Shown: positions 1 through 41,334 of the stretch, piece after piece
Numbering within the stretch: the stretch's first letter is position 1
How the letters are laid out: every line of letters begins with the position of its first letter
Assembly: GCA_022823105.1 (NCBI GenBank)
Contig: JAJDXU010000005.1
Span: forward strand, 1-41,334
DNA: 41,334 nt
Direction of reading: 5' to 3'
Origin: Dehalococcoidia bacterium
GTDB lineage: Bacteria > Chloroflexota > Dehalococcoidia > Lucifugimonadales > UBA3495
The notes under the pieces: generated by a model
Databases searched by the model: none
Told to the model about the DNA's origin: nothing
What the model saw: only the letters and a program-made list of their open reading frames with translations
Made by a program: the position numbers and the translations under genes

Positions 1-406
1 GCCGCAATAGCGGTGACGCCATTGCCCGGTTCAGGATGCTGTACCGGTACTCCCGGTGAGCTGCGTCGTACCTGGAATGGAATTCAAAGGGCACATCGCA
101 GGCGTGGGTGACGCGTATCGAAGGTGGGAGGTAGAAGTTCAACGCGGCGGTCAGCGTATCGGCAGGCAATGCGCTTCCGGTAGCAAAATCCACCACCTGC
201 CCGGCGGCATGGGCTCCCGCATCCGTTCGGCTTGCGCCCCTGACCCGACTGGAGACGCCGGTTACCTTTCCGATGGCGGTTTCCAGTTCGTCTTGTATGG
301 TGGGCGAACCCACCTGAGTCTGGAATCCGAGGTATTCCGTTCCCTCATATTCCACCACCAGGGCAACACGGCGAGCAGTTCCATCAGCGGCAATCTCAGA
401 TTTCAT
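1..406 (-). CDS. truA: tRNA pseudouridine synthase A, 5' part (gene runs off the window start)
   Basis: Hand translation of the minus strand from ATG 406..404 gives MKSEIAADGTARRVALVVEYEGTEYLGFQTQVGSPTIQDELETAIGKVTGVSSRVRGASRTDAGAHAAGQVVDF... This contains the RTDAGxHA catalytic-Asp motif, and the gene sits downstream of rplQ as truA typically does. It is absent from the ORF track because no stop lies inside the window. Confidence 0.8.
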   Translation of the reverse strand, partial: MKSEIAADGTARRVALVVEYEGTEYLGFQTQVGSPTIQDELETAIGKVTGVSSRVRGASRTDAGAHAAGQVVDFATGSALPADTLTAALNFYLPPSIRVTHACDVPFEFHSRYDAAHREYRYSILNRAMASPLLR

Positions 407-477
407 ACAGGCGTTCGGCGATGGCAATCCCTCGTGTGATCCGTGTTGGGACAGGATGTACGGTCAATGGGTGATGA

Positions 478-831
478 TCAGACCAGTTCGATGACGGCCA
501 TGGATGCCCCATCGCCCTGTCGCGGACCCAGTTTGATGATACGCGTGTATCCACCGGGCCGCTCGGCGTAACGTGGTCCCAGTTCATCGAAGACTTTGGC
601 CACGGCTTTCTTGTTGGGAACCTGGCTCAGGGCGACTCGCCGGTTGTGCAGAGTGCCTTTTTTGCCGTGGGTGATCAATTTCTCGGCCATCACCCTGGTT
701 TCCTTGGCCTTGGCCAGGGTGGTGGTGATGCGCTCGTGCTGGATCAGGTCCACGGTGAGGCCGCGCAACAGGGCCTTCCTCTGATCCTTGTACCGGCTAA
801 GTTTGCGGCCGGCGACGCGGTGAGAGGACAT
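478..831 (-). CDS. rplQ: 50S ribosomal protein L17
   Basis: 117-aa ORF with [24 protein letters not shown]. It directly follows rpoA and ends in TGA. Confidence 0.95.
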
Positions 832-833
832 CG

Positions 834-1922
834 TTATTCTCCGTCGTCATCATAGTCAAGGTCGTCGTCATCGGGATCGAAAACGAGCGTCCCGCCGGTG
901 AAATTCCTCATGTCATCGGCAAACCCCGGCTCGGTGGACTCATCGCCGCCCGTGCTGGCGGCGTTCACGCCGAGCTCGGTCAACTTGTTCTGGAGCTCCT
1001 CCAGCGATTTCTGACCAAAATTGCGGATGTTCAGCAGATCCTCGGTGCTGAGGTCAAGGACCTGTCCCACACGGTCCAATTTGGCGCGCTTCAGGCAGTT
1101 CAGCGTGCGCGAGGACAGGTCGAGGCGCTCGATGGGCATCAGATACACTTCCGACGCCACTGACAAGTTGGCGGTGTCCAGTGCGACATCGCCGGGGCGA
1201 CTCAGCTGGTTGAACATGAAGAAGTGCTGCACCAGGTTTTCCGAGGCTTCCTGGATGGCGGCCAACGGGGTGATCGCGCCATCGGTCCACACCTGGAGAA
1301 TCAGGCGCTCCCAGTCGGTCTGTTGACCGACCATCATGCGTTCAACGGAGTATTCGACCCTGCGGACGGGGTTGTAGATGGCATCGACCGGAAGCACCCC
1401 GACCGGCAGGCCGGATGCGCTGTCTCCCTGGGTGACCTGCTGGTAGCCCTTGCCGGATTCGACGTTGAATTCGATGGACAGCGAGACGTCCGGGCTGTCC
1501 AGCGTGGCCAGGTGCAGTTCGGGGTTCACGATCTGGAAATCGCTGGCGGTTGATATGTCGCCCGCGCAAACTCTGCCCTCGCCGGTGACGTCGAGTCGCA
1601 TCTTCCCGGGACGCTTGGCCAGGGCATGGATCCTGATGCGCTTGACGCTCAGCAGGAGGTCCATCACCTCCTCTTTCACGCCGGGGATGACCGTGTACTC
1701 ATGGGGCACGTCTTCGATCTTGACCCAGGTGATGGCCGTGCCCTGAATGGAACTCAGGAGCAGTCGCCGCAACGGGTTCCCCACCGTAGTAGCGAACCCG
1801 CGTTCCAACGGTTCCAACGCGACGCAGGCGTAGGTGTCGTTGCTTTCGATTACCCTGATTGATGGGGTTGGGATTTCGGGTTCCGTTTCCCGCAACGGCG
1901 GGAGTATCTGGGGATTTAACAT
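834..1922 (-). CDS. rpoA: DNA-directed RNA polymerase subunit alpha
   Basis: 362-aa ORF. The N-terminal domain has [18 protein letters not shown] and the C-terminal domain has [17 protein letters not shown]. It carries an acidic tail [14 protein letters not shown]. Confidence 0.97.
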
Positions 1923-1929
1923 TCAGGGG

Positions 1930-2556
1930 CTACCTCGAGTAGTACTCGACGATGAGGCGGGAATTGATGGTGTCGGGGAGTTCGTTATCCGGCGGCAGGG
2001 ATACCACCTGTCCTTCCATTCTGTTGAGGTCCAGCGTCAACCAGGTGGGCAGGGTCCGCCGCGGCAGGCCGTCGGTGCGGTCTGCGAAGAAATCGCGGTT
2101 CCTGGAGGTCTCGGTCCAGGAGATGGTCTGGCCCGGCTGCACCAGGAACGACGGGATGTCGGTCTTGCGGCCGTTGACAGCGAAGTGGCCGTGCTGGACC
2201 ATCTGGCGGGCCTGCTTGCGTGAATCCGCGAATCCGAAGTGGTAGATGACGTTGTCCAGCCGTCTCTCCAACGTTCGGAGCAGGTTGTTGCCGGAGATGC
2301 CGGGCGTGTTGAAGGCGTCGTTCATGTACTTGCGGAACTGGCCTTCCATGACGCCATACATCTGGCGGGCCTTCTGTTTTTCCCGCAGGTGTACGCCATA
2401 GTCGGAGACGCGCCGGCGCCGGTTGCCGCCGCCTCCCGGTGGAATGTGCCGCCGTTCAATGGCGCAGCGCGGCGAGAAGCAGCGATCTCCCTTGAGGAAC
2501 AACTTTTCTCCGGCGCGTCGGCAGAGCCGGCAGGATGGTCCTGTATATCTTCCCAT
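1930..2556 (-). CDS. rpsD: 30S ribosomal protein S4 (Cys-rich N-terminus)
   Basis: 208 aa starting MGRYTGPSCRLCRRAGEKLFLKGDRCFSPRC. Ends in TAG, which shows that TAG is a real terminator in this genome. Confidence 0.96.
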   Translation of the reverse strand: MGRYTGPSCRLCRRAGEKLFLKGDRCFSPRCAIERRHIPPGGGGNRRRRVSDYGVHLREKQKARQMYGVMEGQFRKYMNDAFNTPGISGNNLLRTLERRLDNVIYHFGFADSRKQARQMVQHGHFAVNGRKTDIPSFLVQPGQTISWTETSRNRDFFADRTDGLPRRTLPTWLTLDLNRMEGQVVSLPPDNELPDTINSRLIVEYYSR

Positions 2557-2625
2557 GCTTATCTTTCCGTTGGTGTTTCGAATTCAAACTCCGGCGGGGG
2601 CCGGAGTGCGTTGAGCCGAGATTCG

Positions 2626-3009
2626 TCAGACTCGGCGGCGCTTGGGTGGCCGAACCCCATTGTGTGGGATCGGCGTCACGTCGCGTATGCTGGTGACGTA
2701 CAGTCCAGCGGCCTGCAGGGCGCGGATGGCGGGCTCGCGTCCCGATCCTGGCCCCTTGATGTACACGTCGATGTTTCGCATCCCCATATCCACGCCGCGA
2801 CGGGCGGCCTGCTCGGCGGCCCGTTGAGCCGCGAAGGCCGTTCCCTTGCGGGAGCCGCGGAAACCGACGGTGCCGGAACTGGTCGATGCCACCACGTTGC
2901 CGTCGGGATCGGTCAGGCTGACCAACGTGTTGTTGAACGTGGAATAGATGTAAGCGCGGCCCTGGGGTATGGACCGGCGCTCTCGCCTTCGGGTGCGTGG
3001 TCGCGGCAT
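2626..3009 (-). CDS. rpsK: 30S ribosomal protein S11
   Basis: 127 aa with [18 protein letters not shown] and [17 protein letters not shown]. Confidence 0.96.
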
Positions 3010-3105
3010 CTGGGATTACCTCTTGGGGTCGATATCCGTGGGGTTCGTTACCCGTGGGGGTCGATTCGGTGGAGTTGATGTTGGCAAGACTGCTCTCGTG
3101 GAGTC

Positions 3106-3498
3106 TTACTTCTTGCCACCGGTGCGGCGACCGCGGCCGGCAACGGTGCGGCGAGCGCCCTTGCGTGACCTGGCGTTGGTACGCGTGCGCTGGCCGTGGA
3201 CCGGAAGGTTGCGGCGGTGGCGCAGGCCCCGGTAGCTGCCGATGTCGATCAGCCGACGGATGTTTTCGTTGTGTTCCCGTCGGAGGTCGCCCTCGGTGAT
3301 GTAGTCCTGGTCGACGATCACGCGGATCCGGTCGAGTTGCTCCTCGGAGAGTTCGCTCATGCGCGGAGGCATGTCGACGTCCAGGTTGGCTTTGCCGACG
3401 ATCTCGATGGCCTTGGTGGGGCCGATTCCATAGATGCTTCGCAGCGCGATGTGGGCGCGCTTGCGATCAGGTACGTCAACTCCCGCGATACGAACCAT
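3106..3498 (-). CDS. rpsM: 30S ribosomal protein S13
   Basis: 130 aa starting MVRIAGVDVPDRKRAHIALRSIYGIG. Confidence 0.96.
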   Translation of the reverse strand: MVRIAGVDVPDRKRAHIALRSIYGIGPTKAIEIVGKANLDVDMPPRMSELSEEQLDRIRVIVDQDYITEGDLRREHNENIRRLIDIGSYRGLRHRRNLPVHGQRTRTNARSRKGARRTVAGRGRRTGGKK

Positions 3499-3579
3499 GG
3501 CTTCTCTCCTCTGAACGGGTTGGATATTCCAGCCGATGCCGGGAACCTGCGTGGGTTCCCGGGCTTTTCGCCAGTGGCT

Positions 3580-3693
3580 TCAGCCCTGGCGTTGAGCGTG
3601 CTTGCTGTTGACGCAAATGATGCGTACCCGGCCCTTGCGCCGGATGATCCGGCAGCGATCGCAGCGGGGTTTGACAGACGCGGACACTTTCAT
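3580..3693 (-). CDS. rpmJ: 50S ribosomal protein L36 (Cys3-His type)
   Basis: Too short for the ORF track. Hand translation from ATG 3693..3691 gives [37 protein letters not shown], with stop TGA at 3582..3580. It lies between infA and rpsM as expected. Confidence 0.93.
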
Positions 3694-3712
3694 GGTTGAT
3701 AATCCTTGGCCG

Positions 3713-3931
3713 TCACTTGAATCGGTACGTGATGCGGCCACGAGTCAGGTCATAGGGCGACAGCTCGACCAGCACGCGGTCTCCGGGGAGCACCCGGATG
3801 AAGTGCATGCGGATCTTCCCCGAGATGTGGGCGAGCACCTGGTGGTCGTTGGGCAATTCCACGCGGAACATGCCGTTGGGCAGCGCTTCGGTGACCTGCG
3901 CTTCGACCTCGATTGCTTCTTTTTTAGCCAT
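3713..3931 (-). CDS. infA: translation initiation factor IF-1
   Basis: 72 aa, [70 protein letters not shown]. Confidence 0.97.
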
Positions 3932-3989
3932 AAACTAGCCTACTTTAGCTGCGGCAGTCCCTGGGGGCTGAATGCAGCTGATATCGGAA

Positions 3990-4799
3990 TCAGTCGTGGA
4001 AAGTCAGAATTTTTGGCCCGTCCTTGGTTATCGCCAGCGTATGCTCAAAGTGAGCGGACAGCGCGCCATCGGCGGTGACGACCGTCCAGTCGTCGTCCAG
4101 GATGCGCGTGTCTTCCGTGCCCAGATTCAGCATGGGCTCGATGCAGATGCACATTCCCGGCCTGAGCAATACTCCTTTGCCCGGTTCCCCGTAGTTCGGC
4201 ACCTGCGGGTCCTCGTGCAGGAACCGGCCTATGCCGTGTCCAACGAACTGGCGCACCACCCCATAGCCGCGCTCCTTGGCGTAGCCTTCCACCGCAGCGC
4301 CAATGTCGCCGATACGGTTGCCCGGTTGGGCGGCGGCGATGCCTTCGTAGAGACTGGCCCGGGTGTCGTCGAGCAGACGTTGGGTTTCTTCGTCAACGTC
4401 GCCGACGGCCACTGATATTGCTGCGTCCCCGATAAACCCGTCGATGGTAGCGCCGCAATCCATTTTTATGATGTCGCCCTCCTTGAGGACGCGCTTGCCA
4501 GGAATCCCGTGGACTATTTCCTCGTTCACGGATGCGCAGATAGTGCCGGGGAATCCCTGATAACCCAGAAAAGCGGGCACCGCTCCCATGCTCCTGATAT
4601 TTTTTTCGGCGATGCGATTGAGGTCGCCGGTGGTAATGCCGGGCTCGACCGATCGCTTGAGGAGAGCAAGGGTGGATCCGACGATGGCGCCGGCGCGCTC
4701 CATGGCTTCCATCTCACGACGGGACTTGAGTGTTATCCCGCCCGTGTAAGAAGACGGCGAATTGGAAGCGGTTCTTCGTTTTGTCTGATTTTCCACCAT
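3990..4799 (-). CDS. map: type I methionine aminopeptidase
   Basis: 269 aa with ITLKSRREMEAMERAG, DIIKMDCGATIDGFIGD, FVGHGIG and SAHFEHT metal-site contexts. It has roughly a 20-aa N-terminal extension. Confidence 0.93.
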   Translation of the reverse strand: MVENQTKRRTASNSPSSYTGGITLKSRREMEAMERAGAIVGSTLALLKRSVEPGITTGDLNRIAEKNIRSMGAVPAFLGYQGFPGTICASVNEEIVHGIPGKRVLKEGDIIKMDCGATIDGFIGDAAISVAVGDVDEETQRLLDDTRASLYEGIAAAQPGNRIGDIGAAVEGYAKERGYGVVRQFVGHGIGRFLHEDPQVPNYGEPGKGVLLRPGMCICIEPMLNLGTEDTRILDDDWTVVTADGALSAHFEHTLAITKDGPKILTFHD

Positions 4800-4804
4800 T
4801 ATGA

Positions 4805-5494
4805 TTATACCTCAGCCGTCAAGCCCAGCGCATCCAGGACCGCCCGGTTGACCGATTCGACGGATGCGTCGCCCGGTATGTTGTCCAGCAACCCCGCGTC
4901 GCGATAGTAGTCGAGCACCGGAGCCGTTTCCTCATGATACACGGTGAGACGGTTGGCCACCGCGTCAGGCGTATCGTCGTCCCGCTGATAGATGTCGCCG
5001 CCGTCCGCACAGTCGTCGCAATTACGGGGCGGCTCTCCGGACGCCGGGTTCCTGGTGAATGGTTTCTGGCATTTTCGGCAGATGTACCGGTTGCTGAGCC
5101 GGCGAATCAGTTCGTCATCGGGGACGCTGATGTGCACCACCCGGTCGATTCGCTGGCTCTGTTGGAGCAACGCATCGTTCAGCGCCCGGGCCTGGTTGGT
5201 GTTGCGCGGAAATCCGTCCAGCATGAAGCCGCGTCCGCTGGGCAGGGACCCTACCCGGTCCAGCACCATTTCGATAGTCACCTCGTCGGGCACCAGGGCG
5301 CCCCGGTTCATGTAACCGCGGGCCAGTTCACCCAGCTCCGTCCCGTTGGACAGATGATGGCGAAACAGGTCTCCCGAACTTACGTGCTCAACTCCCAGTT
5401 GTTCTTTGAGCATCTGGGCCTGGGTGCCCTTGCCGGCTCCCGGGGGGCCAAAGAGAATCAACCGCAGGCTGGTCGCAACACTGGCGCGGGTCAT
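4805..5494 (-). CDS. adk: adenylate kinase (Cys4 lid)
   Basis: 229 aa with P-loop LFGPPGAGKGTQ and lid motifs CRKC...CDDC. Its start overlaps the secY stop in an ATGA arrangement. Confidence 0.95.
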   Translation of the reverse strand: MTRASVATSLRLILFGPPGAGKGTQAQMLKEQLGVEHVSSGDLFRHHLSNGTELGELARGYMNRGALVPDEVTIEMVLDRVGSLPSGRGFMLDGFPRNTNQARALNDALLQQSQRIDRVVHISVPDDELIRRLSNRYICRKCQKPFTRNPASGEPPRNCDDCADGGDIYQRDDDTPDAVANRLTVYHEETAPVLDYYRDAGLLDNIPGDASVESVNRAVLDALGLTAEV

Positions 5495-6822
5495 CTCAGG
5501 AACCCCTCGTAGTTGCGCATCATCAGCTGGGCTTCCAACTGTCGCAGCGTGTCCAGGCCGACGCCGACCATGATGAGCAGGCTGGTACTGCTCAGGGCGA
5601 TGGCCTCCACGTTGGTGACCAGGGATGCCAGGTAGGGCACGATGGCGATGAACCCCAGGAACAGCGCGCCGCCCAGCGTCAGCCGGACGATCACCCGGTT
5701 CAGGAAGTCCTGGGTGGGCCGCCCGGGGCGTATGCCCAGAACGAATCCCCCGTTGCGCTGCAGGTTTTCGGCGATGTTCTGCTGCTGGAAGACCACCAGG
5801 GTGTAGAAGAACGTGAAGGCAACCACCAGGATGAAGGCCAGCACCCAGTAGATGGGGCCGGTGGGGCTGAGCGCCGTCTGCATGTTGCCGGCCACGTTGC
5901 CCAGGAATCCTCCGGCGGAACTGAGGTACTGGGCGACCGTGCCGGGCAGGATTACGATGGAGAACGCGAAGATCAGCGGGATCATGCCGGCGGAGTTAAT
6001 CCGCAGGGGTATATATGTAGACCCCGATTGACGGTACATCTGCCCGCCGCGGAATATGCTGCGTCCATATTGGACGGGAATACGCCGGTGCGCCTCATTG
6101 AACACCACGATCAGCGCGATGATCAGCAGGCCGATCAACGCGAAGAAGAAGATGCCGATGATGTTGTCCCGATCCAGGAAGCTGGTGGCCAACAAGCCGG
6201 GGAAACCGACCACGATGCCGGCGAATATGATCAGCGAGATTCCGTTGCCGATGCCGCGCTCGGTTATGAGTTCACCCAGCCAGACCAGGAACATGGTGCC
6301 CGCGGTCATGGACAGCACCGCCGCCAGCGTCGGCAGGAACGCGTCGCCGGTGAAGCCGACGTTGGTCAGCACGTTGGCCTGTTGTAGCAAGACCAACTGC
6401 GCGAACGCCTGGGCGATGGCAATGGGCACGGTGCTCCAGTGCGTGATCCGGTTCATCTTGATGCGACCGGCCTCGCCTTCCCTGGACATATTCTGCAATT
6501 GCGGGATCACCGGCGTCAGCAGCTGCATGATGATGGACGCGGTGATGTACGGGAACACGCCAAGGGCGACTATGCTCATACGCCGCAGCGCGCCGCCTGA
6601 GAACAGGTCCAGGAACCCCAACAGCTGGTTGTTGCTGAACAGGTTGTCCAGCGCGCCGGCGTCGAGCCCGGGTATGGGAATGTGGGCAACCAGCCGGTAA
6701 AGGGCCAGCATGCCCAGGGTGAACAGGATCTTCGCCCGCAGATCGGGCACGCTGAAGGCATCGATTGCCGCCTGGACCAGCCGCGGCCATCTGCCTCCGC
6801 CCTGCACCTCTGACTGGATCAT
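5491..6822 (-). CDS. secY: preprotein translocase subunit SecY
   Basis: 443-aa polytopic membrane ORF (ILFTLGMLALYRLVAHIPIPG...) located between rplO and adk. Confidence 0.96.
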   Translation of the reverse strand: MIQSEVQGGGRWPRLVQAAIDAFSVPDLRAKILFTLGMLALYRLVAHIPIPGLDAGALDNLFSNNQLLGFLDLFSGGALRRMSIVALGVFPYITASIIMQLLTPVIPQLQNMSREGEAGRIKMNRITHWSTVPIAIAQAFAQLVLLQQANVLTNVGFTGDAFLPTLAAVLSMTAGTMFLVWLGELITERGIGNGISLIIFAGIVVGFPGLLATSFLDRDNIIGIFFFALIGLLIIALIVVFNEAHRRIPVQYGRSIFRGGQMYRQSGSTYIPLRINSAGMIPLIFAFSIVILPGTVAQYLSSAGGFLGNVAGNMQTALSPTGPIYWVLAFILVVAFTFFYTLVVFQQQNIAENLQRNGGFVLGIRPGRPTQDFLNRVIVRLTLGGALFLGFIAIVPYLASLVTNVEAIALSSTSLLIMVGVGLDTLRQLEAQLMMRNYEGFLR

Positions 6823-6861
6823 ACGTGAACTATCCCGCGCCGGCGTGAGTGAATTACGAGA

Positions 6862-7308
6862 CTAGATCTCTTCAACCGAACCGCCGGCCGCTTCAATCTT
6901 GGCGCGGGCCGACGCGGTGAATTTGTGCGCCACCACGGTGAGAGGATGTCCCAGCTCTCCGTCGCCGACCACCTTCACGGGCCGGCTGGTGCGGCGAATG
7001 ATATTCAACCCGTGCAACAGCTCGGGGGTTACCCGGGCGCCGGACTCGAAACGCTCCTGCAGGGTGTTCAGATTCACCAGCGCATAGTAGGTCTTGTAGC
7101 GGTTGTTGAATCCCCGCTTCATGGGGAGACCCTTGATCAAAGGCAGCTGACCGCCTTCGAAACCGGGACGGACCCCCTTGCCGGATCGGGATTTCTGTCC
7201 CTTCAGGCCGCGGCCCGCGTAGCTGCCCCCGCCGGCCGCGTCGCCGCGACCGACCCGCTTGCGATTGCGACGGGCCCCTTTGGGCGGCGATATTTGGTGT
7301 TCCATCAT
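6862..7308 (-). CDS. rplO: 50S ribosomal protein L15
   Basis: 148 aa with KRVGRGDAAGGGSYAGRGLKGQKSRSG. Confidence 0.95.
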   Translation of the reverse strand: MMEHQISPPKGARRNRKRVGRGDAAGGGSYAGRGLKGQKSRSGKGVRPGFEGGQLPLIKGLPMKRGFNNRYKTYYALVNLNTLQERFESGARVTPELLHGLNIIRRTSRPVKVVGDGELGHPLTVVAHKFTASARAKIEAAGGSVEEI

Positions 7309-7360
7309 GATGAAAAGGTTGCTCCAACGTTTACGGGAAGTTGCGCGGGTCAGGCAGGGC

Positions 7361-7555
7361 TCATTCGACAGGTTCCACGACGACCAGGTGCTGGACCTTT
7401 TTCACCATGCCCATGATGGTCGGGCTGTCATGATGCACGACAGAATGGTTGAGCCGCTTCAGTCCGAGGGACTGGACGATGCGGCGCTGGTACGACGGCC
7501 GGCCGATGCAGCTTTTCTTCCAGGTGATTTTGATCTGTGCCATTTCGGTACTCAT
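7361..7555 (-). CDS. rpmD: 50S ribosomal protein L30
   Basis: 64-aa ORF. The ATG at 7555 overlaps the rpsE stop (ATGA). An alternative start at 7543 would give MAQIKITWKKSCIG..., which looks more like a typical L30 N-terminus. Confidence 0.9.
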   Translation of the reverse strand: MSTEMAQIKITWKKSCIGRPSYQRRIVQSLGLKRLNHSVVHHDSPTIMGMVKKVQHLVVVEPVE

Positions 7556-8439
7556 TCACCGCTCGGGGCGGGTGGGTCGGCATCGGGTTCGGGCGCCGCA
7601 TCCGCCGGTGGTTCAGCCTGATCCACGGCTGGCGGGGCCTCGTCAACGGCCGGCGCGGCCTCGGCCGACGCCTCAACGGCCGGTGCGTCCTCTGCGACGG
7701 ATTCCGCTTGCGCCGCGGGCTCGCTTGCCGGTGACTCGCTCGCCGGTGGCTCGTTTTCGGCGGTGGCGGCGCTTTCCTCCGACGGAGCAGCCGCCGGGGT
7801 CGCGGGAACCGCGGCCGCCTCAGGCGTTTCGGCTGCCACGGCGCCGTTGGTCTCGGGCCGGATGAGCCCCAGGCGGTTGGCGCGCTCGGTTTCGGGATCC
7901 CTGAGCAGGCTCAGGGCTTCCAGCGTGGCCTGCACGATGTTGATGGGGTTCCTGGAGCCCAGGGACTTGCCAACCACGTCCTGCACGCCCCCCAACTCAA
8001 GCATGGCGCGCATCGCGCCGGCCGCGATCACGCCGGTTCCCAGCGGCGCGGGCTTGATGATAACGATGGACGCGCCCTTTCGAACGGAGATCTCGTGAGG
8101 GATGGTGCTGCCCTTGATCGGGATGGTGATGGTGCTCCTTCGCGCCACCGCGGTTCCCTTGCGCACGGCGTCCGGGATGGCCAGGGCCTTTCCCATGCCG
8201 GCGCCAACCCGTCCCTGGCCGTCGCCCACGACCACCAGAGCGTTGAACCGGAGCCTGCGCCCGCCCTTGACGACCTTGGCGATGCGGCGGGTATGCACGA
8301 CGCGCTCGTTAAAGCCGCCGCTGTCGTCTTCACGTTGTCGCTGGTCGCGATCGCGACCACGGCCGCCGCGTCCGCGACGTTCACCGCCACCACGCTCGCC
8401 GCCACCGCGTTCACCTCTGCGGGTTGCTGGGGATACCAT
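7552..8439 (-). CDS. rpsE: 30S ribosomal protein S5 with RGG-rich N-terminus and a long Ala/Pro/Glu-rich C-terminal tail
   Basis: 295 aa. The core has RVVHTRRIAKVVKGGRRLRFNALVVVGDGQGRVGAGMGKA and a tail of about 100 aa, ...TPEAAAVPATPAAAPSEESAATAENEPPASESPASEPAAQ... Confidence 0.94.
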   Translation of the reverse strand: MVSPATRRGERGGGERGGGERRGRGGRGRDRDQRQREDDSGGFNERVVHTRRIAKVVKGGRRLRFNALVVVGDGQGRVGAGMGKALAIPDAVRKGTAVARRSTITIPIKGSTIPHEISVRKGASIVIIKPAPLGTGVIAAGAMRAMLELGGVQDVVGKSLGSRNPINIVQATLEALSLLRDPETERANRLGLIRPETNGAVAAETPEAAAVPATPAAAPSEESAATAENEPPASESPASEPAAQAESVAEDAPAVEASAEAAPAVDEAPPAVDQAEPPADAAPEPDADPPAPSGE

Positions 8440-8798
8440 CAGAACTTAAGCCCTCCTTCCCGGGCCGCGTCGGCCAGCGCTTTCACGCGTCCGTGGAACC
8501 GGTATCCGCCGCGGTCGAAGACCACTGCAGAAACACCGGCGGCAATCGCGCGTTCCGCCACCAGCTTGCCCACCGCTTCGGATGCGGCGGTCTTGGGCGT
8601 GGCGTTCGACGCGTCCAGCTCGCTGCTGGATGCCTGGGCCAGAGTGTGTCCTCGCCCGTCGTCTATCACCTGAGCATAGATTCCTTTCAGGCTACGGAAA
8701 ACGCACAAGCGGGGACGCTCTGCCGTTCCAATTACTTTGTTCCTTACCCGGCGGTGCCTCACGACACGCAGCTTCCGGGCATCCTTGTCTTTTGGCAT
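8439..8798 (-). CDS. rplR: 50S ribosomal protein L18
   Basis: 119 aa with [20 protein letters not shown] and [28 protein letters not shown]. Confidence 0.95.
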
Positions 8799-8838
8799 AT
8801 CTTTGACGCTCTCAAATTCGGGCGCAGTCGGATCTGCG

Positions 8839-9453
8839 CTACACCGCGCGGCGCGCGGCGGCCTTGCCTGGCTTCAGGCGCAGCACTTCTCCCTGGTAAC
8901 GGATTCCCTTTTCCTTGTAGGCGTTGGGCGGGCGCACCCGGCGCACCTTGGCGGCCAACTGGCCGACCTTCTGCTTGTCAACGCCCGATACGTGGACGCG
9001 GTTGTTGCCTTCCACTTCCATGGTCAGCCCCTCTTCGGGGAAGACGTCCACGGTATGGCTGTAACCCACGCTGAGCGTGATGCCGTTCCCGTTCTGCTGA
9101 ACGCGGTAACCGACTCCCATCAATTCCAAGGTGCGGCTGTAACCGTCAGTTACTCCCACCACGGCGTTGGAAATGAGCGAGCGGGTCAACCCGTGCAGCG
9201 AATGGTGGAATTTCCGCTCGGTCAGTCGCTCGACGATAATCTCATCGGCCGCTACCCTGACGTTCACCTCGGGGTGGTACTTCTGCGTAACCGACCCGCG
9301 GGGACCGGTCACGGTGATCCCGCCGTAGAACACCTCGGCGGTCACGCCCGAGGGGAGCGGAATGGGTTGGCGACCAACGCGCGAGAGCGGGCGTTCCGTT
9401 GGCGGCACTCGCTCTGCGACGCCGGCGCTGATCATCACTTCATTACCAGACAT
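8839..9453 (-). CDS. rplF: 50S ribosomal protein L6
   Basis: 204-aa ORF containing [16 protein letters not shown]. The canonical L6 N-terminus would begin near 9387, so the exact start is uncertain. The ATG at 9453 overlaps rpsH by 11 nt. Confidence 0.9.
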
Positions 9454-9841
9454 AGCAGACCAATTCTCCTCCGATGCCCTTGCGCCACGCCTCGTAGCCG
9501 GTCATCATCCCCTGGGAGGTTGATACGATGGCGATGCCCAATCCGCCGTACACCCGCGGGATCTCTCCGCGGCCCACGTGGACCCGGAGGCCGGGCTTGC
9601 TGACCCGCTTCAATCCCCGGATGGCATTCTGTTCGTCATCCTTGTACAGCAGATGGATGCGCATGGTCGGGAACTTCTGGTTCCTGGCCAGGTCCCAATC
9701 GCGGATGTAACCCTGCGATTTCAGGATGTCGGCGATCGCCGTCTTGATCTTGGATTGGGGCACCAGCACGGTTTGGTGCCGGGAGTGGATGGCGTTGCGT
9801 ATGCGCGTCAGCATATCTGCAACCGGGTCGTTAATCGGCAT
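9443..9841 (-). CDS. rpsH: 30S ribosomal protein S8
   Basis: 132 aa starting MPINDPVADMLTRIRNA and ending GGELVCYVW. Confidence 0.96.
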   Translation of the reverse strand: MPINDPVADMLTRIRNAIHSRHQTVLVPQSKIKTAIADILKSQGYIRDWDLARNQKFPTMRIHLLYKDDEQNAIRGLKRVSKPGLRVHVGRGEIPRVYGGLGIAIVSTSQGMMTGYEAWRKGIGGELVCYVW

Positions 9842-9927
9842 CGCGGTAAAGCTCCATCACTGTTTTTCCTTGTTTACGCCCACGATGCCCTGCGCTCCCG
9901 GCATCGATGAAATCAAACACCCTGCGC

Positions 9928-10233
9928 TCACAGGCTCGCTTTCCGGACTCCCGGCAGGAGGCCATCCAGGGCCATTTCGCGGAACGATATGCGGGACAGG
10001 CCGAAGTGGCGGATGTACCCGCGAGGCCGGCCGGTTGCGCCGTCCCGATTGCGGATGCGGTTAGGATTGGCGTCGGGGGGCAAAAGGGCCAGTTTCTGCC
10101 GCGCCTCGAACCGTTCCCGCAAGGGCCTGGACATGTCGCGCGCCTCGGCGAGCAGTTCGGCCCGCTGCTGAGCGTACCTGGCGACGGTGCGCTTGCGTCG
10201 TTCGTTCTTCGCTATGGCTGACTTTTTGGCCAA
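9928..10233 (-). CDS. rpsN: 30S ribosomal protein S14 (long form without a Cys cluster)
   Basis: 101 aa, MAKKSAIAKNERRKRTVARY...GLSRISFREMALDGLLPGVRKAS. Confidence 0.94.
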   Translation of the reverse strand: MAKKSAIAKNERRKRTVARYAQQRAELLAEARDMSRPLRERFEARQKLALLPPDANPNRIRNRDGATGRPRGYIRHFGLSRISFREMALDGLLPGVRKASL

Positions 10234-10324
10234 GGTGGGCTCTCCAGTGTTGTGGTCGATTGCACGGACTCTCCGGTTCGTACGACGAACCCGGATCGTG
10301 CAGCGAATCTGTGGTGTGCCGGGC

Positions 10325-10975
10325 TTACTGCCGGATAAACGGCATACCGAAATGCTCCAGCAAGCGCGTCGCCTCGGCGTCGTTGGTGGCGGTGGTGGTT
10401 ATGGTAACCTGCAGGCCGCGCAGCCGGTCGATGCTGTTGTAATCGATCTCCGGAAACACGATCTGCTCGCGCAATCCCAGGGAGAAATTGCCGCGGCCGT
10501 CGAACCCCCGCCGCGAGATGCCGCGGAAGTCCCTGATGCGGGGCAGGGCGGTGATAATCAGGCGTTCCAGAAAGTAGTACATGCGGTCGCCCCGCAGGGT
10601 AACGGCGGTACCGATGGGGTTCCCCTGGCGCACCTTGAAGCCGGCGATCGAGCGGCGCGCGCGCGTGATGATCGGCTTCTGGCCCGAGATGGTGGTCAGA
10701 TCGCGGACGGCGCTCTCCATCGCGCGGCCGTTGGTCAGCGCCTCGCCCAGGCCAATGTTCAGGTTGATCTTGCTGAGCCTTGGCACCTGCATCGGACTGG
10801 AGTATCCGAATTCCGAAACCATCGCCGGCACGATTTCATCCCGGAACCGGATTTTGAAAGTTGGAGGGGGGAGCGCAGCGCCGTTGGAGCCATTGCTTTC
10901 GGCCGCTTCCTGCCGTCGCCGTCGGCCGCCACCCTGCTGGTTGGCCGTTTGCTGTTCAGTCGTCATGGTGATCAC
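10325..10975 (-). CDS. rplE: 50S ribosomal protein L5 (N-terminally extended)
   Basis: 216 aa. The core has [37 protein letters not shown], preceded by a Q/G/R-rich extension of about 35 aa. Confidence 0.93.
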
Positions 10976-11244
10976 TCGTCCCGGGTTCGGAACTGGGTAC
11001 CTGGCTCGGTGTAGTTGCTTTGAATCAGTTTCACGTTGGAGATATGGATGGACGCTTCCTGCTGCACCCGACCTCCCTGTCTGATGCCAGGGCGCGGCTT
11101 GTAGTGCTTGGTAACCACGTTCACGCCTTCCACGATCACCCGGTTTTTCTCCGGAACCATCTGGAGGACGCGACCGGTCTTTCCCTTGTCCTTGCCGGAG
11201 ATCACTACGACATCATCTCCGCGGTGTATCCTGGCCCTCGCCAT
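10972..11244 (-). CDS. rplX: 50S ribosomal protein L24
   Basis: The 173-aa track ORF was trimmed to the internal ATG 11244..11242, which overlaps the rplN stop (ATGA). The product is [42 protein letters not shown]... Confidence 0.92.
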
Positions 11245-11612
11245 CACACCACCTCCGGAGCCAGCGACACGATCCGCATGAAACCCTTGTCGCGCAGCTC
11301 GCGCGCCACGGGTCCGAAGATTCGGGTTCCCCGGGGAAGCTGGTTGTCGTTGATGAGCACGGCAGCGTTGTCGTCGAATTTGATGTACGTCCCGTCCGGC
11401 CGGAGCAGAGGAGCCGCCTGCCGCACGACCACGGCTTTCACCACAGATCCCTTGCGGACGGGTGAATTGGGAACGGCTTCTCGCACGGTGCACACGATGA
11501 TGTCGCCCACCGACGCATACTTGCGCCGGCTGGAACCGGGAATGTTGATCAGCCGGATGCGTCGCGCCCCACTGTTGTCGGCAACGTGGAGCCTGGTGTA
11601 ACTCTGGATCAT
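11244..11612 (-). CDS. rplN: 50S ribosomal protein L14
   Basis: 122 aa starting [19 protein letters not shown]. Confidence 0.97.
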
Positions 11613-11975
11613 TTACGCATCCTCGCTATCTGCGTCGTCGCTGTCCTCGACCGGATCCGGTTCGACAGCGGCGGGTTGGATTTCAACGTCGGTTTCCAGT
11701 TCAATGGGGCGAACGTCCGCCACTTCGCGGCGGGCCATGATCTCAAGGAGTCGCCAGTGCTTGGTGCGTGAAATCGGGCGGGTCTCCTGGATACGGACCG
11801 TGTCCCCGATGCGGCACTGGCCGTCCGGGTCATGGACGTAGAACCGGGTTACTCGGCGCATCTGCTTGCGGTAAATCCGGTGCCTTTGCTTCCACACCAA
11901 CTCCACCACCGCCGTCTTGTCCATCCGGGTGCTGACCACAGAACCCACCCGGATTTTCCGCATCGCTTTTGCCAT
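11613..11975 (-). CDS. rpsQ: 30S ribosomal protein S17 (acidic C-terminal tail)
   Basis: Track ORF trimmed to ATG 11975..11973 (AAGGAA lies upstream). The product is MAKAMRKIRVGSVVSTRMDKTAVVELVW... with tail ...EPDPVEDSDDADSEDA. Confidence 0.9.
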   Translation of the reverse strand: MAKAMRKIRVGSVVSTRMDKTAVVELVWKQRHRIYRKQMRRVTRFYVHDPDGQCRIGDTVRIQETRPISRTKHWRLLEIMARREVADVRPIELETDVEIQPAAVEPDPVEDSDDADSEDA

Positions 11976-12025
11976 TGTGAACAGTTCCTTGCCGTATTCG
12001 TTCCGGTCTTGAGCCCGGCGATTCG

Positions 12026-12214
12026 CTAGAGTCCGCGCTCGCGGAGGCACGTCAGCATGCGCGCGATGTCCTTGCGGGTCTTGCGCGGCTGATTGGTATC
12101 GGTGAGTTGGTTGGTGGCGTCGCGAAAGCGCAGATTCATGAGTTCCTGGTAGGACTTGTCGAGTTCGTCGCGAATCTGGTCATCGGTCAGCGCCCGTATT
12201 TCGAACATCTTCAT
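12026..12214 (-). CDS. rpmC: 50S ribosomal protein L29
   Basis: 62 aa, MKMFEIRALTDDQIRDELDKSYQELMNLRF. Confidence 0.93.
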   Translation of the reverse strand: MKMFEIRALTDDQIRDELDKSYQELMNLRFRDATNQLTDTNQPRKTRKDIARMLTCLRERGL

Positions 12215-12220
12215 GGAAGC

Positions 12221-12661
12221 TTAGCCCCCGGAGCCGGACAGCAGGGAGTTGACCCGATCCCGGTACACGATCTTGGTCGGGATGGGCAACTTGTGGGCGG
12301 CCCGCTGCAGGGCTTCTTCCGCCTGGTGCATGGGCACACCGCCGACCTCGAACATGATGCGTCCGGGCCTTACCACCGCGACCCAATGGTCGTTGGCGGC
12401 CTTGCCGCCGCCCATGCGGACCTCGGCCGGCTTTTTGGACACGGGCTTGTCGGGGAATATTCGGATCCAGGTTTTCCCGCCACGCTGCAGATGGCGCGTA
12501 ATGGCGACACGGGCGGACTCGATCTGGCGGGCGGTGATCCATTCGGGGCTCATTGCCTTCAACCCGATCTGGCCGAACTCGACGGTGCTGCCGGTGCTGG
12601 CAGCCCCACGGCGTTTGCCTCGACCCATCTTTCGGAATTTGGTCCGTTTGGGTTGCAACAT
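12221..12661 (-). CDS. rplP: 50S ribosomal protein L16
   Basis: 146 aa starting [19 protein letters not shown]. Confidence 0.96.
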
Positions 12662-12761
12662 ATCTAAATCTCCGATTCGCTTGCGGTCAATGCTCTGCGC
12701 GGACGTTCAATCCTGGCTGCTTCTTCTACGGCGCGGGGAACGTCCTAGGGCGCGGGGAACG

Positions 12762-13496
12762 TCAGACGTCCAGTTCCTGCGCCATCTCGCCTTCGGCGTC
12801 CATGCTGGACACGCGGAATTCGATGCTGTCGAGTTCTCCGTCTTCCTCGGCCGGGGGCGGCATGATCTGGCCCTTGTAGATCCAGACCTTGATGCCAATG
12901 CGCCCCATGGCGGTGTGCGCCTCGGCCAATGCGTAGTCGATATCGGCGCGCAGGGTGTGCAGGGGCACCTGCCCCATCATCAACTTTTCGGTGCGGGCGA
13001 TCTCTGCGCCGGAGATCCGGCCCTTGGTGATGATCTTGATGCCCTCAGCGCCGGCCTGCATGGTCCGGAGCGCGGCTTGCCGCATCGCCCGCCGGTAGGC
13101 CACGCGCCGGCTGAGCTGGTCGGCGATGTTCCTGCCGACCAGGAACGGATCCAGTTCCGGCTGCTCGATCTCAACGATGTTCAGGCGCAACCCCCCGCTG
13201 GTCATGGTTTCCAGGCGCGAGCGCAGGCCTTTGACCCGATCGCCGTCGCGCCCGATGAGGATGCCGGGCCGAGCGGAATGGATGTTGATGATCGTCTCCT
13301 GGGCGGTGCGGTCGATTTCGATTCGCGCAATGCCCGCGTCCGAGAACGCCCGGTACTCATCATGAATCGTTCGGCGCAGTCCCAGATCCTGCTGTACGCC
13401 CTCCCGGTACTGGACGCCGTTGTTTGCGTACCAGTGGGTTTTCCAGTCCTTTATGATCCCCAGCCGGAACCCCAGGGGGTGGGTTTTGTGTCCCAT
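12762..13496 (-). CDS. rpsC: 30S ribosomal protein S3
   Basis: 244 aa starting MGHKTHPLGFRLGIIKDWKTHWYA, with an acidic C-terminal tail. Confidence 0.96.
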   Translation of the reverse strand: MGHKTHPLGFRLGIIKDWKTHWYANNGVQYREGVQQDLGLRRTIHDEYRAFSDAGIARIEIDRTAQETIINIHSARPGILIGRDGDRVKGLRSRLETMTSGGLRLNIVEIEQPELDPFLVGRNIADQLSRRVAYRRAMRQAALRTMQAGAEGIKIITKGRISGAEIARTEKLMMGQVPLHTLRADIDYALAEAHTAMGRIGIKVWIYKGQIMPPPAEEDGELDSIEFRVSSMDAEGEMAQELDV

Positions 13497-13499
13497 CAG

Positions 13500-13844
13500 C
13501 TAGCCCTCCTGAATCTCGTCAACTTCAATGATGATGTGACTGGAGCGCCGCGTAACACGACCGATCCGGCCCCTGGCTCGTGCGCGGAACCTCTTCAGAG
13601 GCCGCGCCTGGTCCGCCGAGATGCGCGTGATGCGCAGTTCGTTGCGGTTCATGAACATGTTGTTTTCGGCATTGGACGCCGCCGACTGGACCACCTTGGC
13701 CACCGAACGGGCCCAGGGGGAGGTCATCAGGCTGAGATGGTCCAGGGCGTCGTTGACGGTCATGCCCCGGACCGCATCCATGATGGGTTTGAGCCGCTTG
13801 GGAGAAGCTCCCACCTGTTTGGCCATTGCCCGTACCACTGGCAT
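13500..13844 (-). CDS. rplV: 50S ribosomal protein L22
   Basis: 114 aa, located between rpsS and rpsC, with GASPKRLKPIMDAVRGMTVNDAL. Ends in TAG. Confidence 0.94.
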   Translation of the reverse strand: MPVVRAMAKQVGASPKRLKPIMDAVRGMTVNDALDHLSLMTSPWARSVAKVVQSAASNAENNMFMNRNELRITRISADQARPLKRFRARARGRIGRVTRRSSHIIIEVDEIQEG

Positions 13845-13848
13845 CGCG

Positions 13849-14133
13849 TCACCTCACCCTGCTGGAACGCTCGGATCGGGCGACGTGCCCGCGATACGTG
13901 CGCGTGGGCGCGAATTCGCCCAGGCGGTGTCCCACCATGTTCTCGGTGATAAAGACCGGAACGTGCCGGCGACCGTCGTGAACACCGAAGTTCAGACCGA
14001 CCATTTCCGGCATGATCATCGAATCTCTCGACCAGGTGCGAATCACGGTGGCTTCGCCTGATTCCCGGACCAGGTTGACCTTTTTCAGGAGCTTTGGATG
14101 GACGTAGGGTCCCTTTTTAATTGAACGCGACAT
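13849..14133 (-). CDS. rpsS: 30S ribosomal protein S19
   Basis: 94 aa starting [19 protein letters not shown]. Confidence 0.96.
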
Positions 14134-14183
14134 ACTGCAATATTCTGCTTACCAGCGGCGCCAAAGGCGGCCGGGCTCGTTGA

Positions 14184-15020
14184 TTAGCGACGCCACCTGC
14201 GGCCGCGTACGATGAAGCGGCTTGACGTCTTTTTCTTGTTGCGTGTCTTGTGTCCCAGGGTGGGCTTTCCGGTGGGGGACTTGGGCCCCGGCATACCGAT
14301 GGGTGAACGACCCTCGCCGCCACCGTGCGGATGGTCGACGGGATTTTTGGCTACCCCGCGAACGTGGGGGCGTCGGCCAAGGTGCCGCTTGGCTCCGGCC
14401 TTGCCCAGGCTTTCGTTCTTGTGGTCCGGGTTGGACAGTTGGCCCACGCTGGCCCGGCAGTTCAGCAGGATGCGCCGCATCTCGCCGGAAGGGAGCCTGA
14501 TCAGCACGTACTCGCCCTCACGTGAGAGAACCTGCGCGCCCGTGCCGGCTCCCCGCACCAGTTGGCCGCCCCGGCCCGGGGTCAGTTCCAGGTTGTGTAC
14601 CACGGTTCCGGTGGGGATGTTGCGTAGGGGCAGCGTGTTGCCGGGATTGATCTCGGCGGTGGGGCCGGACTCTACCTTGTCGCCCACCCTCAGGTTCACC
14701 GGCGCCAGGATGTACGATTTTTCGCCGTCGGCGTAGTGAAGCAATGCGATCCGGGTGGTGCGATTGGGGTCGTACTCGATCGTTTTGACGGTGGCCGGCA
14801 CGCCGTCCTTGCGACGCTTGAAATCGACGCGACGGTACATTCGGCGCGACCCGCCGCCGCGATGGTAGGCAGTGATGCGACCTCGATTGTTGCGGCCGCC
14901 CCGTTTCTGCAGCGGCTCCAACAATGATTTTTCCGGCTTTTTCGTGGTGATTTCCTCGAACGAGGGTCGCACCGCATTGCGCGTGCCGGGTGTGATCGGG
15001 CGCAGGTTTTTCAGTGGCAT
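14184..15020 (-). CDS. rplB: 50S ribosomal protein L2
   Basis: 278 aa with [23 protein letters not shown]. Confidence 0.97.
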
Positions 15021-15139
15021 GGTCTGCTCTCTCGTGAATCGGTCCCTTGGTGGTCTTGGCGAACTCTATTGGCTTGGCTGATAAATCACCTGAGGAACCA
15101 ACTCCTGTGCTACATCCGCTTTGGGCCATGGCGGCCAGG

Positions 15140-15424
15140 CTACAGCCCTTCGATCAGGTCGATGCGGTCTCCGGTCCGGAGGGTTACCACGGCCTTTTTT
15201 ACGTCCGGCCGTTTCTTGAACCGGGGACCGTAGCGCTTGCGCTTCCCACGGTTCACGGTGATGTTGACTCCCACGACCTTGACGCCGAAATGCTGTTCGA
15301 CGGCCTGTTTGACCAGGGTCTTGTTGGCCTTGGGAGAGACTTCGAAGGTGTACTGGCCCTCCTCCTGCAGGAGGGTGCTCTTTTCCGTAATGGTCGGCCG
15401 GAGGAGGACTTCGCTGATATTCAT
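15140..15424 (-). CDS. rplW: 50S ribosomal protein L23
   Basis: The 257-aa track ORF was trimmed to ATG 15424..15422, which overlaps the rplD stop (ATGA). The product is MNISEVLLRPTITEKSTLLQEEGQYTFEVSPKANKTLVKQAVE... Confidence 0.92.
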   Translation of the reverse strand: MNISEVLLRPTITEKSTLLQEEGQYTFEVSPKANKTLVKQAVEQHFGVKVVGVNITVNRGKRKRYGPRFKKRPDVKKAVVTLRTGDRIDLIEGL

Positions 15425-16101
15425 TCCTGGCCCTCCTCTGCGTTCAGCGCTGCGGCCGATTTCCTGGCCCGGAACTTGGGAGCGGTGCATAGGTCGCTGA
15501 TTTGCCGGATGGCGTCGATCGTAACCAGGACCGTTTGTCGCTTCAGCACGTCGTTGGCGTTGACCAGATCCGCCGGGAGCGTCCAGACCTGCTTCAGGTT
15601 GCTGCCGGCTCGAACCACGTTCTGGTCGGAGGTGCCGGTTACCACCAGCACTGAACCGGTGATGCCCAGGTTCTCCAGCAGCCGTTTCATGGACTTGGTG
15701 CGGCCATCCAATTGGCCGAGCGAATCGATGCACACCAGGCGGCTGTTGCGAATCTTCTCGGACAGTACGCATTGGAGCGCCTTCCGCCGCATGGCCTTGG
15801 GCAGCGCCTTTCGATAGTCCCGCGGTTTGGGTCCGAAGGCGATGCCGCCGTGTCGCCATTGCGGAGACCGGATGCTGCCCTGGCGGGCGCGCCCGGTGTG
15901 TTTCTGAATCCACGGCTTCCGTCCGCCGCCCGACACCTCGGCTCGGGTCAGCGTGGAATGCGTGCCCTGCCGCTGGTTCAACTGGTAGATGACCATGGCC
16001 TGGTGCACGAGGGTTTGATTCATGGGCAGGTCAAAGACGCCATCTTCAAGGTTGATGGTGTCGATGGCTTCGCCGTTGCCGTTTACTACGGGCAGTTCCA
16101 T
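15421..16101 (-). CDS. rplD: 50S ribosomal protein L4
   Basis: 226 aa with SGGGRKPWIQKHTGRARQGSIRSPQWRHGG. Confidence 0.95.
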   Translation of the reverse strand: MELPVVNGNGEAIDTINLEDGVFDLPMNQTLVHQAMVIYQLNQRQGTHSTLTRAEVSGGGRKPWIQKHTGRARQGSIRSPQWRHGGIAFGPKPRDYRKALPKAMRRKALQCVLSEKIRNSRLVCIDSLGQLDGRTKSMKRLLENLGITGSVLVVTGTSDQNVVRAGSNLKQVWTLPADLVNANDVLKRQTVLVTIDAIRQISDLCTAPKFRARKSAAALNAEEGQE

Positions 16102-16733
16102 TATGCTTGTGCCTTGCTCTTGCCTGTTTTCCTGATGGTTACGGGGCTGTTCGGCCCGCCGGGTATGCCGCCCTTGACCATCAGCAGGTTGCGTTCGGTG
16201 TCGACCCTTATCACTTCCAGGCCCTTGCTGGTCACCCTGCGGTTGCCCATGTGTCCGGCCATCTTCAGGCCCTTGAACACCTTCCCGGGCGTCGTGCCGC
16301 CGCCGATGGAGCCGGGGGCGCGCTGCCGGTCGGATTGTCCGTGAGTGCGCGGACCGCCGCCGAAACCGTGTCGTTTCATGGTTCCGGCAAACCCGCGCCC
16401 TTTCGACCTGCCGCTGACATCCACGATTTCGCCCGGCTCGAATATGTCCACGGAAACCAGTTGGCCGACTTCGTACTCGGACACGTCGTCGGCTTTCACT
16501 TCCTGGAGTCGTCGGCCGATCTGGCTGCCCTTGAGGTGCCCTGATTCCGGTTTGTTCGGGCGTCGCACGCGGCCGAATCCCAGTTGTACGGATTCGTAGC
16601 CGTCCTTATCCCGAGTGCGGACCTGCGTGACGGCGCACGGCCCGGCCTCGATGACCGTAACCGGGACAACCTGACCGGCGTCGTTGAACAACTGGGTCAT
16701 GCCTATTTTCTTGCCGAGAAAACCTTTGAGCAT
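16101..16733 (-). CDS. rplC: 50S ribosomal protein L3
   Basis: Track ORF trimmed to ATG 16733..16731, giving the canonical N-terminus MLKGFLGKKIGMTQLF. Confidence 0.93.
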   Translation of the reverse strand: MLKGFLGKKIGMTQLFNDAGQVVPVTVIEAGPCAVTQVRTRDKDGYESVQLGFGRVRRPNKPESGHLKGSQIGRRLQEVKADDVSEYEVGQLVSVDIFEPGEIVDVSGRSKGRGFAGTMKRHGFGGGPRTHGQSDRQRAPGSIGGGTTPGKVFKGLKMAGHMGNRRVTSKGLEVIRVDTERNLLMVKGGIPGGPNSPVTIRKTGKSKAQA

Positions 16734-16922
16734 TATCGCTAGCCTGTTTGTGCTTCGTTGCGTCGGGCCGCTCCGGCCGATCACAACTCGTTGCGCCTGG
16801 GGATGCGACGGGCGCTTGGGCCCGCCACAAACGGAATGATGATTTTACGACGCTGCCAGTATTTATTCAACCCTGATTGGCCGGTATAGCCGCCGATTGA
16901 GCGCCAAATCAGGGTGAACCCT

Positions 16923-17234
16923 CTACAGTTTGATGGAAATGTCGACCCCCGCCGGCATATTGAGCCTGGTCAACGCGTCGATGGTTTTGCTGGTGGGTTC
17001 CATGATGTCCAGCAAGCGCTTGTGCGTCCGTATCTCGAAGTGCTCGCGCGAGTCCTTGTCGACGTGGGGCCCGCGGATGACGCAGAACCGTCGAATCTGC
17101 GTTGGCAACGGGACCGGTCCCGCCACGCGCGCGCCGGTCAATTCTGCGGTTTCAACGATTTGAGCGCTCGACTGATCCAGCATTTTGTGGTCAAAAGCCT
17201 TGAGGATGATGCGCATTTGCTGCCTGGCAACCAT
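16923..17234 (-). CDS. rpsJ: 30S ribosomal protein S10
   Basis: 103 aa with [17 protein letters not shown] and [17 protein letters not shown]. Confidence 0.96.
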
Positions 17235-17312
17235 GATTTACTTTCTTCAACTCTCCAAATGTCGCGCGCCCGCAGTTGCGGACGCTTGTTGTTCTAGCTG
17301 TTAGCCACGCTC

Positions 17313-19391
<2,079 letters not shown>

Positions 19392-19483
19392 ACCTGTCCC
19401 TGGTACCTGATGACCTGGGCGTGTGTGGGATGTCTGTGTTCTTGGCCGTTCGGTGAAGAACGGAGGAGCAAAGGAACGGCCAA

Positions 19484-19954
19484 CTAACGGCGATAGTGCA
19501 CGAATGCGCGGTTGGCCTCGGCCATTCGGTGCAGTTCGTCCTTGCGGCGCACCGCCGACCCTTCGCCGCGGGCTGCGTCCATGAACTCGTTGGCCAGGCC
19601 GCGCGCCATTCGCATGCCGTTGCGCCCGCGCGCGCCGCGGATGATCCAGCGCATGGCCAGCGCCTCGCTGCGGGTAGTTCTGAGCTCCACCGGCACCTGG
19701 TAGGTGGCGCCGCCGACACGCCGGGGACGAACCTCGACCAGGGGGGTGGCGTTTCTCATGGCGCTGGAGAACACGACCATCGGATCCTGGCTCGTGTCCT
19801 GGCGCACCAGCTCCAGGGCGTCATAAACGACGCGCTGGGCCGTGGATTTCTTGCCCTTGATCATGACCCGATTGATGAACTTCGCGAGTTCCACGTTGTT
19901 GTATCGAGGGTCAGGCCTGATGACGCGGGGTTCCGCGCGGCGTCTTCGCGACAT
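19484..19954 (-). CDS. rpsG: 30S ribosomal protein S7
   Basis: 156 aa starting MSRRRRAEPRVIRPDPRYNN and ending MAEANRAFVHYR. Confidence 0.96.
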   Translation of the reverse strand: MSRRRRAEPRVIRPDPRYNNVELAKFINRVMIKGKKSTAQRVVYDALELVRQDTSQDPMVVFSSAMRNATPLVEVRPRRVGGATYQVPVELRTTRSEALAMRWIIRGARGRNGMRMARGLANEFMDAARGEGSAVRRKDELHRMAEANRAFVHYRR

Positions 19955-20034
19955 GTTCTCTTCCGCCTTCGGTGTACATTAAGCCACCCCCCAGCGCGGG
20001 GGGTGACGGAACGGTTTTGTTTCTGGCGCCTGCT

Positions 20035-20445
20035 CTATCCCTTGCGGGTTCCGTATTTGCTGCGCCCCTGGCGGCGCCCGCTTACGCCTTCAGTGTCCAG
20101 GTTGCTGCGCACCACGTGGTAGCGCACTCCCGGCAGGTCCTTCACTCGCCCGCCGCGAATAAGCACCACCGAGTGCTCCTGCAGGTTGTGGCCCTCGCCG
20201 CCGATGTAGGCGGTAACCTCAACACCGTTGGTCAGCCGCACCCGGCATATCTTGCGCAACGCCGAGTTTGGCTTCTTGGGCGTCATTGTCCGCACCTGGA
20301 TGCAGACTCCGCGCCGCTGCGGACAGCCTGGGCCCCACTTGGTCCGGTTGCGCAGCGAGTTTTGCACCCAGTGGAGGGCAGGAGCCTTGGTGCCTTTGCG
20401 CACGGGCTTGCGACCCTTGCGTACCAGTTGATTCACAGTAGGCAT
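20035..20445 (-). CDS. rpsL: 30S ribosomal protein S12
   Basis: 136 aa with [13 protein letters not shown] and [11 protein letters not shown]. An internal insertion of about 13 aa ([13 protein letters not shown]) precedes the conserved RRGVC. Confidence 0.96.
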
Positions 20446-20494
20446 GATGATCCTTGTCTCACGCCCGTTTCAGAATCAGGCGCAACGTCGAAAA

Positions 20495-20523
20495 ATGTTA
20501 TCCCCACTCAACGGGTATGTCAA
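20495..20523 (-). promoter_or_regulatory. candidate sigma70-type promoter of the str operon
   Basis: The minus strand reads TTGACA (20523..20518), 17 nt, then TAACAT (20500..20495). This lies about 50 nt upstream of the rpsL ATG at 20445. Confidence 0.5.
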
Positions 20524-20679
20524 CTGCGGCCGAGTTCCACGTTGGCGCACTTCGGTAGCCGACATACCGCGAGGGTCGCGCCCGCGCGCTTGCGTCCGGC
20601 CGCTGTGGACGGCGGCCGCCGCCGGGCGCTATCGCCAACATCTGAAACACCATGCGGCCCGAAATCGCGTCGCCTGCCG

Positions 20680-20708
20680 TTGACCCCAGTTGAGCGCTAT
20701 GGCATAAT
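20680..20708 (+). promoter_or_regulatory. candidate sigma70-type promoter of otsA
   Basis: TTGACC (20680..20685), 17 nt, then CATAAT (20703..20708), about 80 nt upstream of ATG 20790. It is embedded in an AT-rich patch with direct and inverted repeats. Confidence 0.5.
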
Positions 20709-20789
20709 TCGGCTATCGCATAATAATTATGCCCATACGTCATAATCCGGCGGACCATGCGCCCGTCATAGAAAGGAAGGTATCTGAAT

Positions 20790-22307
20790 ATGTGGACCGG
20801 CGACGATTTACAGAGGCTGGTCAAGAGGGAATTGAGCGATTATCGACTCCTGGTAGTTTCCAACCGACAGCCATACGTTTTTGATATTGACGACGCGGGA
20901 AATCTCCGCGGTCAGATGCCCCCGGGAGGGCTCACCGCCGCAATCGACCCTTTAATGCGGGCGTGCGGCGGCACCTGGATCGCCCAGAGCAGCAGCGACG
21001 CCGACCGGGCCGCCATGGACGAGAATGGGCGCATCCCCGTTCCGTTTGATTCTCCTGCATACCGGATGCGCTTGCTCAATCTCAGCGAGGAAGAGAACAA
21101 CGGTTTCTACTACGGCTTCTCCAACGAAGGACTCTGGCCGCTGTGCCACATCGCCTACACCGAGCCGCTGTTCGACTCCGCGCACTACGGGTTCTATCAG
21201 TCGGTGAATCGGCGTTTCGCGGACCTGGTGCTCGACGAAATCGGCGACGACCCTGCCATCGTGCTGATTCAGGACTACCACCTGGCCCTGCTGCCCCGTT
21301 ACATCCGGGAAATCAACCAGGACGCGATCATCGGACAGTTCTGGCATATACCCTGGCCGAACCCCGACATCCTGAGGATCTGCCCGTGGCAGGAAGAAAT
21401 CCTCGACGGGATGCTGGGCAATGACCTGCTGGGGTTCCACCTGTCCGGCGACTGCCAGAACTTCATCAACTGTGTGGACGCCAACCTGGATGCCCAGGTG
21501 GACCCCGACTACGGTTTGGTGGACTACCGGAACGAGACCACCCTGGTGCGCCCCTTTCCCATCAGCATCGATTTCGACAGCCTGGACGCCGAGGCCAGGA
21601 CCGCCGAGGTTGAGGCCGAAATGGCTCGCCTGTCCCAGGAACTCGGGTTGAACCGCGGCCGCATCCTGGGTTTGGGAATCGATCGCCAGGACTACACCAA
21701 GGGCATCCCCCACCGGCTGCGCGCGGTAGAAAGGCTCCTGGAGAAGTGGCCGGAGTACCGGGGCCGGCTGGTATTCCTGCAGGCGGGCGCCACCAGCCGG
21801 ACCAATATCGACTCGTACATGCAGCTGACCATCGATATTGAGTCCATAGTCAACCGCATCAACGAACGGTTCGGATACGACGGTTGGCAGCCGGTGCTCT
21901 ACTGGCCGACCTCCCTGCCGTCCGCCACCTTTTCGGCCCTGCGACGGCTGGCCGGTTTCTGCGCCGAGAGCAGCCTGCATGACGGAATGAACCTGGTGGC
22001 CAAGGAATACGTGGCGTCGCGGGTGGACGAGGATGGCGTGCTGATCCTGAGCGCGTTCGCCGGCGCGGCGCAGGAACTCACCGGGTCCCTGATTATCAAC
22101 CCCTACGCTACCGAGCAGTTCGCCGACGCCATCCACCAGGCGCTGAACATGGGTGATCTGGAACGGCGGATGAGAATGCGACAGATGCGCAACACGGTCC
22201 AGGAGAACAACATCTACAAGTGGGCCGGGCGCATCATGATGCACCTGATGCAGGCCAGCACGCCCGACCACTCCCGGCTCACGGACCCCGTCGCGTCCAC
22301 GGCATGA
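20790..22307 (+). CDS. otsA: GT20-family alpha,alpha-trehalose-phosphate synthase (OtsA-like)
   Basis: 505 aa with [20 protein letters not shown] and [21 protein letters not shown] precedes the ATG, and a trehalose-phosphatase-like gene follows. A related GT20 specificity such as glucosylglycerol-phosphate synthase cannot be excluded. Confidence 0.8.
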
Positions 22308-22344
22308 TTTCAAGGCAACAGGCGCCCGGCGGCTATTCCGGGAG

Positions 22345-23148
22345 ATGCGCGTGACCGACCCCAACCGACCGGCCGACTTTCCAGGCTGGTCGGCTTTTTT
22401 TGGTGCCGGCGCGGGCGAATCGGGGATTCTCCTGCTGCTCGATTTCGACGGCACTCTCTCTGAGATCGTCGAGAATCCCGACGCGGCGGAGTTGCGCCCA
22501 GGCAACGCTCAAACGCTCGATAAATTGAGTCGCAAGCCCCGGCTCACCGTGGGGATCGTCAGCGGGCGTTCACTCCAGGACGTGGCTGATCGCATCGCGC
22601 TTTCCAACCTCATCTACGCCGGCAATCACGGCATGGAAATCAAGGGGCCCGGCATCCGGTATCTTCATCCCGAAGTCGCGGCTGCCGTCCCTGGTTTGCA
22701 GGAGATCAGGTCCAGGGTGAGCACGGCCCTCGCCGGCATACCCGGAGTGCAGGTGGAGGACAAGACACTGACACTGACCGTGCATTACCGGCGGGCTCCG
22801 GCCAGGTACCATGAGGAGGTTGAATCCATAGTCAGGTCGGTTGCGCATCCCGAAACGTCAACGGATCAATACAGGATCACGTACGCCAAGGCCGCCATCG
22901 AAGTGAGGCCCGCGGTGGACTGGCACAAGGGCAGGGCGCTGGAATTCATCAGGTCGCGGCTCGCCGCCCGAGCGTACACGATCTACATCGGCGACGACCG
23001 GACGGATGAGGACGCTTTCGAGGCGGCCCAGGCGGCGGGTGGCTGCGGAATTTTCGTGGGTCCCGCCGACGCCCCCAGCTGCGCCCGGTACCGGTTGGAG
23101 TCACCGGCGGCGGTGAGCGCCGTCCTGGCCGACCTGTCTTTGCGTTAG
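22345..23148 (+). CDS. otsB: HAD-IIB trehalose-phosphatase (OtsB-like)
   Basis: 267 aa with LLLLDFDGTLSEIV (DxDGT motif I), VSGRS, GNHGMEI and YIGDDRTDEDAF. The exact start is uncertain (ATG 22345 or GTG 22351). Confidence 0.8.
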   Translation: MRVTDPNRPADFPGWSAFFGAGAGESGILLLLDFDGTLSEIVENPDAAELRPGNAQTLDKLSRKPRLTVGIVSGRSLQDVADRIALSNLIYAGNHGMEIKGPGIRYLHPEVAAAVPGLQEIRSRVSTALAGIPGVQVEDKTLTLTVHYRRAPARYHEEVESIVRSVAHPETSTDQYRITYAKAAIEVRPAVDWHKGRALEFIRSRLAARAYTIYIGDDRTDEDAFEAAQAAGGCGIFVGPADAPSCARYRLESPAAVSAVLADLSLR

Positions 23149-23308
23149 TCTCCGGAACGCCGGCCGGCTTTGTTGGGGGTCGTCCTCGCTCACTGGGCGA
23201 ACTGCCGGTTGATGTGGGGCAATCACGGCAAGGTTGTTGTGCTATTATTGGCGGCGTCCGGCTTGGAGCCATCGGGCTACTTTCTCGAACCGGCGCAGTT
23301 TTCACCCA

Positions 23309-24019
23309 ATGATCGACGCTATTTTCTTTGATTTTTACAACACTCTGGTACGTTTCTGGCCCCCTCTGCCCCAGATTCAGCACGCCGCCTGCCAGAACCT
23401 GGGCATCCGAGTACCTCCTGATCAGCTGGCGCGCGGGTACGCCATAGCGGACCTCTACTTCAATGAAGAGAACCATCGCCTGCCCCTCGGTGACCGCGAC
23501 GCCGCCGACCGCGACGCGTTCTTCGCCCGCTACGAGCAGATTATCCTCGAGGAAGCGGGAGTTGCCGTTTCGCTGCGCATGGCCAAGCAGATCTGGGACA
23601 TGGCGATATCCGTTCCCAAAGAGCTGGTCGAGTTCGAGGAAACGCGGCCCGTTCTGGCGGAGCTCAAATCGCGCGGGTACCGGCTGGCCGTCCTGACCAA
23701 TCTGCGTCGGGACATGGAACAACTCACCAGGCAGTTGGGAATCCATGAGTACCTGGAGTTTTCCATCACCGGGCGCGAGGTCAGCGAGAAGCCGGCAACG
23801 GCGATATTCGAAGCCGGCCTGAAACGCATGGCGGTGCGGCCTGATCGTGCCATGCACGTAGGAGACCAGCCGCGTTCCGACGTCGAGGGAGCGCGGGAGG
23901 CCGGGCTCTATCCGGTCCTGATCGACCGGGGAGGATTCCACGCCGACGTGGTTGGCTGCGACCATATCGACAGCCTGGAAGGGCTCTATCCGTTGCTGGA
24001 CCGGCTCGCCACCTGCTGA
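23309..24019 (+). CDS. HAD-superfamily hydrolase, subfamily IA, with a DxYxT motif I
   Basis: Track ORF trimmed to ATG 23309. The product starts MIDAIFFDFYNTLV, with Tyr at the second-Asp position as in haloacid-dehalogenase-type HADs. It also has LAVLTN, EKP and HVGDQPRSDV. Substrate unknown. Confidence 0.75.
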   Translation: MIDAIFFDFYNTLVRFWPPLPQIQHAACQNLGIRVPPDQLARGYAIADLYFNEENHRLPLGDRDAADRDAFFARYEQIILEEAGVAVSLRMAKQIWDMAISVPKELVEFEETRPVLAELKSRGYRLAVLTNLRRDMEQLTRQLGIHEYLEFSITGREVSEKPATAIFEAGLKRMAVRPDRAMHVGDQPRSDVEGAREAGLYPVLIDRGGFHADVVGCDHIDSLEGLYPLLDRLATC

Positions 24020-24057
24020 CCACGGACCAAACATCACTCTGCAATCGGGGAGGCATC

Positions 24058-24717
24058 ATGATGACCCAGACGCCCGCTCACAACCATCCCGGAGACGCCA
24101 ACCCGGTACACGTGATCGTTTGGTACGACTACGTTTGACCCTGGTGCTACGTCGGCCTGGAACGCGTCGACAAACTGGCGGAAGAATATCCCATCACCGT
24201 GGAAGGGCGGGCATACCTGTTGCGCCCCGACACTCCCGCCGAGGGCCGGGTGCGCGAACCCCGGCCGGGCGAAACGGACGATGAACTGTCCGACCCATTG
24301 CGGACCCACGCCCGTGAGGCAAACATCGTAATGCGCCCGCCGCGCTATACGCCCAACAGCCTGAATTCCCTGCAGGCCACTGAGTACGCCCAGGAGCACG
24401 GCAAGTTCCTGGAATATCATCACGCCGCGTACGAAGCGTATTGGGACCGCAGGGAGAACCTGGGCGACACGTCGGTGCTCGCCGACATCGGAAACAGCGT
24501 GGGCCTGGACGGCGCGGAACTGAAGGAGCGCGTCGAGTCCGGGCACTACGCCCAGCGCGTGGTTGACCAGTATCACGAGGCCCTGGGTTACGGGATCCGC
24601 GGAATTCCCACCTTCGTGTTGGACAATCTCCTGTTCACCGGCGCCCAACCCTACGAGGTGTTCCAGAGGGTGATGGACAAGGCCCTGGAGAACCGGGAGT
24701 CCGGCGAGTCCCAGTAA
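24058..24717 (+). CDS. DsbA/FrnE-like thiol:disulfide oxidoreductase with in-frame TGA at the first active-site Cys (candidate selenoprotein, U-P-W-C)
   Basis: ATG 24058 is preceded by GGGGAGG (24047..24053). The frame reads MMTQTPAHNHPGDANPVHVIVWYDYV-TGA(24136..24138)-PWCYVGLERVDKL..., continuous with track ORF 24199..24717 (...GIRGIPTFVLDNLLFTGAQPYEVF...). The gene terminates with TAA. Confidence 0.7.
24151..24171 (+). promoter_or_regulatory. candidate bacterial SECIS hairpin
   Basis: GTCGGC (24151..24156) pairs with GTCGAC (24166..24171): 6 bp including one G-U. The loop is CUGGAACGC. The stem begins 12 nt after the TGA, and the loop GG lies about 21 nt downstream of it. Confidence 0.45.
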
Positions 24718-24739
24718 GCCGGGAGATTGGACCGAACCG

Positions 24740-24775
24740 GGCGGCGGATTGAACCCAATCCGCCGCCTCTTGCTG
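24740..24775 (+). terminator. rho-independent terminator after the DsbA-like gene
   Basis: Perfect 11-bp stem GGCGGCGGATT (24740..24750) / AATCCGCCGCC (24757..24767) with a 6-nt loop, followed by TCTTGCTGTG. The U tract is weak. Confidence 0.6.
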
Positions 24776-24892
24776 TGCTAACGCCCTTCGCCTGACCCCG
24801 GCCCGGGCCGGAGCGATCCGTGTCGGTGCTGCGCATCCGCATGGCGGGTGAGACCGCACGCCAGGACCATTCGATTATCCACACGCACCGAT

Positions 24893-25071
24893 GTAGTCCG
24901 CTCATGGTGCGGAACGTCCGCCCACGCCAGGAGCCTGCCGAATATTCGCGTCGGGTAGCGTAGTCCGCTCATGGTGCGGAACGTCCGCCCACGGCGGGAG
25001 CCTGCCGGATATTCGCGTCGGGTAGCGTAGTCCGCTCATGGTGCGGAACGTCCGCCCACGGCGGGAGCCTG
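24893..25071. repeat. 67-nt tandem repeat, 2.7 copies
   Basis: Copies occupy 24893..24959, 24960..25026 and 25027..25071 (partial). Copies 1 and 2 differ at 3 positions. Each unit contains TCCGC-N7-GCGGA-ACG-TCCGC. Copy 1 has the 10-bp palindrome CGAATATTCG (24939..24948). Confidence 0.9.
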
Positions 25072-25254
25072 TCGAACCACGAGCGGACGGTCCGCTTACC
25101 AATATCCAGGACGGTATTTGCTGCTCGGCTGATCAGACAACCGCATGACCCTGGGCCGCACGCCCATTTCGTTGCCCGCCGGGTTCACCTTGTGCTAGAC
25201 TTGCGACGGCAGAATCCCTTTGTAATAGTTTTCACAATCTGACGGACCCGACCG

Positions 25255-25734
25255 ATGGATGCCGATACCCGGTCCCTGATCAGCGACGCAGTCAATAATC
25301 AGCCGCAATCCACCGTGACCGTACTGTCCTCGTTGCTGGCCATCGAGGACGCAATCGGATACATCCCGAAAGAAGCGGTGGAAGCCGTTGCGCTGCGCAT
25401 GGACGCGACCATCAACGACGTCTGGGCGGTCGCCACCTTCTACCCCAACTTCCGGTTCGACCCGCCCACGGAACACCGGATCGAGGTCTGCTGGGGGCCA
25501 TCCTGCCACGTCATGGGGGCCGACCGCATAATCACCGCGGCCCAGGATGCGCTCAACCTCACCGACGAAGGGGACACGCCGGATGGCAGGGCGACGTTGC
25601 GCTACAACACTTGCCTGGGCGCCTGCGCGCACGCTCCGGTCATGGCAATCGACCACCACCTGGCCGGTCGCATCACCCCCGAATCCGCCCAACAGAAAAT
25701 AGCGGACGCTCTGCATTCCGCCGCCTCTCACTGA
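25255..25734 (+). CDS. NuoE/FdsG-like [2Fe-2S] thioredoxin-like ferredoxin subunit
   Basis: 159 aa with Cys pattern CWGPSCHVMGA...CLGACAHAPVMAID, typical of the complex I 24-kDa subunit family. Confidence 0.88.
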   Translation: MDADTRSLISDAVNNQPQSTVTVLSSLLAIEDAIGYIPKEAVEAVALRMDATINDVWAVATFYPNFRFDPPTEHRIEVCWGPSCHVMGADRIITAAQDALNLTDEGDTPDGRATLRYNTCLGACAHAPVMAIDHHLAGRITPESAQQKIADALHSAASH

Positions 25735-25747
25735 TCCGGCGGTTCCC

Positions 25748-27505
25748 TTGGCTACACCGACTGCTTCCAATTTCGAGCCCATCCTGGCTGAGGCGCAGCG
25801 CCGATGGCAGGACCTTACCAACGGCGACCGCCCGTGGATCCGCATAGGCACCGGTTTGGCCGGCGAGGCCGCCGGCGGGTTTGAGGTCGTCGCAGCCACC
25901 AAGTCGGTGCTGGAAGAACGCCAGATACAGGCGACCGTGTCGGAAGTGGGCACCCTGGGCCTTTGCTTCGCGGAACCCCTGCTGGATGTGCAGATGCCGG
26001 GCGGGGTGCGGGTGTTTTACCAGAACGTCACCCCGCAGATTGCCCAGCGCATTGTCAGCCAGCACGTATCCGGCGGCGAACCCATCCCGGAGCACGCGAT
26101 TGGATACCTGGGCGACCGCGCCCAGGCTCCCGACGGCATCCCTCACCTGGACGACCATCCCATGCGCGCGCTGGAACAGCGCATCGCCCTCCGCAACGCC
26201 GGAAACATCGACCCGTCGGACCTGTACCAGTACATCGCCAACGGCGGGTACTCCGCGCTGAACAAGGCCCTGTCGGAAATGTCACCCGACGAGGCGCGGC
26301 AGGAGGTGGTCACCTCCGGTTTGAGAGGACGCGGAGGTGCCGCGTTCCCGGCCGGCGTGAAGTGGGGGTTCCTGGCCGGCAATCCCGACCCCAACAAATA
26401 CATCCTGTGCAACTGCGAAGAGGGCGACCCCGGCGCTTTCAACGACCGCGGGATCCTCGAAAGCGACCCCGCAACCGTTGTCGAGGGCATCACCATCGCC
26501 GGCTACGCATGCAACGCCAACCGGGGTTATATCTTCATCCGCCATGGACACAACCAGCCCATCGACCGGACGCGCGCGGTCATCGAGCAGGCCTACGAAC
26601 TGGGACTGTTGGGCGAGAATATCCTGGGCAGCGGTTTCTCCTTCGACGTCGAGGTCGCCCTCACCGGCGACTCCTACGTGTCCGGCGAGGAAACCGCCCT
26701 GATGGAGGCCATCGAGGGCAAACGTTCCATGCCTCGCTACCGGCCCCCGTTCCCGGCGCAGGTGGGCGTATTCGGAAAGCCCTCCAACATCAACAACGTC
26801 AAGACCCTGGCCTACGTTCCCGAGATCGTCGCCCGGGGAGGCGAGTGGTTCGCCAGCATCGGAACGTCGGCAGACCCCGACCGGCGCATCAACGGCAGCA
26901 GCGGCACGGCGATCCTCTGCCTGTCCGGCGACATCACCTACCCGGGCCTGATCGAGGTACCGCTGGGCATGACGCTCAGGCAGGTCCTGTTCGACATGGC
27001 CGGCGGCGTTCCCAATGGCAAACGCATGAAGCTGCTGCAGACCGGCGGCCCCCTGGGCGGAGTGCTCTCAGCCAGCGATACGAACCTGGACCTGGTGCTT
27101 GATTTCGACGTGTTTCGCGCGGCGGGCGCCATCCTCGGGTCCGGCGGGATAATCGTGTGCGACGAGGACACGTGCGCCGTTGACCTCACCCGCAACCTGA
27201 TCGCTTTTTGCCAGTACGAGTCCTGCGGCAAGTGCTTCCCCTGTCGCATGGGGATGAGCCACCTCCTCGAGGTGCTGGAGCGCATCAGCAACCTGGAAGG
27301 CACCGAGGAAGACCTGGCGTTGATGCGCAACATAGGCGAAAACATGCAGGCCGGGTCCCTCTGCGGCCACGGGCAACTGGGATTCAACCCGGTGTCGTCG
27401 GCCCTGCGCTATTTCGGCGACGAGTTTGAGGCGCACATCAGGGACAAACGGCACACCGGCGACTGCCCGGAGCAGGTCTATTCGCCGAGACTCACGCGTC
27501 GCTAG
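25748..27505 (+). CDS. NuoF/FdsB-like NAD(H)-binding FMN/[4Fe-4S] subunit with an extra N-terminal domain
   Basis: 585 aa with a TTG start. It has GLRGRGGAAFPAGVKWGF (FMN/NADH site) and ESCGKCFPCRMG...SLCGHG (N3-type cluster). About 140 additional N-terminal residues are present, as in soluble FdsB/HoxF-type proteins. Confidence 0.88.
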   Translation: MATPTASNFEPILAEAQRRWQDLTNGDRPWIRIGTGLAGEAAGGFEVVAATKSVLEERQIQATVSEVGTLGLCFAEPLLDVQMPGGVRVFYQNVTPQIAQRIVSQHVSGGEPIPEHAIGYLGDRAQAPDGIPHLDDHPMRALEQRIALRNAGNIDPSDLYQYIANGGYSALNKALSEMSPDEARQEVVTSGLRGRGGAAFPAGVKWGFLAGNPDPNKYILCNCEEGDPGAFNDRGILESDPATVVEGITIAGYACNANRGYIFIRHGHNQPIDRTRAVIEQAYELGLLGENILGSGFSFDVEVALTGDSYVSGEETALMEAIEGKRSMPRYRPPFPAQVGVFGKPSNINNVKTLAYVPEIVARGGEWFASIGTSADPDRRINGSSGTAILCLSGDITYPGLIEVPLGMTLRQVLFDMAGGVPNGKRMKLLQTGGPLGGVLSASDTNLDLVLDFDVFRAAGAILGSGGIIVCDEDTCAVDLTRNLIAFCQYESCGKCFPCRMGMSHLLEVLERISNLEGTEEDLALMRNIGENMQAGSLCGHGQLGFNPVSSALRYFGDEFEAHIRDKRHTGDCPEQVYSPRLTRR

Positions 27506-27558
27506 TCGGTTGCCATGCGAACCTTGCCGGCCTATGCAACCGCGGATTAGGAGCATCC

Positions 27559-30405
27559 ATGCCTGACGACATTACCATCTCGATAGACGGGGTGGAAATC
27601 AGGACGCAACCCGGGAAGATGGTCCTTGAAGCGGCCATCGATGCCGGGGTGTATGTCCCCTATCTCTGCTATCACTCGGGCATGAAACCGTACGCGGCAT
27701 GCCGCATGTGCGTGGTGGTCGCGGAAAATGAGCGGGGCCGTGTGCCGGGATTCCCGGCCGCCTGCACCCTGGCGGCCACCGACGGCATGACCGTCTGGAG
27801 CGAAACCCCCGACGTGAACGAACTGCGCCGCTCCGTCATGCAGATGCTCATCGCCGAGCACCCCAACGGCTGCCTGACCTGCCACCGGGTGGAAATCTGC
27901 GGGCCGTCCGATGTCTGCCTCCGGCACGTTTCCGTCAACGACCGTTGCGTCACGTGCCCCAAGAACGAGCGTTGCGAGTTCAAGGACACCGTCCGCTATC
28001 TGGGGATGGAACTGGAATCCCCCATGACCTACATGTACCGGGACATCCCGCTGGAGGTCAGCGACCCGTTCTACGACCGGGATTACAACCTCTGCATCAC
28101 CTGCGGACGTTGCGTCCGCGTCTGCGAAGAAGTGCGCGGCGACAGCGCGATCTGTTTCACCGAGCGGTCTGGCAAGGCGCTGGTGGGAACGTCATTCGGA
28201 ACCTCCCTGCTGGAATCCGGGTGCGAATTCTGCGGCGCGTGCCTGGACGTGTGTCCGGTGGGCGCGCTCACCGAACGGGAAAACAAGTGGGAGAAGGCCG
28301 CCACCGTGCAGCGAACCATCTGCACCCACTGCCCGGTGGGATGCCAGATGAACCTGGAAATCAACCAGCAGGGTCGGGTGATCCGGGCTATCCCGGAGTA
28401 CAATTCCCCGGCAAACCACGGGCAGGCCTGCTACAAGGGCAAGTTCGGCTTGAGCCACCTGACCAGTGGCGACCGGCTGCGCCGTCCGATGATCAGGCGC
28501 AACGGGATCCTTGAGCCGGCGACGTGGGACGAAGCGTTGGACCTCGTTACGGAACGGCTGCGACCGCACCAATCGGGAACCGGGTTCGGCCTGATCACGG
28601 CGGCGGACAGCACCAACGAGGAATTTTACCTGGCGCAGAAGTTCGCCCACATCGGGATGCAGACCCACAACCTGGACCACTCCGGCAACGTCCAGCCGGA
28701 CCTGACTCGTGGGCTCGAGGATGTGCTGGGATACCCGGGAGCCACCAATTCGATCTGGGAACTGAAGGACTCCGATTGCATCCTCGTTTTCAACACCAAC
28801 CTGACCGAGAGCCACAACGTTGTCGGCGTCCCCATCAAGCAGGCCGCAATGAGCGGCGTCCCGCTGATCGTGATCGACACACGCGAGGTTGAACTCACCC
28901 GTTACGCGCATCTGTGGCTCAGGCCAACCCCCGGCGCCGAGCTGCTGCTCATCGGGGCAATCCTGAAAACCGTGCTGGACGAAGGCTTGGTGGACGCCGA
29001 GTGGATGGCGGACAACGTGGACGACCACGACACTCTGCTCTACGAACTGGAGCGGATTGACGATGAAGCCATCGCGTCCACCGGCGTTCCGCGCGACGAC
29101 ATCGTGCAGGCTGCCCGCCTGTACGCCACTGCCGGCAACGCGGCCATCGTTTACGGCCTGGACAACGTGCCCGCCGCCGTCACCCGAGATTGCGTCGTCG
29201 CGCTGTGCGACCTGGCGCTTTTCACCGGCAACGTGGGGCAAGCTGGAGGCGGCCTGTTCCCCATGAGGCAGGGCGCCAACACGCAGGGAGCCACCGACAT
29301 CGGTTGCATACCCAACCGGCTGCCCGGCGGCGGCCCGCTGTTCGATGACAGCAACCGGGCCCGTGTCGAGGAGATCTGGGGAGCGCCGCTGCCCCCGCCG
29401 CGACACAGCATGGGCGTCGGAGAGATGCTGGACGCCGCCACGTCCGGCGATATAAAGTCCATGATCGTCGTCGGCGACAGCCCGAACTTCACCAACGGCC
29501 TGCTGGGCGACGGCCTCGCCGCGCTGGAGCGACTGGACTTCCTGGTCGTAATGGACACGTTCCTCACGCAGCCGGCTCAGATCGCGGACGTGGTGCTGCC
29601 CCGAGTGACCTTCGCGGAGAAGGACGGGACATTCACCAACATCGAAAGGCGCATCCAGCGAGTCCGGCCGGCGGTGTCGGTGCGGAACAACGACGCGAAA
29701 CCCGAGGGTTGGGTTTTCGAGCAGTTGGCCCGGCGGTTGGGCATAGATGGCATCAGCTACGACGATCCGGCAGCGTTGATGGACGAGATCGCCTCGGTAA
29801 CCCAGCACTACGGCGGCATCAGCTATGACCGGTTGGCCCGGGAATCTTCCCTGGTGATGCAGACCGGGGTCGAATCTCCACGGCCCACCCAGATCCTCTA
29901 CACCTCCCGCGAGGAACGCGGAATCCAGTGGCCGTGCCCGGCCTCCGACAGCCCGTCCTCGCCGGTCCTTTACGCCGACGGCTTCCCCAACGGCAAAGCC
30001 GAACCGGGCGCCCCGCGATTCCGGGTTATCGATTGGGAGACGGAGCCGGAATATCCCGCCCTGCTGGTACCCGGCCGGGTCCTGCTGCAGCAGGAACGCG
30101 ACACCACCATCGAGCACGGTGACCTCAACCGGATCGTCCGGGACGAAGAGGTGCAACTCAACCCTCAGGACGCGGCAGAGTGGGACCTGGCCGAAGGCGA
30201 TGCCGTCGTGGTCGTCACGTCCACCAGACGAATCACCGGCGCCGTCAGAGCGAGCGCGTCCGTTCCGCGCGGGGCAGTGGCCATCACCACGCTTTTCGGG
30301 GAACTGGCCGTCGAGTTGCAGATGTCCGAAGACGTGAACCCCATGGCGCGAGTGCCGGGGCTCCAGATTGAACCCTGCCGTGTGGAAAAGCTGGTGACGG
30401 CTTAG
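27559..30405 (+). CDS. NuoG/FdhA-like Fe-S plus molybdopterin-oxidoreductase-fold subunit lacking the Cys/Sec Mo ligand
   Basis: 948 aa. It has an N-terminal 2Fe-2S ferredoxin fold (CYHSG...CRMC), several CxxCxxC clusters (CITCGRCVRVC, CEFCGACLDVCP) and the MopB-domain cluster CTHCPVGC...CYKGKF. The expected active-site segment reads HNLDHSGNVQPDLTRGL, with no Cys and no TGA. Confidence 0.85.
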   Translation: MPDDITISIDGVEIRTQPGKMVLEAAIDAGVYVPYLCYHSGMKPYAACRMCVVVAENERGRVPGFPAACTLAATDGMTVWSETPDVNELRRSVMQMLIAEHPNGCLTCHRVEICGPSDVCLRHVSVNDRCVTCPKNERCEFKDTVRYLGMELESPMTYMYRDIPLEVSDPFYDRDYNLCITCGRCVRVCEEVRGDSAICFTERSGKALVGTSFGTSLLESGCEFCGACLDVCPVGALTERENKWEKAATVQRTICTHCPVGCQMNLEINQQGRVIRAIPEYNSPANHGQACYKGKFGLSHLTSGDRLRRPMIRRNGILEPATWDEALDLVTERLRPHQSGTGFGLITAADSTNEEFYLAQKFAHIGMQTHNLDHSGNVQPDLTRGLEDVLGYPGATNSIWELKDSDCILVFNTNLTESHNVVGVPIKQAAMSGVPLIVIDTREVELTRYAHLWLRPTPGAELLLIGAILKTVLDEGLVDAEWMADNVDDHDTLLYELERIDDEAIASTGVPRDDIVQAARLYATAGNAAIVYGLDNVPAAVTRDCVVALCDLALFTGNVGQAGGGLFPMRQGANTQGATDIGCIPNRLPGGGPLFDDSNRARVEEIWGAPLPPPRHSMGVGEMLDAATSGDIKSMIVVGDSPNFTNGLLGDGLAALERLDFLVVMDTFLTQPAQIADVVLPRVTFAEKDGTFTNIERRIQRVRPAVSVRNNDAKPEGWVFEQLARRLGIDGISYDDPAALMDEIASVTQHYGGISYDRLARESSLVMQTGVESPRPTQILYTSREERGIQWPCPASDSPSSPVLYADGFPNGKAEPGAPRFRVIDWETEPEYPALLVPGRVLLQQERDTTIEHGDLNRIVRDEEVQLNPQDAAEWDLAEGDAVVVVTSTRRITGAVRASASVPRGAVAITTLFGELAVELQMSEDVNPMARVPGLQIEPCRVEKLVTA

Positions 30406-30483
30406 CATGTGCGTTCCCGCTGGCCGGAGTTATGCGCCGCCCGCGTGGCTTGAGCGAACTACTGTCGACCGAATGGAGTTACT

Positions 30484-31239
30484 ATGACCAGTGTCCGAAC
30501 CGCCACCGCGCGCAGGGATCGCACCGCGAACCTGCCCCGCGCCCGCCTCGTGGAGCGCGTCGACTACACGGATGACTTGATGGTCATCAAGATGGAACCG
30601 CAGGGGTTCGAGTTCAACTTCAAGCCGGGGCAATACTGCACCCTCGGCCTGGACGGGATCGAGCGCGCCTACTCCATCGCGTCGGCTCCACACGAACCCT
30701 TCCTGGAAATCTTCGTCGAACTGGTTCCCGACGGCGAACTCACTCCCAGGATGTGGCAAATGGACATCGGCGACACCATGTCGATCCGTCCGCGGGCCAA
30801 GGGCATCTTCCTGATGGACCGCACCGCGACGCAGCACCTGATGCTAGGCACCGTGACCGGGGTGGCGCCCTTCGTCAGTATCGTGCGAGATTTCATCCAT
30901 CGCGGACATACCGGGCACCATTTCTACCTGCTGGAAGGGGCATCCTACCTGGACGAGCTGGTTTACGACACGGAACTGGCCAGCACGGCGGCACAGCACT
31001 CCGAGACCCTCACGTTCGTCCCGGCAATCAGCCGCCCCACGGAGGAGCGCAACGCGGCCTGGACCGGAGCCACCGGGCGGCTGAACAACATCGTGGCCGA
31101 TTATGTGAAGAAATTCGACCTCAACCAGGACGACACGCTCATCTACGCCTGCGGACATCCCGGCATGATTGAGTCCAGCCGTGAGATCGTTACCGCGACC
31201 GGCTGGCGCTGGACCGAAGAGCGGTTCTGGAAAGAATAA
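30484..31239 (+). CDS. Fpr-type ferredoxin/flavodoxin-NADP(+) reductase-like flavoprotein
   Basis: 251 aa with the RAYSIAS FAD-binding motif and LGTVTGVAPF NAD(P)-binding motif. Its size and layout match bacterial Fpr. Confidence 0.8.
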   Translation: MTSVRTATARRDRTANLPRARLVERVDYTDDLMVIKMEPQGFEFNFKPGQYCTLGLDGIERAYSIASAPHEPFLEIFVELVPDGELTPRMWQMDIGDTMSIRPRAKGIFLMDRTATQHLMLGTVTGVAPFVSIVRDFIHRGHTGHHFYLLEGASYLDELVYDTELASTAAQHSETLTFVPAISRPTEERNAAWTGATGRLNNIVADYVKKFDLNQDDTLIYACGHPGMIESSREIVTATGWRWTEERFWKE

Positions 31240-31266
31240 GCGGCCGAACGTACCAGCAGGACCCGA

Positions 31267-31301
31267 CGGGGGCGGATGGCAGTTCGCCCCCGTGTTTTTT
31301 T
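31267..31301 (+). terminator. rho-independent terminator after the FNR-like gene
   Basis: CGGGGGCG (31267..31274) pairs with CGCCCCCG (31285..31292) around a 10-nt loop, followed by TGTTTTTTT. Confidence 0.85.
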
Positions 31302-31361
31302 GTGTCCTCCCACAACAGGCTTCTACAAACAGGGTTAGTTGGGGTAATGTAAAATCGCGGC

Positions 31362-33980
31362 ATGGTTACCACCAGCGCCCGGCTCACGCCCGTCCGGCGG
31401 CAGTACCTGACCATCAAGCACTCGTACCCGGACGCCATCCTCCTGTTCAGGATGGGCGACTTTTACTAGTGCTTCGACGACGATGCCAAAACGCTGTCCG
31501 AGGCCCTGGAGGTCGCGTTGACCTCGCGTTCCATGGGCAAGGACACCCGCATCCCGATGGCCGGCGTACCTGCGGTTTCGCTGGAAACCAACCTGTCCCG
31601 ACTGATCCGCCAGGGTTACAAGGTGGCCATTTGCGAGCAGCTCAGCGACCCGGCCCTGTCCAGGGGCCTCGTCGAACGTGGGGTGGTGCGCGTGGTGACG
31701 CCCGGAACGGTGCTGGAATCCGCGTTGCTCGACCAGGGGGCCAACAACTATCTCGCCGCCGTTTGCTCCGCCGATGACCGGGCGGGATTGGCCTACGTGG
31801 ACGTGACCACCGGGGAATTCTCAGTGGCGGAAATCCCGCTGGGCGAACTGCCACTGGAACTGGCGCGGCTGGAAGCGTCCGAAATCCTGATCCCGCCCGA
31901 CTTTGAGCTGCCCGCTCTGCCCGCCGCCGATGGGCCCGCGGCCGTTATCACGGCTCTCGACGCCTCCGCCTTCAACCCGGAGATCGCGCGCCGTTCCCTG
32001 CTGGACCACTACGGCGTGCTGTCGCTGGAGGCGTACGGGCTGGAGTCGCGCGGCGTGGAATCGATGCCCATGGCGGTGCGGGCCGCCGGCGCCATCGTTG
32101 ACTACCTCAATTATACCTGGCAGGGAGAGCGGCCGCGCCTCGCGCCGCCCCGCGTGTTGGAGAGCGACGCGTACATGACGCTGGATCCCCAGACCCGCCG
32201 CAACCTCGAGTTGTTCGAGGCCGGTCGCCGGGACTCCCGCGATTATTCCCTGCTGGCGGCGCTGGACGACACCAGAACCGCCATGGGCGCCCGCCTGCTG
32301 CGGAGATGGCTGGGTCGGCCGCTGCTGGACCTGGAGAGGCTGGAGCGCAGGCTTGATGCGGTGGACTTTTTCTACAACAACGCCTTCCGGCGTGACGACG
32401 CGACCGCCGCGCTGTCGGACGTTGCGGACCTGGAACGCATCCTGACGCGCATCCAGACCCAGAACGCTCCGCCCCGCGATCTGCTGGCGTTGCGGCAGAG
32501 CCTGCGGGCGGCCGAACGCCTGGAGCCCGCGTTGACCGGCGAAGGGGCGGACGGCATGGGCTGGCTGGCTGCTGGCCTGCGGCCGCTGCCGGAAGTGGCG
32601 AACCTGGTCGACGCTGCAATCGCGGACGAACCGTCAACCCAGCCCGGCGACGGAGGGGTCATCAGGGAAGGATTCTCCCCCGAACTCGACCGCATCCGCT
32701 CCATGTCGCGGGACGCCCGGGGATTCATCGCCAGCCTGGAGTCCCAGGAGCGCGAACGCACCGGCATCCGCAACCTCAAAGTGGGGTTCAACCAGGTGTT
32801 CGGTTACTACATCGAGGTCAGCCGCTCCAACCTGGAACTGGTGCCCGACGATTACCAGCGCCGGCAGACCCTGACCAACGGGGAACGTTACATCACGCCC
32901 GAACTGAAAGAATACGAGGGTCAGGTGCTGGACGCTCGGGAACGGCTGGAACAGCTCGAACGTACGCTGTACCGGCAAGTGTGCCAGCAGATCGCCGACC
33001 ATGCCGACGGCATTTCGAGGATGGCGGCGGCCATCGCCAGGGTCGATGTGTTTGCAGGGCTGGCCAATATCGCGGCGCGGCATGGATACGTGCGGCCCGA
33101 GTTGAGCGGCGGCAGCGCCATCAGCATCGTGGGGGGCCGCCATCCGGTGGTGGAACGCGTCCTCGGGGCCGGCGAATTCGTGCCCAACGACGCCGCGCTG
33201 GATGCCGATGATGCCCAGATCATGCTGATCACCGGGCCCAACATGGCGGGGAAATCCACCTATATCCGGCAGGTCGCCATCATCGTCCTGATGGCGCAGG
33301 TGGGCAGCTTTGTCCCCGCGACTTCGGCCTCCATCGGCCTGGTGGACCGGATTTTCACGCGGGTGGGGTTGCAGGACGACCTGGCCACCGGGCAATCCAC
33401 CTTCATGGTTGAAATGGTGGAAACCGCCGCCATCCTGAACCAGGCCACCTGGCGTTCGCTGGTCATCCTGGACGAGATCGGGCGCGGCACCAGCACCTAC
33501 GACGGATTGTCCATCGCCCGCGCCGTGGTTGAGCATCTGCACAACAACCCCAAAGTCAGCAGCAAGACCCTGTTCGCCACCCATTACCATGAACTGACCG
33601 ACCTGGCCGCGACGCTGCCGGGCGTGCGGAACTACCGGGTGGCGGTGTCGGAGGAGGATGGGCGCGTCGCATTCCTGCACCGAATCGTGCCCGGCGGAGC
33701 CGACCGGTCCTACGGCGTGCACGTGGCGATGCTGGCCGGCATGCCGACTTCGGTGGTGAACCGGGCGCAGGAATTGTTGACCGAGCTGGAGCGGGATAAA
33801 CCGGCCGGGCGGGCCCAGCGGCGTGGCAAAACCCCACCCCCTCAGCTCGCCCTCCCGCTTTTCGACCGGGACGAGGCGGAACTCGCCCGTGCCATCCTCG
33901 AGCTGGATATTGGAAACCTCACGCCGCTGGAGGCGATCAACAAGCTGTACGAGTTGCAGGAGCAGGCTCGCAAGACGTGA
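31362..33980 (+). pseudogene. mutS: DNA mismatch repair protein MutS interrupted by an in-frame TAG at codon 36
   Basis: ATG 31362 gives [38 protein letters not shown](31467..31469)-CFDDDAKTLSEALEVALTSRSMGKD..., in the same frame as the 820-aa track ORF 31518..33980 (Walker A GPNMAGKST). TAG terminates rpsD and rplV in this window. Confidence 0.85.
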
Positions 33981-34205
33981 TTCGGCGGGAGATTCTCATA
34001 ATTTACAGAAAATTTACTTCCGCCCCGCGAGCATGGCATGGCCATGGGTATAGAATGTCAGAGTCCGATCATTATTTTTCGTGGATTGGGTTTACCGCTT
34101 GCATCACGGTGATGGGCATAAAGGACGTATCGAAATTTCCGTATATACTGTGCATCCGGTTGGGAAACGGAAAAATCGCATTTCACCAGGCGTGGAGATG
34201 ATGAA

Positions 34206-34568
34206 ATGACTGATTCGGCGACGATCTATTGGTGGCCGCGTTGAAGTAGCTGTCGCAAAGTGCGGGAGTTGCTCGTGCAGAACGGACTGACGGTGACTGA
34301 ACGGGACTATTTCAAAGAACCGTTTACCGAGCGGGAGCTCAGCGATCTGGTCGCCGAAGTGGGAAAGCCCGGTGTGAGCGCCATGTTCGCGAGCCGGAGC
34401 CCATCGCTGAAGAAGATGGGCCTGACCGCCGCCGAACTATCCGATGAGCGCAAATTCTCTCTCATGCTGGAGGAACCCAGGCTGGTGCGCCGGCCGCTGG
34501 TGCGCCTGGGCGACCGGCTCCTGATCGGAGCCAGCGTCAAGGCCATCACCGAGGCCATTTCCGGGTAA
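34206..34568 (+). CDS. ArsC/Spx/YffB-family protein with in-frame TGA at the first Cys of CxxC (candidate selenoprotein, U-S-S-C)
   Basis: ATG 34206, with GGAG at 34194..34197. The frame reads MTDSATIYWWPR-TGA(34242..34244)-SSCRKVRELLVQNGLTVTERDYFKEPF..., continuous with track ORF 34260..34568 (...EPRLVRRPLV...). The gene terminates with TAA. Confidence 0.7.
34250..34280 (+). promoter_or_regulatory. candidate bacterial SECIS hairpin
   Basis: The lower stem pairs CUGU (34250..34253) with GCAG (34277..34280). The upper stem pairs GCAA (34255..34258) with UUGC (34269..34272). The apical loop AGUGCGGGAG (34259..34268) has GGG about 20-22 nt after the UGA. Confidence 0.4.
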
Positions 34569-34610
34569 GCAAAACGCATCTGCGACGGACCACTAACGCG
34601 ACGACCTGCC

Positions 34611-35048
34611 ATGAAAATCTTTTTTGATGTGGACTACACCATCCTGGGGCTGGACGACACCCTGCGTCCCGGAACAATAGACACCTTCCAAAAGTTGCTG
34701 GACGACGGCCACGAAATCTACATCTGGTCAGGGATGGGCGAACGATGGGAGGTCATCGAGAAGCACGAACTGCACCGGTTCGTGAGCGGCGTCTACGAGA
34801 AGCCCACCCACCACTACCACGAGCGCCTGGAAGAACTGAAAATTCCCATTGAGCCGGAGTTCGTGATTGACGACTATCCGGAAATCGTCGCAGCGTTCGG
34901 CGGCGTCTGGGTGCCCCCGTACTTTTTCTCGCGCAGCGTTGACCACGAGATGGAGAGGATTTACCGCATCATCTGCGATTTTACGGAAACAGGCGATTCC
35001 GAGGACCGGCAGTACCGGGCCAAGGGCACCAAGATCCCACTGTTCTAG
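34611..35048 (+). CDS. small HAD-like hydrolase (capless)
   Basis: 145 aa starting MKIFFDVDYTILG (DxDxT motif I), with IYIWSG and FVIDDYPE. Function unknown. Confidence 0.6.
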   Translation: MKIFFDVDYTILGLDDTLRPGTIDTFQKLLDDGHEIYIWSGMGERWEVIEKHELHRFVSGVYEKPTHHYHERLEELKIPIEPEFVIDDYPEIVAAFGGVWVPPYFFSRSVDHEMERIYRIICDFTETGDSEDRQYRAKGTKIPLF

Positions 35049-35138
35049 TTTGCGGCGCCGTCCCTGCCATCCCAGCGCCCTGGTGAATGCAACCAGGGCG
35101 CTCATGCGGTTAAAATAAGGGACGAGGTTTCTCCGGTT

Positions 35139-36884
35139 ATGCCGATTCGCCAACTCCCCCCGAACGTGGCCGCGCAGATCGCCGCCGGCGAGGTGGTGGA
35201 GCGGCCGGCCTCCGTGGCCAAGGAACTGCTGGAAAACGCGCTCGACGCCGGGGCAACTCGCGTCTCCGTGTCGGTAAGCGGCGGAGGCGTATCCGAGATC
35301 CGGGTGTCCGACGACGGTTCCGGTATCCCCGCCGACGAACTCGCGCTGGCGTTCCGCCGCCATGCCACCAGCAAGCTGGCGACCGCCTCAGATCTGGAGA
35401 CCGTGGGCACGCTGGGGTTCCGCGGCGAAGCACTCCCCAGCATCGCCGCGGTGGCGAGAGTCACGTGCACGACTCGCCCCGCAGATGCGGACACCGGCGC
35501 CCGGATCGACCTCCGGTACGGCAATCTGGTGGCCGAAGAGCCGGTCGGATGCCCGGTTGGAACGACGGTGCAGGTGGTCGAACTGTTCGGCAACGTGCCG
35601 GCCCGTCGACGGTTCCTGCGATCGCCGGCTGCGGAGACCGCGCGCATCCAGGAGGTGGTGACCCGCTACGCGCTCGCCTGCCCGGATGTCCGGTTCACGC
35701 TGACTGCGGATGGCCGGGAGCAGGTGAACACGACGGGCAACGGCAGCCTGCAGGATGTGATCCTCTCCCTGTATGGGAGGGACACGGCTTCCCGGATGCT
35801 GCCGGTCTCGGCCAACGAGGGCGAGATGGCGGTCTCCGGGTACACCGGCGCTCCCGATCTCAACCGGCACAACCGGTCGTACATCACCCTGCTGGTGAAC
35901 CGGCGCTGGGTGTACCACCGTTCGATCATGTACGCCATCGAGCAGGCCTACCGGGGTACGCTGCCCGACCGCCGCTATCCGCTGGCCGTGATCAACCTGG
36001 TTCTGCCGCCGGCTGATGTTGACGTCAACTCCCATCCCACCAAGCGCGAAGTCCGGTTCCGCAACGAGAACCGGATCTTCTCGGCGGTGCAACGGGCGGT
36101 GAGCGACGCGCTGGTGGCCCACGCTCCCGTGCGCCAGGTGTCCCGTTCATTCGCAGTAACCGGGGAAACATACTCGGAGACTCATAGATCGTCCGGTTAT
36201 CCGTCGGCGCAGCCCTGGGCCGGGCGATCCCAGTCGCCGCCGTCGGACACCCTCGCCCTGCCGACCACCGGGTTGGCTCCAACGGGCGGCTCGCTGCGGG
36301 ACGTGCTGACCGGCCTGCGGGTAGTCGGGCAGATTCGTCAGACGTATATCGTGGCGGAAGGAGACCAGGGAATGTACCTGGTGGACCAGCACGCGGCCCA
36401 CGAGCGGGTTGTGTACGACCGGATCCGTTCGGGCAGCGAACGTCGGGAGACCGTCGCCCAACCCCTGCTGGCCCCAACTCCCGTGGAGCTGAACCTGGCC
36501 CGGACTGCGACGCTGCAGGATTATGCGGAAATGCTGGCGGAGTACGGCTTCCAACTGGAACCGTTCGGCGGGGATGCGTGGCTGGTGCGGGCGGTGCCGG
36601 CGGCGTTGACGGCGCGAAACAACCCGGATCCGGCGGCGGCCCTGGTCAACCTGCTGGACGCGGTATCAGTGGAGCAGGTGGTGATGGAACGGGAGGACGC
36701 GTTGGCTGCCACCATCGCGTGCCATGGCGCGGTGCGGGCCGGAGACCGTCTCAGCACGGACGAAATGGATGCCCTGCTGCGCCAACTGGAATCCACGGAG
36801 AACCCGCACAACTGCCCGCACGGCCGGCCGACGGTGATCCACTTCACCGAATACCAACTGGAGCGGGAATTCGGACGGCGCTAA
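35139..36884 (+). CDS. mutL: DNA mismatch repair protein MutL
   Basis: 581 aa starting MPIRQLPPNVAAQIAAGEVVERPASVAKELLENALDAGA (GHKL ATPase), with GFRGEALPSI. The C-terminal domain is apparently intact. Confidence 0.95.
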   Translation: MPIRQLPPNVAAQIAAGEVVERPASVAKELLENALDAGATRVSVSVSGGGVSEIRVSDDGSGIPADELALAFRRHATSKLATASDLETVGTLGFRGEALPSIAAVARVTCTTRPADADTGARIDLRYGNLVAEEPVGCPVGTTVQVVELFGNVPARRRFLRSPAAETARIQEVVTRYALACPDVRFTLTADGREQVNTTGNGSLQDVILSLYGRDTASRMLPVSANEGEMAVSGYTGAPDLNRHNRSYITLLVNRRWVYHRSIMYAIEQAYRGTLPDRRYPLAVINLVLPPADVDVNSHPTKREVRFRNENRIFSAVQRAVSDALVAHAPVRQVSRSFAVTGETYSETHRSSGYPSAQPWAGRSQSPPSDTLALPTTGLAPTGGSLRDVLTGLRVVGQIRQTYIVAEGDQGMYLVDQHAAHERVVYDRIRSGSERRETVAQPLLAPTPVELNLARTATLQDYAEMLAEYGFQLEPFGGDAWLVRAVPAALTARNNPDPAAALVNLLDAVSVEQVVMEREDALAATIACHGAVRAGDRLSTDEMDALLRQLESTENPHNCPHGRPTVIHFTEYQLEREFGRR

Positions 36885-36957
36885 TCTGTGTCGGTAATCC
36901 GCCCACAGAAAAAGGGCAACCGGACGGCTGCCCCTCGTTGTTGCGATGTGAGAGAAA

Positions 36958-37233
36958 CTAACGACGCGGGTCGGTTCGTGGGTCCTGCGCCGGGTGGAAG
37001 ATCGAATCCGGCCCGGGGAACTCGTTGGCTGCTTCGGCGGACTGATTGCGCCGGCCGAGTGGCGTCAGAGCGGCCAGCGCCGCAGCGCCGGCGACACCGA
37101 TCCCGAGCACGCCCAGGAAGCGGCGGCGCGAGGTTCCTTGGTGAATACTCTCGATCTCTTTCGGCACGATTCGGCGTCTCCAATTGCGGTACTGTGGCGC
37201 GAAAATCGTACCAACCGGCCCGGTGCTTGTCAA
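36958..37233 (-). CDS. hypothetical small protein with a twin-arginine (Tat) signal
   Basis: 91-aa ORF containing TSRRRFLGVLGIGVAGAAALAA, followed by only about 40 residues. A GTG at 37167 preceded by GGAGA is a plausible alternative start. It may be a gene remnant. Confidence 0.35.
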   Translation of the reverse strand: MTSTGPVGTIFAPQYRNWRRRIVPKEIESIHQGTSRRRFLGVLGIGVAGAAALAALTPLGRRNQSAEAANEFPGPDSIFHPAQDPRTDPRR

Positions 37234-37363
37234 TGAAAACGGCCATCATCATCGACGCGCACGGGGTTAGGGCCACGTGCTCCGCCGCCGGAGGCGGACA
37301 GGTTCTGCGCGATGATTATTGGGCGGATTGACGGCGACGCTCGTTCTTTCACGCACCGCACCG

Positions 37364-37392
37364 TTGAACGTTGGGGCAGGCTTGAGTAGGAT
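37364..37392 (+). promoter_or_regulatory. candidate sigma70-type promoter of the HAD gene at 37436
   Basis: TTGAAC (37364..37369), 17 nt, then TAGGAT (37387..37392), about 45 nt upstream of ATG 37436. Confidence 0.4.
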
Positions 37393-37435
37393 ACCCCGCG
37401 CGATAACGGCCGAAACGGACGCGAGCGGAGTGGCA

Positions 37436-38143
37436 ATGCCGGCAAAGATGGATGGCGCGAGCCAGATCACGACGATCACCTTCGACATGGATGACACCCT
37501 GTGGGATTTCCAGTCGGCCATGGAGCATGCCCTGGCAATCACGCTGGAACGGCTGCGCCAGTTGGCGCCCGGAGACTCGGCACGGCAACTCACCGTAGAA
37601 AAGATGATGGAAATTCGAGATGCGGTTGCGGACGAGTTGGGCGAGGGCGCGGCCACGCAGGAGGAAATCCGGTACACCGCCATGGTCAGAACCGTGGAGC
37701 ACGTCGGATACCGTGCCCGGGGCGCGGCCGAGGAACTCTACCGGCTGTACTGGGAGGAGCGGATAGCCGGGGCACGGCCATTCGACGACGCGCCCGGCGT
37801 CCTGGAAGCGCTGAAAAGCCGGTTCCGGCTGGGCATCATCTCCAACGGAAACAACACGCCCCAGATGGTCGGTTTGGACGACGTGTTCGACTTCATCGTG
37901 TTCGCCCATGAGTGCGGCGTCCCCAAGCCGGACCCGCGCATCTTCGAGTTCGCGCTGGCCGGACCCGGAGTTGAACCGGCCAACGTGGCCCACGTGGGCG
38001 ACAACCTGCGCAGCGATGTGATCGGCGCGAACAACTCCGGGATACGCAGCGTGTGGCTGAATCGGGACGGGGCGGCCAACGATACGGGTATCGCGCCGGA
38101 CCTGGAGATTCGCAGCCTCACTGAGCTGCTGGACATCCTGTGA
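37436..38143 (+). CDS. HAD-superfamily hydrolase, subfamily IA
   Basis: Track ORF trimmed to ATG 37436, with GGAG at 37427..37430. It has ITFDMDDTLWDF (DxDxT), GIISNG, PKPDPRIF and HVGDNLRSDV. Confidence 0.8.
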   Translation: MPAKMDGASQITTITFDMDDTLWDFQSAMEHALAITLERLRQLAPGDSARQLTVEKMMEIRDAVADELGEGAATQEEIRYTAMVRTVEHVGYRARGAAEELYRLYWEERIAGARPFDDAPGVLEALKSRFRLGIISNGNNTPQMVGLDDVFDFIVFAHECGVPKPDPRIFEFALAGPGVEPANVAHVGDNLRSDVIGANNSGIRSVWLNRDGAANDTGIAPDLEIRSLTELLDIL

Positions 38144-38205
38144 GGACGATCAACGCGGGGCGTCTGCTATGATGTTCGCCATTTGAAACCAAGGAGTTTG
38201 TTCCC

Positions 38206-38991
38206 ATGCAGGAGAACAAAGTCAGAAAGGCGCTGACCGAAAATCGGCTGGCCCTGGGAACCTACGTTACTTTCGCCGACCCGCAGGTGGTGGAGATCAT
38301 CGGGCTGGCCGGGTTCGACGCCGCGTTCATCGACATGGAGCACACCACGTTCGACCTGGGCCTGGTGTCGCAGATGATCATGGCTGCCGACCTGGTGGGC
38401 GTCACGTCCATGATTCGCATTCCCGGCAACGACGAGAACCTGATCCTGCGGCTCCTGGACGCCGGCGCCCAGGGCATCATCATCCCGCACATCGACGGGC
38501 TGGAGGGAGCCAAACGGGCGGTGGACGCCGTGCGGTACGCGCCGATGGGCCATCGCGGCGGCGCCGGCGGGACGCGGGCCGCCCGATTCGGCACCATCAA
38601 CTGGGACGATCACACGCGCACGTCCAACGAGAACATCATTCTGTCGGTGATGACCGAGGACGAGAAGGGCATCAGCGAAATCGGGCAGATCGCGCATCTG
38701 CCGGGAATCGACCTGGTGTCCATCGGGCCGACGGACTTCTCCGAGTACATGGGCATCCGCGACCCGCAGAGCCCCGTGATCCGGGCGCGGTTGGAGGAAC
38801 TGGCGGCGGAGGTGAAGGCGGCCGGCGGCGCCAAACTGTCCATGCCCATGAACCACCCGGCGTTCCCGCTGACGGCCAAAGAGTTGCAGGACATGGGCGT
38901 TGGGTACACCCACGTCGCCCCGCCGCCCACCTCGCTGCTGCTCCGGTCGCTGCGGGATCGCATCGCGGACATCAAGGCCGAGATCGGCTAG
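38206..38991 (+). CDS. HpcH/HpaI-family aldolase (2-keto-3-deoxy-acid aldolase-like)
   Basis: 261 aa with LGTYVTFADPQVVEIIGLAGFDAAFIDMEH, RIPGND, LDAGAQGIIIPHIDG and RYAPMGHRG. Confidence 0.8.
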   Translation: MQENKVRKALTENRLALGTYVTFADPQVVEIIGLAGFDAAFIDMEHTTFDLGLVSQMIMAADLVGVTSMIRIPGNDENLILRLLDAGAQGIIIPHIDGLEGAKRAVDAVRYAPMGHRGGAGGTRAARFGTINWDDHTRTSNENIILSVMTEDEKGISEIGQIAHLPGIDLVSIGPTDFSEYMGIRDPQSPVIRARLEELAAEVKAAGGAKLSMPMNHPAFPLTAKELQDMGVGYTHVAPPPTSLLLRSLRDRIADIKAEIG

Positions 38992-39021
38992 TTCCGGGCG
39001 TTGTCGGTTGTTATCCCCGGG

Positions 39022-39738
39022 ATGCGCAGGGTCGTGCGGGTTCGCCTATGGACGCCCACGCTGGCCCTTGCGGTTCTGCTTATGATGGCCGCAGGTATGA
39101 TGGCGTGCACGAAAACGCCCCCCGGCGTTACGAATCCGCCGACCGGACCGGCTGCAGCAGCGGCAGCAACCCAATCCCCACCAACTGCCACCGTGCGGCC
39201 AACATCGACCCTGGCGCCTCCCACAAGCGCTCCCACGGCCACCATCTCCGCCGCCTCTCCTCCCGTTGCAACGCCAACGCCTGCTCCCAGCGCCACGCCG
39301 GAACCCACCCGCGCACCGACTCCAACGCCGCTGCCGGACGGGCCGCTGGTTCACATCGGCGACACCGTGTACGTGGTGGATCTGGCGGTCACGCCGGAAG
39401 AGCGGGTCCAGGGACTATCGGGCCGTCCGTCGATGGACGCGGAGCGCGGGATGCTGTTCGTGTACGATGAGGACGGGCCGCGTACGTTCTGGATGCCGGA
39501 CATGCACTTCCCACTGGACATGGTGTGGATCCGGGCGGACTGCACCGTGGCGGGCGTAACGGCGGACGTGCCGAACCCGCCGCTGGACACGCCGCGTGAT
39601 CAACTGGAACTCTACCCGTCGGCCGGCATGGTCCGCTTCATACTGGAACTGAACGCGGGGCAGGCGGCGACCGAAGGGATTGAAGTTGGCGACGGGGTGG
39701 AGTTCGGCGGCGAAATCTCCGGGAAATGGGGCTGCTGA
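39022..39738 (+). CDS. DUF192-domain protein with signal/lipoprotein-like N-terminus and Pro/Thr/Ala-rich linker
   Basis: Starts MRRVVRVRLWTPTLALAVLLMMAAGMMAC, followed by a PT-rich linker. The C-terminal domain has GLSGRPSMDAERGMLFVYDEDGPRTFWMPDMHFPLDMVWI. A TTG at 39001 is an alternative start. Confidence 0.7.
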   Translation: MRRVVRVRLWTPTLALAVLLMMAAGMMACTKTPPGVTNPPTGPAAAAAATQSPPTATVRPTSTLAPPTSAPTATISAASPPVATPTPAPSATPEPTRAPTPTPLPDGPLVHIGDTVYVVDLAVTPEERVQGLSGRPSMDAERGMLFVYDEDGPRTFWMPDMHFPLDMVWIRADCTVAGVTADVPNPPLDTPRDQLELYPSAGMVRFILELNAGQAATEGIEVGDGVEFGGEISGKWGC

Positions 39739-39814
39739 GTCGCCCGGAACGCGAGCAAGAAACAATCAAGACTTACGATCAATCAAAACTTACGACTTTA
39801 AGGAAGAATCATCA

Positions 39815-40744
39815 ATGGAAGTATTAGTATCCGGGTCCCTGGCCATCGACCGCATCATGACGTTTCCCGGGCGCTTCGGCGACCACATCGTGCCCGAGCG
39901 GGTGCACCAGATCAACCTGAGCTTCACGGTGGACGGGTTCAACGCCTACTTCGGCGGCACGGCCGGCAACATCGCGTACTCCCTGGCGATGCTGGGGCAG
40001 ACGCCGCGGCTGATCGCGGCCATCGGCAACGACTACCGGGACTACTTCACGCGGCTGGCGGCGAACGGCATCCCCACGGACGACGTGAAAATCGTCGAGG
40101 ACGAGGCCACGGCCTCGGCCTTCATCGTCACCGACCTGGCCGACAACCAGATCACCGGGTTTAACCCGGGAGCGATGAAGCACGCGGCTGGTTTTGACTT
40201 CAGCCAGGTGGACCCGGCGGACACCATCAACATCGTCAGCCCCGGCAACCTCACCGATATGTCCAACTTCACGGCGGATGGCAAGCAGGCCGGCGTCTAC
40301 ACCATTTTCGATCCAGGCCAGTCGCTGCCGGTTTGGGACGCCGAGGGCCTGACCGAGTGCATCCGCAACAGCGACCTGCTGATCGCCAACGACTACGAGA
40401 TGGCGCTGATCTCAGAACGTACGGGCATCGACAAGGGCGGGCTGATGCAGTTGACGGGCGCGATGGTCACCACCCTGGGCGAGCAGGGCACCCGCATCAC
40501 CACCGCAGACGGGGAGGTCATTGTGCCGTGCGTGCCCACGGACAACGTGGTGGACCCGACGGGCGCCGGCGACGCCTTCCGTGGCGGGTTCATCCTCGGC
40601 CTGATCCGCAAGGAGGGCCTGGAACGGGCGGCGCAGATCGGCTCCGCGTGCGCCCACTTCGTGATCCAGCAGCGTGGAACGCAGGAGTACCGCTACACCA
40701 TGGACGAACTGGAGGCGGTGCTGGCCCGGACCTACGGCGGGTAA
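39815..40744 (+). CDS. PfkB-family carbohydrate/nucleoside kinase
   Basis: Track ORF trimmed to ATG 39815 (AAGGAAG upstream). It starts MEVLVSGSLAIDRIM and has FGGTAGNIAYSL and DPTGAGDAFRGGF (PfkB signature 2). Confidence 0.85.
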   Translation: MEVLVSGSLAIDRIMTFPGRFGDHIVPERVHQINLSFTVDGFNAYFGGTAGNIAYSLAMLGQTPRLIAAIGNDYRDYFTRLAANGIPTDDVKIVEDEATASAFIVTDLADNQITGFNPGAMKHAAGFDFSQVDPADTINIVSPGNLTDMSNFTADGKQAGVYTIFDPGQSLPVWDAEGLTECIRNSDLLIANDYEMALISERTGIDKGGLMQLTGAMVTTLGEQGTRITTADGEVIVPCVPTDNVVDPTGAGDAFRGGFILGLIRKEGLERAAQIGSACAHFVIQQRGTQEYRYTMDELEAVLARTYGG

Positions 40745-41140
40745 ACCTACGGTCGGTAAACCTGCTGCCGGCAGCAATCCTCAAGCGTGCCCGCTGAAAA
40801 CCCCCAGCTCCGACACCTCCGGTCCCGGTGACACTTCCGCCTTGCTCTGACCCCTACCCCTTCCGTACCATATTACCCAGCGCCCCATATCCAACCCGCC
40901 ACCCGGACCTGCGAAGGCCGTCCCAATTCCCACGTCCCAACACCAAAAACCTTGCTCCCCCCAACCTGCCCATCTGACCGTCAATTCCACTGAAATCGCC
41001 GCCAAAACCCTGCCATCGGCCCCCATTCAGCCCCACCACTCGCCCAATGCCCTACTTGAACGAGCGGAAATGAGAGGATATGAGCGGGAAATCGGTTTTT
41101 CCGTCCTTTCACCACGTAATTGCAAAGCGGGTACGCTTGA

Positions 41141-41309
41141 GGCACAGGGCTATCGCACATGACCGGTTTAGTATCGTCATGCCGGCGAAAGCCGGTATCC
41201 ATTGACCGAAGTCGACTGTTTCCATGGGAATATCAAGCCATTCACAGGTTCTGGACTCCGGCTTTCGCCGGAGTGACAGGTGAGTGATTTCATATGCGAT
41301 AGCCCTGCC
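41141..41309. repeat. inverted pair of repeat modules of about 60 nt (MITE-like or palindromic element)
   Basis: The left end GGCACAGGGCTATCGCACATGA (41141..41162) matches the reverse complement of the right end TCATATGCGATAGCCCTGCC (41290..41309). Each arm also carries GTCAnnCCGGCGAAAGCCGGnnTCCA; the hairpin cores are at 41182..41195 and 41258..41271. Confidence 0.8.
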
Positions 41310-41334
41310 AACGTGTCTTATGCAATGCAAAGCT

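Follow-up and report, generated by a model that had tools for sequence, protein, structure and literature searches.

On the forward strand of the window (the whole stretch of DNA that was analysed, 41,334 nucleotides in length), a DsbA/FrnE-like gene occupies positions 24058..24717 within the order otsA–otsB–HAD–[DsbA/FrnE-like gene]–nuoE/nuoF/molybdopterin oxidoreductase. Direct reading and translation gave one 219-codon frame from ATG 24058 to TAA 24715..24717, the sole internal stop of which is TGA 24136..24138 (Table 1). Around this stop, at codon 27, the peptide reads ...VHVIVWYDYV-[TGA]-PWCYVGLERVDKL, and the active-site block as translated, with selenocysteine (Sec, U) at the TGA, is WYDYV-U-PWCYVG. 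An alternative ATG lies at 24061, with the Shine–Dalgarno-like GGGGAGG 7 nt upstream of it. Past the stop codon, a G+C-rich inverted repeat represents a possible terminator; a terminator scan did not flag this repeat, owing to its weak T run.

The mechanical list of open reading frames (ORFs) held 24199..24717 (+, 172 aa, GTG) as its sole entry for the gene. With U replaced by C, the full frame matched the Pfam DSBA domain (PF01323) over residues 19–205 (E 3.6e-33, 115 bits, cut-off 25.6). Because this match begins at residue 19 and spans the TGA, the 172-aa ORF contains only the C-terminal part of the domain; it is an annotation artefact and no separate gene. The first-pass annotation had held that the ORF track shows only the C-terminal part of the gene, that an upstream start exists at ATG 24058 with GGGGAGG 4 nt away, and that the TGA stands at the first Cys of a CPWC motif. 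The extents of the ORF and of the DSBA match agree with the first of these claims, direct reading confirmed the second, and the alignment of Deinococcus radiodurans FrnE (PDB 5CNW) and of Cys-form homologues upheld the third.

Table 1 Features of the DsbA/FrnE-like gene and of a second candidate selenoprotein gene in the window.
Feature	Position	Strand	Remarks
Shine–Dalgarno-like GGGGAGG	24047..24053	+	4 nt before ATG 24058; direct read
Full CDS, predicted DsbA/FrnE-like selenoprotein	24058..24717	+	219 codons including Sec27; stop TAA
Predicted Sec-UGA codon (U27)	24136..24138	+	First, nucleophilic residue of the redox motif U-P-W-C
TGC, resolving Cys30 of U-P-W-C	24145..24147	+	Cys without exception in orthologues and Cys-form homologues
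SECIS-like hairpin	24151..24171	+	Stem 24151..24156 with 24166..24171; conserved core 24152..24156 with 24166..24170
Truncated ORF	24199..24717	+	172 aa, GTG start, without active site; gene callers' version
Inverted repeat, G+C-rich	24740..24767	+	11 bp, GGCGGCGGATT / AATCCGCCGCC, then TCTTGCTG; 22 nt past the stop
ArsC/Spx-family gene, predicted selenoprotein	34206..34568	+	ATG 34206 to TAA 34568; TGA 34242..34244

Among 5.8 billion predicted proteins, a search found 380 relatives, the best 120 of which share 57–94% identity with the query. These best 120 are 127–186 aa long and span about the last 57–83% of the query; when aligned, all 120 begin past the TGA, NCBI and ENA records included. 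Their called starts vary between species (alignment positions 31–48). Starts that uniformly lie past the TGA, at differing positions, are the signature of an in-frame stop that runs through the whole family.

We then turned to genomic DNA, scanning one genome per GTDB species. Among 599 pattern matches, 530 were confirmed as relatives, and the best 80 were used; these all stem from Dehalococcoidia / Chloroflexota / SAR202 metagenome-assembled genomes (MAGs) and share 57–93% amino acid identity with the gene. The tblastn matches in the 80 genomes extend over query residues 1–219, straight through the stop. In all 80 of these loci (the best 80 of 530, one per GTDB species) the aligned codon is TGA, giving 81 out of 81 in the codon alignment once the gene itself is added, and the surrounding sequence reads WYDY[IV]-TGA-PWCY[VI]GLERV. 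Neither TGC nor TGT was found at this codon among the orthologues examined (80 loci). A more distant relative on a Logan contig (L082, 46% identity) carries TGA at the same codon. The gene neighbourhood is also conserved, with the HAD gene upstream on the same strand in 79 loci and a nuoE-like gene downstream in 58 of the 80.

Conservation extends to both sides of the stop. Across the 12 codons 5′ of the TGA, the peptide V-x-V-x-V-W-Y-D-Y-[IV] is kept, with a Val codon entropy of 1.4–1.9 bit. A peptide that is retained while its synonymous sites vary freely indicates that this stretch is translated in the same frame and selected as protein. Full-length homologues came from an exhaustive HMMER search, for which the query was the sequence downstream of the TGA. 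Cys-form homologues at 33–42% identity (P0121, P0130, P0143 and others) read SDY[IV]-C-PWCY[VI]G, and the CPWC of D. radiodurans FrnE aligns on U-PWC. Such Sec/Cys homologue pairs are a criterion used in the selenoprotein field. The orthologue comparison proposed by the first-pass annotation was thus borne out, with TGA in all 80 loci and in the 46% relative, a conserved peptide on both sides and Cys in distant homologues. In at least 81 Dehalococcoidia species the predicted Sec form is fixed, without reversion to Cys.

Downstream of the UGA, the first-pass annotation had pointed out a 6-bp hairpin at 24151..24171 with a 9-nt loop, 12 nt after the TGA, and this reading holds. The hairpin starts 12 nt past the TGA (12–13 nt for the stem), and its arms, GUCGGC (24151..24156) and GUCGAC (24166..24171), form five Watson–Crick pairs and one G-U pair around the loop CUGGAACGC. 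In the ViennaRNA fold, C24157 and G24164 form a seventh pair and C24165 is bulged, whereby the loop shrinks to the 6-nt UGGAAC. In the apical loop, G24159 is near-invariant and G24160 invariant, 21–22 nt after the UGA. By itself the hairpin has a folding energy of −8.0 kcal/mol (z −1.08), and a 60-nt stretch that includes it was no more stable than shuffled sequence (z +0.63). Since single-sequence folding does not go beyond chance, the argument for the hairpin rests on comparative data.

We determined codon entropies from the codon alignment of the 81 genes, among those sequences that carry the majority amino acid. The four codons of the stem arms, Val+5 GTC (75/76, 0.10 bit), Gly+6 GGC (79/81, 0.17 bit), Val+10 GTC (78/81, 0.23 bit) and Asp+11 GAC (73/74, 0.10 bit), have the four lowest entropies in a set of about 100 conserved degenerate codons of the gene. 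The 93 others average 1.30 bit, with a minimum of 0.33 bit. Codons of the loop vary (Glu+8 0.99 bit, Arg+9 1.99 bit). Synonymous suppression is thus limited to the stem codons, where it is the strongest in the gene.

Pairing was analysed for the 7-pair structure in a 48-column alignment (A2) of 69 distinct sequences. In these, 97.5% of the cells form standard pairs, compared with 23–41% when the 3′ arm is slid, and RNAalifold independently recovered the same hairpin, 24151..24171. One locus (L078) shows a compensatory change from C-G to G-C at pair 18-34, brought about by GTC to GTG and GAC to CAC at the cost of an Asp-to-His substitution. Wobble changes were seen from G-C to G-U at pair 19-33 in three species and from C-G to U-G at pair 22-29 in two. 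Ten of the 69 distinct sequences lack the outermost pair, which leaves a conserved core of five to six pairs. Covariation is thin, with one compensatory event and marginal shuffle controls (8/500, covariation score), because the hairpin is almost invariant; the nucleotide conservation at this site is in part due to the conserved peptide VGLERVD.

Two larger structures were considered and rejected. L078 and L082 fold well into an extended hairpin of 9 bp and a 3-nt loop, yet the alignment as a whole does not support it: of the 69 sequences, 44 leave pair 22-30 open and 20 leave pair 24-28 open, and shuffle controls were not exceeded. A lower stem of CCCUGG with a downstream CUGG is not conserved, as the Leu codon concerned varies freely.

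Covariance models gave no match, neither over the whole window with Rfam at gathering thresholds nor over 24000..24300 with Rfam at E ≤ 10. Rfam models evidently miss bacterial SECIS elements, as these are too short and too diverse for them. The SECIS-model check suggested by the first-pass annotation therefore has a mixed outcome: no Rfam family recognizes the element, even at E ≤ 10, while the hairpin is conserved in all orthologues (97.5% of cells paired), is recovered by RNAalifold and coincides with the suppression in the stem codons. Judged from the aligned sequences, the hairpin is conserved as a structure and under RNA-level constraint, and is a putative SECIS.

The first-pass annotation had also noted a second gene about 10 kb away with the same pattern. 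This claim proved correct for an ArsC-family gene with TGA 34242..34244, which came up when every in-frame TGA of the window was scanned. Its peptide, MTDSATIYWWPR-U-SSC-RKVRELL..., contains the motif WWPR-U-SSC-RKV and matches Pfam ArsC (PF03960; E 1.7e-16, 60.7 bits against a cut-off of 24) and the NCBIfam model arsC_related. A metagenome scan for the gene returned one relative (L081, 89% identity); the TGA is kept in this relative and in a syntenic contig (L083). Directly after the UGA, a hairpin at 34245..34273 comprises 7+5 bp (−14.5 kcal/mol, z −4.55). Stem changes in L081 and L083 are wobble-compatible only, and by reading of the sequences, L083 has four 5′-arm substitutions, each of which exchanges G-U for G-C or the reverse. 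The codon-usage screen of the in-frame TGAs in the window yielded no third convincing candidate; the top-scoring other TGA, at 8441, serves rplR as its ordinary stop.

ArsC-like selenoproteins have been listed before (PMC1088965, PMC1794560). The gene here resembles these in its ArsC fold (PF03960), in the placement of Sec at the N-terminal redox Cys and in the hairpin that immediately follows the UGA, whereas the motif here is U-S-S-C and the Sargasso family is listed as UxxS. The NCBIfam model NF041106 (ArsC family (seleno)protein) scored 27.2 bits on the second gene, below its cut-off of 85, so that the gene belongs to a different ArsC/Spx-like subfamily.

Neither selA, selB, selD nor a gene for tRNA-Sec was found in the window or the 80 loci, 565 kb in all, which were searched with ARAGORN (no tRNA) and by tblastn with an E. 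coli SelD sequence (no match). This outcome carries no information on the genome as a whole. The lineage is covered by BSepDB, for which selenoprotein genes were sought only in species with at least two of SelA, SelB and SelD (PMC13326102). Its table of the organisms richest in selenoprotein genes includes two Dehalococcoidia bacteria, 10f4566d-ab44-49ae-b774-fc9f760c6436 with 46 such genes and UBA1141 with 49 (PMC13326102). The former isolate is one of our 80 loci (L076, OY761986.2), and its orthologue, at 61% identity, has the TGA. At 46 selenoprotein genes per 2.4 Mb, two in 41 kb are not unusual.

Taken together, we consider 24058..24717 to be a genuine Sec-encoding gene with a U27-P-W-C30 active site, at a probability of roughly 93%. 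The basis of this reading is a conserved in-frame UGA, a Sec/Cys homologue pair, a peptide conserved at the level of translation to either side of the stop and RNA-level constraint on the hairpin. None of the outcomes that the first-pass annotation had named as refuting it was observed. The UGA would be recoded co-translationally, with the hairpin acting as a bacterial SECIS that recruits SelB·GTP·Sec-tRNA(Sec) to the ribosome in competition with RF2. The base that follows the UGA is C, and UGA followed by C is a weak termination context. By analogy with the family, the U27 selenolate would attack a substrate disulfide and then form a selenenylsulfide with Cys30, so that the enzyme may cycle between selenolate/thiol and selenenylsulfide through exchange with substrate disulfides or thiols.

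A single sequence, taken alone, would be compatible with a nonsense mutation or a sequencing or assembly error in a Cys-type dsbA/frnE gene, that is, a pseudogene, and mutS in the same window has an apparently genuine in-frame TAG (31467..31469). The probability of such a defect here is negligible: the TGA recurs in 80 of 80 independent genomes and one more distant contig, no orthologue has TGC or TGT, and the peptide is under purifying selection to either side of the codon, so that the comparative sequence data refute it. It is exceedingly unlikely that the 172-aa ORF from GTG 24199 is instead a real gene for a DsbA fragment without an active site, the upstream 26 codons being untranslated or a leader peptide. 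Gene callers read it in this way, and the best 120 database proteins all start past the TGA; however, the called starts differ between species (alignment positions 31–48), the stretch between the TGA and these starts is conserved as a peptide, and the WYDY[IV] block and PWC complete a DSBA domain that begins at residue 19. A thioredoxin fold deprived of β1 and CxxC would, moreover, be non-functional. Reassignment of TGA to Trp or Gly as a plain sense codon, as in Mycoplasma or Gracilibacteria, has nothing more in its favour than the in-frame TGA itself, and its probability is vanishingly small. As the first-pass annotation had stated, TGA terminates genes elsewhere in the window: rplQ, secY, rpsE, rplR and rplD, and further otsA, the HAD hydrolase, the nuoE-like gene, mutS, a second HAD and DUF192, making at least 11 other Pfam-supported genes; in rplQ, secY, rpsE, rplR, rplD, otsA, HAD, the nuoE-like gene and mutS, it falls where the Pfam domains predict the end. 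The 81 orthologues themselves stop at TGA (20), TAG (36) or TAA (25), and the aligned residue in homologues is Cys, neither Trp nor Gly. Stop-codon usage thus refutes a reassigned code, and the different reading of the internal TGA must come from its context.

What doubt remains about a Sec-encoding gene is mostly a matter of non-Sec decoding of the UGA. Special tRNAs that decode Sec-type UGA codons as Cys are known from a few bacteria. Here, a Cys-charged tRNA with a UCA anticodon, or near-cognate read-through, could place Cys or another residue at the UGA in a hairpin-dependent manner, in which case the product would be a CPWC enzyme with its synthesis regulated at the UGA. The lack of Sec machinery in the window and the 80 loci (565 kb) is in keeping with such decoding. 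Against it, the lineage is on record as Sec-utilizing and its selenoproteomes as very large (PMC13326102), exchange between Sec and Cys at this position is classical for a known selenoprotein family, and two different redox genes within 41 kb have the same pattern, so that we regard it as very unlikely. Likewise very unlikely is the broader supposition that either a dedicated UCA-anticodon tRNA decodes the UGA as Cys or else a Dehalococcoidia-specific recognition rule of SelB applies. A lineage-specific SelB rule is suggested by the near-invariant 5–6 bp hairpin together with the U directly 5′ of the UGA, which is invariant and present in both selenoprotein genes of the window. If either were true, the clade would be a model for a non-canonical recoding signal.

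With Sec as the preferred reading, the gene is an unannotated member of a selenoprotein family known since 2005. It is the correct annotation of the gene that is absent from databases, not the family, and the chief value of the finding lies in annotation: all of the best 120 public proteins are fragments of 127–186 aa without an active site. No NCBIfam model reaches its cut-off for the DsbA-like family of 24058..24717. The best model, NF041057 (Rcas_1661 thioredoxin-like (seleno)lipoprotein), scored 57.6 bits against a cut-off of 190 and covered the C-terminal half only. That no NCBIfam model captures the family explains the truncated NCBI annotations. With truncated public proteins and no model to rescue them, redox-enzyme inventories of the SAR202/Dehalococcoidia undercount both selenoproteins and functional DsbA/FrnE-type oxidoreductases. 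A fixed Sec form in an abundant marine lineage fits published accounts that place the selenoproteomes of some Dehalococcoidia among the largest in bacteria. The gene opens no new mechanistic question.

The predicted product is a cytoplasmic FrnE/DsbA-like thioredoxin-fold oxidoreductase of 219 residues. Its N terminus, MMTQTPAHNHPGDANPVHV, on direct reading has neither a hydrophobic stretch nor a signal peptide, which suggests a cytoplasmic protein like FrnE rather than a periplasmic DsbA. Assignment to the classical periplasmic DsbA of the E. coli type was rejected, given the lack of a signal peptide and a motif of UPWC instead of CPHC; structures of periplasmic DsbA match the C-terminal half only, at E of about 1e-4. 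The best solved structures are those of D. radiodurans FrnE (5CNW/5CP1, E 1e-14) and Streptomyces SCO1869 (3GL5, E 7e-13), which match over residues 11–201. FrnE and SCO1869 share with the protein here the active-site block W-x-D-x-x-[C/U]-PWCY[IV]G and the absence of a signal peptide. FrnE differs in having Cys instead of Sec and in its low identity, and the crystallized construct, at 260 residues, is about 40 residues longer at the C terminus. This C-terminal tail of FrnE holds an extra Cys pair. COG2761 is named for FrnE.

As for the recoding signal, the SECIS of the E. coli fdhF type, recognized by SelB, is likewise a stem-loop about a dozen nucleotides past the UGA, within the coding sequence and with an apical G. 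By contrast, the conserved stem here is far shorter (5–6 pairs), has no Rfam SECIS match and leaves the UGA outside any conserved lower stem.

The closest known system is the DsbA-like selenoprotein, and the first-pass annotation was right to recall UxxC forms of DsbA-like proteins as a recognized selenoprotein class (PMC1088965). Zhang, Fomenko and Gladyshev introduced the DsbA-like UxxC proteins (COG2761) in 2005 as a new family of selenoproteins in Sargasso Sea data, with nine sequences and a predicted SECIS (PMC1088965). The proteins turned up in sequenced genomes of Deltaproteobacteria and Clostridia in 2006 (PMC1794560) and were counted in 41 organisms in 2016 (PMC5029168); a 2026 review names them 'DsbA-like protein form 1, PF01323, UxxC' (PMC13188914). 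The gene here shares with form 1 the PF01323 domain, a UxxC motif whose Sec replaces the first Cys, widespread Cys-form homologues and a SECIS-like stem-loop directly 3′ of the UGA with a G in the apical loop; the family is, in addition, of marine metagenomic origin. It thus displays every testable defining feature of DsbA-like selenoprotein form 1. Compared by description with the published members (AACY01178397, NIP15863.1), nothing essential differs, and what the gene here adds to form 1 is a predicted Sec form fixed in at least 81 Dehalococcoidia species and a near-invariant short hairpin.

Besides the FrnE/DsbA-family candidate selenoprotein gene dsbA(U), the window carries a second candidate, of the ArsC/Spx family, in which the in-frame TGA falls in a U-S-S-C motif. 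This TGA is retained both in a metagenomic relative with 89% identity and in the corresponding gene of L083, a contig syntenic with the window. Directly 3' of the UGA, positions 34245..34273 form a strong hairpin of 7+5 bp (z -4.55). The called ORF covers only a fragment of 97-102 aa.

Such misannotation of the Sec genes is systematic. Among the public predictions for the DsbA-like protein, all of the best 120 of 380 relatives are truncated, with starts downstream of the TGA. The L083 genes at 10001..10519 and 19897..20190, which include the ArsC-like prediction, are likewise post-TGA fragments, and the truncated predictions include both NCBI and ENA records.

Analysing the sequence around the stop, we found that the base directly 5' of the Sec-UGA is U without exception, in the window (as the last base of codons 24133..24135 and 34239..34241) and in all 80 DsbA-like orthologous loci. 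The preceding codon in the DsbA-like gene is ATT wherever it encodes Ile (64/64) and GTT wherever it encodes Val (17/17), although at other positions in this gene Ile is mostly written ATC and Val mostly GTC or GTG. In the ArsC-like gene, the rare codon CGT occupies this position in three of three sequences. The constant U may reflect a recoding-context rule.

A representative-protein search with the post-TGA part of the DsbA-like protein also found proteins of 600-1163 aa (P0124, P0125, P0132, P0136 and others), in which its C-terminal half (residues ~67-185) was matched 3-5 times over.

The order otsA-otsB-HAD-dsbA(U)-nuoE/nuoF-like (20790..27505 in the window) is conserved in the flanks of the orthologous loci. 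The HAD gene lies upstream on the same strand in 79 of 80 loci, as does otsB in 67, and a nuoE-like gene lies downstream in 58.

Further genes in the window with in-frame TGA or TAG codons or redox functions
Feature	Coordinates	Remarks
ArsC/Spx-family gene, candidate selenoprotein	34206..34568	motif U-S-S-C, TGA 34242..34244
mutS	31362..33980	in-frame TAG at 31467..31469, frame then open up to 33980
Molybdopterin oxidoreductase, 948 aa, with NuoG-type Fe-S domains	27559..30405	downstream of nuoE/nuoF-like genes

In L083, the codon aligned exactly with the mutS TAG encodes Glu, as part of the mismatch-recognition motif GDFY-E; the stop could be a read error, or mutS could be a pseudogene or a nonsense (mutator) allele. 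Elsewhere, the rpsE ORF (7552..8439, minus strand) encodes 295 aa; its S5 domains stop at residue 184, followed by a C-terminal tail of ~110 residues.

The molybdopterin oxidoreductase looks like the alpha subunit of an NAD-linked formate dehydrogenase. Because it has a 2-residue gap opposite Sec140 of E. coli FdhF, it may lack the catalytic Sec/Cys.

Follow-up and report, generated by a model that had tools for sequence, protein, structure and literature searches.

A predicted UxxC selenoprotein of the ArsC/Spx/YffB fold encoded between mutS and mutL in Dehalococcoidia

Gene callers treat TGA as a stop, so that a selenoprotein gene can be cut at its own active site. Such a case is raised by contig JAJDXU010000005.1 of a Dehalococcoidia bacterium (41,334 nt, analysed over its whole length and called the window here), in which the mechanically called open reading frame 34260..34568 resembles the ArsC/Spx family and is preceded, in the same frame, by a TGA. 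The original prediction, made by reading the letters, was that the gene starts further upstream and that the TGA stands for the first Cys of a CxxC redox motif. Is this TGA a stop, an accident or a selenocysteine (Sec) codon? The locus holds a single gene with a conserved TGA, Cys-containing homologues, a conserved and covarying hairpin and a recognizable fold. Taken together, positions 34206-34568 very probably make up a single gene in which UGA 34242 is decoded as Sec, and whose product is a 120-residue selenoprotein with the ArsC/Spx/YffB fold.

Direct reading of the sequence gives ATG 34206, MTDSATIYWWPR, TGA 34242-34244, SSCRKVRELLVQ... and finally TAA 34566-34568. The ribosome-binding motif, its 8-nt spacing, the start codon, the in-frame TGA and the TAA stop were all found as they had been proposed. 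The elements of the coding sequence are:

34206..34568, plus strand: predicted gene of the ArsC/Spx-fold selenoprotein; 120 codons, Sec13 among them, closed by TAA 34566-34568 (translation, PF03960, tblastn)
34194..34197, plus strand: Shine-Dalgarno-like GGAG, with the start codon 8 nt further on (direct reading)
34242..34244, plus strand: in-frame TGA, predicted Sec (U13), aligned with the first Cys of CxxC
34251..34253, plus strand: Cys16 codon TGT, resolving Cys of U-S-S-C

Residues 1-120 are covered by tblastn in 19 genomes, and GGAG(A) is found 7-9 nt 5′ of the start in most orthologues, in surrounding non-coding DNA that is not conserved. With C placed at the TGA, the translation matches the Pfam ArsC profile PF03960 over positions 1-77 of 79 (60.7 bits against a threshold of 24, E=1.7e-16), whereas the called frame covers positions 15-77 only and therefore, as had been suspected, is deprived of the N-terminal strand and of the redox motif. 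An orthologue is also present on the complete chromosomes OZ241987.1, OZ220699.1, OZ247427.1, OY763072.1, OZ220464.1 and OZ242258.1.

We then asked whether the codons preceding the TGA are translated. Over the 18 codons upstream of the called frame, identity among orthologues at the three codon positions is 0.86/0.91/0.67. Just 5′ of the ATG, in non-coding DNA, it is 0.27-0.32, conservation dropping to random exactly at the ATG. Synonymous codons are exchanged upstream of the TGA (all four for Pro, both for Tyr, four for Ala), and the encoded residues match those of Spx and of Cys-containing full-length homologues residue for residue. Judged from these patterns, the 12 codons before the TGA are under selection at the amino-acid level, with a sharp edge at the ATG, and are translated.

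This bears directly on the public annotation, in which TGA 34242 is a stop, the 36 nt upstream serve as a leader or a short uORF, and a product of 97-102 aa is made from GTG 34260 or ATG 34275. Nearly all database entries are called in this way, at 95-102 aa; GTG and ATG starts do exist downstream of the TGA, and a regulatory role is conceivable for a hairpin located just 5′ of a start codon. However, the truncated product would be devoid of strand β1 and of the whole redox motif, and its ‘start’ at 34260 is Val19, within helix α1. Nor does the annotation account for 12 upstream codons that show amino-acid-level selection, carry their own GGAG and align with Spx and with the full-length Cys homologues. 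GTG 34260 is thus not the start of the family, since the 18 codons before it are conserved as coding sequence, and we find the annotated reading scarcely credible.

The TGA itself is conserved. It occurs at the same column in 25/25 Dehalococcoidia/Chloroflexota orthologues examined (19 from genome contigs and 6 from look-ups of the encoding contigs; 49-93% amino-acid identity) and in one distant homologue from TARA Oceans (marine, 40% GC). Within the close family, 26 of 27 assemblies carry TGA and one, L020 (protein P0094), carries TGC, while more distant full-length relatives have CxxC, as C-S-x-C-R. The Cys16 column is Cys in 20/20 sequences, encoded by TGT or TGC. In the alignment to Bacillus subtilis Spx the TGA faces Cys10 and Cys16 faces Cys13, so the replacement of the first Cys by TGA, and the look at homologues that had been recommended for this column, came out as anticipated: TGA, a single TGC, and CxxC in the wider relatives. 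A distant Cys form, P0123, is known from contigs <1 kb only.

Conservation of this kind also answers the objection that the gene is a pseudogene, or that TGC or TGT was misread as TGA during sequencing or assembly. The objection has some ground in this very contig, where the upstream neighbour is interrupted:

31362..33980, plus strand: mutS, upstream neighbour (Pfam MutS_I to MutS_V, synteny)

This mutS is interrupted by a private TAG (31467-31469), absent from relatives, in place of the invariant Glu of GDFYE, a position occupied by GAA or GAG in 20/20 relatives; errors or null alleles therefore do occur in the contig. The TGA, in contrast, recurs in all but one of 27 independent assemblies, which come from varied projects and sequencing platforms and span 46-93% protein identity; no further lesions accompany it, and purifying selection acts on both of its flanks. 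An error or a pseudogene is effectively refuted.

A translated TGA could still be read by something other than the Sec pathway, either through near-cognate readthrough by Trp or Cys tRNA or through a lineage-wide reassignment of the codon (code 4 or 25). Code 4 was indeed chosen by one gene caller for the TARA homologue, and the genes for Sec insertion were not encountered: neither the window nor 304 kb of related loci yielded selA, selB, selD or tRNA-Sec. Within the 304 kb, E. coli SelD and SelA used as tblastn queries returned nothing, and ARAGORN found no tRNA of any kind in the window and 19 loci. With so small a sample, this absence is expected. On the other side, TGA remains a normal stop in the lineage: it terminates 8 of the 24 genes in the window, all confidently called, and the same ArsC/Spx-like gene in 13/20 orthologues, whereas none of the window's housekeeping genes has an internal TGA. 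Reassignment is rejected on these counts. Readthrough by near-cognate tRNAs would, in addition, have to coincide with Cys at this column in homologues, a classic UxxC motif, a conserved hairpin at SECIS distance and a class of bacteria documented as Sec users, and we hold readthrough of any such kind to be very improbable. As described in the cited parts of BSepDB (2026; PMC13326102), that database curates selenoproteins only from species with a Sec pathway, and Dehalococcoidia metagenome-assembled genomes, with 46-49 selenoprotein genes, are among its most selenoprotein-rich genomes.

Decoding of UGA as Sec in bacteria involves a SECIS element within the coding sequence. The original prediction placed a two-tier hairpin after the TGA, with GGG in its apical loop. 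The hairpin was recovered as a conserved and covarying structure, with a different loop:

34260..34278, plus strand: SECIS-like upper stem-loop; 5′ arm 34260-34266 GUGCGGG, loop 34267-34271 AGUUG, 3′ arm 34272-34278 CUCGUGC
34252-34255 / 34283-34286, plus strand: SECIS-like lower stem enclosing the upper stem-loop (RNAalifold consensus)

The GGG (34264-34266) ends the 5′ arm just below the loop, which had been called about 3 nt off. The upper hairpin starts 15 nt past the TGA. Its stem can form in 22/22 aligned sequences, with 98.7% of cells paired, and is the helix chosen by the RNAalifold consensus. In the stem, C-G has given way to A-U by a double change in four cells, and compatible changes on one side are numerous; the compensatory changes all concern one base pair, altered in two related groups, the rest being one-sided. 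This level of covariation was matched by 0/500 shuffles, and slid controls paired in 27-53% of cells. In the lower stem, 92% of cells are paired and variation is one-sided; the window sequence itself makes three of the four pairs. The A, G, U and U of the apical loop are invariant. Constraint is visible in the coding sequence as well: codon entropy is 0.70 for codons 12-28 against 1.14 elsewhere (p=0.003), and three codons of the hairpin, GAG, TTG and CTC, do not vary at their synonymous sites. Counted from the UGA, the G and U of the loop come 4 nt later than G23 and U24 of fdhF.

A distant Cys form of the gene, which served as a control, does not have the hairpin. L020, with TGC, retains it; the hairpin is therefore not strictly tied to the TGA, and a recent switch from Sec to Cys in L020 would explain its retention there. 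The minimum free energy fold of the window's own sequence is another hairpin, at 34245-34273 (-15.2 versus -8.2 kcal/mol). We rejected it as a functional element: 84-86% of its cells are paired, which is not above shuffles, it is unable to form in L011, L017-L019, L021, L023 and L024, and it begins directly after the UGA, at the site of the decoding ribosome. Searches against Rfam, at the gathering threshold over the whole window and at E<=10 over 34150-34400, gave no SECIS or other meaningful match. The SECIS check suggested with the prediction was thus borne out for a conserved covarying hairpin and not for a match to the Rfam models. The element shares with bacterial SECIS (E. coli fdhF type; bSECIS consensus of Zhang & Gladyshev) a stem-loop located in the coding sequence soon after the UGA and a conserved loop G (and U), but differs in matching no Rfam SECIS model, and binding of SelB to it is putative.

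The same window contains a second gene of this type:

24058..24717, plus strand: DsbA-like candidate selenoprotein, TGA 24136-24138 in VWYDYV-U-PWC

With C at its TGA, this gene matches PF01323 (E=3.6e-33); its best 120 homologues are all N-terminally truncated, and the same TGA is found in the L012 genome (L027). The pattern of the ArsC/Spx-like gene is repeated by this candidate UxxC gene, which shares with it both the window and the relatives' genomes.

What the protein does was approached from its fold. An AlphaFold2 model was available for the Cys homologue P0094, not for the window protein. It has a pLDDT of 94.3, forms β1 from residues 6-11 and places the motif at the β1/α1 junction, with the equivalent of Cys16 at the N-terminus of helix α1. 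In Foldseek, this model gave TM values of 0.7-0.87 with structures of Spx, ArsC and YffB. The closest solved relatives by sequence are Spx structures (B. subtilis; PDB 1Z3E, 3GFK, 7F75; E ~2e-11), which share the fold, and the Spx redox motif C10-T-S-C13 aligns column for column with U13-S-S-C16. The window protein differs from Spx in having no C-terminal tail and Sec for Cys, and in belonging to another phylum; binding to RNA polymerase would be hypothetical.

A regulator of the Spx type, which would bind the C-terminal domain of RNA polymerase α and use a Sec-Cys selenenylsulfide as a switch rather than for catalysis, draws support from these matches, from the exact alignment of UxxC with C10-x-x-C13, from TIGR01617 (Spx/MgsR) being the best NCBIfam model and from the presence of equivalents of Spx Gly52, Arg60 and Arg92. 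These three residues are common to the whole ArsC superfamily and therefore do not discriminate. Moreover, the TIGR01617 score (65.3 bits) is under the cut-off of 75.05, and the Spx-specific models NF002459, NF009210 and NF009885 score far under theirs. At 120 aa the protein ends before the Spx tail, and the Foldseek matches are not confined to Spx but include ArsC and YffB structures. The segment at the Spx α-CTD contact region (around Gly52) is variable, with indels across the family, which speaks weakly against such binding. Regulators of the Spx type are largely confined to Firmicutes, and no Sec-containing transcription factor is known. We regard an Spx-type regulator as unlikely. The cognate RpoA, whose C-terminal domain would be the binding partner, is encoded at 834-1922 of the window.

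A true arsenate reductase appears less likely still. E. coli R773 ArsC (PDB 1I9D) belongs to the same superfamily and has the same fold; Sec13 corresponds to its catalytic Cys12, and its Arg94 has an equivalent in Arg96 (RRP). In BLASTP against R773 ArsC, Arg60 aligns with Ala62, close to Arg64, and Arg107 lies beyond the end of the alignment. The model for glutaredoxin-dependent arsenate reductases, TIGR00014, gives 54.8 bits, under its cut-off of 106.05. In contrast to ArsC and to the UxxS selenoproteins known as ‘Arsenate reductase (ArsC) 1’, the window protein has a resolving Cys (UxxC, not CxxS/UxxS). With NF041106, the ‘ArsC family (seleno)protein’ model by which NCBI annotates selenoproteins of the ArsC family, it reaches 27.2 bits where the cut-off is 85, which places it in a different subfamily, outside that model; this fits with NCBI records, in which the orthologues are truncated and named ‘hypothetical protein’. 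With moderate confidence we favour a thiol/selenol oxidoreductase or redox relay, co-expressed with the small HAD-like protein encoded next to it.

This partner belongs to a fixed gene neighbourhood:

34611..35048, plus strand: HAD-like protein, 145 aa, DVDYT motif I, 42 nt past the selenoprotein gene
35139..36884, plus strand: mutL, downstream neighbour (Pfam HATPase_c_3, DNA_mis_repair, MutL_C)

The HAD-like gene lies directly 3′ in 25/25 Dehalococcoidia loci and also after the Cys form of L020, its products being 74-97% identical. Among high-GC Dehalococcoidia the order mutS / gene / HAD-like / mutL is fixed, even where protein identity is about 50%; the position of mutL is conserved in all loci, and in the TARA contig mutL comes directly after the selenoprotein gene. 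The predicted setting, between mutS and mutL with a small HAD gene next, is thus upheld by Pfam for mutS and mutL and by synteny. The HAD assignment itself relies on weak N-terminal matches (TIGR00099, E=3e-4; PF08282, E=5e-3); a PDB sequence search with this protein gave no match, and its single-sequence model was unusable (pLDDT 42). A promoter and terminator scan of 33900-35250 returned no sites, and no terminator was predicted between the selenoprotein and HAD-like genes. A further frame, 33977-34201 (74 aa), was considered as a gene; it has no family match and one weak match in relatives, and is therefore treated as non-coding.

One may also imagine an Spx-like selenenylsulfide sensor wired, together with its 145-aa HAD-like partner, into the mutS/gene/HAD/mutL cluster. 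Observations touching on this idea are that Spx proteins are the closest solved relatives, that the gene order is fixed and that linkage to mutL extends to the 40%-GC marine lineage. We consider it improbable. If true, oxidative stress could for example be coupled to mismatch repair or transcription, and the protein would be the first Sec-containing regulatory protein.

Returning to the oxidoreductase or redox relay that we prefer, the results can be assembled into the following scheme, of which two parts are inferred, namely that SelB inserts Sec and that UxxC is redox-active. Translation would begin at ATG 34206, and UGA 34242 would be read as Sec instead of stop. The stem-loop 34260-34278, with its AGUUG loop and short lower stem, would be the SECIS that brings SelB-GTP-Sec-tRNA(Sec) to a ribosome halted on this codon. 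In the folded product, U13-S-S-C16 would sit between strand β1 and helix α1, the classic position of a redox-active CxxC. The selenolate of U13 would be the attacking nucleophile and would form a reversible selenenylsulfide with Cys16.

Selenoproteins of this kind have been predicted before. In the cited parts of the literature, an ‘Arsenate reductase 2’ (cd03032, UxxC) was predicted from the GOS metagenome (Zhang & Gladyshev 2008; PMC2398784), an ‘Arsenate reductase-like protein’ (COG1393, UxxC) figures among the predicted families of a 2022 review (PMC9312934), and a UxxC ArsC-like family is listed in BSepDB too (PMC13326102). As described there, the GOS family (pfam03960/COG1393) shares with the window gene the ArsC domain, Sec as the first residue of UxxC, numerous homologues with Cys and a downstream SECIS of bacterial type, and both occur in marine or uncultured bacteria, here through the TARA homologue. 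The Dehalococcoidia clade differs by the invariant order mutS / gene / HAD-like / mutL, an arrangement that does not appear in the cited passages of the published family descriptions. We would place the clade in the GOS UxxC family by domain and motif, and not by sequence comparison (with MAM02162.1, for example). Set against these passages, the window gene is a well-supported but unsurprising addition to a selenoprotein family predicted since 2008.

Understanding of Sec decoding and of the ArsC superfamily is unchanged by this addition; its consequences lie in annotation and in the biology of the lineage. More than 100 database clusters of orthologues are N-terminally truncated at 95-102 aa, named ‘hypothetical’ or ‘arsenate reductase-like’, and have lost the active site. 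The DsbA-like gene nearby is affected in the same way. Correction of both returns two predicted redox-active selenoproteins, one ArsC/Spx-like and one DsbA-like, to Dehalococcoidia proteomes, and also yields a clade-specific SECIS model. It draws attention to a conserved pair formed by a selenoprotein and a mini-HAD protein between mutS and mutL, and provides one more well-supported case for uncultured Dehalococcoidia as heavy selenium users.

The ArsC-like gene could be read in the window as it had been proposed, with a GGAG followed after 8 nt by its start codon, an in-frame TGA and a TAA stop:

34194-34197, + strand: Shine-Dalgarno-like GGAG, 8 nt before ATG 34206
34206-34568, + strand: ArsC-like coding sequence, ATG 34206 to TAA 34566-34568, reading MTDSATIYWWPR, TGA 34242-34244, SSCRKVRELLVQNG...

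For this gene, the mechanical ORF list holds 34260..34568 alone (GTG start, 102 aa). The 120-aa protein, in which the TGA was replaced by C for family searches, matched PF03960 (Pfam ArsC) with 60.7 bits over profile positions 1-77 and, weakly, Glutaredoxin; PF03960 coverage of the annotated ORF was restricted to positions 15-77. The top solved-structure matches were the Spx proteins of B. subtilis (E about 2e-11). In the alignment with these sequences the TGA stands opposite Spx Cys10, and Cys16 opposite Spx Cys13, and the N-terminal alignment given in the original prediction was right.

A protein search yielded 310 homologues, nearly all annotated as 95-102 aa and truncated N-terminally at one common position. 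DNA was inspected for 19 orthologues from Dehalococcoidia/Chloroflexota genomes and for six more divergent ones, obtained by look-ups of the encoding contigs. When these were compared for Cys or TGA at the proposed column, TGA was present at the identical position in 25/25, in the context YWWPR-TGA-[ST]-[ST]-C-R-K. The sole close homologue without it, P0094 (locus L020), carries TGC, and distant full-length relatives carry C-S-[STQD]-C-R at the redox motif, which places the TGA at the first Cys of a CxxC as claimed. The same in-frame TGA, together with a real TGA stop, is found under genetic code 11 in P0122 (locus L030), a TARA Oceans homologue 46% identical to P0094, from a marine organism of 40% GC, where mutL lies directly 3′ of the Sec-form gene. 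The public call for this gene (64-603 of the TARA_SAMEA2623098 scaffold) uses genetic code 4, so that three TGAs become Trp and the product is a 179-aa artefact. From these comparisons the TGA is conserved and no accident, and the clade-wide mis-annotation of the gene in public records is a new, modest finding.

TGA terminates 8/24 confidently identified genes of the window and the ArsC-like gene itself in 13/20 orthologues, which excludes reassignment of the codon; no internal TGA was observed in the ribosomal or other housekeeping genes of the window. As the codon otherwise serves as a stop, its recoding must be context-dependent. Of the six codons for Arg, only CGT is used directly 5′ of the UGA (34239-34241) in 20/20 orthologues, compared to 3-4 codons at other Arg columns; this context may influence how efficiently the UGA is recoded or terminates translation.

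The codons 5′ of the TGA bear the marks expected of translated sequence. Residues are fixed with varied codons in 20 sequences (four codons for Pro11, both for Tyr8, four for Ala5). Nucleotide identity between pairs of sequences rises from 0.27-0.32 over the 60 nt 5′ of the ATG to 0.54 for codons 1-6 and 0.86 for codons 7-12; at codon positions 1/2/3 it is 0.86/0.91/0.67, the third position thus being the freest. GGAG is repeatedly located 7-9 nt 5′ of the start codon across orthologues. Of the coding signals looked for upstream of 34260, selection at the amino-acid level was recovered; GC3 (0.56 in the first 18 codons vs 0.80 in the remainder of the gene) is uninformative with 18 codons.

The structure retained by RNAalifold downstream of the UGA, hairpin B, is composed of two stems:

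34260-34266 with 34272-34278, + strand: upper stem (GUGCGGG with CUCGUGC), loop AGUUG at 34267-34271
34252-34255 with 34283-34286, + strand: short lower stem

It begins 15 nt past the UGA, with a G within the first two loop positions. Across 22 sequences, 98.7% of cells in the upper helix are paired; in four sequences one pair is A-U instead of C-G, and compatible variation occurs at three others (U-G/C-G/U-A; G-U/A-U/G-C; G-U/A-U), double changes being confined to one pair and two related groups. The covariation score was matched by 0/500 shuffles, pairing fell to 27-53% in slid-partner controls, and the loop A, G, U and U are invariant. Mean codon entropy is 0.70 over codons 12-28 vs 1.14 elsewhere (Mann-Whitney p=0.003), indicating that synonymous variation is depressed there, with frozen codons at Glu21 (GAG, 20/20), Leu22 (TTG, 17/17) and Leu23 (CTC, 20/20) compared to 3-6 codons at other Leu columns. 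The helix recurs in the TARA homologue around a changed loop (GCAAGAG-AGGUU-CUCUUGC); in a distant Cys form (L028/L029) the hairpin is not formed. The covariance search suggested for this TGA returned no match between Rfam SECIS models and the hairpin region. Hairpin A (34245-34273), the MFE fold of the window's own sequence, was discarded: 84-86% of its cells are paired, shuffles were equally good and it is unable to form in 7/22 sequences. Hairpin B is the candidate SECIS, the recoding signal for the UGA; a putative SECIS with comparative support at this gene is new, at a modest level.

The Cys form in L020 (407-466, Logan SRR13378643 contig) carries the full hairpin (GUAAGGG-AGUUG-CUCUUAC) next to its TGC. 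We infer a remnant, or fossil SECIS, after a recent TGA-to-TGC, Sec-to-Cys switch; hairpins left behind after such a change have been described for other families (PMC1794560). The TGC could also be a base-call error in this 1.4-kb contig, or the retained hairpin could be the sign of another role.

The predicted placement between mutS and mutL, with a small HAD gene, was found again in all loci: the order FdhA-like, FNR-like, MutS, ArsC-like, 145-aa ORF, MutL is kept in 25/25 Dehalococcoidia loci.

34611-35048, + strand: 145-aa ORF beginning 42 nt past the ArsC-like gene, HAD motif I DVDYT

HAD matches of this ORF are weak only. No neighbouring gene is as conserved as this ORF (74-97% identity, 94/145 columns invariant; MutS 60-91%, selenoprotein 51-93%), which always lies directly 3′ of the ArsC-like gene, also after the Cys form in L020. 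A scan of 33900-35250 gave no promoter-like or terminator-like sites; co-transcription of the two genes is compatible with these data, not proven. Their conserved pairing between mutS and mutL is new, again modestly so. The mutS/ArsC-like spacer (33981-34205, 225 nt, 46% GC vs 63% for the window), unconserved among relatives, is probably a promoter region; it contains no sigma-70-like match, and the 74-aa ORF within it (33977-34201) has no family match.

The mutS gene (31362-33980, + strand), whose real start is ATG 31362, has TAG as codon 36 (31467-31469), where 20/20 relatives have GAA or GAG for an invariant Glu, that of the mismatch-binding motif Phe-X-Glu (GDFY-E); the 820-aa ORF from TTG 31518 is the mere remainder past this TAG. 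Either this is a nonsense allele private to the contig, and possibly a mutator, or the TAG comes from an assembly error. It has the look of a private error or null allele, the opposite case to the ArsC-like TGA. Elsewhere, long ORFs without Pfam match, the largest of 566 aa, lie on the + strand (~1950-3700, 6900-7420, 8700-14000, 16900-17300, 19970-20750), opposite or between genes of the minus-strand ribosomal-protein/SecY/Adk/RpoA cluster; where they overlap minus-strand genes they are probably spurious, antisense reading frames of this kind being typical of DNA with 63% GC. On the minus strand, the ORFs at 20952-22505 (517 aa) and 22949-24037 (362 aa) gave no Pfam match either.

No tRNA-Sec or sel genes were found in the window or the fetched loci. 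The indirect evidence for Sec decoding in the organism is good. The window holds a second gene with an in-frame TGA:

24058-24717, + strand: DsbA-like gene, TGA 24136-24138 at the first Cys of CPWC (VWYDYV-U-PWCYVG)

The product matches PF01323 (E=3.6e-33), its best 120 homologues are N-terminally truncated (120/120), and its TGA is also present in L027, the chromosome bearing the ArsC-like orthologue L012. Its hairpin (loop UGGAAC) begins 13 nt past the TGA, two more outer pairs being possible from 11 nt, with a folding energy not better than shuffles (z=+1.4). 'DsbA-like, pfam01323, UxxC' is among the predicted families in a 2022 review (PMC9312934). In BSepDB (PMC13326102), which is curated solely from species with a Sec pathway, the ten bacteria richest in selenoproteins include two Dehalococcoidia MAGs, with 49 and 46 genes; the UUID-named MAG series to which one of these belongs is also the source of several ArsC-like loci. 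The NuoE-like/NuoF-like/molybdopterin FdhA-like (948 aa)/FNR-like cluster (25255-31239, + strand), syntenic with mutS in relatives, resembles an NAD-linked operon of the formate dehydrogenase type; as no in-frame stop occurs in it, Sec is not its catalytic residue, although the lineage uses selenium. Overall, the Sec reading of the ArsC-like gene is supported.

In the AlphaFold model of P0094 (pLDDT 94.3), beta-1 spans 6-11, the Sec-equivalent Cys14 lies in the next loop and the second Cys begins helix alpha-1 (16-27). The model fits structures of Spx, ArsC and YffB with no preference (TM 0.7-0.87), so the fold assigns no subfamily, and no curated NCBIfam cut-off was reached:

Spx/MgsR, TIGR01617: 65.3 bits, cut-off 75.05
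ArsC, TIGR00014: 54.8 bits, cut-off 106
YffB-type, NF008107: 25.1 bits, cut-off 121
ArsC family (seleno)protein, NF041106: 27.2 bits, cut-off 85

Against R773 ArsC, equivalents of Cys12 and Arg94 were found; Arg60 is opposite Ala and the alignment stops before Arg107. Unlike Spx, the protein has no C-terminal tail, and the segment that lies opposite the Spx alpha-CTD contact region in the alignment varies across the family. With all scores below cut-off, it is therefore filed as an unclassified ArsC-superfamily UxxC protein, closest to Spx/MgsR. Its most probable predicted function is that of a selenol/thiol oxidoreductase or redox relay, the main alternative being a Spx-like regulator. ArsC-like selenoproteins appeared in the 2006 bacterial selenoproteome surveys (PMC1794560), and later sources already predict ArsC-family UxxC members: 'Arsenate reductase 2, cd03032, UxxC' in GOS (42 Sec and 238 Cys sequences; PMC2398784) and 'Arsenate reductase-like protein, COG1393, UxxC' in the 2022 review. 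The window gene is therefore a further member of a kind of selenoprotein already known.
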